A DNA stretch of 44,160 nucleotides from a virus, in the IMG/VR virus record IMGVR_UViG_3300021256_000026, positions 1 to 44,160 of that record. The stretch is one strand, 5' to 3'. The notes under the pieces are model-generated. The model was not told the origin of the DNA. It saw nothing but the letters and a program-made list of their open reading frames with translations, and did no database searches. The translations under genes and the position numbers were made by a program. Below are positions 1 through 44,160 of the stretch, in pieces (positions within the stretch are counted from its first letter, which is position 1; the number at the start of each line of letters is the position of its first letter).

Positions 1-127
1 TAGCCTCTCTGTTTCTTTTTTTTTGTTAGAATCGAGGAGAAACGAATGAGGAAGATGTGATTAGTTTTAGTCGTTCGCCGTACTTCGTCCAGATACATTT
101 ATCTGCTGTATCTCCGAAGTGAGTTGC
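1..127. repeat. Terminal direct repeat, copy 1 (circular-assembly overlap)
   Basis: Read by eye as identical to 44034-44160. The length of exactly 127 matches a common assembler k-mer. Confidence 0.9.
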
Positions 128-1750
128 ATCTTCCGGTGCCACAGACTTGCGTCTCTCGGAACGCTTATCCTTGGTGAATTTACCCTTGCTGTCCTCCATC
201 ACGGCTGTGTTGCGCATTGAAATGACAAGTTTTCGGCAGCGGGTGGCGTTGATTCTGACCACGGGGAAACGCTCATCAGTCTCGGCGAGTATGTAAGTCC
301 ATAGCAGAAACTTGTCATGCTGCGGCGGTTCTATGCCTGCGTGTGTTCTTTGGTTGACAGTCCATCCACGTTTCTGCAGTTGCTCAATGAACAGTTCGTT
401 GTAACTCTGTTTGGAGCCTGCCTGGTGAATGTCTCCGTAGCGGTCGCGGTAGTAAGTCACGGTCTTGTTGGCATGGTACTGGTAGTAGTTGCAGAATCGC
501 GTTGCGAGCACGTTGACCTCGGTCTCGTCTCTGTCGTCGTTACGACGAACGAAAAACTCATTGATGATATTGTGCACTGGTTTCTTTGTTGCGAGTTTTG
601 TTGAGAAGTCGAAGTTACGTTCCTGATGCACGAGCAGGAAGGAAGCGGAAGAACCCCAGTCTGCAGACAGTTCGAGTGCTCTGCTTGGGTCGCAATCGAG
701 GTCAGCCCGGGAGTCCGTGGCATTGCGCAACGCCTCCCAGTCGTAGTTGGAGTTCTCCCCCACGTCGCGGAGATAACTGTCGTTGTATGCGTTGTAATAG
801 AAGTGCCGGTCCTCCAGTCGATAGTAAGCATTGTCAACTGTGGAAATTCTCTTGTTTAGAATCTCCACCATGAAGGAGAGTTTATCCATCACCTTATACT
901 GGTTGATGATGTACGACATTCCGAGGTTCTCGATGTTGTCGAACACCGACCCGAGAAGGAACAACGTGCCATCCTTAGACACAAAAGGCACAATCTCGCG
1001 TCGCTGTCTCAGGCACTCGTTCCAGAGTTCCGTGAACAGATGCACATCGTTTTGCAGTTTCGCTTCGATGAGTTGCATCTGCGTATCCACCAACCTGTTC
1101 CACTTGGCGAAGAGGTTGATGCCACGTTCGCGCTCATAGTAGTCGGCAGGCTCGAGTAGCCACTGCTGCTCGAGAGTGTAAGGCATTGACGACGTGAAAA
1201 GGTTGCCGTGATGCTTGAAAACCGGATGCGGGCATCTACGCCCAAACACATGCTCGTTGCCTCTGTTGGTAGGTGCTGCCTCCTGGTCAAACTTCTCCTT
1301 ATCTATAGTCAGTGCCTCGTCGGTGATGTTGAAGTCAGCATTCGGTCCTCGCGAGTTTCCTGCCTGAGTGAGAATATATAGCGCATGCCCATTGGAGAAG
1401 GATATCACGTTGTCATACTGCATGATATGCTCGTATGGCGTGTACCACCCCGGCGGCGGAGTTTTACACACCACATAGTCGCCAGTCTTCGTCTTATAGT
1501 CGTAAGGCTTATATCCGAGTCTGTCGAGATAGTTGAAGGTAGAAGGCAGTGTTTTGGTTAGAGCCTGTCCGATGGTGCTCTGGGTGACAGTCGTCACCCC
1601 TCGCGGCATCAGTCGCACGTTCTCATCCACCTCATACCCTACAATCCATGACTTACCGGTACCGCGCGAGAATATAGCATACTTATTCTTCGAGCGGAGC
1701 ATAACGAACTGCCACTGAGCAGGATTGACACGCAGAGGTAACTTAGGCAT
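26..1750 (-). CDS. terL: Terminase large subunit
   Basis: 574-aa ORF. Walker A-like FSRGTGKSW near the N-terminus and Walker B-like NITDEA. Size and position (last gene of the head/packaging operon) fit TerL. Confidence 0.8.
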   Translation of the reverse strand: MPKLPLRVNPAQWQFVMLRSKNKYAIFSRGTGKSWIVGYEVDENVRLMPRGVTTVTQSTIGQALTKTLPSTFNYLDRLGYKPYDYKTKTGDYVVCKTPPPGWYTPYEHIMQYDNVISFSNGHALYILTQAGNSRGPNADFNITDEALTIDKEKFDQEAAPTNRGNEHVFGRRCPHPVFKHHGNLFTSSMPYTLEQQWLLEPADYYERERGINLFAKWNRLVDTQMQLIEAKLQNDVHLFTELWNECLRQRREIVPFVSKDGTLFLLGSVFDNIENLGMSYIINQYKVMDKLSFMVEILNKRISTVDNAYYRLEDRHFYYNAYNDSYLRDVGENSNYDWEALRNATDSRADLDCDPSRALELSADWGSSASFLLVHQERNFDFSTKLATKKPVHNIINEFFVRRNDDRDETEVNVLATRFCNYYQYHANKTVTYYRDRYGDIHQAGSKQSYNELFIEQLQKRGWTVNQRTHAGIEPPQHDKFLLWTYILAETDERFPVVRINATRCRKLVISMRNTAVMEDSKGKFTKDKRSERRKSVAPEDATHFGDTADKCIWTKYGERLKLITSSSFVSPRF

Positions 1751-1752
1751 CT

Positions 1753-2325
1753 TCAGGAATTCATTAGTTCTTCACCCTTCTTCTCGTCGATAGGCTCCTG
1801 CATCACCTCGAGGAGTTCCTGCACCTCGTCGGGTCTGAGGTCGTGCACGTCACCGATAGACTTATATTCGGTGGTTCCATTGTTGTTTACGACTTGTATA
1901 TAAACCGTCGTGTGCTCCATTCGCTTCGGGTCTTCCACTCCTGCCGGCTTATCTCCGATAATCTGATGCAGCACCTTCTTTGCCTGGTTCCACTCCTTCA
2001 GGTTGCCTTGCAGTTTGCATTTTCGAATAAGTTCCAGTTGGTCTTTGATTTGCCAGGCAAACCAAAAATCCCAGTCGAAGGTATGCTTCGTCTTGAACAC
2101 CTCCTTGGCGAGTGCCAGGTCTTTTCGGAATGTAGTCACCGACGCCCTGTACTTACGTGCCAACATAGCCACTATCTGGCTATCGTTGGGATAGTCGTCG
2201 AGCAATCTTGCCGCTGTCATGACACGGTTAAACTGCTCCTGCAGTTCCGGTGGCAGCGGATTGTTCTCTGGGTCGAGGATATGCGCCTCGATGACATCGT
2301 GTGAAAGTTCTAAGAGTTTTGCCAT
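1753..2325 (-). CDS. Hypothetical protein; possible small terminase subunit by position only
   Basis: 190-aa ORF separated from the terL start by 2 nt. Helical and charged. No motif recognised. Confidence 0.5.
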   Translation of the reverse strand: MAKLLELSHDVIEAHILDPENNPLPPELQEQFNRVMTAARLLDDYPNDSQIVAMLARKYRASVTTFRKDLALAKEVFKTKHTFDWDFWFAWQIKDQLELIRKCKLQGNLKEWNQAKKVLHQIIGDKPAGVEDPKRMEHTTVYIQVVNNNGTTEYKSIGDVHDLRPDEVQELLEVMQEPIDEKKGEELMNS

Positions 2326-2504
2326 GTGGAAATAAAATTATACCTTTGCGGCATGGAAGTGATTATCTTTTTACTTATTACGGCTGCTGTCGTCTTGGCA
2401 TTGTTCTCTCGTCAGTACCTCAGGAACTCCAGGAACCTGTCGTGGTACATGGACCATGACAGCGGCATACTTGGCAAGGTGCTTCGTTGGCTGAGCAGAC
2501 TATT

Positions 2505-2786
2505 TTAGCCGATATCCGTTTCTATCGCCCTTACCATAGCCTTCAGTTGTTCCTGTGCCGGATTGCTTCCGTTGCCGGCAGCCTTGATGATACTGCGGTG
2601 CAGTTCCATCTTCTGCCTTAGCAATCCCTTGTAGAACGCCTGATAGACGGGAGAAGTCTCGTCCTTAAGATGGCATCTCAAATCCGCCTCCAGCATTCCG
2701 AGGTTCACCGCTATGAGCGTTGGCGATATGAGGAGATAAGCCATCTCCTCAATCTGATTAAGTTGTTCCTCGCTGAAATTCTTCAT
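2505..2786 (-). CDS. Hypothetical small protein (93 aa)
   Basis: Same-strand ORF in the packaging operon. The start is uncertain (2786 overlaps the upstream gene by 29 nt; the alternative ATG is at 2744). Confidence 0.55.
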   Translation of the reverse strand: MKNFSEEQLNQIEEMAYLLISPTLIAVNLGMLEADLRCHLKDETSPVYQAFYKGLLRQKMELHRSIIKAAGNGSNPAQEQLKAMVRAIETDIG

Positions 2787-3369
2787 CCAGAATAGATTTA
2801 TCGAAGTTCCATATCTGCTCTCCAGTGTGGATTATTCCACGCTCCAGTTTAGGGTTGTGCGTCGCGTTTTGCGAGCCCACGATGCTGATATGCCACTCGT
2901 CGTTCCACACCAGCACCACCTTTGCATGCAGCGCGAGACATCGGTACTGCTCCGGGAACGTGGCCACCAGACGCGCAAAAGGTTTCGGTGAAATGGTTCG
3001 CACCCTATTATCAATAAGGAAGCGGATAGACAATATCCGACCATTGTCGCAGTAGCGCTGCAATGTCGCGATGCTGTCCTCCGCTATCGAGTATGTTGAG
3101 ATAAAAACGTGCGCCGGTCCCGTCTGCTTCAGCACATACAGCAGCAGTTGAATGAGGTTGAACGCCCCATCGGAGAAGAAATGTTTGTCCACTCCTTGTT
3201 GCAGCACCCCGAGTTGTGAAGGCTTGGAAAGCACTTCATGAATGGTCTCGATGTCACTCTGTGACGACTCCAATTTCCTCACCTTCTCCGGCTGCTGCTC
3301 CGGCTGCTTTGACGACTGTTGCTCCTTTTGCGGATTTTCCTTTATGTCAAAGGGATTTACGAGCATCAC
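2758..3369 (-). CDS. PLD/HKD-family nuclease-like protein
   Basis: Single HKD-type motif HAKVVLVWNDEWHISIVGSQN (HxK...DEW...GSxN). ATGA overlap with the upstream gene. Confidence 0.6.
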   Translation of the reverse strand: MMLVNPFDIKENPQKEQQSSKQPEQQPEKVRKLESSQSDIETIHEVLSKPSQLGVLQQGVDKHFFSDGAFNLIQLLLYVLKQTGPAHVFISTYSIAEDSIATLQRYCDNGRILSIRFLIDNRVRTISPKPFARLVATFPEQYRCLALHAKVVLVWNDEWHISIVGSQNATHNPKLERGIIHTGEQIWNFDKSILDEEFQRGTT

Positions 3370-4199
3370 TTTCGTCTTGCTATCTCATATTCGAGACTTG
3401 TTAGTCTCGCCTGCAGATGTTCCACTTCCTTCTCCAGTACCACCCTCTTAGGGCAGTCCGGCATAGGATTAGGTTTCTCCTGTTTGCTCTGCGTCTGGTA
3501 CAGCAGCATGTTCTGCTTCTTGGTCAGCATCGTCTTCGTTGATGAGCGCTGCCTCTTCAGAGTCGTGTCATCGAGAGCCGTGAGGTCTTCAGGCTTCTCC
3601 TCTTCCTTCTTGACGGTCACCGTCTCTGCACACGCCTTCTCAATCTCGTCGAAGGTTGGAATGGTACCATCCTCGTCGTAACGTTTACGCAGAGCCCACA
3701 GAGCCTCCATCTTCGCTGTCAGACCCTCCATCTTCTCCGAGAGTTCCTTGCGCTTAGCAGTCACCTCGTCGTCGTTAGTCTCTGGCAGTTCCGCCCTCTC
3801 ACGGTTAGCGATGTCACGCTGCTTGTGGTAGTCGGCGTAGTGTTCCATGAGTTTCTCGACTTCCGTAGGTTTTGGAGTCTTTGACTGCGTATCCTCCTCC
3901 GGGTTAGGCAGGTCCACGAGTTCCTTGTGCTCGTCGTTCAGAGCATCGACATCCTCGTCGTTGAAACGAGGGTCATCAGGACTGTAGTACACCTGAAGCA
4001 TCTGTCTGAGAGAATACTTCAGTTTCTCGCGTGTCCACTCCTTCTCGCCGTTGCGTGCCAGGAGTGCTGCCACCGATGGTTTGAAACCAGACTTCTGCAG
4101 TATCTGCAGACCCTTGGCGTAGTTACGTTTCTCAGGTTGGTTGTTAAGCCATTTCATAGCCTCATTGCGGGCTTCAAAGTAATCTTGAGTCAATTTCAT
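3366..4199 (-). CDS. Hypothetical Lys/Glu-rich coiled-coil protein
   Basis: The ORF track starts at 4271, but a TAnnTTTG -7 box (4225-4232) lies inside that extension. The first ATG after it is at 4199 (MKLTQDYF...). Confidence 0.6.
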   Translation of the reverse strand: MKLTQDYFEARNEAMKWLNNQPEKRNYAKGLQILQKSGFKPSVAALLARNGEKEWTREKLKYSLRQMLQVYYSPDDPRFNDEDVDALNDEHKELVDLPNPEEDTQSKTPKPTEVEKLMEHYADYHKQRDIANRERAELPETNDDEVTAKRKELSEKMEGLTAKMEALWALRKRYDEDGTIPTFDEIEKACAETVTVKKEEEKPEDLTALDDTTLKRQRSSTKTMLTKKQNMLLYQTQSKQEKPNPMPDCPKRVVLEKEVEHLQARLTSLEYEIARRK

Positions 4200-4224
4200 A
4201 TCCTTTGTTTTTTTGAGGTTTTCG

Positions 4225-4232
4225 CAAAGATA
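4225..4232 (-). promoter_or_regulatory. Bacteroidota-type -7 promoter box (TATCTTTG on minus strand)
   Basis: Plus-strand caaagata is the reverse complement of TAnnTTTG. It lies 25 nt upstream of ATG 4199. Confidence 0.55.
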
Positions 4233-4320
4233 ACGATTATTTTCCCGACTGTCATAGACAATAAAGAGCACCCGGACGGGTGCTCCCTAAAAGTATATTC
4301 AAACTAACAAAAGAGCCGTA

Positions 4321-4908
4321 TTACTCTCCTGCTGCTGCAGTGAGAAGATTCACGGTGTCACCCTCATAGCACAGTGCTCGTGGAGCGCTGTATGTGAAGT
4401 TCAGCGACGCCTGGTTGCGCTCTGTCGGGTTGGTTCCTGTTACGAAACCTTCCGAGTCGTTGGCAAGACGAGCACCACGTTTTGCATCGCCCATGAGGTA
4501 GTACACCCCATTGTTGTCCTGGACGATGAAGAAAATCTTCTTGCCCTTGACAGCGTTGACAAAACCGAGAATCTTCTTACGGATCTTGGCGTTGATGATG
4601 CTGAGAGTGTAGAGGAACGACTCTCCACCGTTCTCGCCCTGAGGCTTGATTGAGAACGAACCGACATCGTCGGTGAACTCGAACTTGTAAGCACGGCATC
4701 CTTTGTTCATCACAACGTCACCCACGAGAGCGCCCGCCTTTTCCATATCTATTGCCGTTTCTGCCGCTTCTGGTGTCGGCTTCTCCGGCCACGTACCCAC
4801 CTCGTCAGCATATCCGAAGATGACAACCGGCACGATGCCGCCCATGTTGTCCTGGTCACTGCATGACAGGTTGGTGTCGATGTCTGCAAGATTTATACAA
4901 TTCTTCAT
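4321..4908 (-). CDS. Hypothetical virion-module protein (195 aa)
   Basis: ORF 11 nt downstream of the putative capsid gene on the same strand. No motif recognised. Confidence 0.65.
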   Translation of the reverse strand: MKNCINLADIDTNLSCSDQDNMGGIVPVVIFGYADEVGTWPEKPTPEAAETAIDMEKAGALVGDVVMNKGCRAYKFEFTDDVGSFSIKPQGENGGESFLYTLSIINAKIRKKILGFVNAVKGKKIFFIVQDNNGVYYLMGDAKRGARLANDSEGFVTGTNPTERNQASLNFTYSAPRALCYEGDTVNLLTAAAGE

Positions 4909-4919
4909 GGCGGTGAGAT

Positions 4920-5906
4920 TTAGGCGGTTGGTGTGAGAGGCTTGTCATTCACGCAGAAGAGTTCCTTACCGATGTAAGGTATCTGCGTTCCGAACACATA
5001 CTTACCGAGAGCCTTGAACAGATAGTCGTCAGGTACGGCCTTGATGGTGCGCATGTCGCTCATCTTGTCGAAGCCGAACGCGATGTTCTCCTTGATGGTG
5101 AGGAGTACGAACTGGCTTCCCTCTGGCAGGTCAGGAACTCGCACGAGTTCGCACTTGCCCTTAGAGCCATGGAGGAACTGCTGCTTAGTCTCATCAGCGG
5201 TCTTGCCTACGTCGTGCACACCAGGGTGCTCGTCTGAGAACCAGTCGTCGTACATGTCGCCGAGGTCGTCGGAGATGAACATCTTCGAGTTCATGCGGCG
5301 GAAGATAGTGTTGCGCGAGCGCCACATCTTCAGCAGTTCGTCGCCGATGTTGGCGCGTGTCATTGTAGCAGTGGCCACGAGGTTTCCGAGAGCGGCAGTA
5401 ATCTTTCCTGCTGTCTTCTCCGCCTCGATGATGGTACCGATACCGTCGAAAGAGTCGGCGATATCCGTCTTGTTGGCTGCGGCATCGAACTTGGCTGTAA
5501 ACAGCACATTGAGAAGGTCGAACGAAGCCTGGTTGAGAATCTCCTGGACGAGCCAGAGTTCGAACGGGTGCTTTGCAATCTCAATCTTACCGCGCACCTC
5601 GGTGACGTAAGAACGACGATAGCGCTCCGGCTCGTCGAGCACCTCCATCACGACAGGGTGAACAGTAAGCGTACGCGGAATAAACTCACCGATATGAGTC
5701 TGTCCCTTGAAAACACCGGTGTACTTACTAGACACCTTCTGCAGCACAGCCTTCGTGAAGGTGTACGAGTCAGTGATGCCAGCGAAAGCAGTGAAGTGCT
5801 GAAGCACCTCGTTGGCACCCAGACGCGGAATAGCGTCAAGTGTCTTTCCATGTTTCTTCACCGCGGTATTGACGGCGGTGATGTCAATAGGATCGTTGTA
5901 ATTCAT
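4920..5906 (-). CDS. Putative major capsid protein
   Basis: 328-aa ORF immediately downstream of the protease-scaffold gene, the usual protease-capsid order. Called by position and size only. Confidence 0.55.
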   Translation of the reverse strand: MNYNDPIDITAVNTAVKKHGKTLDAIPRLGANEVLQHFTAFAGITDSYTFTKAVLQKVSSKYTGVFKGQTHIGEFIPRTLTVHPVVMEVLDEPERYRRSYVTEVRGKIEIAKHPFELWLVQEILNQASFDLLNVLFTAKFDAAANKTDIADSFDGIGTIIEAEKTAGKITAALGNLVATATMTRANIGDELLKMWRSRNTIFRRMNSKMFISDDLGDMYDDWFSDEHPGVHDVGKTADETKQQFLHGSKGKCELVRVPDLPEGSQFVLLTIKENIAFGFDKMSDMRTIKAVPDDYLFKALGKYVFGTQIPYIGKELFCVNDKPLTPTA

Positions 5907-5946
5907 ATAATAACGTGTTATGTGTTAGTGATAAGTGATGGCTCGA

Positions 5947-7065
5947 TTACTCCTCTTCGTAGAAGTTGATGGGGTCCTTACGGATATCCTCGTACTCGTC
6001 TTTGTTCCCATCCTCCTGCTTTGCCGGCTGCTCTACGGGAGCGGGAATTTTATCGAAGAGTTCCTTAATCTTCGCCGTTTTATTGGCGATGCCGTCAATG
6101 CTCTTAATCATGTCACTGAGCGAGTCGAGAGAGTCAGAGGCCTCCTTCAGGTTGTCCTCCGCAGTTTTCTTGGCAGAGTTGGCGTCTGCCAGTTGCTTGT
6201 TAAGGTCATCAATAGCCTTCTTGTTCTTGGCAAGTTCGTCGTTGATGGCCTTCATCTGGTCTTCCGTGAGGGTGAAGTTACCCTCTGCAGACTGTGTGAA
6301 GCCTACTACAGCGAGCAGGGCATTCAGCATAGTGAAGATTGTGTTCATGTTGTCAATATGTTGAGTTGTTGAAATGGGTTGTTCGTTGGCGGTTGAGGGT
6401 TGAGCGTTGAGATTTTCGGTCTTGGGAGACACCAGTCCGAGTTTCTCCGCTACGCGCTGCAGCAGAGACTTCTCCACCTCCACACCTTCCGGCATCGGTA
6501 TAGCGCAGTTCTTGAAGTTCTTTGCGAGAGAGTTGGTCACCTTCTTTCCAGAAGGTTCCGCTATCACCTCGTCGACGAAACCATATTCCTTGCACTCCTG
6601 AGCGGTGAGCCATGGATGTTCCTGCATCAGTTTCAGCATCTCGTCCTTAGACTTGCCAGAACGTGCAGCATACTTGTTGGCAATCATCTCATCCATCTTC
6701 TCGAGAGAACGAATCTCCCCGTCGATGTCTTCGCCCAGTTCCTTCAGTTCCTCGGCGTTCATCTGCTGCCACAAGAAGTATTCTATCGAAGAGCAGTGCA
6801 CGTAGAGCATGCAGTCCTCGTGCATCTTGATTGACTTCGCTCCAAACGGCAGCCATGTTGCCGCGCTTGCATTGAGCGAGTCATGTATCACCGTCACATC
6901 TCCGTGCTCCTGGATAGCATGAGATATGGCGATGGCATCCGCGATGCTGCCACCATAGGATGCTATGCGCAGCGTCACTGGTGACCCTTTAGCCTTCCTG
7001 AGATTATAGCATACATCCCATCGGGTGTAGCGTCCAATCTCGCCATCAATTCTTATTTCTACCAT
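5947..7065 (-). CDS. ClpP-like prohead protease fused to a C-terminal coiled-coil scaffold domain
   Basis: ClpP/S14-like stretches IASYGGSIADAIAI, NASAATWL and LTAQECKEYGFVDEV. The last ~170 aa are coiled-coil-like. The start was moved from 7134 to 7065 (MVEIRIDGEIG) because a -7 box at 7137-7144 would put the transcription start downstream of 7134. Confidence 0.7.
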   Translation of the reverse strand: MVEIRIDGEIGRYTRWDVCYNLRKAKGSPVTLRIASYGGSIADAIAISHAIQEHGDVTVIHDSLNASAATWLPFGAKSIKMHEDCMLYVHCSSIEYFLWQQMNAEELKELGEDIDGEIRSLEKMDEMIANKYAARSGKSKDEMLKLMQEHPWLTAQECKEYGFVDEVIAEPSGKKVTNSLAKNFKNCAIPMPEGVEVEKSLLQRVAEKLGLVSPKTENLNAQPSTANEQPISTTQHIDNMNTIFTMLNALLAVVGFTQSAEGNFTLTEDQMKAINDELAKNKKAIDDLNKQLADANSAKKTAEDNLKEASDSLDSLSDMIKSIDGIANKTAKIKELFDKIPAPVEQPAKQEDGNKDEYEDIRKDPINFYEEE

Positions 7066-7136
7066 AGTGTGAAAATTTTTGCGATAGCCCCTAAGTGCCG
7101 AGGAAATCTCTCGGCATGCGGAGCCTTCTTCCATCG

Positions 7137-7144
7137 CAAAGATA
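7137..7144 (-). promoter_or_regulatory. Bacteroidota-type -7 promoter box (TATCTTTG)
   Basis: Plus-strand caaagata directly upstream of the protease-capsid genes. Confidence 0.5.
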
Positions 7145-7213
7145 CGATGAAAACAAGGGTTTTGGTTGGTAGAAAAAAGGGGTGTTGCGGTCGTTTAAAC
7201 CGACTGTAGGCGG

Positions 7214-7708
7214 TTAGTTCTGGTAGTAGTCGAGGTCGAGCGACTCCATTATGACCGACGGCTGCTGTTCGCTGGCTGTGAACCTGAACACCGTTTCAGA
7301 GCGGTCGGCGAATGCCCGTCCAGTAGCCGGTGACGTTGTGCACCTCAGAGGTATCTCCTCGGTACCAGACAGTCGCACTACACCATTGTTATCCTCGTGC
7401 AGCACTATCCACTCGCCACGGGAAAGTTTCTCGATGGTGTCGTTGTTCAGTCCGAACTTAGGAATAATCCCCTCAATTACGGGGTTCCAGAACTTGTTTC
7501 CGTCCTCCTCTTCGTCCTCTTCGGTGAACGAGAAGGTGTCATCGGCGTACATGGGAATGGCGATAATCTCCGTGTTGGAGAGCATCGTCTTCAGTTGATG
7601 CGTGTTGTTGATGAGGTTTACGCGCGTGCCCTTGAAGGCAGCAGCGGGTATGGCGTAGCACTCGTGGAGCCCACCAACGTTCTCGAAGTCAAAGTCAATA
7701 GTTACCAT
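7214..7708 (-). CDS. Hypothetical protein (164 aa)
   Basis: ORF with a 1-nt gap to the upstream gene, on the operon strand. Confidence 0.65.
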   Translation of the reverse strand: MVTIDFDFENVGGLHECYAIPAAAFKGTRVNLINNTHQLKTMLSNTEIIAIPMYADDTFSFTEEDEEEDGNKFWNPVIEGIIPKFGLNNDTIEKLSRGEWIVLHEDNNGVVRLSGTEEIPLRCTTSPATGRAFADRSETVFRFTASEQQPSVIMESLDLDYYQN

Positions 7709-7709
7709 A

Positions 7710-8315
7710 TCAAATCGTTTCAGTGTATTGTTGGAGATTATGGAGGAACGTGTTTGTCGCCTGCTTTTGGAGCAGTCCAGTTTTGGTCAAAATTAGAAAC
7801 ACATTTTCTGATGTTTTTAACATTATTTCGCTAATCGCAGGATAAATCCCCTTTGGGATATTCCTCGACAGGTCTTTACGGATGCTGTCGTCAGACCAGT
7901 CGTCCTCATCAATCCCGGTTGCTATGCGGAACACGTCGATAGCCTTTGCCGTGGAATATCCGAGGCTCTGAAGAGTTGACACGTTAGTTCTGAGCAGCGC
8001 CTTGACTCGCATCTCCAGTTCGTTGTTGAACTCCACCACCTCATACGGTGTAAGTTCCCAACCGTACGTGTTGAAGATACGCCTGTTTATCTCTATCGCC
8101 ACCTGGTCGTTGTAGCGTGACAGTTCACCATCAACATTGTTGAGGTGTCCCTGTCTGGATAGATGGTTGCGGAACGACTGTTGCAGCACCCTGTCAGGAG
8201 AGAGGTCAGCAATCTCCTTCCATTGGTCATCCGGTTTGTTGAAGTTGGCGAGCAGCCACTTCTTGGTGTAATGCTTGCACGGCAGCCACACCGCCCATCG
8301 CTCTTTTTTCTCCAT
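7710..8315 (-). CDS. Hypothetical protein (201 aa), first gene of the head operon
   Basis: ORF preceded by a -7 box at 8344-8351. Confidence 0.65.
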   Translation of the reverse strand: MEKKERWAVWLPCKHYTKKWLLANFNKPDDQWKEIADLSPDRVLQQSFRNHLSRQGHLNNVDGELSRYNDQVAIEINRRIFNTYGWELTPYEVVEFNNELEMRVKALLRTNVSTLQSLGYSTAKAIDVFRIATGIDEDDWSDDSIRKDLSRNIPKGIYPAISEIMLKTSENVFLILTKTGLLQKQATNTFLHNLQQYTETI

Positions 8316-8343
8316 AGGTTAGTCTGATACTGTTAGTTTAATG

Positions 8344-8351
8344 CAAAATTA
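8344..8351 (-). promoter_or_regulatory. Bacteroidota-type -7 promoter box (TAATTTTG)
   Basis: Plus-strand caaaatta, 28 nt upstream of ATG 8315. Confidence 0.55.
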
Positions 8352-8430
8352 ATCAATTATCTACGAAAAACTTCAAATATCGTTGAAATATTTTTTCGTA
8401 TTGTTTTGTTTTCGGAGAAAAAAGAGAAAA

Positions 8431-8697
8431 AAGTGAAACAGCGGAACATTTGCGACATAAGTTACTGATAATCAGCAGAGGTTAGGTGTTTCACTTTTGT
8501 GTTTCACTTTTTTTTGAGTTGAAAAGTGAAACAGAAACAACGGTGTAAACGGCTGAGAGACAGAAACTTGCGTTTCTCTTTTTCACCTTCTATTGAAAAG
8601 TGAAACAAAAGTGAAACAAAAAGTGAAACATTTGTAACGAGTTGATTTTTAAATAATTATACACTTTTTCTTCCCCTCTGTTTCCATTGTTTCACTT
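8431..8697. repeat. Iteron array: 8 copies of AAGTGAAACA in an AT-rich intergenic region (candidate origin or operator array)
   Basis: Plus-orientation copies at 8431, 8524, 8598, 8609 and 8621. Inverted copies (tgtttcactt) at 8487, 8500 and 8688. Three copies are tandem at 11-12 bp spacing. Confidence 0.8.
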
Positions 8698-8753
8698 TTT
8701 TTTAAATAAAACAAATTTTGAAAAAATGAAAGAAAAAATTAACGGCGGAGGGC

Positions 8754-8791
8754 AAAAAAAGAGGCGGCGTTGCAAAGTGCAACACCGCCTC
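8754..8791 (-). terminator. Rho-independent terminator (minus strand)
   Basis: Hairpin 8761-8791 (gaggcgg/ccgcctc plus gttgc/gcaac). Seven A on the plus strand (8754-8760) give a U-run after the hairpin in minus sense. Confidence 0.75.
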
Positions 8792-9408
8792 GTCAAATCA
8801 CCTTCAGGAACAGATGATACGCGTCGTCACGACGCTGGAAAGTTTAGAAATGTGTACTAAAAATAAAGATATATGAGAAGTGACACTGTTCCGGTGGTGG
8901 TGAGAGTGCGCGGAGTCGGACCGCGCTTCGTGGTAGAAATGGTTGCGGTCTTATCTTGTAAGGTCGCAATCATCATCCCTCCCCTATCCGTGATGGAGGG
9001 CATCACTCTCGTAAAGAGCCCCCAAATGAGAGATTGGGGGTGGGGTCTTTCCCTCCTGTCAAAATACCGTCAACCACCGTCTTAGGGCGATTGGTACAAC
9101 ATTGTGGAATTAACAGCATTAGCAATCTTCAGAACGTTCACCTGGTCTCCGAATCAGTCTTAGGTACAGTGCTTTCGCCCGGCGGGATTCGCACCCGCGA
9201 GACCGCCTTTTCGGTCTCATTTTGATCCGTTGTTCAAAATTTTGTTAACTCTCTCATGGCATTTCTGCCGCTGTTTCTCTGCCGCTGCAGATAGTGGAAC
9301 TGGGTGGAATCGAACCACCGCTCACCTAGGCGTTTTAATCCGCTGCAGGTTGCCCATTGCCTGCTTTCAGTCCCGGGTGCCGGTCTTTCCCGGCTGTCAT
9401 GGAAGGCC
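8792..9408 (-). ncRNA. Candidate large structured non-coding RNA region (family unknown; strand tentative)
   Basis: No credible ORF on either strand although GC is coding-like. Nested helices: 8892-8898/9073-9079, 8902-8908/9004-9010 and 9085-9090/9175-9180. Hairpins: 8909-8925, 8941-8971, 8977-9000, 9019-9040, 9182-9198 and 9199-9218. The region ends at the terminator at 8754-8791. Confidence 0.4.
9295..9374 (-). ncRNA. tRNA-like element; not a canonical tRNA
   Basis: Minus sense has a perfect T-arm GGTGG-TTCGATT-CCACC. A 7-bp acceptor-like stem GGGACTG/CAGTTCC includes a G3:U70-type wobble. A D-like hairpin is GCAGG...CCTGC. No 5-bp anticodon stem can be drawn. Confidence 0.4.
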
Positions 9409-9690
9409 TCAAGCCTCTGTCCGTTCCATTGAGAAGGCCGTGGTAGATTGTTTTGCCTTGACGCGGGAAATCTCGACAAATATCACGTTGCACTTATCCT
9501 TACGGGTGTATGGCGTGCACGCGAGGTTGTGCTTATGGCACTGGATTTGTTTTAGCCCGTGTCTGGCGAGGTTATTTCGAGTGAAGAAACACCCATTGCA
9601 CAACGGCAGATTGCCAATTTGCTGTTGCACTTGCAATGTGTGGCCACTGTATGTGGTTGTTCTTGTTAGTTTGATATATTTCTTTTTCAT
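9409..9690 (-). CDS. Possible small Cys/His-rich protein (93 aa)
   Basis: The ATG lies 2 nt after the primase-helicase stop. It contains CNGC...CHKHNLAC. Its 3' part overlaps predicted RNA helices, so coding status is uncertain. Confidence 0.35.
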   Translation of the reverse strand: MKKKYIKLTRTTTYSGHTLQVQQQIGNLPLCNGCFFTRNNLARHGLKQIQCHKHNLACTPYTRKDKCNVIFVEISRVKAKQSTTAFSMERTEA

Positions 9691-9692
9691 GC

Positions 9693-12600
9693 TCAGAATG
9701 CTTTGTCACTGTTGATATAAGGGTCTTTCTCGCCTGCCACCGCCAGACCTGACAACTTAGCCTGGTCCTCATCGTTTTGGCGTATTAGTTTCTCCAGAGC
9801 CTCGCGGTTAGTCCTTATATAAATATATTCCGTCGGCTCTCCTGGTCCTCCCATGGGAGTCTCCTTGCGCCTGAGGATATGTCCCGGCTTCGATGTCGCG
9901 CACAGTTCCTTTGGATTGAACTCATCGGTGTAAGAGCACCACGACACGAAGGCCTTCATCTTGCGGTAGAACATATTCGTTGTGATGTCCTTCATGTTGT
10001 ACTTCGTTCTGAAGTCATTGATTGCCACATCACGCTCCACGAGTACATCGAGGCGCTTGCTGTCCACCGAGAAGTATTCTGTAGCCCATTCCGTGAACTT
10101 ATCGGCCATCGTCATGCGCGATGAGCGCAGCATGATGTTATCCATGGGCGGCTGTATCTTCACCCCAGAGGGTGCCAGGGAGATGTAGAACTTGACGCAC
10201 TGCATTAGCAGATTAAAATCAGCGTTCCACTCTTCCTCGCTGTAGTCACCACCCATCAAGTCCTTGTCGAAGTCGTCGCGTATGGTGCGAGTCTCGTGAT
10301 ACTCGTCAGACCCTTGCGTAGCGGTATGATAGTAGTCGCTGTTCACCATGTAGAGCATACGGCGGTCTGAAGAGCCGTCGAATATCTTAGGAACGTAGTT
10401 GGTGGTGAACGCGAACTTCGGCGACTGTTCGAAGGGTATGAAGAACTGGTTCAGGTTCTTGGGGTTGACGGTGAGTCCACCTGTGATGTTCGAGTAAAAC
10501 GTCTCGAACGGGAAATCTCTGAAGAGGTCATCGACGAGCACCATGCGGGTGTACCTGGTTACGCTTGCGAACTTGAAGTTGTTGTCCGCCACGTTTTTCT
10601 GCTTGCCGTCGAGTTTCGTCGAGTTGATGATTTTCGGCAGCACCTGCTCGAAGAGGAACGACTTACCGGTACCACCGTTAGCCTCGCCCATCTCGTCGAG
10701 TTTCCAGTCCATGGCAAACGCAGCGTATGAGCGAGACTGCTGCTTGTATCCCCAGCCGAAGTAACCTATGATGAACAGTTTGTTGGCGAGGCACCTCATC
10801 TGCTTGGCGTTCTCCTCCTCGGAGAGAGCCGGAGAAGTTATCTGGAACTTATGCTCACGTCGATAGGTGCGCCTTAGGTTGTCCGCATCAGGAGCATCCT
10901 CAAACGGTGCCTCCATCTCCTTGCGCCAGAACAGGCGCGAACTATTGATAAGGAACCCGAGTATGTTGGAACGGTGCTTCTCCTCCGGAAACGACACCTC
11001 CCAGTCCTCAGTGTTGTCATCGTTGCACTTTTTCTTGACCTCAAACATCGGGGAGAGGGGTTTGAAGTCATGCTGGATAATCTGGTCTTCCCAAACGTAA
11101 AACTTCAGTTTGGCAGCATCCTGCTTCCTGATGAATTCGATGCCAGAGGCAGACACCTTGACTGTTCCGTTCCGGAATGGGAAGAACTGAGCGCGGTTGG
11201 TGTAGTTGGTGAAGTCCAGTTCCACCGTGTCCACCTTCTCGAGTGCAGAAGGAGAACACTTAGGCGAGTCGATGATTAGATTCTGCACCGCCACCGGCTG
11301 CACCTCAGAGCGTTTGTCCTTATAACCAGGAATACACTCTTTGCCTTGTGACCAACGGATAAGGAACTCCGTCATGTCCGCAGGCGTCACCCGTTGCACC
11401 ACGTTGCCGTCGATGCGGATAAATATCGTCTCTCCACTCTCGCGGTCGCGCAATTTATGATATCCGTTGAGACGCATGAAGTACAGTAGTGACACGGAAT
11501 TGACCTCGTATTTCTCCTTGCCGTTCTTCAGTGTCGTCTTGGTCCAGAACGTTGCCGGCAATGCCTGGTCGAGAAGTCTGTTGAAAGTAGTCTGACAGTC
11601 CTCCACCACTTCGGTGAAGTCCTTGAAATCCTTTCGGTAGTGATGGCGGTTGTCGTGGTACTTCTGGAAGTAGTCCGGCAGCCACACCGTACGGATGTCG
11701 AGATGTCGCAGCGCGTGGTATGTGCCACGTTGCAGTCCTGTCTCGTCCTTATCAGGGATATTGTATATGACATCGGCGCACTGCAGTATCTGCTTCTCCT
11801 GCCATGCTTCCAGTTCGTCAGTCTCGGAGTTGAGCCAAATGGGGAAACCGCCGAGAGCCTTGACGGCAGCGCAGTCACGTTCTCCGCTTGCCATGACAGC
11901 AGCCTTGAACTTCTTATACTCGAGAGTTTTCCCCTCATTGGTGGGGTCGCTGTCGAAGTCCTGCTCCTGCTGCCTCTTGAACTTGCCGTATGCCTCGCGC
12001 AGTTCGTAGAGACCATTGACGTAACTGCGTTCTCGCTTTCCGGCAACCATGAAGCGGTACGCCTTGTTGAACTCGAGCGGTTTATAAATCTTGTAGAACG
12101 ACGGTTTGTTGTCACCCGGCTTTCCGCACTTGCATTCGCGTGCGTAGATGGGGTAATCGTCGCATGAATATGCCTTTGTCACCATGCCACCCTTGGCAAC
12201 ACCACACCACACCACCGGGTGCCAGTTGAGCGACTCCATCACTTCCTGAGTGACGAGTTCTCCGAACACCTCGAGTTCTCGCTTGGTGAAGGTGTCGTCG
12301 TCGCGGAGTTCGTAGAGGACAGTGCCCTCGGGTGCCTCTGTAGGTACCTTCTCAATCTTCAGCGGTTTGTTGCGTTCGGGCTTGATGTCGTCGACATCAA
12401 GGTTCAGTTGCGTCACAATCCACGCCACAGCCTCCTTGAAGCCCTGAAGGTTGCACTCTTTGATAACCCAGTCGAAGCAGTTCCTGGGGATGCCGTCGTC
12501 ACCGAAGTCAGTAGCCACCCAGTGCTGTTCATCGCCCTGTCCTATCTGCTTCAGATGCGCCGAGCCGGTTCGCTCGTCCGGACGGATTTTGAAGTTCTTG

Positions 12601-12728
12601 TGATAGTCACCGTTGTCGATCAGGCGTTTGGCGTCGTCCCATAGGATGCGAAAAACGTCTAATCCACCGTTGGTGGCTCTATAGATGGTCTCTTTTTTTA
12701 TCATGATTATGCTCTTTTGCGTATGCAA
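9693..12728 (-). CDS. Primase (Toprim) fused to an SF3/D5-P4-type helicase
   Basis: 1011 aa. Toprim-like GERDCAAV ... IPDKDETG, Walker A GGTGKSF and Walker B-like MVLVDDL. Confidence 0.8.
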   Translation of the reverse strand: MHTQKSIIMIKKETIYRATNGGLDVFRILWDDAKRLIDNGDYHKNFKIRPDERTGSAHLKQIGQGDEQHWVATDFGDDGIPRNCFDWVIKECNLQGFKEAVAWIVTQLNLDVDDIKPERNKPLKIEKVPTEAPEGTVLYELRDDDTFTKRELEVFGELVTQEVMESLNWHPVVWCGVAKGGMVTKAYSCDDYPIYARECKCGKPGDNKPSFYKIYKPLEFNKAYRFMVAGKRERSYVNGLYELREAYGKFKRQQEQDFDSDPTNEGKTLEYKKFKAAVMASGERDCAAVKALGGFPIWLNSETDELEAWQEKQILQCADVIYNIPDKDETGLQRGTYHALRHLDIRTVWLPDYFQKYHDNRHHYRKDFKDFTEVVEDCQTTFNRLLDQALPATFWTKTTLKNGKEKYEVNSVSLLYFMRLNGYHKLRDRESGETIFIRIDGNVVQRVTPADMTEFLIRWSQGKECIPGYKDKRSEVQPVAVQNLIIDSPKCSPSALEKVDTVELDFTNYTNRAQFFPFRNGTVKVSASGIEFIRKQDAAKLKFYVWEDQIIQHDFKPLSPMFEVKKKCNDDNTEDWEVSFPEEKHRSNILGFLINSSRLFWRKEMEAPFEDAPDADNLRRTYRREHKFQITSPALSEEENAKQMRCLANKLFIIGYFGWGYKQQSRSYAAFAMDWKLDEMGEANGGTGKSFLFEQVLPKIINSTKLDGKQKNVADNNFKFASVTRYTRMVLVDDLFRDFPFETFYSNITGGLTVNPKNLNQFFIPFEQSPKFAFTTNYVPKIFDGSSDRRMLYMVNSDYYHTATQGSDEYHETRTIRDDFDKDLMGGDYSEEEWNADFNLLMQCVKFYISLAPSGVKIQPPMDNIMLRSSRMTMADKFTEWATEYFSVDSKRLDVLVERDVAINDFRTKYNMKDITTNMFYRKMKAFVSWCSYTDEFNPKELCATSKPGHILRRKETPMGGPGEPTEYIYIRTNREALEKLIRQNDEDQAKLSGLAVAGEKDPYINSDKAF

Positions 12729-12730
12729 AA

Positions 12731-13327
12731 TTAGTGGTGTCTCTCGCTTGCGCGTCGGACAATTTCACCGAAGCCAGCGAAGGCCTTTCCCAACTCGGAA
12801 ACACTCATAGACGCTGCCCTTGCCGCCTTATTTGCGCGCTCAATAAATTCCTTTCCTTCAAGGTATGTCTTCAGTGCTCTGCGATATTCCCACTTTCTTG
12901 CGTCCTTAGGCTCTTGCATGATTACCAAACTATGAACAAGTTTTGTGGGTATTTCACGGGTCATACCAAGAATAATTTGATCACGGGTCAGAATGTAATA
13001 ACCAATTGCGTCGTAAACGTAATACTCTCCCTCATGGTATGCGGGTTCGGCTTTAACAATAAACTCCTCTGCAAAAGGAAACCCTCCTCGTGCAGTGAGC
13101 GGGTCAAAAAGTCTCACCCGCAAAAGTATCCTTCGGTTTTTTGCATCTCGCCAAACAAATGCCGCCAGTACTGCGGTGGCCACTGCAGCCAGTGCCACGA
13201 GGATTGTAAAATAATCTACCCCGCTCAAAAGGCTTGCAATGTATGTGGCGGCGTACCATGCGCCCCATGTAATAAGGAACAGGGCGACGATTATTATTGC
13301 TGTTACAAGTGGTTTGATATTATCCAT
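12731..13327 (-). CDS. Membrane protein (two N-terminal TM helices), function unknown
   Basis: 198 aa. Hydrophobic stretches VTAIIIVALFLITWGAWYAA and ILVALAAVATAVLAAFV. Confidence 0.65.
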   Translation of the reverse strand: MDNIKPLVTAIIIVALFLITWGAWYAATYIASLLSGVDYFTILVALAAVATAVLAAFVWRDAKNRRILLRVRLFDPLTARGGFPFAEEFIVKAEPAYHEGEYYVYDAIGYYILTRDQIILGMTREIPTKLVHSLVIMQEPKDARKWEYRRALKTYLEGKEFIERANKAARAASMSVSELGKAFAGFGEIVRRASERHH

Positions 13328-13328
13328 A

Positions 13329-13502
13329 TTAATTATGTTTATTTCTTTTTATGCTTTTTGGGCAAAATGTCACTGCACTAATTGGTGCAGCACCATCATA
13401 ACGTGGATGGGCACAGCCCAAGTCATCAGTGCCACATTCCTTCATGGTGAGATGAGCAGGGCGGCACACATGTTCGCACCTATAGCAATTTATCTTCTTC
13501 AT
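13329..13502 (-). CDS. Small Cys-rich protein (57 aa, below the ORF-track cutoff)
   Basis: Hand translation: MKKINCYRCEHVCRPAHLTMKECGTDDLGCAHPRYDGAAPISAVTFCPKSIKRNKHN. It fills the gap between neighbouring genes exactly (1-nt spacers on both sides). Confidence 0.45.
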   Translation of the reverse strand: MKKINCYRCEHVCRPAHLTMKECGTDDLGCAHPRYDGAAPISAVTFCPKSIKRNKHN

Positions 13503-13503
13503 A

Positions 13504-13878
13504 TTAATTGATTAATTTAATCCCATATCTCTCCATGAACATTTTTCGTGCCCATTCTGGTGCCTTGTTCTGGAATACGGCACCGCTCTCGTTAGGGCCG
13601 TTGTCGTGCTCGTCGCGGTATTGCTCCAGTTCGCTGACATACTGCTTGATGAGCATCACCAAGTCAGCGTCGGGCGATTCGCCGCCAAACATATGGTACA
13701 TCTTTTCGATGTGGTAGATGTCCTGAAGAAACTTGTCGTTATAAACAAGAGCCTCGTTGTTGCCGTGAACGTAGGTAACGGCAAGGATTCGGGCTGCCAG
13801 GTCGCGCCCGAGGGCTGGTGTGCCGATGGCGGCAAAGGCTCCCAGCCAGTCACGATATAGTTCTGATGCGTGTTCCAT
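13504..13878 (-). CDS. Hypothetical protein (124 aa)
   Basis: ORF on the operon strand with a 1-nt gap to the serine recombinase gene. Confidence 0.65.
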   Translation of the reverse strand: MEHASELYRDWLGAFAAIGTPALGRDLAARILAVTYVHGNNEALVYNDKFLQDIYHIEKMYHMFGGESPDADLVMLIKQYVSELEQYRDEHDNGPNESGAVFQNKAPEWARKMFMERYGIKLIN

Positions 13879-13879
13879 A

Positions 13880-14758
13880 TTAGTGATGTCCTTTCTTTAC
13901 TTTCAGATGTCCGTGCTTACGATAGAGAGCATTGAGGTCTGCATCACAGAGAATGGTGTCGTACAATTGCTCGTAGGTGTATTCCTTCATCGTTTCCCAT
14001 ATCTGGGGAACGGTCAAGTCGCATTCTATCTTCTTTTGCAACTCATACCGCTGCTCATCGGTGAGGTCTATCACCTGGTAGTCGCCGTCCTTGTATTGGT
14101 TTTGCCGTTCCTGTTCGCGCTGCTTCTCTTGTCGTTCTATCATGGCAGAATACTTGATGCCCCACCGATGCAGCCAGCGTGCAAGCGTGTTGCGGTCGAT
14201 GTTGAAGTTAGCGGCAAGCCTACGTTCAGGCACTCCCCAATTATATTGCTCAATGATTTTCTCTTTCTGTTCGGGTGTGAAGGCGACGCTTTCGGTTGAC
14301 TTGATGCCTGGAGGTCTGCCAAGCATCACACCGAGTTTCATTCTCAGTCGCAAACCTTCCTTCGTTCTTTGCCGTATCATCTGACGCTCGATTTCAGCAG
14401 CCAGTCCGAAGGCGAAAGCAAGCACCTTCGACTGTATGTTGTCGTCGAGAGCGAAGTTGTCTTTGACGGTGTAAATCTTGCACCCCGTCTTCATGCAGAA
14501 GTGCAGAATATCCATCACCATGTAGAGGTCACGTCCCAGTCGGCTAATCTCAGCCGCTATCACGATGTCGTCTTTTTTCAGTTTCTTCAGCAGCGGGCCG
14601 AGGTTACGCTTGTCGGGGTCTTTGCCGCCACTCACCCCCTCGTCGGTGATGTATTCGTCAATCTTCCATTCACGGGCTTCGGCAAACTTCACCACGCCCT
14701 GTTTCTGTGAGTTCACGTCCTGCTCGTCGGACGATACCCGTAAATAACCGTAAATCAT
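13880..14758 (-). CDS. Small serine recombinase (resolvase/invertase family) with a ~90-aa C-terminal extension
   Basis: N-terminal YLRVSSDEQ catalytic motif and ISRLGRD. HTH-like segment RRLAANFNIDRNTLARWL. An extra charged tail follows the HTH. Confidence 0.8.
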   Translation of the reverse strand: MIYGYLRVSSDEQDVNSQKQGVVKFAEAREWKIDEYITDEGVSGGKDPDKRNLGPLLKKLKKDDIVIAAEISRLGRDLYMVMDILHFCMKTGCKIYTVKDNFALDDNIQSKVLAFAFGLAAEIERQMIRQRTKEGLRLRMKLGVMLGRPPGIKSTESVAFTPEQKEKIIEQYNWGVPERRLAANFNIDRNTLARWLHRWGIKYSAMIERQEKQREQERQNQYKDGDYQVIDLTDEQRYELQKKIECDLTVPQIWETMKEYTYEQLYDTILCDADLNALYRKHGHLKVKKGHH

Positions 14759-15204
14759 AGTTTGTAAAATGTTGTAATCTTAGTTGTCCAGGAGTTATCT
14801 GTATCAAAGTGGTAGAAACGGATACCTTGGGACCTGTGGTCGGTGTTCCTGCCACCTTTGGAGTTCTCACGACAGCAGTAATTGATATACTTACTACGTA
14901 TCAACGGGTGGCTAGGTCTGAGAGCCTTTTCCGCGGCAACCGCAGAAGAGAACACGACCCATCTTCCTTCATCATTGATGGCAATCACTCTCTTTTGTCT
15001 CAGGGCACCAAAGTCAGGTCTTCCTTTCGGGCGGTACAGGTCGAGATTTTTCCAGCCTTTGGCACATCTCTTCTGTTTCCGTTTGCTTAGGAACTCGTCC
15101 CACTTCTTCCCCTTGTTAGCAGGGACGTTTCCCTTCATGAAACGGCCCGTCTTGCGGTTTCTGCCGGTATATTCCTGCTGAATGTTAAGTTCTCCGTATG
15201 GCAT
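14755..15204 (-). CDS. Basic protein with a NUMOD/IENR-like DNA-binding pattern (homing-endonuclease-associated type)
   Basis: 149 aa. The pattern VIAINDEGRWVVFSSAVAAEKAL...INYCC resembles the DNA-binding modules of homing endonucleases. No nuclease motif seen. Confidence 0.35.
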   Translation of the reverse strand: MPYGELNIQQEYTGRNRKTGRFMKGNVPANKGKKWDEFLSKRKQKRCAKGWKNLDLYRPKGRPDFGALRQKRVIAINDEGRWVVFSSAVAAEKALRPSHPLIRSKYINYCCRENSKGGRNTDHRSQGIRFYHFDTDNSWTTKITTFYKL

Positions 15205-15227
15205 AATGAAAGGTGTTTAGGTTTATA

Positions 15228-15557
15228 TCACAGCGCTCCTTGTCTAGTCATCTCCACAAACAGGCTATCCATTGCCGGAGAATGCCAGTTGCTCTCCTGG
15301 TATAGCGGTCCGTCTAGCCAGCACGGCCACCCTGGAAGTGTTAAGTCCTCGATGTCCTTAACGTGGGTTCTCACCCATTTTACCCACTCCAGTGTGGGTT
15401 TCTTGCAGCCTACGGTCCACATGGAACCTAGTATTCTGCTACTGTGGAAAGGCGCGACGGTCACCCCTACATGGAGCCCGAGTAACCTATTCAGCACTTG
15501 TTTGTCCGTCATTCCTGAGGCCAACAATTTCCTCATGGTTATTTTCTGCTTTTTCAT
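15228..15557 (-). CDS. Hypothetical protein (109 aa)
   Basis: ORF on the early-operon strand. Confidence 0.6.
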   Translation of the reverse strand: MKKQKITMRKLLASGMTDKQVLNRLLGLHVGVTVAPFHSSRILGSMWTVGCKKPTLEWVKWVRTHVKDIEDLTLPGWPCWLDGPLYQESNWHSPAMDSLFVEMTRQGAL

Positions 15558-15560
15558 GCT

Positions 15561-15779
15561 TCACTTTTTTATGTTCTCCCTGACCATCCATCCCATGCGG
15601 AATCCTTCAAGCATGCCCCACTCTGCTGCCTGCTTCACCATTTTCTGCATGTAGTCGCTGATGGTGTCGTGACTATATAGTGCGTTGCGCACTGGTCGGT
15701 TCATCAGTTCCTCTACTTTCCGTCTGATGTCTTGTTTCACCCCTTCGTCTGCCAAGGGGTTGGGTATTGTTTCTATCAT
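15561..15779 (-). CDS. Hypothetical protein (72 aa)
   Basis: ORF on the early-operon strand; ATGA overlap with the upstream gene. Confidence 0.55.
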   Translation of the reverse strand: MIETIPNPLADEGVKQDIRRKVEELMNRPVRNALYSHDTISDYMQKMVKQAAEWGMLEGFRMGWMVRENIKK

Positions 15780-16000
15780 GAGAATCGAATTTGCGGGTTC
15801 AGTTCTTTTATAAAGCCTTTCTCGTCATAGACAAGGAATTTTCTTGCCAAAGGCGAGGAAGGGAGATAGATGTTAAGGACGACACAACATTCGCGGTCTA
15901 TCGCCATCTTACGTGCCTTGTTGAAGGCATCAACGAGTGGCATTTCAGATGTCGGCGACACCTTTCCCTTGGCCGTAAAGAATACTTTTACTTTGTTCAT
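15776..16000 (-). CDS. Hypothetical protein (74 aa)
   Basis: The start was moved to ATG 16000 (MNKVKVFF), which forms an ATGA overlap with the upstream stop. Confidence 0.55.
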   Translation of the reverse strand: MNKVKVFFTAKGKVSPTSEMPLVDAFNKARKMAIDRECCVVLNIYLPSSPLARKFLVYDEKGFIKELNPQIRFS

Positions 16001-16278
16001 AGTAGTTGATATCTTATATGTTCCGGACAATACGTCAGTCCGTTCACGCTCAACGAGAGGTGTTTCTCGTCGATGTTGTAATTGTTAATCTCGAGAGGCA
16101 CCTGCTCTTCATCGAGGAAGGGCATTGTGAAAGTTTCGATATTTCCATGCATATCGGCATAGGCAATAGACTCATTGCCATGTCGCGCGAGGGCAATCCT
16201 CACTTCATTCTTAGCCAGGCAGACGTGTAGGAGTTGTACGCCTGAAGGCAGTCTTGTTTCAAGTTCTCCTGTCTTCAT
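15997..16278 (-). CDS. Hypothetical protein (93 aa)
   Basis: ORF on the early-operon strand. Confidence 0.55.
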   Translation of the reverse strand: MKTGELETRLPSGVQLLHVCLAKNEVRIALARHGNESIAYADMHGNIETFTMPFLDEEQVPLEINNYNIDEKHLSLSVNGLTYCPEHIRYQLL

Positions 16279-16282
16279 GGCA

Positions 16283-16543
16283 TCATTTTGAATGTTTCAA
16301 AATCACTACTCTAGGACTCTTGCCTTTTAATGGTCCTTCATAGACCAACTTGGCTCCGACTTTGTACATATAGGTTATGTAAGGTCCTTTTGGCTCAACT
16401 TGCTTCATGATGTAGGCATTGCGGCAACCGCTATCCTCCATCAATTCCTGGGCTGCTTTGAAAAGAAGTTCTCTGTTTGCAGACATCTTTGCTCCGTAGC
16501 AAGGAAATCCATCTTCGTTTACAACAATTATTAAACTGCTCAT
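16283..16543 (-). CDS. Hypothetical protein (86 aa)
   Basis: ORF on the early-operon strand. Confidence 0.6.
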   Translation of the reverse strand: MSSLIIVVNEDGFPCYGAKMSANRELLFKAAQELMEDSGCRNAYIMKQVEPKGPYITYMYKVGAKLVYEGPLKGKSPRVVILKHSK

Positions 16544-16544
16544 G

Positions 16545-16694
16545 TTAGTTTGAATTTAAAATATGTGAACTGCATTTATCAAAATTAGTAACCGGCACAC
16601 CGCGCAAGCGGCATAGGTAGTGGCCATCAACGCGCACCAGGTTGCGGAATACGCATGTAGCACATATTTTGTCGGTTATCGGTAAATTTTCCAT
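16545..16694 (-). CDS. Small Cys-rich protein (49 aa, below the ORF-track cutoff)
   Basis: Hand translation: MENLPITDKICATCVFRNLVRVDGHYLCRLRGVPVTNFDKCSSHILNSN. The stop is 1 nt from the next ATG. Confidence 0.4.
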   Translation of the reverse strand: MENLPITDKICATCVFRNLVRVDGHYLCRLRGVPVTNFDKCSSHILNSN

Positions 16695-16822
16695 TGTTCT
16701 TTGAAAGTGCCCCTACTTTCTTTCGATTTCGGGGCTGCGAGGCTTCCGACGTATAGTGTGGAGTGACGGGGCTTTATATAATGGGACTAATAACTAAAAC
16801 ACACGGTTGCTCCCCGCCACTC

Positions 16823-17023
16823 CTATGTTCTCAAATAAGTTTGACCTGTGATATCCTCGAGGAGTTGCATTTCCAGCGGCTGGAAACTCTTTTTCTTGAT
16901 TTTGTAAAACCAAGTCGGGTACCGCAGCCCCGAACGGCGAAGAAACTCCTCACGAACGTCCCGCTTTTTGCCAGGCTCCTGCGAGTTGTACCACTTCAGG
17001 AAGTTGTTGATTTTTTCGTCCAT
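16823..17023 (-). CDS. Cro-like / early regulator candidate (66 aa)
   Basis: First gene of the minus-strand early operon, divergent from the CI-like repressor. Basic. Preceded by a -7 box at 17061-17068. Confidence 0.5.
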   Translation of the reverse strand: MDEKINNFLKWYNSQEPGKKRDVREEFLRRSGLRYPTWFYKIKKKSFQPLEMQLLEDITGQTYLRT

Positions 17024-17060
17024 ATTTGTTTATTATAAAATTTATTCTTAATTTTAGACG

Positions 17061-17068
17061 CAAAATTA
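17061..17068 (-). promoter_or_regulatory. Early leftward promoter -7 box (TAATTTTG)
   Basis: Plus-strand caaaatta, 37 nt upstream of ATG 17023, in the divergent switch region. Confidence 0.55.
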
Positions 17069-17113
17069 CAACATTAATTGAAATATCCAATTATGATTGA
17101 TGAAAAAATACAC

Positions 17114-17121
17114 TATATTTG
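17114..17121 (+). promoter_or_regulatory. Repressor promoter -7 box (TATATTTG)
   Basis: Exact TAnnTTTG, 21 nt upstream of ATG 17143. Confidence 0.55.
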
Positions 17122-17142
17122 AATAATTTAACAATTACTACT

Positions 17143-17532
17143 ATGTTTAGAAACGATAGATTTGAAAGTGAGGTGAAGAGAATCGGCAAACAAAAGGTTC
17201 TTGAAGAACTGTTCAAAGGTGGTTCTGAATCTAAAATCAACCACTACTATGAAGATGGAGTCAACATAAGGCTTGACAAGTTAGAAGCCTTCTGCAGATA
17301 TTTCAGCAAACCCGTTGATTTCTTCGTTGATCTGAGCGATGGCAAGAGCACCAGTTACGAAAGTGACAGGTTTGTTAGCGAGTCGGGTAATTACCTCGAA
17401 GAGGCGGGGCTGAAACTGGCTCACGCCAAGGAGAAAATCATTCTTTTAGAAAAGATAATCGAATCGAAAGACGAGATTATAACTATCCTCTCGGAAGAGA
17501 ACAAACGTCTTCGAGAATCCAAAAAGGTTTGA
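17143..17532 (+). CDS. CI-like XRE-family HTH repressor with a C-terminal coiled coil
   Basis: HTH_3-like segment KINHYYEDGVNIRLDKLEAFCRYFSKPVDFF. The start was moved from TTG 17119 to ATG 17143 because the -7 box overlaps 17119. Confidence 0.6.
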   Translation: MFRNDRFESEVKRIGKQKVLEELFKGGSESKINHYYEDGVNIRLDKLEAFCRYFSKPVDFFVDLSDGKSTSYESDRFVSESGNYLEEAGLKLAHAKEKIILLEKIIESKDEIITILSEENKRLRESKKV

Positions 17533-17592
17533 GAAAATTCAATAATAATTGAAGTAAATGTTTGAAGCACAAATCAATGTAAAAAAAGACGC

Positions 17593-17782
17593 TCGGACGA
17601 TTTTCGGACAGACGGGTGTCAAAATTCTCATAAAAATCATTAAAAATGTACACGCGTACATATATATATACCGGAATGCAAGGCGTACTTTCCAGTAATC
17701 CCGACCAAAAGAGGGTGGAAACGCTTTGAATGAAAGGGTTTCCACCCTTTGTCGCCCGAAAGTGGTCGGACGAAATTCGGAC
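17593..17782. promoter_or_regulatory. Repeat-bracketed region between repressor and integrase (candidate attP or recombinase-binding region)
   Basis: 17-nt direct repeats TCGGACGAWWTTCGGAC at 17593-17609 and 17766-17782. They bracket a 10-bp-stem inverted repeat (17713-17722/17738-17747), the imperfect palindrome atgtacacgcgtacat and a (TA)n run. Confidence 0.35.
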
Positions 17783-17850
17783 GCACCCGAGTATGGTGAT
17801 TTTTTTGAGTAATAAGAACGTGGTTTGTGTCTTCAAGAAAATTTGAAGAT

Positions 17851-19029
17851 ATGAACAAAAAAAATTTATCTTTGTCAGTTCGGCGCATACCTGTAATAGA
17901 ATGGACTGCGCCGATGTTTCACCAAGGTAAGGAGAACTACGTGGACTTCTACGCCTTTGACCCTGCTGCCGGCAGAATGCGGCGCAAGAAGGTGATGGTT
18001 GACAAGTTCCACACCAAGAAGGCGATGTGCAGTTACGCCAAACAAGTTATTGGCGAACTGACTCAGAAACTGATGCGCGGTTGGAATCCCTGGGTGGAGA
18101 CAAAGAGCGCTGCACAGTTTGTTCCATGGGAGGAGGTGTGCAGCAGATACCACCAGTACGTGGTGAAGTTGAACAACGACCATTCGTTCCGCGACGAGAC
18201 GATGCGCGACTACCTGTCACGTCTGAAGGTTCTTCAGGAGTGGGTGGCCACGTCACACTTCTCTGTGTATTACACCTATCAGTTGGATGAGTTTGTTGTG
18301 CTTCAGTTCCTCGACGAGATGTTCGTTGAGCGCAACTGGTCGCCCCAGACATACAACAACTATGTAGTATGGCTGAAGGGCTTCTGCAGATGGCTTATTG
18401 AGCGTCGGTACATCCACGATGACCCAACTGTAGGCATCAAGAGGGTGCGAAAGACCACGTCGAAGAACCGCACCGTAATTCCGGACCCGGTACTGACTAA
18501 CGTCAGGAAATACCTGGAGGAGCACAACAAGCACTTCCTCCTGGCGTGTCATATCCTCCACTACATGTTCATCCGTCCACATGAGATGTCTCTGCTGAAG
18601 ATAGGCGACTTCCATCTGCAGAAGAAGACGCTGGTGCTGCATGACGACCAGACGAAGAACCGTCAGAGTGCCGTTGTCACCCTGCCCGACCATATAGTGC
18701 GTCTGATGGTGGAACTTGAGGTGTTCCGTCATGCCGACTCCGACTACCTCTTCTCAGATGGTTTTGCACCAGGCAGTAAGTGGCGCGACTCGAAGCAGTT
18801 CCGTGACTACTGGAACAACCATATCCGTAAGGACCTACGCCTTCCTGCGGAATACAAGTTCTACTCTCTGAAGGACACCGGCATCACCAACATGCTGCGC
18901 TCCAACACCGACCCTCTGAGTGTTCGTGACCAGGCACGTCACTCGTCGCTGCTTATAACCAACACGTACACCCCTCTTGACATCAAAGATGCCAATCCGC
19001 TTATACTTGGCTACCGTGGAGTGCTCTGA
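17851..19029 (+). CDS. int: Tyrosine recombinase / phage integrase
   Basis: About 392 aa. The C-terminal catalytic region has RPHEMSLL and ARHSSLLITNTYT (H-x-x-R ... Y). ATG 17851 is preferred over GTG 17827. Confidence 0.8.
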   Translation: MNKKNLSLSVRRIPVIEWTAPMFHQGKENYVDFYAFDPAAGRMRRKKVMVDKFHTKKAMCSYAKQVIGELTQKLMRGWNPWVETKSAAQFVPWEEVCSRYHQYVVKLNNDHSFRDETMRDYLSRLKVLQEWVATSHFSVYYTYQLDEFVVLQFLDEMFVERNWSPQTYNNYVVWLKGFCRWLIERRYIHDDPTVGIKRVRKTTSKNRTVIPDPVLTNVRKYLEEHNKHFLLACHILHYMFIRPHEMSLLKIGDFHLQKKTLVLHDDQTKNRQSAVVTLPDHIVRLMVELEVFRHADSDYLFSDGFAPGSKWRDSKQFRDYWNNHIRKDLRLPAEYKFYSLKDTGITNMLRSNTDPLSVRDQARHSSLLITNTYTPLDIKDANPLILGYRGVL

Positions 19030-19050
19030 AGCCATGCATGACTCTCGCTG

Positions 19051-19126
19051 CTTATGTTACTTTTTGGCACTTTCTTTACCATGATGAAGCGGTTATGTTA
19101 GTTTTTTCCGTTTTCTTACCCTGATG
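19051..19126. repeat. Imperfect tandem repeat (~40-bp period) just downstream of int; candidate arm-type sites
   Basis: cttatgttactttttggcactttctttaccatgatg (19051-19086) compared with ggttatgttagttttttccgttttcttaccctgatg (19091-19126). Confidence 0.5.
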
Positions 19127-19583
19127 TAATGTGAAAGAAAAGACATTTATTTGTCGTTTATCTCGTTTTTTTTACTTGTATGTCATCGTTCTGCGCGGAT
19201 TGCGGTAGATTGTCCCCTGCTGCTTTCCGCCTCTCTTTTTTGCCCGCTGTCGATGTCGTTGACCTTGTTTCATTGTTTCTTCTCCTCGTCGCGGTTGTTG
19301 TGATGGAACATGATGCCGTCATGTTGTTTTTCCGTTTTTGCTGCGTCTGGCGGTTTGATTTTTCCTTAGCAAAGTTAGCACAGCCCACGAACGTCAAGTA
19401 CCGCGTGGCTATTTCTGCAGATTTATTTCCGACACGCTTTCCCCTTTTCAATGAAAAGAGGTATTTCATAAAAAATCTGCGAAATTCCTTGTCTTGTTGT
19501 TTTCCGCTGCATGCAGACAAATTGCACGTAAAAATTACAAAAGCGCCAGTCGCTTCAAGTTAAACTCTTAAAAAACAAGAATC

Positions 19584-19787
19584 ATGACAGCAATCACAAT
19601 CACATCACGTTTCACCACCGCAACAAGGGAAAGAAATACATACTATACAGTAGTAGTCAATGACTTCGACGGCGATAGCAAAGAGTATGAGATAAGCGCT
19701 TCAAGCGAGCAGGAGGCAAGCCGCAAGGCAGAGAACATCGCTCAGAACGAAGGCATCCAAGTAAGTTATATCGAGGTTTACAAATAA
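19584..19787 (+). CDS. Hypothetical small protein (67 aa), moron-like
   Basis: ATG-initiated ORF in a compact plus-strand pair after int. Confidence 0.45.
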   Translation: MTAITITSRFTTATRERNTYYTVVVNDFDGDSKEYEISASSEQEASRKAENIAQNEGIQVSYIEVYK

Positions 19788-19814
19788 AGTCAATCACATT
19801 AAAACATCAAGATT

Positions 19815-20027
19815 ATGAAAACTAAGAGCATCATGGTAGAGAGAGTGAAGTCCAACCGCAGCGAGAGCCGAGTATGGCGAGTTTATATCCCCGGCAGGAA
19901 GAAGTACGAGCAGTACTGCAAGAACGTCAAGAGTGCGTTGCACTACATGTTCCTTGTCAAGAAGCAGACCGGCTTGCCCCTTGACGACAACAGTTACTGC
20001 CGGTTGATGTGGGAGTCGCGCAAGTGA
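19815..20027 (+). CDS. Hypothetical small basic protein (70 aa), moron-like
   Basis: ORF 27 nt after the previous one, followed by the strong hairpin at 20044-20072. Confidence 0.45.
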   Translation: MKTKSIMVERVKSNRSESRVWRVYIPGRKKYEQYCKNVKSALHYMFLVKKQTGLPLDDNSYCRLMWESRK

Positions 20028-20043
20028 CTCCCATTATCATGAG

Positions 20044-20072
20044 CAAGCCCTCGCAATCACTGCGAGGGCTTG
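20044..20072. terminator. 12-bp-stem hairpin between convergent genes (terminator-like, no clear U-run)
   Basis: caagccctcgca-atcac-tgcgagggcttg. Confidence 0.5.
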
Positions 20073-20130
20073 TCGAACAATTACTACTAAACTAAAATTC
20101 AAATACTACTATGAAAAACAAAATTGTGAG

Positions 20131-20499
20131 TTACAAAATTCCAAGTGCTGTGAGTTCTTCTTTCACTTCACCTATGAAGGCATCGTGTTCTTGGACCTCT
20201 TCAATATCTTCGCCCTTGCGTTCCTTCCGGCTCAAGGAAGAGGCGAAAGATGCCACGTCCATCGCGTTGTTCAGCCCGTAAGCAGCCATTTCTGCAGCGT
20301 TGATACACTTTGCTCTTGTTATGGGTATTGGCACTTTCAGTTCCATTGCCCTTGTACCTTCTTCTGTATCTTCATGGAAGATATAGACATTAGCCACCGA
20401 CCCACGTTCGTAGGCCACCACTTTACCGTTTCTCCTTAGGAGTGTTCCCTGTCCGTCTTTGACAGACTCAGGAACCATTACTTTGCTTATAATCATCAT
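20131..20499 (-). CDS. Hypothetical acidic protein (122 aa) overlapping the RT 3' end; possible DGR accessory
   Basis: The ORF overlaps the RT stop by 32 nt. Not Avd-like in composition. Confidence 0.5.
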   Translation of the reverse strand: MMIISKVMVPESVKDGQGTLLRRNGKVVAYERGSVANVYIFHEDTEEGTRAMELKVPIPITRAKCINAAEMAAYGLNNAMDVASFASSLSRKERKGEDIEEVQEHDAFIGEVKEELTALGIL

Positions 20500-21829
20500 C
20501 TATATATGTTAATTGATTGGTGCTCCCCTTAAAGATATACCCGCACTGGTTTTCTATCTCTGCTTCTTCTATGGGCAGTATGTTGGACTTCCCAAATTCC
20601 TTTTCCCATAATTCCATCGACTGAATGAGGCAACTGTAATTCCCGTGAAACTCTCTTGCCTGGATCTTTCCCGTCGGCTGCCCGTCCTTTGTCTCTGGTA
20701 TGCCGATTAGGCACTTTATCCAGTTGGCCACGCCGTCTCCGTTTCTCCTTATCTCATAGTCATAGATTGTGAAGACAGTGTTGTTTTCCGCCAATTCTTT
20801 TACCTCAATCTTCCGCGCATCCATTTTCCTGTCAATGCGCTTTCTTGATGACAGTTCTTGCAATTTCATGTTCCTTTCTATTTTAGTTATCAATCCGAAT
20901 GCGTCCGCGTGCGACAACATGCCGTAGTAACTTGGCCATGCCTTAGAGTCGCTTTTCCGTGCTCTTTTCTCTGTGCTCTTCCTGATGGTAGTATAGCCCT
21001 TATCGTGAGAAGTTATTGTCTTATCCCCGTTTCTATGGAAGACATATCCGCAGAAATCGATGCTCTGCGTCATCGGGAATAACGACACGTCATGTCGTTT
21101 CATTCTTAAACCGAGGTCGTACCACCACCAGTTGCGCAATCTCCATTTCGCTCTCTGCAGTTCTTCTGCAGTTTGCGCCGCAAGGAAATAATTGTCGGCA
21201 TACCTCAGCACCACTGGAGCCATGGAATGCACCATGCAATCCATGTCAAGCATTATGATATGATGCGCCAGCGGTGATGACGGTGTGCCGATAGGAAACT
21301 CTCCATCAGGAGTGAACACCACGTTGACATAGAAGTCAATGAGGCGTTTGTCCTCAATAAGTCGTTTCAGTTTCTTTCGGAATACCTTGACCTTGATATG
21401 CTCATAGCATTTCCTCTGATCGCAAAGCATTCCGTACTTTAGGTCAGTTCTGTCATAGACCAAATGTTTCATCCTTCTCACCACACTTCGTTTTCTCTCC
21501 TTCGTAGTTATTCCGCATCCCTCTTTACAGTTGAGGGCAATTAGCGGGTCATGCTTGTCGTAGATTGGAGTGACATTCAGCACGAAGATTGTCTGCAGTA
21601 CCCTCGTGTACAACGATGGCGAAAGCAATTTTCTCCTTTTCCCGTTGGCGTTCGTTTTTTCGAGACGACGGTACTGCAAATTCTTTACGTAGGAACCATC
21701 GGCAATGTCGTGGAGGAGCATGTCAGCATAAGCATCCTTCTCCTCCATCATGCGCTTGACCTCTGGTTTCCCTCGGTGTCCTCGCGCCGCCTTTTCCATT
21801 GCCTTTAATATTTGTTCTTTCGTAAACAT
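20468..21829 (-). CDS. DGR reverse transcriptase (atypical motifs)
   Basis: RT motifs: RKLLSPSLYTRVLQ (1), MLCDQRKCYEHI (3/A), PIGTPSSPLAHH (4/B), LRYADNYFL (5/C), LGLRMK (6) and IDFCGYVF (7). It lies directly downstream of the TR. Confidence 0.9.
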   Translation of the reverse strand: MFTKEQILKAMEKAARGHRGKPEVKRMMEEKDAYADMLLHDIADGSYVKNLQYRRLEKTNANGKRRKLLSPSLYTRVLQTIFVLNVTPIYDKHDPLIALNCKEGCGITTKERKRSVVRRMKHLVYDRTDLKYGMLCDQRKCYEHIKVKVFRKKLKRLIEDKRLIDFYVNVVFTPDGEFPIGTPSSPLAHHIIMLDMDCMVHSMAPVVLRYADNYFLAAQTAEELQRAKWRLRNWWWYDLGLRMKRHDVSLFPMTQSIDFCGYVFHRNGDKTITSHDKGYTTIRKSTEKRARKSDSKAWPSYYGMLSHADAFGLITKIERNMKLQELSSRKRIDRKMDARKIEVKELAENNTVFTIYDYEIRRNGDGVANWIKCLIGIPETKDGQPTGKIQAREFHGNYSCLIQSMELWEKEFGKSNILPIEEAEIENQCGYIFKGSTNQLTYIDDDYKQSNGS

Positions 21830-21959
21830 TCAAGTGCTTGAGCATGACATCAGCGGTATCTCAACCGCCTTTGCCGGCAGTCTCTTTACATAGAATGCTC
21901 TTACTGCCCTGTCTTATAAATTCGGCACTTCAGGCCACGACACCGACACTCGTCTTTTA

Positions 21960-22070
21960 CACTTCAGCAGACCCAGCATTAGTAGCATTACAATTGGAGG
22001 CCAGGTTATTGCAATTAACCGAGCGCGCCGCATCAATTGCATTAGCAGCATTGCCACGAACACGGAGGCT
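21960..22070 (-). repeat. DGR template repeat (TR)
   Basis: 111 nt aligning to 22224-22334 at an offset of 264 nt. Nine AAY codons in the VR reading frame. Confidence 0.9.
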
Positions 22071-22163
22071 ATGTCGGTACCGTTTTCTCAACCATCCTTT
22101 CCCGTTTCAGTGGGCAGGTCCCTTTGCCTGTCTTGTCGGGAGACGAATGGATTTTAGTTGAGC

Positions 22164-22199
22164 GGTCGACTGCGTCGACCTTTATTGCGACTGCGTCGC
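22164..22199 (-). promoter_or_regulatory. Two GC-rich hairpins downstream of the VR (candidate DGR homing-enhancing structure)
   Basis: ggtcgac-tgc-gtcgacc (22164-22180) and gcgac-tgc-gtcgc (22187-22199). They share the core cgactgcgtcg. Confidence 0.5.
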
Positions 22200-24194
22200 T
22201 GCTGCGCTTTCTACATCGAGAAGCACTTGAGCAGACCCAGCAAGAGTAGCAGTACAAGAGGAGGCCAGGGTAGAGCAATAAACCGAGCGCGCCGCAGCAA
22301 TGGCAGAAGCAGCAGTGCCACGAACACGGAGGCCGGCACGATAGCGATGGTTCGCTGCTGTACCTAAAGACGCCTCCCATGTGTAGCAACATTCTCCTGT
22401 TGTTATGCTTGGCGCCTTCTCCAATTTCCAGACTCCATAAGAAGTCCTTAGACCCACACAATCGCTTTCTGTGAGTTCCGCCTCGCCAAGATGCTCATAG
22501 TCAGACATGAAGTCATAGTCTGCTGTCTGTTCCACCACATGATTGATCCCCTTCCACTTTGTCTGATCACACTCAATGTACTCGCGCACACGATGCGCCG
22601 AGTGCTGGTATGTTGTGACAATCTCCAGTCCACCTCCCATGTACACAAAGTGGTCGCCGCAAAGATTCATTCCCTCTGCTATAGGAGCACGCAAACGACA
22701 CTCTATGTCGAAGGTTACGGCTTGTTTTCCGCTGTTGAAAGCGTGCAGTGTCATTGTACGAGTACGGTACAGACGCGCGTTCATTCTTCCGCTGAGTAGT
22801 GGTGTGGCACCAGTAGGTGTCTGATATGAATACGTCTTTCCATAGAATGTGAAGTCATGACCTGGCGCCACGCCAAGTTCTGCTGCCATAGACAACGCCA
22901 TTTGCGCTTCCATGCAGAACATCTTTGGGGCCTGTCTATTCAGCAAATGTGACATAGAGGTACGGTGTCCGGCATTGTCATAATAGATTGTACTATTACT
23001 AGTCGACCACTGTGTATATGTCCACGCCGAAGCCGTTGACAATTTGTGTCGGACACCGCCATCTGCTAACCAGTTTGTAGCGTTATTGCTCATATCGTTA
23101 GACGATATTCCTGACGAGAACCTCGCTGCCGTATAAAGGTTTTTTGTTCCATAGGCAAGTTCTAGGCAAGTGATAAACGTGTTCCACGGATGCCACCCGC
23201 CCTCTGCCACAGGATACGGCTTTGTCGGGTCTGCGTTGCATGCCCTTGCCTTCTTGGCATTTTTCGCCTGGTTTACCCCGATGCCATCGTCGCCAGGATA
23301 GAGGGCATTATCTCCCTCTACATCGTTATCCAACACTCGGGGATACGTTCCGTCACCGAAGAAAAGTTCACCCGTGCCCGTCAAATCGTTCGTAGGTGCC
23401 AGTCCGTTACATCCCACCTCTCCAGTAGGATAGTCAAAATAAAAACAACGCAGTTGTCCGTTAATTTCCGTACATGGTCCCGCCGCTATTCCTGTGGGAA
23501 CGAGGGGATGCAGCCCCTTCACACCGTCCACCTTGCCATTATCAGCGATGATTCCGTTCAGTTGGCTGCCGTCGGCACCTTCCTCATGATCGAGGAGATA
23601 GACAGTATCCTTGCGTGCTATGAAGATGCTGTATTTTGTTTCGACCGTTTCCCATGGGCGCAGTATGCGCACTTCCTCTCCTTCTGCATTGTAGAGTTTC
23701 TGTGTCATTCCGTACTCATTGTAGAAAGTCTCAGGATTGTATTCTCCGGCATGACAATATAGGTTCTCGTGGTTAGGGTCAAGGTACAGTGTCTGCATGA
23801 GGCACTGTCTCGCCTGTCCCGCTGTTATGCCTATCGTCGGCGCAAACGAACCATCCTCAAAACGAAGAAAGTTGTTTCTCATCAACCAGCCTACTGGACG
23901 TTTCTTCACTTCACCATTCACGGGTGACATGTCAACAAGAACAGGGTACCAGTCAAGAGCAAGAGACACATCGCCATCAACACGCATTGCATCCGGATTC
24001 ATGGTTGCCCATGACTCCCAACGTCCTACGCAATACTTATTTGATGTTGTCGCCTTGCTGGTGATTTGCCTTATCTTGTCGCCGTACTCGGAGAGTTTGG
24101 CGTTCCCAACAGGAACATCGTTCTCCTCGATGGCAGCCTTAATGTCTGCCTTGCTTTCAAGTATTCTTCGGAGTTTTTCTTTAATTGTTGCCAT
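22182..24194 (-). CDS. DGR target protein: tail-fibre / receptor-binding-like, variable C-terminus
   Basis: 670 aa at the distal end of the tail module. The VR encodes residues GLRVRGTAASAIAAARSVYCSTLASSCTATLAGSAQV, ending 13 codons before the stop. Confidence 0.85.
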   Translation of the reverse strand: MATIKEKLRRILESKADIKAAIEENDVPVGNAKLSEYGDKIRQITSKATTSNKYCVGRWESWATMNPDAMRVDGDVSLALDWYPVLVDMSPVNGEVKKRPVGWLMRNNFLRFEDGSFAPTIGITAGQARQCLMQTLYLDPNHENLYCHAGEYNPETFYNEYGMTQKLYNAEGEEVRILRPWETVETKYSIFIARKDTVYLLDHEEGADGSQLNGIIADNGKVDGVKGLHPLVPTGIAAGPCTEINGQLRCFYFDYPTGEVGCNGLAPTNDLTGTGELFFGDGTYPRVLDNDVEGDNALYPGDDGIGVNQAKNAKKARACNADPTKPYPVAEGGWHPWNTFITCLELAYGTKNLYTAARFSSGISSNDMSNNATNWLADGGVRHKLSTASAWTYTQWSTSNSTIYYDNAGHRTSMSHLLNRQAPKMFCMEAQMALSMAAELGVAPGHDFTFYGKTYSYQTPTGATPLLSGRMNARLYRTRTMTLHAFNSGKQAVTFDIECRLRAPIAEGMNLCGDHFVYMGGGLEIVTTYQHSAHRVREYIECDQTKWKGINHVVEQTADYDFMSDYEHLGEAELTESDCVGLRTSYGVWKLEKAPSITTGECCYTWEASLGTAANHRYRAGLRVRGTAASAIAAARSVYCSTLASSCTATLAGSAQVLLDVESAAATQSQ
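22224..22334 (-). repeat. DGR variable repeat (VR)
   Basis: It differs from the TR at 16 of 111 positions. 15 of these are at template adenines (T on the plus strand). Confidence 0.9.
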
Positions 24195-24207
24195 ATATTT
24201 GAGTTTG

Positions 24208-24215
24208 CAAAGGTA
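24208..24215 (-). promoter_or_regulatory. -7 promoter box (TACCTTTG) upstream of the DGR target gene
   Basis: Plus-strand caaaggta, 13 nt upstream of ATG 24194. Confidence 0.45.
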
Positions 24216-24253
24216 AGTATAATTTATTTAATTTAGGGCATCCTAGAAAAATT

Positions 24254-24907
24254 TTAATTATCTCCCTGCTCGTCATCAACGAGTTCTGGATCAGGTGTTG
24301 GCGACCAATTCCCCTCTCCGTTTATCTCGTCGAGAATGTCGGATATATCCCCTATTAGTTCCTCCATTCTCGCGATTTCGTTCGACACTGTATTATGCAT
24401 CTCTACTTTGAGGTTTGCAAAGTTCTCCTGCCTTTGAGCCTCGTTCTGCACGAGCATTCGATTAACGTTCTGAGTGTCAGATACTAGAGTCTCGAGAGTG
24501 GTTTTTAGCGGAGTCAGGTCATTCTTAAGTGTTGTCAACTGCGAGACGAGAGCCTGCATGCCTGGTACAGCATTAGCAATCTCGTCTTCCAGAGTGCTTT
24601 TAAGGTTAGCAATCCAACCGCTCACTGTTGTCTGAAGCGCATCGATGCGTGCGCCAGTGGTGCCGTTTATTTCGCTCTTCAGGGATTGCAGAGCGGAATA
24701 GATGACGAGGTTTTTGACGAAGTTAGTCGATGTAGGGCTGATTTCATCGTCCCCCACGCTGGGTAGGTTGTCTATTTCTTCCAATATCGCCTGAAGTCGG
24801 AGGCCTATGCCTTCGATTACCCCACCTACACGTTCGGCGGTGTTTCCTCCTTCGGTGGTTTCCCCCGCGATTTGCTGTCCAATCTGTATAATCTCTTGTG
24901 GTGTCAT
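24254..24907 (-). CDS. Coiled-coil tail-fibre-associated protein (217 aa)
   Basis: Heptad-like Leu/Glu-rich sequence immediately upstream of the receptor-binding-like gene. Confidence 0.55.
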   Translation of the reverse strand: MTPQEIIQIGQQIAGETTEGGNTAERVGGVIEGIGLRLQAILEEIDNLPSVGDDEISPTSTNFVKNLVIYSALQSLKSEINGTTGARIDALQTTVSGWIANLKSTLEDEIANAVPGMQALVSQLTTLKNDLTPLKTTLETLVSDTQNVNRMLVQNEAQRQENFANLKVEMHNTVSNEIARMEELIGDISDILDEINGEGNWSPTPDPELVDDEQGDN

Positions 24908-24925
24908 AATGTATATATGTTAATG

Positions 24926-26050
24926 TTAATCAAATGGTAATGAGAACGTTCCATCGAAAGTTCCGTGGCCAGCCATTGACGTTGCCGTGTCCACCTCGTA
25001 GATATCTCTCTTGTCGGCGATGCGCCATGTGAGAGTTATTGACTCCGGCGCTGTCTTAGACTTGCGGAACTTAGCGTCGATGTCCGTAATGGTGACAGGC
25101 ACCATCATCCTATAGTCGGCGAACAAGTTCACCTCAGGCGAGCGGTGGACCTCGAGCACTGTTGCCTTTTCCTCTCTTGATATCCACCCGCTGTTAGTCT
25201 TATGCTCCAGCCAGAACTCCGCGTCGAGACGGGAGTATCTCCACTCGCACTGCCCAAAGTCAGCATCCATCTCATGCTCCTCCTCGTCGATGCCTCTGAA
25301 GACGTAAATCTCAGGCAGTCCGAAAGAATTGATGAAAGCAAAAGGCGTCTCGGTGTAGTAGTGGTTATGGTCCACCGTGACATGAATCTGGTCAGTCTGC
25401 TCCCCTGCTGTTCGCAGAATGATATCATACGAATGAACTTTACAATTCTTCCACACCCTCGGAGATATCCTCGACGAGAAGAGCGCATTCATTGATGCGT
25501 CAAGCAACTGGTACCCAGAGCCAGTAGAATAGGAAGCGATATCAATAGTGGCCTCCTGCCTTGAGCCGTCGTATGTATATACCACCCTTGCGCTCACCCG
25601 TCTCGTCACGTTTCCCATCTTTGGCACCCACACCCAGAACTTCTGATTAGGAGTCACACGAGCATGGTCTATCTGCATGGGGAACTCGTCCATGTCGCCT
25701 ACCCCCTCGCGGTAGTAGCCGGAATAATAGTACACCCTGCCGTTGAAACTCTGCGAAGTCTCAGGGAAAGAGAAAGTGATGTCGGCATACGGTTTGCGCA
25801 GCGTTTCGGCTGTTGATATGCCACCCTTCATCTCTTGGCTGAGAAGAATAGCCTGGTTGACAAGTTTGGACAACTCACCAAACCTCACCACCCCATCGAC
25901 GGGAGTATATGTGGCGGTGTTGTCATACCTTGTCACCCCATCGGCATCGTCGATACGAATGCGCACCGCCACGTCATCCGTTGCGGCCACATACACATCG
26001 TCGAGTTCTGATGCCCATAGTGGAGGAGTAAAGTTCTTCAGTTGCGGCAT
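24926..26050 (-). CDS. Hypothetical virion protein (374 aa)
   Basis: ORF 3 nt downstream of the putative portal. Possibly a minor head protein by position. Confidence 0.6.
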   Translation of the reverse strand: MPQLKNFTPPLWASELDDVYVAATDDVAVRIRIDDADGVTRYDNTATYTPVDGVVRFGELSKLVNQAILLSQEMKGGISTAETLRKPYADITFSFPETSQSFNGRVYYYSGYYREGVGDMDEFPMQIDHARVTPNQKFWVWVPKMGNVTRRVSARVVYTYDGSRQEATIDIASYSTGSGYQLLDASMNALFSSRISPRVWKNCKVHSYDIILRTAGEQTDQIHVTVDHNHYYTETPFAFINSFGLPEIYVFRGIDEEEHEMDADFGQCEWRYSRLDAEFWLEHKTNSGWISREEKATVLEVHRSPEVNLFADYRMMVPVTITDIDAKFRKSKTAPESITLTWRIADKRDIYEVDTATSMAGHGTFDGTFSLPFD

Positions 26051-26053
26051 ATC

Positions 26054-27451
26054 TTACGAGAGTTTACGTGTTGTTCCTGCCCCGCTGTCGAGCGTGGTGA
26101 GGATAGTGTTGCGGAAACGGAGTTCCACATCCTTGTTGAACTTCATCTTCAGGAAGAGTCGAAGAGGGTCGAGAATGTTCTGGCGGTCGAGCCATGCGTT
26201 GGCAATATTCACGAGGAACGCCTCACGGATATTGCTTCCACCCTGATTGCCAGCATACACGCCACCCGGCATCTGCGAGCCCATCACGTTAGGGTTCACC
26301 ATGAGAGCGAAGAGAATCTCCGAGTTCGCTGCTGAAGAAGTAACCAGGTTCTCCTGTCCTGCGTTGTACTTGTTTGACAGCGGTGTAATCTTCCACTCCT
26401 CTTCAACCCGTCCGTTATACTCGTTGACGGCATAGTTGGTGAAGATAGGCTTCTCGGCGTTCTCCGGTCCGAGAAGGTTTCGCTCTATGCTGTTCATGTA
26501 CTCGTTAATCTTCCCCTCACGCTTCTTCGCGTCATTCTCGAAGTCCGCGAGCGGAAACTTCTTATCCCAGAAGGAATAAGGAATCTGCACATGCCACTTC
26601 CATGTGGTCTGATTCTTATATGCAGTCCGGAGGAACTGCGGTATCTTGTGCGCAATGTCAATCCACCCCAGAACGTATGCAGCCCACCATATAGGCTCGC
26701 TGTATATCTCATCGTTAGACCAGGCATCCCTCACGGCATAGGCGAATCCACGCGGCATCTTACCTCGGAACTGCAGCACCTCTGCGTGAAGTTCCGGGTC
26801 GAAGTCCATCAGGAGCGGCAGCGTCCAGTAGTCAGGTCTGTCCTTCTTGTCAGGCGACTCATGTCTGCTCGTGCCCACCGCTGCGTTCTGCCATGAGTTA
26901 GCCACAATGCACTCCTGGTTGCCGTCCACGTCAGGCACCGTGAAGCGGTAGTGCAAACAGTTGAGCGCGTTGATACCTATGATATCCCCCTTCGCGTTCG
27001 GGACAAACTGAGCCACACCCACTCCCACCTTCAGGTAGTCGCGCAGCACCTTCTCCATGTAGCGTCGCACCATGCGCGACGAGATACATTCCTTGATGGC
27101 ATCATCCTTGATGGGCGTCAGTATCTCGTTTCCGTCGTCGTCGTAACCCGTCACCTCGCACGGGAAAATTCCCTGCCCCATTGTCAGGCGCATGAGGAAC
27201 TTCAGACCCGTGTTGAGCACTGTTGTCGTGCGCACGGTGTCGATGGCCATTGCAGGAAACATATTGTCTTTACCCCACGACACTACACGCTTATTATCAA
27301 GATAGATGAAATCCCTCGTGTCGTCGTCATAGGGGAAAAGAGCCCTTGAACGCTCCTTTATAGCCTCGCGGTCGCTAACAGTTGACGCGAAGAAAGATGT
27401 TGACTGCATCAGAAGAGGCGTGCCCTCCTTGTTGTACTCTATTTCTACCAT
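26054..27451 (-). CDS. Putative portal protein (assigned by size and elimination)
   Basis: 465 aa. It is the only unassigned ORF of portal size in the genome. No motif recognised by eye. Confidence 0.4.
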   Translation of the reverse strand: MVEIEYNKEGTPLLMQSTSFFASTVSDREAIKERSRALFPYDDDTRDFIYLDNKRVVSWGKDNMFPAMAIDTVRTTTVLNTGLKFLMRLTMGQGIFPCEVTGYDDDGNEILTPIKDDAIKECISSRMVRRYMEKVLRDYLKVGVGVAQFVPNAKGDIIGINALNCLHYRFTVPDVDGNQECIVANSWQNAAVGTSRHESPDKKDRPDYWTLPLLMDFDPELHAEVLQFRGKMPRGFAYAVRDAWSNDEIYSEPIWWAAYVLGWIDIAHKIPQFLRTAYKNQTTWKWHVQIPYSFWDKKFPLADFENDAKKREGKINEYMNSIERNLLGPENAEKPIFTNYAVNEYNGRVEEEWKITPLSNKYNAGQENLVTSSAANSEILFALMVNPNVMGSQMPGGVYAGNQGGSNIREAFLVNIANAWLDRQNILDPLRLFLKMKFNKDVELRFRNTILTTLDSGAGTTRKLS

Positions 27452-27453
27452 GG

Positions 27454-27807
27454 TTATGTTGTGGGTGATGTTTGACGGTTGTATCCATTGCTCCAGTCAA
27501 TGGGATGACCGTTGAGTTCGATGATATTCGTAATCTTCACCGGGAACACGTGTTCCTCGGGGTTGCCCTTGCAGTCGCATGGTTGAATCCCACGGAACCG
27601 CATCTTCTTCATGTTCACCCCCTTCACTCCTGTGACATACACCTGAGGGAAGAAGTGCAGTTTCCCCTCGAGAGTGCAGAACTTGATAGACATGATGCGT
27701 TTCTTGCCGTCTGGCAGTGTGCGAGCGTCCAGTTCGTCGATCATCTGCCTGGCCGTCATCGGTGATTTATTCGTTTCCTCCATTATTTCAAGATATTCAA
27801 GTGTCAT
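27454..27807 (-). CDS. Hypothetical protein (117 aa)
   Basis: The start was moved to ATG 27807 (MTLEYLEIMEE), 1 nt after the upstream TAA. Confidence 0.55.
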   Translation of the reverse strand: MTLEYLEIMEETNKSPMTARQMIDELDARTLPDGKKRIMSIKFCTLEGKLHFFPQVYVTGVKGVNMKKMRFRGIQPCDCKGNPEEHVFPVKITNIIELNGHPIDWSNGYNRQTSPTT

Positions 27808-27808
27808 A

Positions 27809-28351
27809 TTACCAGTTATATAGATAGCCGACGGAGACTGTCGGCGACTGTTGCGGGAAGTCATATCCTGCCGCGACGAACCAGTGCCGGTATCGGTATG
27901 CCGCCATGAGAGCCGCGTGGTTGCTTCCCAGAGAAGAAAGCAGACCGAGAGAATGGTGCCTCGCGAATCTGTCTGAATTGAGAGTGAGCATTACCTCACG
28001 GCCTGCTATGCTGTTTCTCCACAAGGTGTCGCGTATGACGAGCATTGCAGTATCGTTGTGGAACACCGTGTCACGGTAGATATGTTCCGCGAGATATTGA
28101 CGAATAATCTCCTGCGTATCCACAGGCTCCGGCGGTATCCGCTTAGTCTGATATATCGTCTCTGCAGGGGAAGGAACTTTCCGTGTTCGCCACTGTATTT
28201 TGGCAGACGGTTGAGGAGCCTTGTCAGCAGGCTGCTGGTCAGAGCAGCGAGACACGAGCACATTGACACCCATGCCGGCGAGGAACACAATCCACGCCAC
28301 CACTATCCAGGCACCTATCTCCTCAATGTTAGGCTTCTTCATGTTTCTCAT
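27809..28351 (-). CDS. Signal-anchor membrane protein (180 aa); lysis-accessory candidate
   Basis: N-terminal TM IGAWIVVAWIVFLAGMGVNVLV. Overlaps the end of the holin-like gene. Confidence 0.5.
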   Translation of the reverse strand: MRNMKKPNIEEIGAWIVVAWIVFLAGMGVNVLVSRCSDQQPADKAPQPSAKIQWRTRKVPSPAETIYQTKRIPPEPVDTQEIIRQYLAEHIYRDTVFHNDTAMLVIRDTLWRNSIAGREVMLTLNSDRFARHHSLGLLSSLGSNHAALMAAYRYRHWFVAAGYDFPQQSPTVSVGYLYNW

Positions 28352-28583
28352 CTCTTATTAATTCTCGCAACTGCGCTTCCGCTTGACCAAGTTTCGTTTT
28401 GAAATAGATGCTCACACCGAATATTCCACCGGCATAGGTCAGAGCCTGAGCGATGTACCATAGCACTCCATCAGCGATGTCGTACCCATTGAGGAAGAAA
28501 GACAGGAATGCCAGTACGATACCGGATAGTATCATTGCCACTGCCGTGCCGTACTGCACCCATTCTTTGATGTTGTTCGTCAT
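28329..28583 (-). CDS. Holin-like small membrane protein (84 aa)
   Basis: Two hydrophobic helices followed by a charged C-terminus (LRELIRDEKHEEA). It has its own -7 box. Confidence 0.5.
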   Translation of the reverse strand: MTNNIKEWVQYGTAVAMILSGIVLAFLSFFLNGYDIADGVLWYIAQALTYAGGIFGVSIYFKTKLGQAEAQLRELIRDEKHEEA

Positions 28584-28601
28584 ATTGTCTATGTTTCAAT
28601 G

Positions 28602-28609
28602 CAAAGATA
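28602..28609 (-). promoter_or_regulatory. -7 promoter box (TATCTTTG)
   Basis: Plus-strand caaagata, 18 nt upstream of ATG 28583. Confidence 0.55.
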
Positions 28610-28644
28610 GTTAAATCAGAGATATAACGTTAGGACACCTCCTG

Positions 28645-29487
28645 TCAGTGTCTCCTCACGTTTCGCTGGGCCATTTCCGCTGCCCTCATCCTTGCCTCCC
28701 TGATGCGTCTGTTCATGATGCGGAAGGCGTCTGTTGCGGGTATTGCCTTGTACTTCTCCATGTCTGCCAGGTTATCCCCTACAAGAGCATCGAAAATGCT
28801 CACCCAGTCAACAGGCTTCGGTTTCCTCTGCCTTTTGTTGCGTCTGATGCCAGGTTCTTCCTCCTCTGGTTCTGGAAAGACCAAGGGGAAAGCGCGTGAC
28901 AGCCATGACCTGATAAGAATGAAGTTGAGAAATACCGCCTGCTTCGTTATCTCCGGCAGTCGCTCGACCTGCTCGATGTGCTCGTCGAGAACAACAAGTC
29001 TCTTGCTGTTCTGCAACTGAGGCTCCACAGGTTCCTCGACGGAGAACACCTCATTGTCCCTCTTATACAGTGACGCTATGAAGGCGTGAAGATTGTTCCT
29101 CTCCTGATTGACGCAATAGAGGGAGAAGAAAGTGTCTGCAGTCATAAACTGCTGCAGAGAGCATCCCTTCAGTCTGTCGCCTGGAGACTCGAGAGACGTT
29201 CCCGGGAGAGTTTCGATGAAGAAGGCGTTGTGGGGTTCGCGGAGGTTCTGTATCCAGTCCAGTTCGTGCATGAGCACCCACATCTGATAGTCGCTGAGAA
29301 GGCTAATTACCATTTTCCTGATGCCAAGAAAATGGTGTAGGAACTCGGACAGGCCTACCTCACCCAGCCACAGTTTCACGGCATAGACAAACTGTTTTGC
29401 ATCCAGTTCACGCCAGTTCTCGGGGAGAGTCGTCTTTATCGTCCTCGTCCTGAAGAACCTACGATATTCGAGAGTGATATTCTTCAT
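28645..29487 (-). CDS. Hypothetical tail-module protein (~280 aa)
   Basis: The start was moved to ATG 29487 (MKNITLEY), 1 nt after the upstream TAA. Confidence 0.6.
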   Translation of the reverse strand: MKNITLEYRRFFRTRTIKTTLPENWRELDAKQFVYAVKLWLGEVGLSEFLHHFLGIRKMVISLLSDYQMWVLMHELDWIQNLREPHNAFFIETLPGTSLESPGDRLKGCSLQQFMTADTFFSLYCVNQERNNLHAFIASLYKRDNEVFSVEEPVEPQLQNSKRLVVLDEHIEQVERLPEITKQAVFLNFILIRSWLSRAFPLVFPEPEEEEPGIRRNKRQRKPKPVDWVSIFDALVGDNLADMEKYKAIPATDAFRIMNRRIREARMRAAEMAQRNVRRH

Positions 29488-29488
29488 A

Positions 29489-30007
29489 TTAGTCAAAAGG
29501 TTTAGTGAAAGTCTGGTCAAACGTTCCTTCTATGCGGAAGCGCTCCTCGATGTCAGTGACACACCGGTTCTCGGGCAAGAGGAAAGACGCGCGGACACCG
29601 TAGAGAGCATTCTGCTCGTTCATGATTTCCTCCACCTTCATGCCGTCGAAGGAGATGCCGAACAAGAACTTGTGCTTGCGTGAGCGCCGGTCGGTCATCA
29701 TCATCATGACAAAATCATTCAGGATGCTGTCGCACTTCTCTATGGCCTTTTCTATCTGGTCGTAGTCGGCAGTGTCTGTGACATGCTGCCATATGTCGAG
29801 AGTCATATTAGCGTAGCGGCGAAGTCCGTTGCCGGTAGTCCTGTATGTGTAACCCTCGCGGTCGAGGAACACACCAGGATAACGCATCTGCTGAGCAAGA
29901 GCAGTGTTGCGTCTGTCGGTGCTCAGGTCGATGAAATGAATCTCGTCGTCTCGGTGATGGATGTCATGGTGACGGCGACAAAGGTCGATGATATATTCTT
30001 TAAACAT
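29489..30007 (-). CDS. Hypothetical tail-module protein (172 aa)
   Basis: ORF on the operon strand. Confidence 0.6.
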   Translation of the reverse strand: MFKEYIIDLCRRHHDIHHRDDEIHFIDLSTDRRNTALAQQMRYPGVFLDREGYTYRTTGNGLRRYANMTLDIWQHVTDTADYDQIEKAIEKCDSILNDFVMMMMTDRRSRKHKFLFGISFDGMKVEEIMNEQNALYGVRASFLLPENRCVTDIEERFRIEGTFDQTFTKPFD

Positions 30008-30025
30008 AGTGCTATTTTTTTAAAG

Positions 30026-32614
30026 TTACTCTTCATCAGGAACCACCTCGGACTGCTGTGGTGGCGCTGCCCATCCCGCTGCCTCGTGTGCATTGTCAGG
30101 CAAGTATCTGTTGGTGTCGTTGTCATCAGTCTTCATGATGGCCATTGAAAAATCCCCCTCAGGCAACTCACTTATTTCCGTTGTACCTCGACTGGTACCC
30201 GCCTCAATGGTCACGTCGCATGTTCGGTACTGCGAACCATCAGAATAGCCAACTTCCACCTCTATCGGATATTCCAGGACCTCTGATGTTCTCACGTCGA
30301 TAGTACCTCCTACGTGTTCGGTGCTTGCGAGGAATGCGACAGAGACATATACCTCCTTAGTCTGCACAGGCACGACTTCGGCGGTGTATGACGTACGCCC
30401 ATCATCCACCGCAGGCGTGATGTCGCCATCGAATGCGAAGTTGTTGTAAGCCATGAGACTGCTGTAGAAGTATGCCGTGCGCGTTCCCTTCTGCATGGTG
30501 AATACCTTACGCATGACAGTCTGTGCGCTTCGAGCGATGAAGGCAAACGACACGTTGCATGGCAGCGACTCTGAAGAGAGAAAGACAATGCGTCCCTCCT
30601 TCTGGTACACCTTAGCCGTTATGGTTATGGTGCGTTGCGGCAGCACCTCTTCGGCGTTGTCAAGCACCTGGTAGAACGTTCCCTCGATGACCTCAGAGAC
30701 GGCGTTTGCCGTTGCACGATGCTTCAGTTCCGCGCAGAAGAAGCGCTGATTTCCGATGATGAAAATCTTCCGCGAGTCGCGCAAGTCAAGCGAGCGGAAC
30801 TTGATGGTAACCGGCTGTGTGAAGTTAATATTGAGGGTGTTCTTGTAGTAGCGGTTATACATTCCCGTCTCTCCGAGAATCTGCATATTGCAGAGAGGTT
30901 CGCCGTAGTCGTGGCGGGCTGTGCGAAGGAAGCAAGGGAAAGCCCAGTAACCGCCGGTCCATTTCCCGCGATAATCTTCGGAACCGTAGAGCGCATACGT
31001 TGTTGCCTCGACTATATTTGACGGCACCACGACAGGGAGATAGATGAAACTTGTCGCGTTGTATTGCCAGTTGCAATTTTTCTTGCCGAGATAAAATCCC
31101 ACAAACAAGCGTTCCTCCATATTGTCCAGTTCAGCGCCCTCGTTGATAAACTCGTTCAGGCCCTTCTCGTTGCTGTCTGTCGATTCCGTGTCCGGAATGT
31201 CTGACTGTCTAGCAAACGGTACTGGCAAGAACACCTTCCTGTCATTGCGGTATGCATCTTGCCACCAAACTATTTCCGTGGGTATTATTTTCAGTTTTAC
31301 CTCGTCGTCGGTTCGCTCGTCATAGTGGCCACTGTATTGATTAACAATACGTATGCACATTGCCGTCGGCTTCTCTCTGTCGTCGATTGCTCTCAGTACA
31401 ATGAGGTTATTGTCAGTATAACCCATATCCCTATACACTATTGAACGATTATATTTTGCCGCGACGGTATTCTTAGACCACCCCCATGTAGGCATCACCC
31501 CATCGTTCATGTGCAGCCAACAGTTCATGAAATGCTCCTTGAAGACAGGGTCTGTGTATTGGCTGCTATGGTCGGGACAATCCTCTATGAGCAATGTCTT
31601 CCACAGTTCTTTGTCGATGGCCCAGTAATTGTATGTCTCCGTCTTGGGGAAGTCGTATGAAACGTTGTGATGAAGCAGTCCCTCTGGCGAGTCCTCGTCG
31701 TACTTGCGTTGGATATCCCCGATGATGTCGCTACTGTCAATAACTTCCTCCCCGGCATTGTCGTAGAAGAAGTTCTGCTGAAGTATCTCAACCTTTTTCT
31801 CTGCCTGGTCAACCACGATGACGCAGCCGGTGAAATTCTCCACCATGGAAAGGAAGTCATCAATGAGCATGTTGGGCATCATCTCGGCGTAGTTCCGCGA
31901 GTGATAACCGTTTATCACCACCAACTTGCTCATTGCCGGGTCTTCGCGGATGAAGTTTGCCTTCATGGTGTAGCCCAGTGCCTGCACCACACGCTCTACG
32001 ATGGCGTAGAGATAAGGCAACGGGTTGAACGTGGTGCCAGTGACAAATGTCGCCTGTTTGTTGGCACCAATACACATCTCGTTGTAGATGACATTGTCCT
32101 CGTAGTTCACGTACATGAATGTGCCAGACAGGAGAAACTCGTTCTTGACGCAGACTGGGGAGCACACGAAGTCGTAGGTACCAGGAGTGAGCGACTGCAT
32201 GGCCACTTCAGGAGTGAGTTCTGGCGTGCTTCCGAGGTCGAGCGAGTGCAGCGTCTGGTCGCCTCCTGAAAGATAGTTGAGTTCGGAGTTGCCGGATACA
32301 ATCTGTATCTTCGCCTTTCGCTCGTCTATCTCCAGCACTATTTCGGTGCCCTTGATGACGATTCCCTTCTCGGAGAAGAGTACAGCAGCCCTTCCTGAAG
32401 GTCTTCGCGGACAGTCGATGCGGTGCATGTCGTGATAGACATAGGCGTTTTGCGGGTCCCCGAGGTCGATGTCTATGTCAAGAGTGTGCTGCCCCTCCTT
32501 GCTGAAGAGAGGATTGCGGTCGTAGAACTCGAACGACGAGCCTGCCGAGAGGTTGACGCTCATCGCGTCTATAAGTAGTGTTAGCATGATGATGATTTTA
32601 GCGACGTGATACAT
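30026..32614 (-). CDS. Large tail protein (distal tail / hub-like by position)
   Basis: About 860 aa immediately downstream of the tape measure gene. The start is ambiguous (32614, 32587 or 32563). Confidence 0.6.
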   Translation of the reverse strand: MYHVAKIIIMLTLLIDAMSVNLSAGSSFEFYDRNPLFSKEGQHTLDIDIDLGDPQNAYVYHDMHRIDCPRRPSGRAAVLFSEKGIVIKGTEIVLEIDERKAKIQIVSGNSELNYLSGGDQTLHSLDLGSTPELTPEVAMQSLTPGTYDFVCSPVCVKNEFLLSGTFMYVNYEDNVIYNEMCIGANKQATFVTGTTFNPLPYLYAIVERVVQALGYTMKANFIREDPAMSKLVVINGYHSRNYAEMMPNMLIDDFLSMVENFTGCVIVVDQAEKKVEILQQNFFYDNAGEEVIDSSDIIGDIQRKYDEDSPEGLLHHNVSYDFPKTETYNYWAIDKELWKTLLIEDCPDHSSQYTDPVFKEHFMNCWLHMNDGVMPTWGWSKNTVAAKYNRSIVYRDMGYTDNNLIVLRAIDDREKPTAMCIRIVNQYSGHYDERTDDEVKLKIIPTEIVWWQDAYRNDRKVFLPVPFARQSDIPDTESTDSNEKGLNEFINEGAELDNMEERLFVGFYLGKKNCNWQYNATSFIYLPVVVPSNIVEATTYALYGSEDYRGKWTGGYWAFPCFLRTARHDYGEPLCNMQILGETGMYNRYYKNTLNINFTQPVTIKFRSLDLRDSRKIFIIGNQRFFCAELKHRATANAVSEVIEGTFYQVLDNAEEVLPQRTITITAKVYQKEGRIVFLSSESLPCNVSFAFIARSAQTVMRKVFTMQKGTRTAYFYSSLMAYNNFAFDGDITPAVDDGRTSYTAEVVPVQTKEVYVSVAFLASTEHVGGTIDVRTSEVLEYPIEVEVGYSDGSQYRTCDVTIEAGTSRGTTEISELPEGDFSMAIMKTDDNDTNRYLPDNAHEAAGWAAPPQQSEVVPDEE

Positions 32615-35600
32615 TGGATTTCATTTTATCGGTGAGTGTCTGCGCTTCAGATATTCCGCGCTTGCCCGTGATATAAGTCTCTGCTATCAGCGGTTTCTCC
32701 AGTCGCTTTGACAGTTGCCGCATCAGATTGACCATCTCTGCAGGCATCTGCGGGACGACTGTTCGCTGGGTGTTGTTGTTTGAAGGTTGAGCGACTGTTG
32801 CATAGTGCTGCGATGGCAGTACCGCTGCCACGTCCTGCGGTGTAAGGTTCTGGACGTTGCCCACGCGCTGCGCATGGTCTATCAGGTTGAGAACTGGAAG
32901 TATGTTAGGGTTGCGAGTAGCGTAGCGGTTGGCTACGAACTCATTGGCGTGGACAATACCTTTTGGCTCGTCCCATGCGCCAGAACCAGTGAAACCTCCT
33001 TTGTCGAATGCCTGGACAATTCCCTTTGCTATCTCATAAGGTGCATGGGCAAGAGCCATTGACGCTGCTGCTCGTATTGGTCCTATGATGGGACCATACT
33101 TCGCTATGCTGTCAGCCATAATAATGGCATCGTCAACGATGAGTTGCTTCTCGAGATAATCAATCATCGAAAGAAGGATTGACTTCAATACGCTCTTCAG
33201 AGCCTCCTTGATGCCGTCCTCTTCGCCCTTCAGGGCAGACGTCAATCCGCGTCCTATTGCATTGGCCACTTCGAGCATACCCTTATAGGCTATGTCACGC
33301 ATGCTCTTCTCATGCTCCATGAAGGCCTCTTTTGCTTTGCGTTTACGATCTTTTTCCTCTTGGGCAGCCTGCTCGTCGAGTTCTCGCTTCTGCTCCATGA
33401 GTTCTATCTGATTTTCAAGAATCTGCTGTTTGATTTGCTCTCTTTGTTCCGGCTCGAGGTTGAGAACTTGTAGTCTCTCTTCGAGTTCCTGCATTTCGAG
33501 TTCACGAAGTTTTTCTGAGTATTCCTCGCGTGATTCCAATTCGCCATCGAGATACTGTTGCGCGGTCTTGTTTCGTTCCTCCTGATACTTTTCGTCAATC
33601 TTCTTCAAGTCATCTTGAACTTGCTTCTTAATCTCCCTCTGCTTCTCAGCCTCTATCTGCTCCGTTGTTTTCTCCTTTGGAGTTCGGTCACTGCGTCCGT
33701 TTTTGCCCGACTTGCCGCCAGACGCGCCACCTCCATGAACAGGTGGAATTGGCGGTGCTGGCGGTGGTACTGGTGCAGCAGATACAGCAAGTCCCTTTGA
33801 TGCTGTTGTTATTTCCTTGTTAAGGTCGTCGATGTCCTTCTGAGTCTCGCTTATTGCCTTGTTTGTTTCTGACAGTTGCTGCCGTGTCTTGGTAAGACGG
33901 TCTTGCGCCTGTTTTGTTGCAATGTCAGTCCCCCTAGATATGACTTGCATACCCTTAGTACCGAGTTTGTTTGCTGTGCTATTAGCGGACCACTGTGCTG
34001 CTGTCAGTGAGAAAGCGTCTTTACTTTCCTGCTCCTGTAATGTTCCGCGCTGCTTCTCAAGATTTCTTTTCTTTCTATAAGCAGCCTCCAAGTCTTCTTG
34101 TGCCGCCTTCAGTTTGATAGACCTCTCTAGATTCTCGAGATACCTCTTCAGTGCTTCGGTATTGTTATTGATAAGTTTGCCTTCTGTCGTCAAATCGGCA
34201 TGATAGCCGGGTACGATTGACTTAAGTTCGTCGAGTTTTGCCTTGCGCAACTCATAGGAGTTGTTGGAATTGTTCACCATCTCGATGAGTGCCTGCACCT
34301 TCGACGACTCCTCTTCGTATTGCTCACTGGCACGTTTGTGAGCCCTTGAAACGGCATCCATCTTCTGGACTTCCTCGTCGTGCTTTGCCGCTGCATCTAC
34401 CAGCAATCCCATCAGTGTTGTTATAGCCGCGATGGCCACTCCCCAGGGATTAGCCTTTATCGCTGTTGCGAGGGCCTTGAAAGACACTATAAGTTTCTCG
34501 TTCCAGAACACCTGAAGTTTTGCAAGAGAAATGGCATAGAGTTGTCTTGCGTTTGATATTGCAAGAGTGGCTGCAAGAGCAATAAGAGTGACACGATGCT
34601 GAGAGACAAAGGTGATAAGTTGAGAAAGTATCTTCACCATTGCGCTGCCGGTGGTGATGCCATAGCGAGCGATAGGCATGAGTTTCTCTCCCAGTTCCAC
34701 GCTGATTTCATGGAACTGCTTCTTAGCCTTTTCGAGTTGTGCCTGGACTGTATTGTTCTGCACGTTGAACTCGTTGATGACCGATGTTCCCTCCTCGTAA
34801 GCCTGATTGGCGAGAGACTGCGCCTCTGCCAGTTGGTCGAGGTGTCCGGCAAGAGCCGAGAGGACACCGACGGCACGTGTGCCATCCATCTTCATCTCGT
34901 CGAACATCTGCGCCATCTCCTGGAAGCCACCGCGCTGCTTCATGGCATTGAGGAAGGTGACAAGCGCCTTGTTGGCATCGGTGCGCAAGAGTTCGGTGAA
35001 CTCGCCAACGTCCTGACCCGCCAACTTGGCGAAGCGGCCAGTGTCCTGCATCATCTTAGTGATGAGTTGCGAGATGACTGTTGCCGATGTTGGTATTTCC
35101 TGCATGTTCTGAGACATGACAGAACCGATACCCATGATTTCCGCCTGTGTGAGTCCTGCCTGCTGTGCCACACCTGCGAGACGTGCAGTGAACTGCACGA
35201 TGGCATCGGCACCTGCAGACGAGTTCTGCGCGAGTTCGTTGACTGCAGAACCTGTGGCGAGCATAGCACCACGGAGTCCACGCTTCTTATCCTCTCCGAA
35301 CATCTGGGCGAGTTTACCGATGTCTCGCACGGCTGTCTCTCCGAGGTCGTCGCCGAGAGCGACACGAATCTTATCGGCTCCATCGACAAACTCCATGATT
35401 GCATCCTTGGAGGTGATGCCCAGACGGCCAGCCTCTCCGGCAAGCGCGTTGAGTTCTTCGCGTGATGTTCGTGTGTCGAGCGCCTTCAGTTCCTCGTTGA
35501 GTTCTTTCACCTGTTCGGCTGTCATTCCGGTGTACTTGCGCACCTGTGCCTCTGCCTCCTCCATGTCGGCGAAGTCCTGGACTGACTTGCGAATTGTCAT

Positions 35601-35921
35601 GGTGAGTCCTGTGATGGAAGCGATGGCTCCACCAATGACACCCATGTAGCGGTTGAAACCGTCGGCTATCTTACCGAAGCGGCTGGAGAGTGTGTTTGTC
35701 TCGTCGGCTACCGCCTTGATGTTGCGTCGGTGTTCGGCGAGTATGCCTTTGAGTTCTCGTATCTTCTTGGCACGTTCCTCATACTCCTTGGTGCCTACAG
35801 TGAGTTTATTCATCTCTGCTGTAAGTTCTCGGATGCGAGATTTTATCGACTTGACGCTGCCATCGATCTCCTGATTGTCGATGTACAGTTTGACTGTTCT
35901 ACTGACGTTTTTACTTGTCAT
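32598..35921 (-). CDS. Tail tape measure protein
   Basis: 1107 aa. Long coiled coils, a central hydrophobic segment and a Gly/Ala-rich core (AGADAIVQFTARLAGVAQQAGLTQAEIMG) typical of tape measure proteins. Confidence 0.85.
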   Translation of the reverse strand: MTSKNVSRTVKLYIDNQEIDGSVKSIKSRIRELTAEMNKLTVGTKEYEERAKKIRELKGILAEHRRNIKAVADETNTLSSRFGKIADGFNRYMGVIGGAIASITGLTMTIRKSVQDFADMEEAEAQVRKYTGMTAEQVKELNEELKALDTRTSREELNALAGEAGRLGITSKDAIMEFVDGADKIRVALGDDLGETAVRDIGKLAQMFGEDKKRGLRGAMLATGSAVNELAQNSSAGADAIVQFTARLAGVAQQAGLTQAEIMGIGSVMSQNMQEIPTSATVISQLITKMMQDTGRFAKLAGQDVGEFTELLRTDANKALVTFLNAMKQRGGFQEMAQMFDEMKMDGTRAVGVLSALAGHLDQLAEAQSLANQAYEEGTSVINEFNVQNNTVQAQLEKAKKQFHEISVELGEKLMPIARYGITTGSAMVKILSQLITFVSQHRVTLIALAATLAISNARQLYAISLAKLQVFWNEKLIVSFKALATAIKANPWGVAIAAITTLMGLLVDAAAKHDEEVQKMDAVSRAHKRASEQYEEESSKVQALIEMVNNSNNSYELRKAKLDELKSIVPGYHADLTTEGKLINNNTEALKRYLENLERSIKLKAAQEDLEAAYRKKRNLEKQRGTLQEQESKDAFSLTAAQWSANSTANKLGTKGMQVISRGTDIATKQAQDRLTKTRQQLSETNKAISETQKDIDDLNKEITTASKGLAVSAAPVPPPAPPIPPVHGGGASGGKSGKNGRSDRTPKEKTTEQIEAEKQREIKKQVQDDLKKIDEKYQEERNKTAQQYLDGELESREEYSEKLRELEMQELEERLQVLNLEPEQREQIKQQILENQIELMEQKRELDEQAAQEEKDRKRKAKEAFMEHEKSMRDIAYKGMLEVANAIGRGLTSALKGEEDGIKEALKSVLKSILLSMIDYLEKQLIVDDAIIMADSIAKYGPIIGPIRAAASMALAHAPYEIAKGIVQAFDKGGFTGSGAWDEPKGIVHANEFVANRYATRNPNILPVLNLIDHAQRVGNVQNLTPQDVAAVLPSQHYATVAQPSNNNTQRTVVPQMPAEMVNLMRQLSKRLEKPLIAETYITGKRGISEAQTLTDKMKSNVSRR

Positions 35922-36465
35922 TGGTTGTTTTTTTTACGATTCTCATTCTATCAAACTCCTCGAGCACATGGCGCAAGGACTCGTCGCCATAGTATTCGCC
36001 TGCGATGTCGGCGAGTTCCGCGATGTGGCGGTCTATCATTGGGTCGAGCCAGTTTTTTGGCACACGAGGTTTAGCCGGTGTGGAAAGAGGTATGGAATAT
36101 TGCGCAATCTCTTTTTTTGAATATCCCTTATTGTGTAGTTGAGTGTATATCTCTTCGCCCTTGTGCACCCGTCGTGCACGTACCACGGTGTCGCCTTGGC
36201 GTATCCATCCACGCCCGACGCCATAAGAGACGAAGACACCATATCTCTCGAATCGGAATCCTACCCACTTGGCAACGCCATCGTCCTTGCCGAGTGACAC
36301 AACGTCCTTAAGCCGTGAACGTAGTCTTCCGCTGTAGTCTTTCGTCATGGCGGTGAGAGCGCCGTGTGACTCGGCACGGACTTTTTCGCCCCACTGCTTG
36401 ACGCGGCGGTTGAACTCCTCGGCGGTGATGAGGTTGTCTTCGTTCGTGGTGGTAGGTGATATCAT
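35911..36465 (-). CDS. Hypothetical protein upstream of the tape measure gene (184 aa)
   Basis: The ORF overlaps the tape measure start by 11 nt. No frameshift signal recognised. Confidence 0.6.
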   Translation of the reverse strand: MISPTTTNEDNLITAEEFNRRVKQWGEKVRAESHGALTAMTKDYSGRLRSRLKDVVSLGKDDGVAKWVGFRFERYGVFVSYGVGRGWIRQGDTVVRARRVHKGEEIYTQLHNKGYSKKEIAQYSIPLSTPAKPRVPKNWLDPMIDRHIAELADIAGEYYGDESLRHVLEEFDRMRIVKKTTNDK

Positions 36466-36468
36466 ATT

Positions 36469-37134
36469 TTACACTGTTTTGGCGTACAGGAGTGCTGCAC
36501 GGACGTAAGTTGCAACTGTTGCGTCGAAGCCCTTATGAGAAGTGAGCCAACGCACATCGTCGATGTTATCTTGGAACTTGCCCTCAACTAGAACTGCAGG
36601 GCAATAAGTGTCACGGCAGATGGCGAGGTTCTGCGGCCACCAGTTCTGCTTTGGCATCGGTCGTCGTACACCTATGCCGTTTTCCTCAGCAGCCTTGGCA
36701 AAACAGTCGGCAAGATGCTTGGACTCCTTGGAAGCATTGAGCGACACGCGTATGCTCCATCGGTTGTTTGGGTTGCCTCCTGGGATATGCCACTTGCCGT
36801 CGCATGGAGGGCATGCGTCGAGGTGTACGGATATGACACAGACGTTGGCGGTGCCGTTGATGCGTGCGACGTTGTTGGCACGTGCAACACGAGTTCTGAG
36901 GGGTGTGTCTGTCTGTTCAGGAGTGAGCAGACGAGCATCATAACCTTGAAGTTGGAGTCGTTTTACTACCTCTGCAGCCACAAGACGGGCATAATAGTAT
37001 TCGCGGAGTCGATAATGCCCATCAGCGCCCTGGAGTACTCCAATGGTGCCTATTGGCTGAGACATGTACTCTACTGGAGGCGAGCATTTGCCTCCTGTGT
37101 TAGAGCCGTGACCGTTGTCTATTAGGAATATCAT
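36469..37134 (-). CDS. N-acetylmuramoyl-L-alanine amidase (Amidase_3-like)
   Basis: Motifs FLIDNGHG and VISVHLDA, typical of zinc amidases. Confidence 0.65.
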   Translation of the reverse strand: MIFLIDNGHGSNTGGKCSPPVEYMSQPIGTIGVLQGADGHYRLREYYYARLVAAEVVKRLQLQGYDARLLTPEQTDTPLRTRVARANNVARINGTANVCVISVHLDACPPCDGKWHIPGGNPNNRWSIRVSLNASKESKHLADCFAKAAEENGIGVRRPMPKQNWWPQNLAICRDTYCPAVLVEGKFQDNIDDVRWLTSHKGFDATVATYVRAALLYAKTV

Positions 37135-37145
37135 GATGTTTGGAT

Positions 37146-38147
37146 TTACATTGCAAAGAAGCCTGTGTGGTTGTCGTTATCGCGTACTATATTGCCTGGC
37201 TCGTCTCCGAAGAGGTCAGGGTAATAAGTGCGAAGGAATGATTTCAGATGGGACTGAGATTCGAGAAGGTCCTTCTTCAGAGTGGCGAGACGGTCGCCTA
37301 TCTGCTTGTCATTGGCCGGTGTCTTGGTATGATTGACACTGGCTGCTGCCTTGACCGCCTCAAAGTATAGTCCTCGGTCGGTAAGGGTTCCTGTGCGCTG
37401 GACTAGTCGGAGGGCAGAAGCAAACACAATGACCGGTACGCACTTCTGGCGCAACTGTTCGAGTGACACTGGGAAGTCGTCAGGGTAAGAGTCAGGTTTC
37501 TGAAGCCACGCACAATACTGATTGTAGGTTGTCGCTCCCATGGTCGCCTGCAGGTCGGCACCTGCTGCCATAGTGAACTCTCCCTGCAGGCGTAGAAAGA
37601 CGAGTGTGGAATGTCCGATGTTAAGATACTGCTCCACTTCAGCACGATTGCGAACTGTTGACAACTGTCGTCTGGTGTATGCATCTGAACGCCGGAACTC
37701 AGGGAACTTGTTTATATTGTCAGCGAGAAAATCAAGGAGAGCATCGAGAGCATTGAGTCCTTGCTGGTGGAAGTTCTCACGCATGCGGTCCTCCTGGTAC
37801 TTGTATGCCGGCACCCATTCGTCGGACTGCTGACGTTGGAATCCTTGGTCGGTGATGCGGAGGTTGAGAGAGTCGAAGTGCCACCAGAACGCGAGGTTGG
37901 CTTCCGCTCGTTTGGCAATGTCGAGTGCCTGTCGCTCGAGTTCCTGCGTTGCGGTGTCGGCTGACATGCGCTCGTCATAGATGCGCTGAAGCCGGGCAAG
38001 CATGGTACTGCCCAGGAGATTGAGAAGGAACAAACTCTCGACACTGCCAAGGGCGTGTTCCATCTTTTGAAAACTGAGAGATGCCGAAGCCGGAACGTAT
38101 GGTGAAATCTCGGCGGCATTGTTCCATTTGAATTGTGAAAAAAGCAT
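37146..38147 (-). CDS. Hypothetical structural protein (333 aa), first gene of the tail operon
   Basis: ORF preceded by a -7 box at 38170-38177. Confidence 0.65.
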   Translation of the reverse strand: MLFSQFKWNNAAEISPYVPASASLSFQKMEHALGSVESLFLLNLLGSTMLARLQRIYDERMSADTATQELERQALDIAKRAEANLAFWWHFDSLNLRITDQGFQRQQSDEWVPAYKYQEDRMRENFHQQGLNALDALLDFLADNINKFPEFRRSDAYTRRQLSTVRNRAEVEQYLNIGHSTLVFLRLQGEFTMAAGADLQATMGATTYNQYCAWLQKPDSYPDDFPVSLEQLRQKCVPVIVFASALRLVQRTGTLTDRGLYFEAVKAAASVNHTKTPANDKQIGDRLATLKKDLLESQSHLKSFLRTYYPDLFGDEPGNIVRDNDNHTGFFAM

Positions 38148-38169
38148 ATTGTCTGGCGTTTTGTTTCCA

Positions 38170-38177
38170 CAAAGTTA
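38170..38177 (-). promoter_or_regulatory. -7 promoter box (TAACTTTG) flanked by a 7-bp inverted repeat
   Basis: Plus-strand caaagtta, 22 nt upstream of ATG 38147. tgtttcc/ggaaaca bracket the box. Confidence 0.55.
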
Positions 38178-38204
38178 GGAAACAAAGTGCTAAGCGAGTA
38201 GGAC

Positions 38205-38237
38205 ACAAAAAAAGGCCGACGCTCACGCGCCAGCCTT
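38205..38237 (-). terminator. Rho-independent terminator (minus strand)
   Basis: Hairpin 38212-38237. One inner pair is a G-U only in minus sense. An A-run on the plus strand gives a U-run after the hairpin. Confidence 0.6.
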
Positions 38238-38342
38238 TGGTTTAAATTCTCTTAAAATATGATTTACCATTTCTCGGTGAGTTCCTGCCTCACGGCAGAA
38301 AAGTACCTAATCATTAGAATATGAACAAAAAAAATTATCTAA

Positions 38343-38636
38343 TCATTTATGAAGTCTGCTGTAAACTTGCCATACTATCCCACCCTCGAAGGTGGTTGTG
38401 TGATACCCTTCATCGAGCATCCATCTGGAGAGTGATGACTTGCTAACATCTGTCATCTCCTCGAACTTGTAGGCGATTTCCGCCGTTGTGAGGTACTGGA
38501 GTTCTGAGAACTCCACAGTCTGCTCGGGTGAAAAGTTTTCACGGAGCAAAGATACGAATATGTCCTTAGGTTTCGATTGGACATTTTTCTTTTCGTCTTT
38601 TTTTTCTGGTTGTCTGAATCCTATTGCCATAGTCAA
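38343..38636 (-). CDS. Hypothetical protein (97 aa)
   Basis: ORF with an ATGA overlap to the upstream gene. Confidence 0.6.
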   Translation of the reverse strand: MTMAIGFRQPEKKDEKKNVQSKPKDIFVSLLRENFSPEQTVEFSELQYLTTAEIAYKFEEMTDVSKSSLSRWMLDEGYHTTTFEGGIVWQVYSRLHK

Positions 38637-38995
38637 TCCTCCCTGTTTTCTTTTTCTTCCTCAATTTCTTTATATATATCGCGTAACCCTCTTAGAATCC
38701 GAGCATCGTTCCTGAGGGCTCGGTGATATTCCAGTAAGTTGTCAAAAGTAATCAGAGTTCTGTCGGTGAAAACGTCTTGCATATCTTGCGAGAGCAGCAT
38801 GTCATCTACGGTTGTTATCATGCTTTCCTGCTCTTCCAGTGTTTCTGAGAAGTCGAGAGTCAATGGGTAGAGTATTGATTTGATCCTACGGAAGCGTTCT
38901 GCATCGCGGATAACCTCGTTCATATCCTCTTGCTTCATAGCATCGAAGCGCTCTTTCTCGAGCATTTTCTGTGGTTTGTTGTTGTTCATAATCAA
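38633..38995 (-). CDS. Hypothetical acidic protein (120 aa)
   Basis: ORF with an ATGA overlap to the upstream gene. Confidence 0.6.
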   Translation of the reverse strand: MIMNNNKPQKMLEKERFDAMKQEDMNEVIRDAERFRRIKSILYPLTLDFSETLEEQESMITTVDDMLLSQDMQDVFTDRTLITFDNLLEYHRALRNDARILRGLRDIYKEIEEEKENRED

Positions 38996-39342
38996 TCCTC
39001 CAATCTATATGATACATCAATAAAACGTCCTCTCTCGATTGAGTAGCGGAGGACTTTGGCTACCTCTTTGTATTGCACACGCGCGACTGAAGAGTCCGGA
39101 CTGTCTGCTCGTTCAATGTTTATCTGCCCTCCCCCATCGACAAGGTCTTTGTATTCTTCCACTCTCCACGCGCTGCCTATCGGCTTGTCTTTGTCGATGC
39201 GCTCTTTCAGTTTTCCGATGAAAACGTCGAGTGTCTCTCTATTGATAAAGCATGTTTTGTCTGCCTTACCAAAGATAGAAAGAGTGTTGTCCAGGAACTT
39301 GGGGCGAGAGTTCTTGACGAAGAGATTATAACACATCAACAT
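38992..39342 (-). CDS. Hypothetical protein (~116 aa)
   Basis: ATG 39342 (MLMCYNLF) is preferred. It is preceded by AGGAGG and overlaps the stop of the upstream ORF. Confidence 0.55.
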   Translation of the reverse strand: MLMCYNLFVKNSRPKFLDNTLSIFGKADKTCFINRETLDVFIGKLKERIDKDKPIGSAWRVEEYKDLVDGGGQINIERADSPDSSVARVQYKEVAKVLRYSIERGRFIDVSYRLED

Positions 39343-39548
39343 AGCGCACCTCCTATTCCTATTATAATTATAGCAGCCGCATACCATAGATGTGAGAAGA
39401 TTACGTCCTTATGGGTGACCTTCTCACCACACAAGGAAGAGAATGTTCTTGACTGAGCGTCAAGCCAGGTGTTGCAGTTCTTTACAGTTCTTTCGACTGT
39501 TGAAAGAACCGACGGGCGAACTTGCCCGAGTTTGATTGTTCGTTGCAT
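39336..39548 (-). CDS. Possible small protein with a hydrophobic C-terminus (70 aa)
   Basis: The ORF ends in an overlap with the next start codon. Coding status uncertain. Confidence 0.35.
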   Translation of the reverse strand: MQRTIKLGQVRPSVLSTVERTVKNCNTWLDAQSRTFSSLCGEKVTHKDVIFSHLWYAAAIIIIGIGGALC

Positions 39549-39552
39549 GTTG

Positions 39553-39826
39553 CACTATCTTGTTTGCCTGCCAGCGTACCGCACTGGCGCAGAGACAGAG
39601 AAACGGCTGCGCTTCCCGTTGCAAACAAGATAGTGACTCACCCGAAGGGCAGTGTATTCTTACGAGAAGGCAGCCGTCTATCAATAGGACTGGACGTTAG
39701 GATTGCTCCCTCATTTCTTATAAACCTTTTACGTCTTCCTTAGAGTTCTGGCATAAAAAAGGCTCATGCCTTTTGGCTGAGCATTAACCGATGCCCTGCG
39801 GAGTGGACTACCACTATCTTGTTTGC
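39553..39826. repeat. Three exact copies of the 15-mer CACTATCTTGTTTGC (direct, inverted, direct)
   Basis: Copies at 39553-39567 (+), 39621-39635 (inverted) and 39812-39826 (+). The last lies 5 nt from the -7 box at 39832-39839. Confidence 0.85.
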
Positions 39827-39831
39827 GAGGG

Positions 39832-39839
39832 CAAAGATA
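39832..39839 (-). promoter_or_regulatory. -7 promoter box (TATCTTTG)
   Basis: Plus-strand caaagata. The predicted transcription start falls inside a copy of the 15-mer. Confidence 0.5.
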
Positions 39840-39874
39840 GGAAATTCCCCGATAACTTCCAAACTTTTCCGATA

Positions 39875-39882
39875 TAAATTTG
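39875..39882 (+). promoter_or_regulatory. Plus-strand -7 promoter box (TAAATTTG) upstream of hairpin repeat A
   Basis: Exact TAnnTTTG, 21 nt before 39904. Confidence 0.4.
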
Positions 39883-39903
39883 TTTTTAAAGGGCAAATTA
39901 GTT

Positions 39904-39978
39904 ACTGGGAGGCGAGCCCCTAGCCCGATGCGCAACCCGAGAGAAGAACTTCTCTTCGCCTGTGGCTCGCCTCCCAGA
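39904..39978. repeat. 75-nt extended-hairpin repeat, copy A
   Basis: 12-bp outer stem gggaggcgagcc/ggctcgcctccc and inner hairpin agagaag-aa-cttctct. About 90% identical to copy B. Confidence 0.85.
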
Positions 39979-39999
39979 TTCGGATTAGAATCCGTTATA

Positions 40000-40025
40000 C
40001 AGTCCGTTGGACTGCTTTTCTTTCT
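40000..40025 (+). terminator. Plus-strand intrinsic terminator after repeat A
   Basis: cagtcc-gtt-ggactg followed by cttttctttct. There is no U-run in the minus sense. Confidence 0.5.
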
Positions 40026-40043
40026 ATTATAATAGAGGTCTTA

Positions 40044-40397
40044 TCATTCAACCTGTCCTGTGGACTCGTTTAAGAAACTAACGCTGAAGCACATCCAACT
40101 TTCTTTATCTGTCCAGTCTCCTGCCAGGTACTTGAGCCTTACGCTTACCTTACGTGGAACCATGTTGCCTAAGCCGTTCATCGTCTTTATATCGGCAACG
40201 ACATGATAGGTATGTTCACTTGTTTCTTCCACTCCCACGACATCGTATTCGAGATCGTTAGAAGAAATTACTTGTTCCTTCACGAAATCCTCGGCAATAA
40301 TGCCGGCTCTTGTTGCGCTTGGTGAGTTGTCATCACACGATGTTAGCAACATAATCGCAATCAAAGACACGATTGTTAAAAAGAATCTTTTTTTCAT
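40044..40397 (-). CDS. Lipoprotein (117 aa), moron-like
   Basis: Signal peptide plus lipobox MKKRFFLTIVSLIAIMLLTSC. Confidence 0.7.
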   Translation of the reverse strand: MKKRFFLTIVSLIAIMLLTSCDDNSPSATRAGIIAEDFVKEQVISSNDLEYDVVGVEETSEHTYHVVADIKTMNGLGNMVPRKVSVRLKYLAGDWTDKESWMCFSVSFLNESTGQVE

Positions 40398-40426
40398 AGT
40401 TTGTAAGTTTAGATGAATTTAAATGA

Positions 40427-40502
40427 ACTGGAAGGCGAGCCACTAGCCCGATGCGCAACCCGAGAGAATATCTTCTCTTCGCCTTATGGCTCGCCTCCCA
40501 GA
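40427..40502. repeat. 75-nt extended-hairpin repeat, copy B
   Basis: Same architecture as copy A. One outer-stem position is an A/C mismatch in plus sense but a G-U pair in minus sense. Confidence 0.85.
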
Positions 40503-40538
40503 AGAGGAAATTGGACTCATTGTTATATTTGTCGGGGA

Positions 40539-40546
40539 CAAAGATA
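40539..40546 (-). promoter_or_regulatory. -7 promoter box (TATCTTTG) upstream of repeat B and the lipoprotein gene
   Basis: Plus-strand caaagata, 141 nt upstream of ATG 40397. Confidence 0.45.
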
Positions 40547-40722
40547 GAAATAAAAATCGGAATGGCAACGATTAGGACTGAAAATAACTATCGTTGCCGA
40601 CCGCATCGAGACCGACCGCCCCCCACCCGATTTCTAAAAGTGTTAACAGCCGTTAATATTTCCTTAAAGCCGACTGCTTCCCCGACTGCTTCGGTAGGGC
40701 GCGTCGGGCTGCGGAGCAGGAA

Positions 40723-40752
40723 AAGGGCGCAAAATTGGCATTTTGCGCCCTT
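40723..40752. terminator. 13-bp-stem hairpin, terminator for the XRE gene (possibly bidirectional)
   Basis: aagggcgcaaaat-tggc-attttgcgccctt, 14 nt after the stop at 40766. T-rich on both sides. Confidence 0.6.
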
Positions 40753-40765
40753 TATAATTTGATTT

Positions 40766-41008
40766 TTAGGCTGTTGTGTTTGGTTTTGGTTTTTTTCGGT
40801 TTGGAACGAGGTCTATTCTCTTGCCGAGGGCTTCGGCTATTGTCTGCAGAGTGTCAAAGCCTACAGAGTAATAACCTCGCTCAATGCGCGATATGTGCGT
40901 GCTACTTATGTTTGTGCGCATTGCCAGTTCATCTTGTGTGATGTTCTGCTCTCTTCTAATTTCAACGATGCGTTGTCCTATGCGCTGACGTTCTTGTTCT
41001 TTTTCCAT
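40766..41008 (-). CDS. XRE-family HTH transcriptional regulator (80 aa)
   Basis: HTH_3 pattern QNITQDELAMRTNISSTHISRIERGYYSVGFDTLQTIAEALG. Confidence 0.7.
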   Translation of the reverse strand: MEKEQERQRIGQRIVEIRREQNITQDELAMRTNISSTHISRIERGYYSVGFDTLQTIAEALGKRIDLVPNRKKPKPNTTA

Positions 41009-41009
41009 A

Positions 41010-41336
41010 TTAATCTTGGTATCCGTTGTTAAGTTCGTATTGGTTCTCTTCTTCCTCTTCGATGAGTGCGAGGAAGTTCCATGCTTCGGTGAGTAGGCTG
41101 TCGAGGTCGGCTTCTTCTCGCTCTGACGGGCTGAAGAAGTTTACCTCGACGATATCATTCTTCCATTCTTCATAATCGGCCCAATAACTGGTGTCGTAGT
41201 CCCTTATGAGAATGAAAATTCGCGGAAAGTCCATCCTGAGCAGTCCGCACTGCCCAGGATGGTTCAAGATGTTGTCACATAGCCACCAATGTTGACTCTT
41301 CTCGATGGCTTCTTTTCTGATTGCTTCTGGTGTCAT
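41010..41336 (-). CDS. Hypothetical acidic protein (108 aa)
   Basis: ORF with a 1-nt gap to its neighbours; Asp/Glu-rich. Confidence 0.6.
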   Translation of the reverse strand: MTPEAIRKEAIEKSQHWWLCDNILNHPGQCGLLRMDFPRIFILIRDYDTSYWADYEEWKNDIVEVNFFSPSEREEADLDSLLTEAWNFLALIEEEEENQYELNNGYQD

Positions 41337-41337
41337 A

Positions 41338-41598
41338 TTAGTAAATCAATAAATACATATAGCCACCACCGTCACAGAAGACCTCGCAGTCGAGTTTCGA
41401 TGCCTTGCACATTTCATTGGTTCTCTTGTCGGCATGATTTTTTATGATGTCAAACTCCTCGTCTGTCCATTCTCCGAGGTTCTTCTTGCTCATTCTTGCC
41501 TCCCATCCTGGAACAACGTATTTATCTGTATTCTTATAGGGGTGTTCCTCGCACTCAGCAATCACCTCTGCCAAGATTTTGTAAAAAGTTTCTTTCAT
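41338..41598 (-). CDS. Hypothetical protein (86 aa)
   Basis: ORF on the operon strand. Confidence 0.55.
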   Translation of the reverse strand: MKETFYKILAEVIAECEEHPYKNTDKYVVPGWEARMSKKNLGEWTDEEFDIIKNHADKRTNEMCKASKLDCEVFCDGGGYMYLLIY

Positions 41599-41702
41599 AG
41601 TTCCTTATCTTTTTAGTTCCTTGATTTCGTTATTTTCCTTTGCCTCTCTCTTCTCCGGCGTGTGCCGCTCGATGGTGTAAGTGGGCAGAAGTTCTCATGG
41701 CC

Positions 41703-42236
41703 TTATGCGTGCTTAATGTTGTCGTTGTCCTTGATAGCCTCGTACACCTTCTGACTGAAGGTAATGAACAACTCGGTGCGCTGCTTCCAGAGGTCGCGCT
41801 TGGTGTTGATGTAATAACCGATGTTGTTCTTCTTGCACCACTCGTCGTGAGCAGCAATGAAGTCGTTGACAGCCTGGTTGTAAGCCTTCTTGGTCTTGTA
41901 TTCTTTGCTTACAGGGTACTGAAGTTCGAATGTCGGAGTCTCAGCGTCAAGTTTTGCATACTCCATGGTGATGCGGTCGAACTCATCAACCTGTGCCTGT
42001 GTCAACTCCACCTCGTCGATGTTGAAGTAGCGTCCGGCATCACTGCCCTCGGCACCCATCCAGAAGTTGATTGACTTGGGGTAGTTATGCCAAGCGGCAT
42101 AACTGTGCCCTGATACTCCGAAGTACTCACCGTTATCATTCATAATAAAGAGGTCGGGCATGTTAGCCTCATACTCGCTGCTTGCGATAACGTAGAACTT
42201 CTTAGTCTCGCTGTTGTTGTTTGATGTAGTATTCAT
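41703..42236 (-). CDS. Hypothetical protein (~177 aa)
   Basis: The start was moved to ATG 42236 (MNTTSNNN) because the -7 box at 42300-42307 overlaps the ORF-track start at 42302. Confidence 0.6.
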   Translation of the reverse strand: MNTTSNNNSETKKFYVIASSEYEANMPDLFIMNDNGEYFGVSGHSYAAWHNYPKSINFWMGAEGSDAGRYFNIDEVELTQAQVDEFDRITMEYAKLDAETPTFELQYPVSKEYKTKKAYNQAVNDFIAAHDEWCKKNNIGYYINTKRDLWKQRTELFITFSQKVYEAIKDNDNIKHA

Positions 42237-42299
42237 AATTTTCTGCCGCTGTTTTCCGTTGCCGCCGGTGTTTATTGTTATTGTTTTAGGTTTACAATG

Positions 42300-42307
42300 C
42301 AAAGATA
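42300..42307 (-). promoter_or_regulatory. -7 promoter box (TATCTTTG)
   Basis: Plus-strand caaagata. Confidence 0.5.
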
Positions 42308-42322
42308 AGTATTTTATTCGAA

Positions 42323-42364
42323 CTTACCAAATATTTAAAGTTGAAAGTTTAAATATTTGGTAAG
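42323..42364. promoter_or_regulatory. Perfect 17-bp inverted repeat (operator candidate) over the -33 region of the 42300 promoter
   Basis: cttaccaaatatttaaa (42323-42339), 8-nt spacer, tttaaatatttggtaag (42348-42364). Confidence 0.6.
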
Positions 42365-42688
42365 TTTTAACATTTGGGTATGACAAATCGGGTATTCGGG
42401 AAGATTTTTGTGTTGATTCTGGGTGCCGGGTGTGTGGCTACATAGAGCGGTTGTCTATGCTGCGAAGTTAGGGGTGGCACCATGGGCGCAATGGACCTCG
42501 GTTAAGAAGGGTTAAGGTTGAGTGTTGAGCGTAGAGCGGTGATGTGTCAATCTTAACACTTCTTGAACAGAGAACCCGTGCTTGTATGGTGCTGTTCTCC
42601 CCTTTTGTTGCAGCGTAAACAAGCGCTCTTTGACATGCTGCCACACTTTCCGACGGCTCCTCGGAATCGACACTAAAAATCTTGAAAT

Positions 42689-43324
42689 ATGAATAATTGT
42701 TACTTTTTTGATTACGTTCCGTCTCGCTACGAGGTAGTGAGTCAGGAACAGGAAGCCATCAGGAATTTCATCTTGAAATTCAAGGATGGCGATTATAGGT
42801 CATGCAGATATGCTGCATGGTTGGTTTGTGAAGAACTGCTGCGCATGTATGACGGCGCAGTTCCTAAGGATTTGGTGTTGGCGTGTGTGCCAACGTCGAA
42901 TCTGAAGAAGTATTACAAACGCTTTCAGCGTTTCAGTAGTATGGTAGCGCGAAGGCTTCAGATAGAAGATGCCTTCGAGCATGTGAGCATCGTGGGTTTC
43001 CGCGATGCGAAGCACAACAGGAGAGACCACATGGTTAGTGACCTCTTCAGTTGGCGTGTTGATGTCGATGATGACTTCTTCCGTTATAAGGAAGTAGTTA
43101 TCTTCGACGACCTATTTACGACAGGCTCGAGCGCGAGTGACTTCCGCGAATTGCTTGAGCAGTTCGGCTGTGATGTAACTGGCGGTTTGTTCTTAGGCAG
43201 AACCACGAAGGGTTTGCCCTTTAACTTGAAACCTGTAGGTTTCGACAGTTATATGATAGAACCAGTGCCTGGCGTATCAATGAATGAATTAATGGAGAAT
43301 GTTGACATTCTCTCTAATTACTAA
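42689..43324 (+). CDS. Phosphoribosyltransferase-domain protein (ComF-like)
   Basis: PRPP-binding-type motif VVIFDDLFTTGSSA near the C-terminus. 211 aa. Confidence 0.55.
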   Translation: MNNCYFFDYVPSRYEVVSQEQEAIRNFILKFKDGDYRSCRYAAWLVCEELLRMYDGAVPKDLVLACVPTSNLKKYYKRFQRFSSMVARRLQIEDAFEHVSIVGFRDAKHNRRDHMVSDLFSWRVDVDDDFFRYKEVVIFDDLFTTGSSASDFRELLEQFGCDVTGGLFLGRTTKGLPFNLKPVGFDSYMIEPVPGVSMNELMENVDILSNY

Positions 43325-43343
43325 TTTAACAAATACAATTATT

Positions 43344-44036
43344 ATGAAAAAACCATTGAACAAGTACAATGATTTATGCAAGGAGGAGCGCCCTGAGGTT
43401 AAGGGTGCTTCTCTGGGTATTAACACGCTCACCAACGTTGAGTTGGTGTCGTTAGTGTTGAACAGAGGTGCCGGTACATACGACAGCATGCACCAGGCCC
43501 GTCAGATGTTGAACATCTGCAATGAGAGTCTTCGAGAGTTGTCAGGGAAACGTCTCGACGAGTTAGAGGTAGTTCCCGGCATCGGTCACTGCAAGGCACT
43601 GGCGCTGATGGCCGCGATAGAGTTAGGCAAGCGTTACTCAGCAGAGGAACACCGCGAGCAGCCTGACTTAGGTTCTGCGAGCAGAATCTACAATCTGCTA
43701 TCTCCTAAGTTGAGTGACCTCGACCATGAAGAGATGTGGCTGGTGTTCATGAACCACAACTACAAGTTGATTAGTTGCGAACGTCTGTCCATCGGCGGTA
43801 TCACTGAGACTGCGGTTGACGTAAGAATAATCATCCGTCAGGCAGTCTTAAAGAACTCTACAGTGATAGCGATGGCGCACAATCACCCCTCGGGCAACCT
43901 TCGTCCATCTAAGGATGACGACGGTCTCACCTCTCGGGTGAAGAAAGCATGCGAACTCATGCGTCTGTTTCTTCTCGACCATTTGGTAATATCCTCGAGT
44001 GGATATTACTCTTATAGAGAATCAGGGAGGCTTTAG
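43344..44036 (+). CDS. radC: RadC-like JAB/MPN-domain protein
   Basis: N-terminal HhH-like region (VPGIGHCKALALMAAIELGKR). JAMM-type motif MAHNHPSGNLRPSKDD. ATG 43344 is preferred over 43299. Confidence 0.85.
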   Translation: MKKPLNKYNDLCKEERPEVKGASLGINTLTNVELVSLVLNRGAGTYDSMHQARQMLNICNESLRELSGKRLDELEVVPGIGHCKALALMAAIELGKRYSAEEHREQPDLGSASRIYNLLSPKLSDLDHEEMWLVFMNHNYKLISCERLSIGGITETAVDVRIIIRQAVLKNSTVIAMAHNHPSGNLRPSKDDDGLTSRVKKACELMRLFLLDHLVISSSGYYSYRESGRL

Positions 44037-44058
44037 CCTCTCTGTTTCTTTTTTTTTG
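44025..44058 (+). terminator. Rho-independent terminator after radC
   Basis: gggaggc-ttta-gcctctc (one G-U pair) followed by tgtttcttttttttt. It spans the circular junction. Confidence 0.6.
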
Positions 44059-44160
44059 TTAGAATCGAGGAGAAACGAATGAGGAAGATGTGATTAGTTT
44101 TAGTCGTTCGCCGTACTTCGTCCAGATACATTTATCTGCTGTATCTCCGAAGTGAGTTGC
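44034..44160. repeat. Terminal direct repeat, copy 2 (circular-assembly overlap)
   Basis: Identical to 1-127. Confidence 0.9.

Follow-up and report, generated by a model that had tools for sequence, protein, structure and literature searches.

The window analysed here is a stretch of 44,160 nucleotides (positions 1 to 44,160 of IMG/VR virus record IMGVR_UViG_3300021256_000026). It belongs to a phage that carries an integrase gene and whose host group is the rumen Prevotellaceae (Bacteroidota); a Prevotellaceae genome assembled from a metagenome (MAG) carries the prophage. The minus-strand ORF of the primase/helicase, a DUF5906 protein, ends at 9693. Beyond it, in minus-strand order, lie the following features.

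9409-9690, minus strand: Cys-rich ORF of 93 aa, with 11 matching database proteins (59-99% identical) and a codon periodicity of 23:9:9
9379-9394, minus strand: leader hairpin GCCGG-GAAAGA-CCGGC, just upstream of the tRNA-like element and invariant in alignment A4 (17 rows, 16 of them distinct)
9295-9374, minus strand: tRNA-like cloverleaf of 80 nt, resembling tRNA-Leu(UAA), with conserved, covarying stems
8836-9294, minus strand: module Y, an optional, ORF-free structured RNA cassette of 459 nt, defined by its presence or absence in relatives, its lack of codon periodicity and its consensus fold
8821-8835, minus strand: hairpin GCGUCG-UGA-CGACGC, helix 23 of the consensus fold and start of the clade-wide backbone
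8761-8791, minus strand: intrinsic terminator, a 14-bp stem, 9 of its pairs being G-C, with TTTTTTT after it in minus sense only

The 93-aa ORF is a real gene and the last protein gene of the early operon, and lies outside the RNA. An earlier, sequence-only reading of this DNA had allowed for that possibility; with the gene accepted, the non-coding stretch is limited to 8792-9408. A related ORF (CxGC...RKDxxxVIFVxV) stands before the tRNA-like element in relatives L016 and L021. Loci of 93-aa ORF homologues in other phages were checked for RNA and hold ORFs there instead. The strong minus-strand terminator seen in the sequence-only reading is confirmed and ends both the early operon and the RNA cassette, and the coding-like GC content that had been remarked on is also found (0.49-0.55 across 8800-9400, compared with 0.31-0.35 in the spacer at 8300-8800). 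The homology boundary between module Y and the backbone common to the phages of the clade is at 8835. Repeats of the sequence GTGAAACA adjoin the gene for the DUF5906 protein.

The stretch 8792-9408 is non-coding, in agreement with the sequence-only reading, which had found no credible ORF there. ORFs of 40-70 aa exist on both strands, but in the alignment of relatives the variable sites of 8836-9294 fall on the three codon positions as 31:29:25, without periodicity, against 59:2:7, 47:3:2 and 23:9:9 in the flanking genes. It is this lack of periodicity, together with changes that are largely non-synonymous in the ORFs of both strands and the toleration in module Y of indels that are not multiples of three (lengths of 1, 2, 3, 5, 7 and 12 nt occur, several of them frame-breaking), that marks the stretch as non-coding. 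Database searches with the 63-aa and 70-aa ORFs gave no independent protein homologues: the first had no match, and the relatives of the second are mere translations of the same RNA locus.

Module Y matches no described RNA family. The sequence-only reading had proposed a single ornate RNA of 600-900 nt of the GOLLD or ROOL type, and the setting does recall those families: a prophage of rumen origin, an adjoining tRNA-type element, several hundred nucleotides and no ORF (PMC5737381). Nothing in the window or in the related loci L001-L006 reached gathering score in a cmscan search against 4227 Rfam families, whether GOLLD, ROOL, tmRNA, RNase P or group I/II introns. Matches at E<=10 over 8600-9800 are noise, as are the sub-threshold matches at E<=1 over positions 1200-2500 of L020, and neither GOLLD nor ROOL is listed in either search. 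There is no Rfam C4 match, ARAGORN at its default setting finds no tmRNA, and the variant alignment contains no conserved short ORF ending in a stop. Weak matches to CRISPR-DR54 and to the tRNA-like domain of tmRNA could be taken to favour a described family; the first of these (9058-9097, 19.2 bits, E 0.87), considered as a CRISPR-repeat mimic, was treated as a chance match. Overall, it is very improbable that the locus represents GOLLD, ROOL, tmRNA, RNase P RNA, a group I/II intron or a CRISPR-repeat mimic, or that it encodes a small protein. Nor is the proposal of one ornate RNA of 600-900 nt supported; about 460 nt of the region are an optional cassette missing from closely related phages.

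ROOL and GOLLD often occur in prophages, near tRNAs with which they are possibly co-transcribed; ROOL was first found in cow rumen, and the function of both is unknown (PMC5737381). Module Y is like ROOL (RF03087) and GOLLD (RF01998) in its length of several hundred nucleotides, its many helices, its prophage location and its tRNA-type neighbour. It differs in having no sequence or structure match to them at E<=10, in its Prevotellaceae (Bacteroidota) host, in being known from one narrow phage clade plus a core of about 50 nt in RNA contigs, and in showing no signs of comparable multistem-junction or pseudoknot complexity or of oligomeric cages. To our knowledge, large structured phage RNAs such as these are among the least understood bacterial RNAs, and we know of almost nothing comparable in Bacteroidota or their phages.

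The tRNA-like element

The canonical T-arm that the sequence-only reading had noted in minus sense is present, not as an isolated arm but as part of a whole tRNA-like cloverleaf, which that reading had missed. The parts of the cloverleaf are as follows.

9368-9374/9296-9302, minus strand: acceptor stem, 7 bp
9360-9364/9345-9349, minus strand: D arm, with GG in the D loop
9320-9344, minus strand: degenerate anticodon/variable region, which holds the conserved segment CGGAUUAAAACGCCUAGG
9315-9319/9303-9307, minus strand: T arm, with a 5-bp stem and loop UUCGAUU
9295, minus strand: discriminator A, with CCA not encoded

All 22 stem pairs are 100% paired in the 16 distinct variants, with compensatory change at six, and none of 500 shuffles matches either the observed percentage paired or the covariation score. 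Three further allelic types, A (L003, L004, L016 and L022), C (L020) and B variants, have acceptor and T stems that differ in sequence with complementarity kept, and in A and C the difference is complete. Type C is truncated, keeping the acceptor and T arm alone. The 7-bp acceptor and 5-bp T arm are conserved across all types, type C included, and form the kind of coaxial minihelix, with a single-stranded 5′ leader and 3′ trailer, that is expected of a substrate for RNase P and RNase Z. In L021 the leader hairpin upstream is GCCCG/CGGGC, a swap of G-C to C-G.

The element appears to descend from a tRNA-Leu(UAA)-type gene with a broken anticodon stem. It is like tRNA-Leu(UAA) and the tRNA-like domain of tmRNA (Rfam clan CL00001) in its 7-bp acceptor, 5-bp T stem and UUCGAUU loop, in the GG of its D loop, in its AUUAAAA anticodon-like loop and in its discriminator A. 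It differs from them in two anticodon-stem mismatches, in the lack of an encoded CCA and in the T loop ACCGUUA of many variants. It scores 19.4 bits with the Rfam tmRNA model (RF00023) against a gathering score of 47, and the model aligns the acceptor and T arm only, skipping 328 model positions; there is also neither the tag ORF nor the pseudoknot set of a tmRNA. The anticodon stem, AGCGG/CGCCU, carries C.C and G.G mismatches in every B-type variant and is worse in type A, and the 5-bp stem with 7-nt loop (U33, purine 37) of a tRNA is not formed. The T loop is UUCGAUU in the window, L001, L019 and L044, UUCGACU in type A, and ACCGUUA or AUCGUUA in 11 other variants, the non-canonical ACCGUUA occurring in about half of the B-type variants.

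Standard tRNA finders overlook units of this kind, a caution for annotators. Default ARAGORN reports 0 genes in the window and in L001-L006, and a tRNA-Leu(taa) cloverleaf is drawn only at the relaxed setting -ps80. There are no matches to the tRNA clan (RF00005 included) at gathering score, and searches of Rfam at relaxed E-values with the tRNA-like elements alone gave sub-threshold noise only.

The tRNA-like element could itself be the product, either as an unusual tRNA or as a tRNA mimic or decoy, directed for example at an anticodon nuclease or bound by a protein that recognises tRNAs, with module Y hitch-hiking at its 3′ end. The element is constant where Y is optional, and the anticodon-equivalent segment CGGAUUAAAACGCCUAGG is its most conserved part, common to types A (L003) and B despite their wholly different stems. 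Furthermore, Y and a second module found in one relative, X, begin immediately after the discriminator, which is the classic insertion position at tRNA genes. Speaking against it are the two conserved anticodon-stem mismatches, the non-canonical T loop of many variants and the different middle segment of L004 and L016; in addition, no attL/attR-type duplication of the tRNA-like 3′ half flanks Y, and no integrase ORF adjoins the element, the nearest being at 17827-19029. We consider this explanation improbable.

Fold and strand of module Y

Module Y folds into about a dozen helices, including a four-way junction, two further T-loop-like hairpins and a core of about 50 nt.

9150-9229, minus strand: four-way junction domain, helices 8-11 of the consensus fold
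9223-9229/9150-9156, minus strand: junction closing stem, with one compensatory pair
9199-9218, minus strand: junction hairpin, 100% paired via G.U changes that pair on the minus strand only
9182-9198, minus strand: junction hairpin with T-loop-like loop UGCGAAU and one compensatory pair
9167-9181, minus strand: junction hairpin with GNRA-type loop and one compensatory pair
9098-9148, minus strand: core of about 50 nt, (CCAGG)...GACGUUCUGAAGAUUGCUAAUGCUGUUAAUUCC, nearly invariant in A4
9019-9040, minus strand: hairpin CCCCCAA-N8-UUGGGGG, helix 18, with one C-G to G-C change (L035) and one U.G (L036)
9014-9018/9006-9010, minus strand: hairpin CUCUU/GAGAG, helix 19, its pairing kept through 8 U.G cells
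9001-9006/8990-8995, minus strand: hairpin GUGAUG/CAUCAC, which follows CUCUU/GAGAG and has loop CCCUCC (8995-9000)
8995-9000/8977-8982, minus strand: alternative pairing CCCUCC/GGAGGG, helix 20, which never varies
8938-8974, minus strand: stem GAUGAUUG/CAACCAUU with variable loop, helix 21, 99.2% paired with G.U changes
8894-8926, minus strand: T-loop-like hairpin GCGCGG-UCCGACU-CCGCGC, then CACUCUC-A-CCA-CCACC, helix 22, invariant where present

The minus-strand consensus fold of module Y has 122 pairs, of which 99.3% of pair cells are kept across the 17 variants. Compensatory change occurs at 10 pairs, compared with 3.7±1.2 in shuffles (0 of 500 reach the observed number) and with 0-1 when the partners are slid; these figures come from one narrow clade of 85-97% identity and from a structure derived from the same alignment on which it was tested. 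Paired columns vary less than unpaired ones (16% versus 25%). In favour of the fold, too, L035, in which 8873-8931 are deleted, is also without the sequence at 9130-9135 that is the predicted long-range partner of part of the deleted segment (8888-8893). The region has a minimum free energy z-score of -3.74 in minus sense and of -2.28 in plus sense, and 0 of 20 shuffles fold as well in either. The proposal of a non-coding, transcribed and structured region is supported.

The pairings drawn by hand in the sequence-only reading all exist in the window: helices 8892-8898/9073-9079 (cggtggt/accaccg), 8902-8908/9004-9010 (gagagtg/cactctc) and 9085-9090/9175-9180 (gggcga/tcgccc), the hairpins 8909-8925, 8941-8971, 8977-9000, 9019-9040, 9182-9198 and 9199-9218, the two copies of ccctcc at 8977 and 9051, and the palindrome GAACGTTC at 9132-9139. 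Conservation across the 17 variants separates them. The local hairpins 9199-9218, 9182-9198, 9019-9040 and 8909-8925 and the ccctcc/ggaggg pairing are kept, whereas the inner part of 8941-8971 is only 38% paired on the minus strand. The helix thought to close a second domain, 9085-9090/9175-9180, fails in most variants: 75% of its cells pair in minus sense and 82% in plus sense. The outer helix 8892-8898/9073-9079 holds on the plus strand, where it is 100% paired through 14 G.U cells, and does not hold on the minus (85.7%).

The GUGAUG/CAUCAC hairpin and the CCCUCC/GGAGGG pairing are alternatives, and together form a candidate pseudoknot or switch in the predicted fold. At pair 9002-8994 of the hairpin, the 17 rows of A4 have U-A in 4, C-G in 8, U.G in 2 and C.A in 3. 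The segment 8894-8926 has the look of a tRNA 3′ half in which the CCA is encoded. The whole 44-kb genome has four T-arm-like hairpins, of which three, all of them minus-strand, fall within 8909-9319. Segment 8894-9012 was also considered as a mini-tmRNA and rejected as such: its short ORF DCDLTR* lacks conservation and ARAGORN makes no call.

These tRNA-like traits could also be relics. The region may be what is left of a decaying phage tRNA gene array, shuffled by recombination and without present function, in which stems persist only through youth and GC-richness. The cloverleaf resembles tRNA-Leu(UAA) and yet fails the default detectors; two more T-arm-like hairpins follow it, one of them with ...A-CCA after it; the element is truncated in L020; and deletions and duplications are tolerated. 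A deletion of 8873-8931 in L035 removes the T-loop-like hairpin 8894-8926, and the loop of stem 8938-8974 accepts a 12-nt duplication in L037 and L038. Overall divergence is near-neutral: about 18-25% of the columns of Y vary, which is close to the third codon positions of the neighbouring genes, and constraint outside the stems is therefore weak. Decay would not, however, be expected to leave 10 compensatory pairs and 99.3% paired cells, more than in all 500 shuffles, nor acceptor, D and T stems that are 100% kept through changes on both sides. In addition, the break in the anticodon stem is itself conserved and does not drift, the four-way junction departs from the order of tRNA arms, and related RNAs are expressed. 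We regard decay as quite unlikely.

The sequence-only reading had favoured the minus strand on the basis of the terminator and T-arm, and this is upheld for the tRNA-like element and the 5′ half of the module, for which minus sense is favoured; the 3′ half is strand-neutral. The consensus energy of the whole is -124.1 kcal/mol on the minus strand versus -106.2 on the plus, with -48.0 versus -33.5 for the 5′ half and -57.1 versus -57.6 for the 3′ half. Variation that is of G.U type only in minus sense is found in the acceptor stem and at 9199-9218, 9006-9018 and 9019-9040, and only in minus sense are the terminator and the TNCRANN loops correct. When all helices were enumerated in five variants, the noise was too great for a choice of strand.

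A plus-strand RNA, convergent with and antisense to the tail of the operon, might instead be made from the 3′ half (about 8870-9225), in whole or in part, and would end at hairpin 9199-9218 followed by AUUUUGA. Such an RNA would account for the behaviour of the outer helix and for the slightly better pairing of the structure drawn in the sequence-only reading on the plus strand (94.4% versus 90.3% on the minus). It is also compatible with the neutral energies of this half, with directionless RNA contigs and with a terminator-like site on the plus strand at 9199-9218. Yet that hairpin speaks for the minus strand: its two partner-varying pairs contain 10 G.U cells in the 16 distinct rows, in minus sense only, and on the plus strand 9 of 16 variants have an A.C mismatch there, with 89.3% paired overall. 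No convincing upstream promoter was found on the plus strand, the 5′ half strongly prefers the minus, and it is also in minus sense that the T-loop-type loops, the tRNA-like element and the strong terminator occur. A plus-strand RNA is improbable.

Presence and absence of the cassette, signs of expression and a proposed model for processing

Module Y is present in the window and in L001, L002, L019, L020 and L035-L046, and absent from L003, L004, L016 and L022; phages with 88-93% identical primase lack it. Members of the clade all keep the tRNA-like element directly after the last ORF, including the four without Y, and the sole purpose of the element therefore cannot be the release of Y. More distant relatives, at 69% identity, have a simple terminator 144 nt after the primase gene. 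In a genome scan, one Prevotellaceae genome (RUG064) was found, identical to L002. A blastn search of the INPHARED phage collection gave no match, and IMG/VR scans for exact or degenerate patterns (five Y motifs, the tRNA-like loop and the loose ends of divergent contigs) returned the same contigs or nothing; a pattern match in L009, a high-GC phage, was discarded as chance.

The sequence of Y is present in RNA-derived assemblies. Contigs of 152-226 nt from rumen metatranscriptomes cover 9043-9282 at a depth of about 3, in data that are unstranded, of low depth and may contain DNA. This depth is comparable to that of the capsid/protease region (2-10), and the upstream primase is almost unseen. 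Two of the RNA contigs start at 9282, 13 nt past the 3′ end of the tRNA-like element, the one hint of cleavage there. The core at 9098-9148 is the only part of Y common to more divergent rumen RNA contigs, whose flanks are unlike it: contigs of 228 nt (run X21), 258 nt (X22, an RNA run; depth 10.9) and 492 nt (X25, a run of unrecorded type; depth 17.6) share it.

At about even confidence, we propose that the interval is a tRNA-like-punctuated, recombining non-coding RNA cassette at the 3′ end of the early operon. It would be transcribed as the non-coding tail of this early (replication) operon, on the minus strand, up to the terminator at 8761-8791. Host RNase P may recognise the 5′ end of the tRNA-like element, and the cut after the discriminator may be made by RNase Z or by a different nuclease of tRNA 3′ processing. 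The polycistronic transcript would thereby yield the mRNA, a short RNA of tRNA-like form and, free and capped by the terminator, the Y RNA, which would accumulate. Similar tRNA-like elements would have a further role as homology joints, letting related phages trade RNA modules (Y, X) and small ORFs. Module Y would be accessory cargo, dispensable for replication, and would most probably act in phage-host or phage-phage conflict, or in regulation. A duplex scan with the Y core gave no outstanding target, and no target or partner protein for the RNA was found.

A simpler alternative is that the tRNA-like element and Y are only a structured 3′ UTR, acting in cis as a stability or termination module against 3′ exonucleases, with no separate RNA and no function in trans. 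In all clade members, those lacking Y included, the element stands directly behind the last ORF and ahead of the terminator, a position that suits such a role, as does the weak constraint outside the stems. Moreover, there is no internal promoter-like site before Y, the RNA contigs starting upstream of the only weak candidate. A UTR is harder to reconcile with runs X22 and X23, which have RNA contigs on Y and none on the upstream 93-aa ORF or primase. About 460 nt, with a core common to divergent expressed RNAs, exceed what a stabiliser needs, and the 69%-identity relatives manage with their simple terminator. We judge this alternative unlikely.

Several known systems resemble parts of the proposed cassette. 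In phage T4, species 1 and 2 of the tRNA cluster are stable RNAs that are not tRNAs, transcribed and processed along with tRNA-type units and without a known function; they are about 140 nt long and lie among genuine tRNA genes, whereas the phage analysed here has a degenerate tRNA-type unit and an RNA of about 460 nt. The CI RNA of P4 is a small phage RNA cut from a longer early or immunity transcript by a host tRNA-processing enzyme, and P4 also carries an alpha-type primase-helicase with iterons, to which the DUF5906 protein of this phage beside its GTGAAACA repeats is similar. The C4 antisense RNA of P1 and P7 is likewise a small phage RNA, cut from a longer transcript by RNase P (PMC4919922). 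The C4 and CI RNAs, however, are antisense RNAs of 70-80 nt with known complementary targets, and the genome of this phage has no complement, at up to 3 mismatches, of the conserved tRNA-like loop.

Precedents for tRNA-like processing signals are, besides C4, the MALAT1/MEN-beta mascRNA and the t-elements of plant mitochondria, which are cut by RNase P and RNase Z (PMC4919922). The phage element is like these in being a cloverleaf, intact in its acceptor and T arms and defective in its anticodon arm, that is part of a longer transcript, at the junction of two functional RNA parts. Those are eukaryotic or organellar elements, whereas the phage element, a candidate for such cleavage, lies between an mRNA and a downstream non-coding RNA. 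The tRNA-like element of L003 gives a weak partial match to the mascRNA model (12.3 bits). If the element is a joint for both processing and recombination, it would be a bacterial-virus counterpart of tRNA punctuation and of mascRNA-type 3′-end formation, and would provide a way for phages to carry RNA-only accessory cargo.

More speculatively, and we think this wider extension unlikely, the tRNA-like elements could be the host-nuclease cut sites and recombination joints of a modular RNA-cargo system, through which unrelated structured RNAs (Y, X and rumen relatives that are more divergent and more abundant) pass between temperate Prevotellaceae phages as RNA-only accessory factors. These might act, for example, in anti-defence or superinfection exclusion, like protein ‘morons’, and the core of about 50 nt would then mark a new, wider family of expressed large non-coding RNAs in rumen Bacteroidota.

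The locus is tractable, since its boundary is marked by the tRNA-like unit, and natural presence and absence alleles in otherwise near-identical phages allow isogenic comparison. The signs of expression in rumen metatranscriptomes and the interchangeable module X add to this. Module X has no significant similarity to Y, and forms with and without X coexist in one DNA sample. An X-like contig reaches a depth of 22 in run X22, and a hairpin-pair pattern common to X and Y can be seen by eye.

Coding status of the region and the adjoining gene

The locus is a real, non-coding, structured RNA locus that is probably expressed, and it consists of a conserved tRNA-like unit (9295-9374, minus strand) and an optional module of ~460 nt (module Y, 8836-9294, minus strand). 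The sequence-only reading had put forward 8792-9408 as a candidate large structured RNA; its pairings, repeats and palindrome are all present in the window where it placed them, but a single large fold is not borne out. Its coding-like GC content (0.49-0.55 within the region versus 0.31-0.35 in the adjoining spacer) and its minus-strand terminator (at 8761-8791) are confirmed, and the impression of a helix-rich region holds, since folding beats dinucleotide shuffles (z = -3.74 on the minus strand, -2.28 on the plus strand).

Variable sites in 8836-9294 are spread evenly over the codon positions (31:29:25), against 59:2:7 in the primase and 47:3:2 in a 201-aa ORF as coding controls. Changes in the 40-70 aa ORFs on both strands are mostly non-synonymous, and indels of 1-12 nt are tolerated among relatives. 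Thus 8792-9408 is non-coding, in line with the earlier judgement that it holds no credible ORF. The 93-aa ORF at 9409-9690 is a genuine gene. It is matched by 11 database proteins (59-99% identity), some from unrelated phage contexts, and by codon position its variable sites split 23:9:9. It belongs to a small Cys-rich family (CxGC ... RKDxxxVIFVxV, 75-117 aa) found also in the loci L016, L021 and L023-L030. The family has no Pfam or PHROG match, and members turn up as well in replication modules of unrelated phages, beside NinG, RecT and DUF6633 genes.

The tRNA-like element

The canonical T-arm noted earlier is present (GGTGG-TTCGATT-CCACC, 9303-9319, minus strand) but belongs to a full cloverleaf.

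Parts of the tRNA-like element, 9295-9374
Acceptor stem, minus strand: GGGACUG/CAGUUCC
D arm, minus strand: GCAGG-CAAUGGGCAA-CCUGC
Degenerate anticodon region, minus strand: AGCGG-AUUAAAA-CGCCU, with C.C and G.G mismatches
Variable region: 9 nt
T arm and discriminator A: CCA not encoded

At default settings ARAGORN does not call the element; a call, as tRNA-Leu(taa), requires -ps80. The alignment with the Rfam tmRNA model is confined to the acceptor and T arms (19.4 bits versus a gathering score of 47). In A4, an alignment of 17 sequences of the region (85-97% identity), pairing is 100% across the four helices and six pairs are compensatory; 0 of 500 shuffles reached the observed percentage paired or covariation score. 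The element occurs as allelic types. Type A (L003, L004, L016, L022) has GCGCACG/CGUGCGC, UUCUCA/UGAGAA and CGGGG-UUCGACU-CCUCG; variants of type B, the type in the window, have GGAACGG/CCGUUCC, GUGGG-ACCGUUA-CCCAC and a D arm GAAGA/UCUUC; the truncated type C (L020) keeps the acceptor and T arms alone. Conservation is highest in the middle segment CGGAUUAAAACGCCUAGG, which L003 (type A) and type B have in common despite all stems differing.

Functionally, the cloverleaf is best likened to a tRNA-like processing signal such as those of MALAT1/mascRNA, the plant mitochondrial t-elements and the C4 RNA of P1/P7, which RNase P processes (PMC4919922). In this locus, tRNA enzymes may process the transcript at the element, RNA modules could be exchanged at tRNA-like joints, and the module may have an accessory function in trans. 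A motif CAGCGG(C/A) occurs three times on the minus strand, in 9258-9291 and 9339-9347 (CCUGCAGCGGAUU, inside the element, UCUGCAGCGGCAGA and ACAGCGGCAGA), and could be a trace of duplication or a binding site; in the block 9254-9283, 1 of 30 columns is variable. The P4 CI RNA and the T4 stable RNAs serve as comparison systems.

Structure and strand of module Y

Additional Y variants were obtained with a spurious 70-aa ORF as bait, taking the contigs that encode it. The RNAalifold consensus of A4 on the minus strand has 122 pairs, with 99.3% of pair cells forming standard pairs. Ten pairs change on both sides, versus 3.7±1.2 in shuffles (0 of 500) and 0-1 in a slid-partner control, and variation affects 16% of paired columns versus 25% of unpaired.

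Supported helices of module Y
9278-9291, minus strand, helix
9223-9229/9150-9156, minus strand, closing stem of a four-way junction with hairpins 9199-9218, 9182-9198 and 9167-9181
9072-9092, minus strand, helix
9019-9040, minus strand, helix
9006-9018, minus strand, helix
9001-9006/8990-8995, minus strand, helix GUGAUG/CAUCAC
8938-8974, minus strand, helix

GUGAUG/CAUCAC competes with the invariant CCCUCC/GGAGGG, and the two are thus a candidate pseudoknot or switch. When the hand-drawn pairings were tested on both strands, the local hairpins were maintained. The long-range closing helix 9085-9090/9175-9180 fared poorly (paired in just 75% on the minus and 82% on the plus strand), as did helix 8941-8971, whose inner part is 38% paired on the minus strand; 8892-8898/9073-9079 stands on the plus strand (100% paired) but not on the minus.

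Operon direction, terminator and tRNA-like element all point to the minus strand, as does G.U-only variation in the acceptor stem, 9199-9218, 9006-9018 and 9019-9040. Consensus energy agrees overall (-124.1 minus versus -106.2 kcal/mol plus) and in the 5' half (-48.0 versus -33.5). The 3' half is strand-neutral (-57.1 minus versus -57.6 plus) and one helix of the module prefers plus; the 3' half may give a plus-strand or bidirectional product.

No Rfam 15 family matches the region, and the RNA is not a member of GOLLD or ROOL. Those RNAs are known from the rumen and prophages, near tRNAs and with unknown function (PMC5737381); this RNA has the rumen, prophage and tRNA context in common with them, but neither sequence nor structure.

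By a natural deletion L035 has lost 8873-8931, with a T-loop-like hairpin and its ACCACCACC tail, and along with it the sequence of the predicted partner strand at 9130-9135. In L037 and L038 a hairpin loop (window-equivalent ~8955) contains a tandem duplication of 12 nt, AACCTTACAAGA. The window lacks, between 9140 and 9141 (minus strand), a 7-nt segment present in nearly all relatives, where it forms a small hairpin (AGG-GAAA/GUGA-CCU); RNA contigs have the longer form. Three of the four T-arm-like hairpins (5-bp stem, TNCRANN loop) in the 44-kb genome lie within 8909-9319, all on the minus strand. The stretch 8894-9012 (minus strand; GAGAGUG ... CGCGG-UCCGACU-CCGCG-CACUCUC-A-CCA) resembles an over-long (113-nt) tRNA-like unit with CCA encoded; support is ambiguous, as the 'acceptor' shows a G.U variant and an A.C variant, and this reading competes with hairpin 9006-9018.

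Cassette presence or absence, probable expression and genome setting

Relatives with an 88-99% identical primase diverge strongly between the primase stop and position 8835.

Content of this interval in the window and related loci
L004: tRNA-like A alone
L003, L022: one ORF and tRNA-like A
L016: three ORFs and tRNA-like A
L021: ORFs and tRNA-like B, at which the contig ends
Window, L001, L002, L019, L035-L046: Cys-rich ORF, tRNA-like B and ~460-nt module Y (L001 and L002 with an extra ORF upstream of the Cys-rich ORF)
L020: window type, but B and Y are separated by module X (~400 nt, free of ORFs) and a truncated tRNA-like C

The group with 69% primase identity is without any cassette. Module X (L020 1425-1830, between tRNA-like B and C) folds better than chance (z = -3.97), and forms with and without it occur together in one DNA run (X8). 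The end of module Y, CACCACCGGAACAG, looks like the leader plus the 5' acceptor strand of a further B-type unit, which fits tandem 'tRNA-like + RNA' units that may be reshuffled by recombination.

Runs containing the region are of bovine and sheep gut or rumen origin. Three rumen or sheep metatranscriptome assemblies contain short Y contigs (152-226 nt, covering 9043-9282) at a depth of about 3; two begin at 9282, 13 nt past the tRNA-like 3' end. These contigs and those below are unstranded and may include DNA carry-over, and depth gauges expression poorly. Confidence is limited by the unstranded RNA data and by narrow phylogenetic sampling. Other contigs match Y solely in a ~50-nt core (about 9098-9148), with divergent flanks.

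Core-sharing contigs
X21 (RNA run): 228 nt
X22 (RNA run): 258 nt, depth 10.9
X25 (run type not on record): 492 nt, depth 17.6

A 312-nt contig of X22 (sheep rumen RNA, depth 22) matches module X over its first ~85 nt and then diverges. More remotely related forms of Y and X thus exist, three of them in assemblies of RNA runs and the fourth in the run of unrecorded type. In four rumen metatranscriptome assemblies, coverage of the phage is highest over the capsid/ClpP-like protease region (4300-7100), with a depth of 2-10 in the same runs, which points to active lytic expression in situ. The primase hardly appears in these runs (one 186-nt contig, X21).

The 127-nt terminal overlap (1-127 identical to 44034-44160) shows the window to be a complete phage genome of ~44.0 kb that closes into a circle. 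The phage is temperate, and a 143-kb contig of the uncultured Prevotellaceae bacterium RUG064 contains the L002-type relative in identical form.

Genes of the phage
5947-7134, ClpP-like protease
9693-12728, minus strand, DUF5906 primase-helicase
13880-14758, serine recombinase
17827-19029, tyrosine integrase

In the AT-rich spacer 8417-8703, GTGAAACA/TGTTTCAC occurs at least 8 times, with copies in both orientations (repeat families D9 and D12; inverted pairs I2, I7 and I14), and conservation of the spacer extends even to the 69%-identity relatives without the RNA cassette. Lying next to the P4-alpha-like primase-helicase, these repeats are probably either iterons of a replication origin or an operator/promoter region. 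Two direct repeats lie elsewhere, one of 58 nt (39904-39961 and 40427-40484, 93% identical) and one of 110 nt (21960-22069 and 22224-22333, 86% identical).

Follow-up and report, generated by a model that had tools for sequence, protein, structure and literature searches.

A very probably active, Avd-less DGR with an atypical reverse transcriptase in a temperate Prevotellaceae phage

The prototype DGR, that of Bordetella BPP-1, has the order mtd-avd-TR-brt. Among the DGRs collected by Wu et al. (2018, NAR 46:11, PMC5758913), 75 of 372 had Architecture A, a core of template repeat (TR) and reverse transcriptase (RT) without an accessory gene; about 20% of the DGR RTs had C-terminal extensions of up to ~150 aa, and some avd-less lineages were confined to Bacteroides and its relatives. 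In 2024 an RT lineage of the GxxxSP type was described from Epsilon crAss-like phages, with the DGR of crAssE-Sib (Epsilonunovirus; Babkin et al. 2024, Viruses 16:513, PMC11054128; GenBank OR575929.1). The passages of that paper considered here do not describe RNA elements or hairpins, give no evidence for ongoing activity and report finding no similar phage receptor-binding proteins, as against the more than 300 clusters obtained here for the target protein family.

We analysed a window of 44,160 nt (the whole stretch of DNA) from a temperate, integrase-bearing Prevotellaceae phage of siphovirus type, whose circular genome measures ~44.0 kb. The window encodes a DGR of a known kind, whose RT is placed by its sequence in the recently described, atypical GxxxSP-type lineage and is unusual in a substitution at its active site. 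We consider it very probable that this DGR, with an Avd-less Architecture A, is active and rewrites the tip of a tail-fibre protein.

Cassette and repeat variation

The components were arranged in the order target/variable repeat (VR), TR and RT (Table 1). The first-pass annotation had described a complete DGR at positions 20131-24215. Target, VR, TR and RT were all present, while Avd was absent, which is a known architecture; neither Avd nor another accessory gene was found at the cassette or in the phage by Pfam, which very divergent Avd homologues could escape. The DGR parts lay inside that interval, but its 122-aa ORF was no conserved cassette component. This ORF had no match in Pfam, PHROGs, NCBIfam or PADLOC and was dissimilar to the ORF downstream of the crAssE-Sib RT, and a co-oriented ORF occupied this position after the RT in only 5 of 25 family loci; close relatives retained an ORF of 121-124 aa there. 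The spacer between TR and RT ORF was 130 nt (21830-21959), as annotated.

Table 1. Features of the DGR cassette, in window positions
Feature	Position	Strand	Details
122-aa ORF	20131-20499	-	overlaps RT 3' end; probably no DGR component
DGR RT, 453 aa	20468-21829	-	PIGTPSSP (motif 4), RYADN (motif C), private C-terminal domain at residues ~340-431
Predicted spacer hairpins P2, P3	P2 21876-21908; P3 about 21846-21875	-	MFE fold
Near-invariant A-rich single-stranded motif	21909-21918	-	UAUAAGACAG; invariant columns A..A.AAGAC
Spacer hairpin P1	21922-21938	-	GUGGCC-UGAAG-UGCCGA
TR-bracketing duplex, downstream strand	21937-21949	-	GUGUCGGUGUCGU
TR	21960-22070	-	111 nt; 23 adenines; in the VR frame reads SLRVRGNAANAIDAARSVNCNNLASNCNATNAGSAEV
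Conserved structured RNA element	22066-22159	-	abuts TR 5' side; two helices, 8 bp; RNAalifold
TR-bracketing duplex, upstream strand	22071-22083	-	ACGGUACCGACAU; pairs with 21937-21949
GCA-triloop hairpin 2	22164-22180	-	GGTCGAC-GCA-GTCGACC; directly past stop codon
DGR target gene, 670-aa receptor-binding or tail-fibre protein	22182-24194	-	last gene of tail block
GCA-triloop hairpin 1	22187-22199	-	GCGAC-GCA-GTCGC; in last codons of target gene
VR	22224-22334	-	observed mutagenised tract 22243-22316
IMH-like VR 3' end	22224-22241	-	GCTGGGTCTGCTCAAGTG; one fixed non-adenine difference from TR copy

The repeat proved real at the annotated positions, with an in-frame offset of 264 nt. TR and VR differed at 16 of 111 positions, 15 of which were TR adenines on the minus (coding) strand, so that 15 of the 23 adenines had changed (from TR to VR, 9 A>C, 5 A>T and 1 A>G; hypergeometric P = 5e-12 for 15 or more of 16 mismatches hitting adenines, which occupy 23 of 111 positions). 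This adenine restriction, on which the original claim had been made to depend, was kept on realignment, and the sole other mismatch was a G>C (TR G, VR C) on the IMH side, 6 nt from the 3' end. Inside the mutagenised tract, 14 of 20 adenines were changed. The A>G mismatch at the 5' end, outside the tract, was nearly fixed among 14 VR variants (one member deviated), and the G>C, likewise outside, was invariant in all 14 together with the next two adenines. The pattern GGnTCTGCY.AAG was kept in the TRs and VRs of loci across the RT family. The TR contained eight AAY codons rather than the nine first counted, the remaining A-containing codons in the tract being ATT, GAT, ACT and a silent GCA; its theoretical repertoire is 1.6e11 proteins. 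The VR falls within the final 50 codons of the target gene and, as noted before, ends 13 codons short of the stop.

A population test had also been proposed, and the variation, measured between assemblies, was confined to TR-adenine positions both between two assemblies and among 14 protein variants. An independent assembly from a different sample (L002) agreed with the window along 11,902 nt apart from 7 bases, each at an adenine-templated VR site, and the TR was invariant across five assemblies of the phage (the window and L002-L005). The 14 variants were members of the 90% cluster of the target protein and are 90-96% identical outside the VR. The VR peptide was different in each of the 14, and 10 of 12 hypervariable columns (at least three residue types) corresponded to A-containing TR codons (target residues 627, 630, 632, 633, 639, 641, 642, 646, 648 and 651).

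The target protein had no match in Pfam, PHROG or NCBIfam. Its description as tail-fibre-like was borne out by its place at the end of the gene block that follows the tape measure gene (32598-35921) and by a BFVD structure search with its AF2 model (pLDDT 91.5, pTM 0.90), which gave 29 matches among receptor-binding and tail-fibre proteins of phages (best E = 7e-28). The C-type-lectin fold that had been expected fared less well: TaqVP (5VF4) provided the top three PDB matches of the model in Foldseek, but weakly (E = 0.03, TM 0.39, 11% identity), and this match, with homology to a published model, weakly suggests such a fold.

RNA and DNA elements around the repeats

Hairpins after the VR are expected from previous work (PMC3240598), and the two that we found were the only GCA triloops with stems of at least 5 bp in the window. 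This hairpin class was 250-fold enriched 3' of VRs (20 loci), where the stems varied between loci and the GCA loop was kept. The RNA element 5' of the TR covaries: 97% of pair counts were paired, sliding lowered this to 28-39%, and none of 500 shuffles reached the observed values. A covariance model of the element (R1) matched the window once (78 bits, E = 2e-18) and, in each of 8 loci outside the training set, matched once beside the TR; no Rfam family matched the element. For the duplex bracketing the TR, cognate strands had a mean energy of -23.4 kcal/mol compared with -16.1 kcal/mol for non-cognate strands (p = 2e-8), and the cognate partner in the window ranked best of 22. All 5 pairs of P1 had compensatory changes (21 loci), 13 of 21 independent folds left a fraction of at least 0.75 of the A-rich motif unpaired, and hairpins equivalent to P2 and P3 recurred with different sequences in family spacers. 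The combination of a duplex, a stem-loop and adenosines has been described as the 'cPRT Stop' (bioRxiv 10.1101/2023.10.23.563531), the layout of which the bracketing duplex, P1 and the A-rich motif appear to match.

By analogy with Bordetella BPP-1, we infer the following course for the priming and synthesis of the cDNA and for its homing, with a role for each RNA and DNA element. A minus-strand RNA comprising the 5' element, TR and spacer would be bound by the RT. The 13-bp duplex, the adjoining P1 stem-loop and the invariant A-rich motif would form a cPRT-Stop-like scaffold that positions this RNA for cis-primed reverse transcription, and the TR would be copied faithfully except opposite adenines. 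The cDNA would then replace the VR, guided by the IMH-like 3' end and the two hairpins just downstream. The eight AAY codons with ATT, GAT and ACT would thereby give up to 1.6e11 variants of a ligand-binding surface, presumably serving to track changes in host receptors.

Reverse transcriptase and alternative explanations

The RT matched RVT_1 (6.5e-10) and phrog_1423 (2e-30), and its AF2 model (pLDDT 84) superposed on bRT 8ub7 (TM 0.76, 21% identity) and on GsI-IIC. Its C-terminal domain had only 86 relatives among 1.84e9 representatives, all within this RT family. The canonical GxxxSQ signature was replaced by the GxxxSP type, and YADN stood in place of YxDD, with Asn for the third catalytic Asp. 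To our knowledge, all characterised RTs have two aspartates at the equivalent site. By comparison with other RTs, SP instead of SQ together with YADN could reduce or abolish activity; the bRT mutation Q187P (SQ to SP) left the misincorporation frequency unchanged (PMC7826257). Because diversification is recent, the RT is most likely catalytically competent despite YADN, and it is under purifying selection. An RT outside the DGR clades would have spoken against the first-pass annotation, but an A-specific TR/VR pair was present at 30 of 37 relative loci (TRs of 107-119 nt lying 57-256 nt upstream of the RT, VRs 255-395 nt further up) and the lineage is published as DGR RT (PMC11054128). In 27 pooled loci, 351 of 747 template adenines were changed, compared with 13 changes at non-adenine positions. 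The DGR literature compared here did not mention YADN, GCA-triloop arrays after the VR, covarying RNA 5' of the TR or a cPRT-Stop-like duplex.

The substitution at the active site raises the alternative that the cassette diversifies with a dead or severely impaired YADN RT, the cDNA being supplied in trans by a YADD-type DGR RT of the host or a co-resident prophage. The residue changed to Asn corresponds to D216 of bRT, which is named among its three catalytic aspartates, and Bacteroidales genomes commonly contain related YADD elements, so that co-residence is conceivable. Yet YADN was found in 33 of 93 RT relatives, arose at least five times and was kept in a clade of 24 members, and in all nine distinct YADN elements the RT was full-length, the flanking RNA elements were intact and the TR/VR pair was A-specific. 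The 21 synonymous and 3 non-synonymous codon changes between this RT and that of another strain (L006) are unexpected for a dead gene, the locus-specific duplex flanking the TR argues for recognition of the RNA by its cognate RT, and the 44-kb phage encodes a single RT. Mutants of Ty1 RT and poliovirus 3Dpol with the second Asp changed to Asn remain active polymerases, the metal requirement being altered in the latter, which also counts against supply in trans. We regard this alternative as unlikely.

A DGR that is no longer functional, its TR/VR differences recording past activity, is considerably less probable still. Some relative loci do appear degenerate: three (L018, L019 and L031) have an RT without TR/VR and without the 5' element, and another (L024) has 7 non-adenine mismatches. 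Fragmented cassettes have been reported in Epsilon crAss-like phages; in the window, however, all parts are intact, with the fixed IMH-side mismatch as the only one off adenines, and a relic would not be expected to show the 7 adenine-templated changes between otherwise identical assemblies or the different VR peptides of the cluster members. We give almost no weight to an RT of another retroelement or defence class (group II intron, retron, DRT or Abi) beside a coincidental repeat. Sequence scores were slightly nearer to a group II intron RT (5.5e-6) than to bRT (0.018), the best sequence matches were TIGR04416 among the NCBIfam models and, in PDB, a group II intron RT, the SP ending of motif 4 is shared with group II intron RTs, and a GenBank relative is labelled 'retron-type'. 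Model scores were nevertheless far below the curated cut-offs (52 vs 300 bits for group II intron maturase, 33.5 vs 235 bits for retron RT), PADLOC matched a generic RT only, Rfam showed no intron or retron ncRNA, motif 4 starts with I or V rather than Q, and the recurrent TR/VR pairs of the relatives are at odds with coincidence.

Comparison with described DGRs

The locus shares with BPP-1 the adenine-specific transfer from TR to VR in the C-terminus of a receptor-binding protein, discrimination on the IMH side, a GC-rich hairpin 3' of the VR and the RT fold (the model spans all 328 bRT residues). Essential RNA on both sides of the TR, with bracketing duplex, stem-loop and adenosines, would be a further likeness by analogy. 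In contrast to BPP-1, it has no Avd, its RT exceeds bRT by 125 aa, carries a private C-terminal domain and has SP for SQ and YADN for YMDD, and its target is TaqVP-like rather than Mtd-like. The BPP-1 hairpin is single, its stem 8 bp long and its loop a GAAA tetraloop, whereas the window has two in tandem, in which GCA triloops cap stems of 5-7 bp; several bases distinguish IMH from IMH* in BPP-1, and one base does so here. Compared with TaqVP, the Thermus aquaticus DGR variable protein, the target has ~290 more residues, with additional parts at the N-terminus and as insertions.

The TR-RT core without accessory gene and the C-terminal extension of the RT resemble the avd-less lineages of Wu et al. 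(2018), from whose set GxxxSP RTs may be absent because it was built with SQ-type signatures. The closest system is that of crAssE-Sib, with an RT 49.8% identical over 97% of the protein, a shared PIGTPxSP motif and C-terminal domain, and a homologous target (38% identity over 622 aa) that is a receptor-binding protein with a TaqVP-like fold. The order target/VR, TR and RT is the same, Avd is neither annotated in its GenBank record nor mentioned in the passages of PMC11054128 considered, and hairpins with GCA triloops after the VR and RNA motifs flanking the TR are found there as well. The two differ in that crAssE-Sib is a 151-kb crAss-like virus with YADD, whereas the 44-kb siphovirus-type phage described here has an integrase and YADN.

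Adenine-directed differences between the repeats and among phage assemblies

The cassette lies entirely on the minus strand, with the transcription order of 670-aa target ORF, variable repeat (VR), target stop codon, template repeat (TR), spacer, reverse transcriptase (RT) ORF and 122-aa ORF. A repeat finder detected a 110-nt repeat pair at a spacing of 264 nt, which is an in-frame offset, and VR corresponds to codons 621–657 of the target. By base-by-base comparison, TR and VR were mismatched at 16 of 111 nt, and 15 of these mismatches were located at the 23 TR adenines (9 A>C, 5 A>T and 1 A>G), where the probability of at least 15 of the 16 falling on adenines is 5e-12. The sole exception was a G>C mismatch, 6 nt from the 3' end. 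The adenine restriction proposed in the first-pass annotation was therefore confirmed, while its nine AAY codons in TR were recounted as eight; the other adenine-containing codons in the tract are ATT, GAT, ACT and a silent GCA. If every in-tract adenine could be changed to any base, the repertoire would comprise 4^20 DNA variants and 1.6e11 proteins with zero stop codons. No second VR or target was found on either strand of the window.

Features of the DGR cassette and of the phage genome that carries it
Feature	Position	Strand	Basis or details
Target ORF, 670 aa	24194..22182	minus	ORF call
VR	22334..22224	minus	repeat comparison
GCA-triloop hairpin GCGAC-GCA-GTCGC	22187-22199	minus	5-bp stem, begins 24 nt after VR
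Target stop codon	22184..22182	minus	
GCA-triloop hairpin GGTCGAC-GCA-GTCGACC	22164-22180	minus	7-bp stem, begins 43 nt after VR
5' RNA element	22066-22159	minus	covariance model, 78 bits; abuts TR 5' side
TR-bracketing duplex	22071-22083 : 21937-21949	minus	13 bp
TR	22070..21960	minus	repeat comparison
Spacer, 130 nt	between TR and RT ORF	minus	
RT ORF, 453 aa	21829..20468	minus	ORF call
122-aa ORF	20499..20131	minus	ORF call
Clp-type head protease	5947-7134		
Serine recombinase / DNA invertase	13880-14758	minus	Resolvase domain 8.5e-32, phrog_125 'DNA invertase'
Tyrosine integrase	17827-19029	plus	
Tape measure protein	32598-35921		
Amidase endolysin	36469-37134		
RadC-like JAB-domain protein	43299-44036	plus	5e-37, at genome end

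An identical RT protein was found on four other public contigs, and TR was identical in all five assemblies including the window. One of these, the 41.9-kb contig L002 from a different sample, differed from the window at exactly 7 positions along an 11,902-nt alignment, all of them inside VR at TR-adenine positions, and no difference was found in the remaining 1,902 nt of the target gene. The earlier expectation that VR variation would be confined to TR-adenine positions thus held between assemblies for 7 of 7 differences over 11.9 kb. At the sequence level, this is direct evidence for recent adenine-directed diversification, as strong as a comparison between assemblies can make it.

We aligned 14 of the 43 members of the 90%-identity cluster of the target. 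Three or more residue types were found at columns 627, 630, 632, 633, 639, 641, 642, 646, 648 and 651, which are exactly the TR codons AAT, AAC, ATT and GAT, and at two other columns in the 670 residues. The 14 members all differed at the AAY-derived codons. No variation was seen among the 14 VR variants at the G>C site or at the next two adenines, and the 5'-most A>G change was fixed in 13 of them, indicating a homing tract that lies inside the repeat. Both the repeat observation of the first-pass annotation and its interpretation as a DGR were correct, and the cassette is an active DGR; its kind is known, and its lineage was published in 2024.

The reverse transcriptase and its family

The RT ORF starts 130 nt after TR, and its product matched RVT_1 and the phage RT PHROG phrog_1423. 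More than 300 relatives of 430–475 aa were found in metagenomes and 28 RT loci in reference genomes, nearly all from Bacteroidales; homologues of 500–564 aa were also present (P0017, P0020, P0021, P0030, P0031 and P0035). The N-terminal extensions of some RT ORFs read as TR peptide, e.g. VRAGNNANNGNLSARYLNANNSAGNTNSYYCGSA, as gene callers often run upstream through the spacer and TR; these extensions are an annotation artefact that can be used as a marker of this DGR type.

In an alignment of 93 family sequences, the motif-A Asp and the first motif-C Asp were invariant. Motif 4 was P[IV]GTPxSP in 91 sequences and ended in SS in 2, with SQ in none; that of the window, IGTPSSP, keeps the leading I/V without matching the canonical [I/V/L]GxxxSQ. 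Since changing SQ to SP in the RT of Bordetella phage BPP-1 (bRT Q187P) left the misincorporation frequency unaltered (Handa et al. 2020, PMC7826257), the SQ signature is diagnostic and not a functional requirement. Two family loci, L022 and L023, encode RTs with RVADD (Val for Tyr/Phe) and motif 4 IGTPTSS, yet A-specific TR/VR pairs are present in both.

The AF2 model of the RT (pLDDT 84) superposed from residue 1 to ~335 on the whole of bRT (8ub7: TM 0.76 normalised to target, 21% identity), and about equally on the group II intron GsI-IIC RT. An identity as a group II intron RT or maturase was nevertheless rejected, because the TIGR04416 score was 51.9 bits against a cut-off of 300, motif 4 starts with I and not with the Q of the group II intron QGxxxSP, and Rfam found no intron RNA at the locus. 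A retron (St85 model, 33.5 bits against a cut-off of 235) and a specific defence RT class, for which the PADLOC matches were generic or weak, were also rejected. What decides for a DGR is the adenine-tolerant repeat search, which we ran on every fetched family locus. In 24 of 31 loci, a TR of 107–118 nt was detected 96–256 nt upstream of the RT with a VR another 255–395 nt upstream, and the pairs had 7–19 adenine mismatches and 0–1 others, with the exception of L024. All six further loci of the window's YADN clade (YADN being the window's motif C) showed the same pattern, with TR at most 119 nt, down to 57 nt from the called RT start, and nine distinct YADN elements had A-specific pairs. In 27 loci taken together, changes numbered 351 at the 747 template adenines and 13 at non-adenine positions. 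The family-wide occurrence of A-specific pairs establishes membership of the whole RT family in the functional class of DGRs, whatever its sequence signature.

The pair in L024 had 7 non-adenine mismatches, as if decaying. The loci without a pair were truncated contigs (L007, L026, L030 and L032) or RT-only loci (L018, L019 and L031); in the latter, the RT was full length (at 4001–53xx) and no TR/VR pair or 5' RNA element was detectable, so that these cassettes may have degenerated or may have their repeats farther away. Three loci came from MAGs assigned outside Bacteroidota, namely a Fibrobacter bin (L021), a Pseudoflavonifractor bin (L025) and a Limiplasma bin (L027), and could be either mis-binned phage contigs or a real spread beyond the phylum.

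Of the 93 sequences, 60 had (Y/F)ADD as motif C. The other 33, with the window among them, had (Y/F)ADN; RYADN of the window aligns with RYMDD of bRT and departs from the canonical two-Asp YxDD. Given that the catalytic aspartates of bRT are D138, D215 and D216, N213 of the window replaces the equivalent of D216. A neighbour-joining tree of the RTs had D as its root state and needed at least five D-to-N switches, and the window RT was placed within a 24-member all-N clade. Asn for the third catalytic Asp is found in a third of the members, arose repeatedly and is kept in elements that are diversifying today. The RT gene is intact and under purifying selection, as a comparison of the window with L006, a related copy in a Prevotellaceae scaffold, gave 21 synonymous and 3 non-synonymous codon changes. 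For YADN or YxDN in RTs, the searchable literature returned nothing except the unrelated E. coli yadN gene. Second-Asp-to-Asn mutants of Ty1 RT and poliovirus 3Dpol are still active as polymerases, the metal requirement of the 3Dpol mutant being reported as altered, and mononegavirus polymerases have GDN by nature. A trans-acting RT in place of the resident YADN enzyme is conceivable but unlikely; the clade conservation and recurrence of YADN, the purifying selection, the locus-specific RNA partners and the presence of a single RT in the phage argue that the YADN enzyme itself is likely active.

Among the 27 loci, the A-to-N spectrum (T/C/G) of the YADD type was 89/54/31, from which the YADN type, at 70/63/14, showed a small shift to fewer G and more C. 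A difference in misincorporation between the two was not accepted, as it was marginal (chi-square ~7, p ~0.03 by hand) and confounded by selection and relatedness.

Beyond the part shared with bRT, the AF2 model predicted an extra beta-sheet-plus-helix domain at residues ~340–431. This C-terminal domain had 86 relatives among 1.84 billion representative proteins, and every full-length relative belonged to the window's RT family.

RNA and DNA elements around the repeats

The 5' RNA element consists of two helices with 8 pairs, and compensatory changes were found at every pair. Pairing was kept in 97% of cells, compared with 28–39% when the partners were slid, and none of 500 shuffles matched the observed values. 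The covariance model gave a single match in the window and one TR-adjacent match in each of 8 loci outside the training set, with no match elsewhere in the 159 kb searched. Rfam had no hit at E ≤ 1 over 19000–25000, and no known family was found for the element.

TR is also bracketed by a duplex, in which the 13 nt just before TR pair with 13 nt beginning 11 nt after it. Equivalent duplexes of 10–16 bp with unrelated sequences were found in nearly all loci, and cognate duplexes had a mean of -23.4 kcal/mol compared with -16.1 for non-cognate ones (p = 2e-8). Directly after the duplex is a 5-bp hairpin, P1, with covariation at every pair, and the near-invariant, A-rich single-stranded stretch UAUAAGACA comes next. 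This order of duplex, stem-loop and adenosines is that of the cPRT Stop, which Handa et al. derived from Bordetella cryo-EM and found in 207 of 278 Avd-containing DGRs (bioRxiv 10.1101/2023.10.23.563531), Avd being the DGR accessory protein. By analogy, the cPRT-Stop-like succession in this family suggests conservation of cis-primed reverse transcription in a lineage that has no Avd. If the Bordetella mechanism applies, an RNA spanning the 5' element, TR and spacer would be transcribed and bound by the RT for cis-priming, reverse transcription would terminate at the bracketing duplex, and homing would be directed by the IMH-like end of VR and the hairpins after it. A primer-template pairing between AGAC in the spacer and GUCU near the TR 3' end was considered and rejected, being without covariation and broken in L001, L021 and L033; it would have accounted for the non-transfer of the last 12 nt of TR.

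At the 3' end of the repeats, the one fixed non-adenine difference (C in VR, G in TR) is located 6 nt from the end of homology, and a similar one-base difference was found near the repeat 3' end in most family loci. From its position and conservation in the sequences, this site appears to behave like a discriminator between IMH and IMH*, the 3'-end elements of VR and TR, respectively.

Two GCA-triloop hairpins flank the target stop codon downstream of VR, and no other such hairpin with a stem of at least 5 bp was found in the whole window. Over 20 family loci, 43 GCA-triloop hairpins were located in the 110 nt after VR and 13 in the other 166 kb, corresponding to a 250-fold enrichment; the stems vary between loci and the GCA loop is kept. 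Canonical DGR targets have one hairpin with a 7–10-bp stem and a 4-nt GRNA loop, located 4–34 bp after VR (PMC3240598). The window instead has two in tandem with 5- and 7-bp stems and triloops, which represents a tandem GNA-triloop variant in this RT family. In L010, L012–L014, L017, L022, L023 and L027, a strong intrinsic terminator (GC stem and T-run) follows the GCA hairpins ~67–95 nt past VR, which implies that the TR RNA of these relatives has its own promoter. Such a terminator is absent after VR in the window, where transcription of the target gene may read through into TR.

Carrier phage, target protein and comparison with known DGRs

The last 127 nt of the window (44034–44160) repeat its first 127 nt (1–127). 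This is a k-mer overlap typical of circular assembly, indicating a complete circular genome of ~44.0 kb (44,033 bp); the GC content of the window is 49%. A copy 95% identical in DNA was found inside a 143-kb scaffold of the uncultured Prevotellaceae genome RUG064 (L006, OMXS01000015.1). From this copy and the integrase gene, the window is a temperate, siphovirus-type phage of Prevotellaceae. A megablast search of the cassette against 50,697 phage records gave no match. The invertase gene raises the possibility of a second host-range switch via an invertible segment.

The AF2 model of the target had a pLDDT of 91.5 and a pTM of 0.90. Among 350,542 PDB chains, its top three matches were the three chains of the Thermus aquaticus DGR variable protein TaqVP, all weak (E = 0.03–0.11, TM 0.39), and nothing meaningful was found beyond them. 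Among predicted viral structures there were 29 significant matches, the best of which was a 'Receptor binding complex' fragment (E = 7e-28), followed by several crAss-like 'tail fiber' and 'tail collar fiber' proteins. Together with the position of the target as the last gene of the block after the tape measure gene, these model-based matches support a receptor-binding tail protein, whose VR-bearing C-terminal domain probably has a TaqVP-like, C-type-lectin fold. Tentaclins (PMC10743442) were rejected as the target family because their topology differs, the C-lectin domain being N-terminal. The gene before the target (24254–24907, minus strand) encodes a 217-aa coiled-coil protein whose N-terminus weakly matches a tail-fibre PHROG, and a collagen-repeat protein is encoded upstream of the target in related phages (L034–L039), which suggests a modular fibre shaft as the docking site for the variable protein.

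Neither Avd (PF05635) nor any other accessory gene was found by Pfam among 58 ORFs of the window and 81 small ORFs around 25 family loci. The 122-aa ORF was also rejected as an accessory gene, as it had no family match, is unrelated to the ORF after the RT of the phage crAssE-Sib and is absent from most family loci. This ORF of 121–124 aa overlaps the RT stop by ~30 nt and is kept in the window's close clade (L002 at 11304–11669; L036–L039), but not in the wider family; it had no match in any library and could be either a moron of the phage or a partner specific to the clade. Among curated DGRs, Avd is absent from 26%, accessory-free cassettes (Architecture A) account for 75 of 372 with one lineage being without avd, and the RT is extended at its C-terminus, by up to ~150 aa, in ~20% of DGRs (Wu et al. 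2018, PMC5758913). Given these figures and the bRT Q187P result, an extended RT with SP in a cassette without Avd is in every respect within described variation.

A bolder reading would take the RT family as a distinct Avd-independent DGR lineage missed by standard detectors, in which the ~90-aa C-terminal domain and the 5' RNA element replace the RNA-positioning role of Avd and the third catalytic Asp is dispensable. We regard this combination as tentative and rather doubtful; if true, the low-efficiency and adenine-mutagenic chemistry by which DGR RTs work would be tied to a weakened metal site. YADN makes it testable whether DGR RTs need the second motif-C Asp and whether its loss tunes metal use, efficiency or fidelity. 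The conserved RNA and DNA parts would extend the cPRT-Stop model from Avd-containing DGRs to an Avd-less lineage, and offer defined parts for engineering compact two-component (RT and RNA) diversifiers.

The closest phage record is crAssE-Sib (OR575929.1), an Epsilon crAss-like phage with a GxxxSP-type DGR (Babkin 2024, PMC11054128), in which VR, IMH, TR and IMH* were annotated by the depositors in the same arrangement. Its RT was 49.8% identical to that of the window over 97% of the protein. Both RTs have the same motif and C-terminal domain, and the crAssE-Sib target was 38% identical to that of the window over 622 aa (E = 2e-124). Unlike the Epsilon crAss-like phage, the carrier here is a 44-kb circular genome with an integrase, a tape measure protein and a Clp-type head protease. 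The GxxxSP RT lineage, which is invisible to myDGR, had been reported only in Epsilon crAss-like phages; it is widespread, as its RTs form over 300 clusters that come from rumen, gut and poultry and belong to phages and prophages, mostly of Bacteroidales, and the same target family is kept in each. Censuses of DGRs based on the SQ signature therefore undercount. In principle, the cassette is an ordinary DGR, a well-documented active example with no new mechanism. It is not categorically new; what is new is the clade-conserved YADN in demonstrably diversifying elements, together with cis elements specific to the lineage. The latter comprise the array of GCA-triloop hairpins, the RNA element 5' of TR and, in the absence of Avd, a scaffold resembling the cPRT Stop. 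In sum, the lineage described in 2024 is now found in another type of phage and host.

Follow-up and report, generated by a model that had tools for sequence, protein, structure and literature searches.

A DGR that functions without Avd is proposed to reside in the tail module of a ~44-kb Prevotellaceae phage, a reading to which we assign a probability of about 0.8. It comprises a reverse transcriptase (RT) from a lineage with GxxxSP in motif 4, in which Asn and Asp are interchangeable at the end of motif C and the YADN form is active, together with the mechanism set out below. The DNA analysed (the window) is the 44,160-nt IMG/VR record IMGVR_UViG_3300021256_000026. It is a circular genome that encodes an integrase, a tape measure protein and a Clp-type head protease, and the phage is also present as a prophage in Prevotellaceae RUG064. 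The phage is a temperate, tailed phage of Prevotellaceae from the gut or rumen.

Organisation of the locus

All DGR coordinates were checked on the minus strand, on which the features lie in the following 5' to 3' order.

22182..24194, minus strand: DGR target gene, 670 aa (ORF call), within the phage tail/structural module
22224..22333, minus strand: VR, 110 nt, 86% identical to TR
22164..22207, minus strand: three hairpins with GCA triloops (22207-22201, 22199-22187 and 22180-22164), just 3' of VR and spanning the target stop
22071..22083, minus strand: 5' arm of the TR-clamp helix, ACGGUACCGACAU, pairing with 21949-21937
21960..22069, minus strand: TR, with 22 adenines (repeat comparison), ending 130 nt upstream of the RT start
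21937..21949, minus strand: 3' arm of the TR-clamp helix, GUGUCGGUGUCGU, in the TR-RT spacer
21923..21937, minus strand: spacer hairpin, a short stem with tetraloop and a single bulged base, present in 96 of 97 loci
21911..21915, minus strand: AAGAC motif of the spacer, nearly invariant in the lineage
20468..21829, minus strand: DGR RT, 453 aa (Pfam RVT_1)
21272..21295, minus strand: RT motif B/4, PIGTPSSP, aligned with PIGSLTSQ of the Bordetella enzyme bRT
21191..21202, minus strand: RT motif C, YADN (TAT GCC GAC AAT; Y210, A211, D212, N213)
20471..20854, minus strand: extra C-terminal domain of the RT, residues ~326-453, pI 5.27 (AF2 model, family conservation)
20131..20499, minus strand: small acidic protein ORF122, 122 aa, pI 5.09, overlapping the RT 3' end by 32 nt
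20044..20072, minus strand: 12-bp hairpin, rich in G+C and lacking a U tract, that separates the stop of ORF122 from the convergent gene (read from the sequence)

The anatomy is that of a DGR. VR lies at the 3' end of the target ORF, where it encodes aa 621-657 of the 670-aa product, within the C-terminal ~45 codons, and it is followed by a hairpin/cruciform-type element. The target gene itself has no match in Pfam or NCBIfam. Its stop codon is at 22182-22184 and TR starts at 22069; the intervening 112 nt hold no ORF, which bears out the first-pass annotation in placing no avd gene in the canonical target-avd-TR-RT slot. Among the 64 ORFs of the window, the RT gives the single RVT_1 match. Downstream, the DGR transcription unit probably ends at the hairpin at 20044..20072; a simple terminator scan did not call this hairpin, so its role is put forward from its position and sequence.

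Recent adenine-specific turnover of VR

TR and VR differ at 15 of 110 nt. The first-pass annotation had taken all 15 as adenine-site changes; the total stands, but 14 fall at TR adenines (9 A to C, 5 A to T, no A to G) and one is a G to C change near the 3' end (21965/22229). The mismatches affect codon positions 1 and 2 within aa 627-656 of the target.

Closely related assemblies show that this turnover is recent. In particular, contig ERZ12302812 matches window positions 19898-31799 with 99.941% identity over 11,902 nt, and all 7 differences are in VR at TR-adenine sites (22244, 22273, 22274, 22301, 22302, 22306 and 22307), while the RT is identical. Differences between two assemblies that are confined to VR and to A sites are the mark of ongoing mutagenic retrohoming. 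TR is also 100% identical among the window and the related loci L001, L081-L084 and L085, and their VRs differ. L001 and L085 are 95% identical in DNA and identical in TR, yet their VRs differ at 14 positions; their RT genes show 21 synonymous versus 3 non-synonymous codon differences, a ratio that indicates purifying selection on the enzyme.

The same pattern extends to distant relatives. TR/VR pairs were compared at 91 non-redundant loci, 16 with a YADN enzyme (RTs 35-100% identical) and 75 with YADD. TR adenines were changed at a frequency of 52% in YADN loci and 48% in YADD loci, with C/G/T spectra of.39/.11/.50 and.41/.14/.45, respectively (chi-square p = 0.28), and non-A mismatches amounted to 1.4% in both groups. 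Change at ~50% of adenines is the reported norm for Bordetella and Bacteroides DGRs (bioRxiv 10.1101/2024.11.15.621889). Collectively, VR has recently turned over at adenines and, as far as sequence comparison can tell, the YADN enzyme is active.

Asparagine in motif C across the lineage

The RT at 20468..21829 carries neither the DGR motif-4 signature (I/L/V)GxxxSQ nor the catalytic YxDD box. As the first-pass annotation stated, motif C reads YADN, with the AAT codon at 21193-21191, and the segment at 21295-21272 reads GxxxSP instead of the DGR hallmark GxxxSQ. A derivation of YADN from YADDN by deletion was considered and rejected because 22 residues separate motif C from the conserved KWR in either type, with no gap in the alignment.

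The lineage gave 303 protein clusters. For motif C, 120 representatives of 90%-identity clusters were listed, 119 of them readable. (Y/F)ADN is found in 39 of these 119, and a neighbour-joining tree places at least 6 switches between D and N (arisen or reverted), with two deep N clades and some shallow switches inside D clades (P0107, P0054/P0070). Codon counts in the relatives are AAT 13 and AAC 6 for Asn, and GAT 62 and GAC 16 for Asp. Of the 120 listed representatives, 117 have SP at the end of motif 4, 3 have SS and none has SQ; G181 and S185 are conserved across the lineage, as is P186 in 66 of 69 sequences. Among 52 SQ-type representatives, 4 likewise carry YxDN (P0265, P0287, P0295, P0298). 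YADN and SSP are thus shared by many evidently functional DGR RTs, 16 of the YADN loci having adenine-mutated VRs; the first-pass annotation had named such sharing as a finding that would speak against its view of the enzyme, and the locus is accordingly a normal member of its lineage and no singular oddity. YADN and GxxxSP, like the lack of avd and the extra RT domain, are inherited traits of a large lineage, not damage, and the second Asp of YxDD appears to be naturally interchangeable with Asn, both in the GxxxSP lineage and, in scattered cases, among SQ-type DGR RTs.

The RT lineage, which is defined by GxxxSP together with the ~125-aa domain that follows the thumb, was found here in phage contigs and Bacteroidales genomes or MAGs only, with the exception of one Candidatus Limiplasma MAG. 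A relative of the RT is encoded in 170 IMG/VR stretches, and the lineage is abundant in gut and rumen viromes. Against phage records, megablast of the region gave no match, and tblastn returned the epsilon crAss-like phage crAssE-Sib and three RTs of ~24% identity, no others.

Mutation of the second Asp of YxDD reportedly abolishes the activity of HIV-1 RT and of other RTs. Asn stands naturally at the second motif-C position in other active palm-domain polymerases, namely in GDNQ of the Mononegavirales L protein and in ADN of birnavirus VP1; these are RNA-dependent RNA polymerases with no family-level kinship to DGR RTs. No paper was found in the literature that reports YxDN in an RT. N213 aligns with D216 of bRT, and D137 and D212 are equivalent to bRT D138 and D215. 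In the cryo-EM complex of bRT, Mg2+ lies 2.2 and 2.3 Å from D138 and D215 and is not reported next to D216 (bioRxiv 10.1101/2023.10.23.563531).

An attenuated enzyme is an unlikely alternative. Toggling by a single G/A transition at the codon could tune or gate the DGR, or YADN could depend on another metal, or on a helper or RT supplied in trans, with slower or conditional diversification. Such a role would agree with the at least 6 independent switches, some of them shallow, and changes at this position alter metal preference in poliovirus 3Dpol GDD mutants and in birnavirus ADN. However, the extent and spectrum of VR mutation are equal in N and D loci, measures that describe the output per event and are silent on rate; the deep, stable N clades speak against fast on/off switching; and the window encodes just one RT. 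The last point also tells against an RT acting in trans, which may otherwise be envisaged as the source of VR diversification.

Recent inactivation, with an RT dead through the D to N change and A-site differences left over from past activity, is very improbable. The second Asp of YxDD has classically been seen as catalytic. The equivalent D216 is listed among the active-site aspartates of bRT (bioRxiv 10.1101/2023.10.23.563531). Against this, Asn is kept across clades down to 35% RT identity and by two codons, AAT and AAC; the RT codons carry the imprint of purifying selection (21 versus 3, as above); genomes identical over 11.9 kb and with the same YADN RT differ only at the 7 VR positions; and mutational density and spectrum do not distinguish YADN from YADD loci. 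The first-pass annotation had left two readings side by side, a recently inactivated DGR and an unusual active RT lineage with a different accessory solution. The former fails on these grounds, and the latter fits lineage-wide traits and a VR that diversified without any other change in 11.9 kb.

An artefact of sequencing or assembly, or a mutation private to one genome, is a negligible possibility for the AAT codon. Nothing was found in its favour, and codon and protein recur in at least 6 other independent assemblies, among them four with an identical RT protein (ERZ28612970, ERZ12302812, GCA_001684375.1 and Logan SRR873596) and two with a 99%-identical RT that also reads YADN (IMG 2799112784 and the Prevotellaceae MAG RUG064), and the motif is present in 38 other protein clusters.

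Structure and class of the reverse transcriptase

Residues 1-~325 correspond to the N-terminal extension, fingers, palm and thumb, and are equivalent to the whole of Bordetella bRT. Indeed, the best PDB match of the RT family profile is bRT (8ub7_A, E 2.8e-11, bRT residues 15-322 of 328). The AF2 model of the RT (pLDDT 83.6) superposes on 8ub7_A with a TM-score of 0.76 and an rmsd of 3.6 Å, the highest TM-score and the lowest rmsd of any solved structure, while the Foldseek E-value is marginally better for a group II intron RT. The nearest sequence neighbours outside the lineage are SQ-type DGR RTs. The resemblance to retron and group II enzymes that the first-pass annotation saw in the SP motif therefore does not extend to the whole protein. 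An RT of retron or group II intron type merely adjoining a repeat is hardly credible: GxxxSP is typical of both classes and the crAssE-Sib homologue is annotated as a 'retron-type reverse transcriptase', but the NCBIfam matches are weak (group II, TIGR04416, 51.9 bits against a cut-off of 300; retron, NF038233, 33.5 bits against 235), DGR RTs provide both the best superposition and the nearest neighbours, and an adenine-specific TR/VR in a fixed architecture is present in almost all relatives with enough flanking sequence (the 91 non-redundant pairs). A search of Rfam with window positions 19000-24500 gave no match at E <= 1, thus no intron or retron RNA.

Absence of Avd, the C-terminal domain and ORF122

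No recognisable Avd is encoded in the window. The Avd models PF22296 and NF033474 match none of its 49 small ORFs at E <= 0.1, so that the profile search brought up no homologue elsewhere in the genome, a possibility that the first-pass annotation had raised against its own view; Avd is poorly conserved, and the positive control, Bbp7 of BPP-1, is recovered at 7e-36 and 6e-31, respectively. The related loci with short SQ-type RTs (L176-L203) were tried as an Avd-positive comparison group and discarded. The ORFs directly upstream of their TRs encode small target proteins in which a variable stretch precedes VGSRLC, and the Pfam Avd models match neither these, nor the small basic ORFs that follow the RTs, nor anything else nearby. 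The sensitivity of Avd profiles is therefore limited, and a contrast of short RTs with Avd and long RTs without it is not established.

The RT has a long C-terminal extension, as noted at first pass: IDFCGYVF of motif 7 occupies residues 257-264 and is followed by 189 residues, ~125 of which lie beyond the thumb. In the model, three long beta strands and helices (residues 338-423) precede a low-confidence tail, within which NQCGYIFKGSTNQ (residues 427-439) is highly conserved despite low AF2 confidence. Every full-length family member retains the domain, as do some SQ-type RTs, and a profile of the domain has no match in Pfam or PDB. Since it has no recognisable relative in fold or sequence, a role in replacing Avd is conjectural.

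The acidic 122-aa ORF, described as unrelated in the first-pass annotation, is conserved directly after the RT in relatives. Its family occupies this position in 46 of 116 loci; the wider profile reaches small acidic ORFs beside SQ-type RTs that have the C-terminal domain, with E-values of 9e-13 and 7e-7 in the first iteration for sequences that had yet to join the profile. Members of the family occupy the avd slot or else immediately follow the RT gene. ORF122 is predicted to form a beta meander with 3 helices (AF2 pLDDT 91), for which fold searches gave no match in PDB (best E 0.88) or BFVD (best E 0.019); a few uncharacterised proteins of crAss-like phages appeared at a TM-score of ~0.5. 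The suggestion of an Avd-like fold found no support, as hhalign against Avd gave a probability of 0.1% for ORF122 and 4.5% for the RT C-terminal domain. By gene neighbourhood, the ORF122-family protein is a conserved companion of RTs that carry the C-terminal domain. ORF122 is a candidate accessory factor. The family was not found within +/-5 kb of the RT in epsilon crAss-like phages, the L008 group and rumen Prevotella subclades; as these belong to the same RT lineage, it is not universally required.

RNA elements around TR and VR

TR is bracketed by two arms that pair with each other. Across 45 non-redundant loci the upstream arms are just 31% identical among themselves, and cognate arms pair with a mean energy of -22.6 kcal/mol versus -15.7 for non-cognate combinations. 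In the spacer hairpin, RNAalifold places 5 pairs, 4 of which show compensatory changes and are unbroken in 23 sequences. Both helices covary. The AGAC positions of the AAGAC motif are invariant in the 23-sequence alignment; among 43 unique spacers, 3 have G in place of the first A and 1 has U in place of the second. The motif is a candidate for part of a priming or template-pairing region. The MFE of the entire 352-nt TR region is unremarkable (z = -1.08), and support for the RNA elements therefore comes from the cognate versus non-cognate duplex energies and from covariation. Downstream of VR, a perfect hairpin of >=6 bp lies within 80 nt in 51 of 58 non-redundant relatives; nearly all have GCA triloops, and the stems vary between lineages. 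The GCA-triloop array is likely to be the target-recognition (cruciform-type) element.

Proposed mechanism and significance

In the proposed mechanism, an RNA spanning TR and its flanks would be made, and the 13 nt immediately 5' of TR would pair with the spacer to form a helix that clamps TR; the conserved hairpin and the AAGAC motif come next. The RT would then copy TR, misincorporating opposite adenines, with D137 and D212 as metal ligands and N213 in a supporting, non-ligand role. The resulting cDNA would replace VR with the help of the GCA-triloop hairpins 3' of it. The job of Avd, which in Bordetella is to position the template:primer duplex, would be taken over by the RT C-terminal domain, possibly together with the ORF122-family protein. 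A bolder version, possible at well below even odds, holds that RTs with the C-terminal domain (plus ORF122 where present) constitute a self-sufficient, Avd-independent DGR that relies on two carboxylates and an Asn, an active site in which metal use or misincorporation may be altered. In that case the DGR would be more compact and would operate by a distinct mechanism, and its RT would be the first natural one shown to function with YxDN.

What appears to be new is an active YxDN RT, the link between the C-terminal domain and an acidic protein, and the conserved RNA elements around TR; GxxxSP (in crAssE-Sib), Avd-less DGRs and C-terminal RT extensions are already documented. The YxDD box serves as a functional filter, and D-to-N and D-to-A changes serve as 'dead' RT controls; with a widespread, evidently active YADN lineage, such a filter can throw out working enzymes. 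DGR finders that require GxxxSQ, and probably also those that require YxDD, miss an entire Bacteroidales-phage lineage. The YADN lineage is also a natural system in which to probe what the second Asp does. Testable candidates are now at hand for the mechanism of Avd-less DGRs, a question since 2018, namely the C-terminal domain and the acidic protein, the TR-clamp helix and the spacer hairpin. For tools of targeted mutagenesis, a DGR that needs two genes, or even just one, would hold some attraction.

Comparison with known systems

The closest described system is the DGR of crAssE-Sib (OR575929), whose RT is 49.8% identical over 97% of the query, the C-terminal domain included; the loci L037-L080 align with the window RT over its whole length. 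The two systems share GxxxSP in motif 4, the target-TR-RT order and the lack of avd. GxxxSP in crAssE-Sib has already been published, and the authors state that myDGR misses such elements because motif 4 ends in SP; in the passages searched, no mention of an Avd or accessory gene, the C-terminal domain or RNA elements was found (Viruses 2024;16:513, PMC11054128). The crAssE-Sib RT has YADD whereas the window RT has YADN, and the host phage is a 151-kb crAss-like phage, unlike the ~44-kb integrase-encoding tailed phage of the window, which is also a Prevotellaceae prophage. Furthermore, epsilon crAss loci lack the ORF122-family gene that the window locus has.

Like the DGR of Bordetella BPP-1 (mtd-avd-TR-brt; 8ub7-8ubf), the locus shows adenine-specific transfer from TR to VR at ~50% density, and the RT core, from N-terminal extension to thumb, superposes at the TM-score given above. 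The upstream:spacer duplex and tetraloop hairpin that bracket TR resemble the avd:Sp 'cPRT stop' duplex and stem-loop of BPP-1, and both systems have a hairpin 3' of VR, here with GCA triloops and in an array. In contrast, bRT is a 328-aa enzyme with YMDD and GxxxSQ that needs the pentameric, basic Avd, whereas the window RT has 453 aa, YADN, GxxxSP and an extra acidic C-terminal domain, and no Avd.

Among DGRs at large, the survey by Wu et al. reports Avd in ~74% and no accessory gene in 29%, and C-terminal extensions of up to ~150 aa without a known motif in ~20% of DGR RTs (2018, NAR 46:11, PMC5758913). No mention of GxxxSP or YxDN was found in the passages searched. In the same account, Lineage 3 is devoid of avd, Lineage 3a is confined to Bacteroides and relatives, and CH1 is a small, acidic protein (pI 4.7) of 160-169 aa that occurs only in DGRs without avd (PMC5758913); ORF122, with 122 aa, is likened to CH1 by description. 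As in Lineage 3a/Architecture E, the window locus combines the absence of avd, a Bacteroidales host and a small, acidic, conserved flanking gene, and all the properties given there for Lineage 3/3a and Architecture A/E fit it at the level of description (PMC5758913).

Organization of the element

The diversity-generating retroelement (DGR) is encoded on the minus strand, with the features listed below.

24194-22182, minus strand: target ORF, 670 aa, containing the variable repeat (VR)
22333-22224, minus strand: VR, in the target ORF
22207-22164, minus strand: three hairpins with a GCA triloop, 3' of the VR
112 nt, minus strand: gap between target and template repeat (TR), ORF-free
22083-22071, minus strand: 13 nt just before the TR, pairing with spacer positions 21949-21937 (TR-clamp helix)
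22069-21960, minus strand: TR
130 nt, minus strand: spacer between TR and reverse transcriptase (RT)
21937-21923, minus strand: short spacer hairpin with a tetraloop, immediately after the clamp helix
21915-21911, minus strand: AAGAC motif, nearly invariant, after the spacer hairpin
21829-20468, minus strand: RT ORF, 453 aa
21295-21272, minus strand: RT motif 4, PIGTPSSP
20499-20131, minus strand: ORF122, 122 aa, overlapping the RT 3' end by 32 nt

The residues and codons reported for the RT in the first-pass annotation were reproduced, as motif C reads YADN (TAT GCC GAC AAT, 21202-21191) and 189 residues follow IDFCGYVF. The 15 adenine-site changes counted there are instead 14 A->C/T changes and one G->C near the 3' end. 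This sole non-adenine difference (G at 21965 in the TR, C at 22229 in the VR) lies 6 nt from the repeat 3' end, is fixed in every examined copy of the window phage and may mark an IMH/IMH*-type directionality determinant.

YADN as an inherited trait

The AAT codon had been considered a possible sequencing or private mutation, which is contradicted by the presence of the same YADN RT in other independent assemblies. Indeed, four other assemblies from different sources carry an RT protein identical to that of the window, and a 99%-identical RT, also YADN, is found in two further assemblies. A homologue search over 5.8 billion proteins returned 303 full-length RT homologues; motif C was readable in 119 of the best 120 cluster representatives, being (Y/F)ADN in 39 and (Y/F)ADD in 80. 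Parsimony on a neighbour-joining tree of RT representatives requires at least six changes between the D and N states, with two deep N clades, one of which comprises the window and 28 other clusters with identity down to ~56%. In the genome collection, more YADN RTs, only 35-46% identical to that of the window, are present in rumen Prevotellaceae and Bacteroidaceae MAGs. Relatives with Asn use the codon AAT (13 loci) or AAC (6 loci), and those with Asp use GAT or GAC. The spacing from motif C to the downstream motifs is the same in the YADN RT as in its relatives, which rules out a frame or indel artefact, so that YADN is a substitution. Codon differences from the RT of a 95%-identical relative are 21 synonymous and 3 non-synonymous, thus indicating purifying selection on the window RT. 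At the level of sequence, the repeated D/N alternation in DGR RTs appears to be new.

Among 50%-identity representatives with both motifs readable, YxDN occurs in 5/37 RTs whose motif 4 ends in SP, in 4/52 SQ-type RTs and in 2/6 others. Y/F-x-D-N in motif C is also seen in ordinary-looking DGR-type RT representatives outside the window lineage (P0265, P0287, P0295 and P0298, SQ-type; P0317 and P0335, GxxxSH). A literature search for YADN, YMDN, YVDN or YxDN in an RT found no mention.

Class and active site of the RT

When 1.84 billion representatives were searched exhaustively by HMM, 73 proteins scored E <= 1e-30. The neighbours that come next to the lineage in this search are ordinary SQ-type DGR RTs, and the lineage therefore branches within the DGR RTs. 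Membership of the retron or group II classes was rejected, as NCBIfam scores for both classes are far under cut-off and Rfam finds no associated RNA. GxxxSP marks the lineage as a whole: of the 120 listed representatives, 117 have a motif 4 terminating in SP, 3 have SS and none has SQ. GxxxSP has already been described for the crAssE-Sib DGR, whose authors report that myDGR misses GxxxSP DGRs (PMC11054128); the crAssE-Sib RT shares the motif with the window RT and is 49.8% identical to it.

The best solved-structure match of the family profile is the Bordetella phage BPP-1 RT, bRT (8ub7_A, E 2.8e-11, covering bRT residues 15-322 of 328), and the AF2 model of the window RT (mean pLDDT 83.6) superposes on active-state bRT with a TM of 0.76 and an rmsd of 3.6 A. 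In the pairwise alignment, D137, D212 and N213 of the window RT correspond to D138, D215 and D216 of bRT, and PIGTPSSP to PIGSLTSQ. In the bRT cryo-EM complex, Mg2+ lies 2.2 and 2.3 A from D138 and D215 (bioRxiv 10.1101/2023.10.23.563531), which makes a non-ligand role plausible for the second motif C Asp position, here N213.

Activity of the YADN element

The strongest single result for activity comes from contig ERZ12302812, which differs from window positions 19898-31799 at 7 of 11,902 nt. All 7 differences are within the VR, each at a TR-adenine position, while RT, TR and remainder are identical. In two 95%-identical genomes (loci L001 and L085), the TR is identical to that of the window and the VRs differ from the window VR at 14 positions. 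The target-TR-RT order and an adenine-biased TR/VR pair are found at almost every lineage locus with enough upstream DNA, and the substitution spectra of YADN and YADD elements do not differ (chi-square p = 0.28).

Mutation in non-redundant TR/VR pairs by motif C
Pairs: YADN 16; YADD 75
TR adenines changed: YADN 52%; YADD 48%
A->C / A->G / A->T: YADN.39 /.11 /.50; YADD.41 /.14 /.45
Non-A mismatches per site: YADN 1.4%; YADD 1.5%

For DGRs of Bordetella and Bacteroides, the published density of adenine changes is ~50% (bioRxiv 10.1101/2024.11.15.621889). A->G is scarce lineage-wide (11-14%, versus ~40% A->C and 45-50% A->T, in TR/VR pairs of loci L001-L116 and the window), and in the window VR it accounts for 0/14 adenine changes.

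Of the two alternatives put forward at first pass, the spread of the YADN lineage and the recent VR diversification support an unusual active RT lineage. The YADN enzyme is possibly attenuated or conditionally active; sequence is silent on the rate of retrohoming. A recently inactivated DGR is rejected because the VR has turned over at adenine sites alongside an identical YADN RT, the mutation spectrum resembles that of YADD elements, and the window holds only one RT. An active YxDN RT, as argued by this comparative evidence, appears to be new.

Avd, the C-terminal domain and ORF122

The observed lack of avd between target and TR was borne out, since the gap is devoid of ORFs and 0/49 small ORFs of the window match PF22296 or NF033474 at E <= 0.1, while BPP-1 Avd, as positive control, matches them at 7e-36 and 6e-31, respectively; this negative is limited by the poor conservation of Avd and by the fact that the Pfam models are also blank near related short RTs. 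Profile comparison showed no likeness to Avd in ORF122 (probability 0.1%) or in the RT C-terminal domain (4.5%).

The extra C-terminal region noted in the RT is a conserved extension (residues ~326-453, pI 5.27), with a conserved alpha/beta unit at 338-423 that is confidently modelled in the predicted structure; the tail beyond it, NQCGYIFKGSTNQ, is nearly invariant and has low model confidence. The domain has no sequence relatives in Pfam or PDB. Some SQ-type RTs carry it as well, and it is therefore older than the SQ-to-SP change.

ORF122 (pI 5.09, 71 homologues) had been called unrelated, whereas it is conserved after the RT and its family is linked to RTs bearing the C-terminal domain. Its model (pLDDT 91) is a four-strand meander with three helices, for which PDB and BFVD searches gave no fold match. 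A family gene directly follows the RT in 46/116 SP-lineage loci. The family HMM ranks small acidic ORFs beside SQ-type domain-bearing RTs within the top 25 of 243 neighbouring ORFs and, after two sequences were added, remaining, not-yet-included ORFs reach E 9e-13 and 7e-7. The acidic gene occupies the classical avd slot in loci L124-L133 and directly follows the RT in L134-L175. The L124-L133 elements are SQ-type domain-bearing DGRs in which that slot, between target and TR, holds an ORF122-family protein at, for example, L124 3136-3465 and L130 3221-3592. Family genes are absent beside short RTs, except at L177, and from several SP subclades; the acidic protein is thus linked to domain-bearing RTs without being universal, and the C-terminal domain is the only constant extra element. 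Either of the two may replace Avd. Across SP- and SQ-type RTs, this link between a defined C-terminal domain and a family of small acidic proteins appears to be new.

L177 encodes a 317-aa RT without the domain (4001-4954) followed by an ORF122-family gene (4909-5274), and is an exception to the pairing or possibly a split gene. In L007, L010, L014, L016 and L021-L023, the ORF122-like sequence lies within a longer open frame after the RT (~265-290 codons stop-to-stop) and may be fused to a second domain. Related short SQ-type RTs (L178-L202) have very small targets of 105-139 aa, whose ORFs end ~215 nt before the RT (L182 3333-3719, for example), with a hypervariable stretch directly before a conserved VGSRLC motif, and a ~98-aa basic ORF, not recognised as Avd by Pfam, overlaps the RT stop.

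Phage genome and host

The genome is circular (~44,033 bp), the assembly being closed by an exact 127-nt terminal direct repeat (1-127 = 44034-44160). It encodes an integrase, a tape-measure protein, a Clp-type head protease, an amidase and HTH regulators; Pfam matches also include a RadC-like JAB domain protein, a resolvase/DNA invertase and a DUF6712 protein. The phage region recurs at 95% identity as L085 (OMXS01000015.1 56493-67851), embedded in a 143,017-bp contig from the rumen MAG 'uncultured Prevotellaceae RUG064', a position that points to both prophage state and host; the window is thus a temperate tailed phage of Prevotellaceae. Apart from one MAG labelled Candidatus Limiplasma (L107), every genome match of the RT lineage is in Bacteroidales. 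A small ORF, 40044..40397(-), is bracketed by two 58-nt direct repeats (39904-39961, 40427-40484; 93% identical) that may be operator or regulatory repeats.

Comparison with known DGRs

DGR targets require a hairpin or cruciform, and the hairpins after the VR fit this requirement. In 51/58 relatives the VR is followed by a perfect hairpin with a stem of at least 6 bp; the triloop is GCA in nearly all of them, and the stems are lineage-specific. Across 45 non-redundant loci, clamp arms of different lineages share only 31% identity, and pairing is nevertheless kept within each locus (mean -22.6 kcal/mol for cognate versus -15.7 for non-cognate pairing). The spacer hairpin is present in 96/97 loci, with compensatory changes in 4/5 pairs, and those 4 are never broken. 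A covarying TR-clamp and spacer hairpin in an Avd-less lineage appears to be new. Since this layout parallels the Bordetella avd:Sp duplex and stem-loop ('cPRT stop'), it suggests that the window DGR uses the same cis-priming logic as the Bordetella DGR.

Wu et al. 2018 (PMC5758913) report that 29% of DGRs have no accessory gene, with Avd-less Lineage 3/3a in Bacteroides and relatives, describe CH1 as a small acidic accessory protein only in DGRs without Avd, and give C-terminal extensions without known motif for ~20% of DGR RTs. GxxxSP, the Avd-less architecture and the C-terminal extensions are lineage-typical and partly published.
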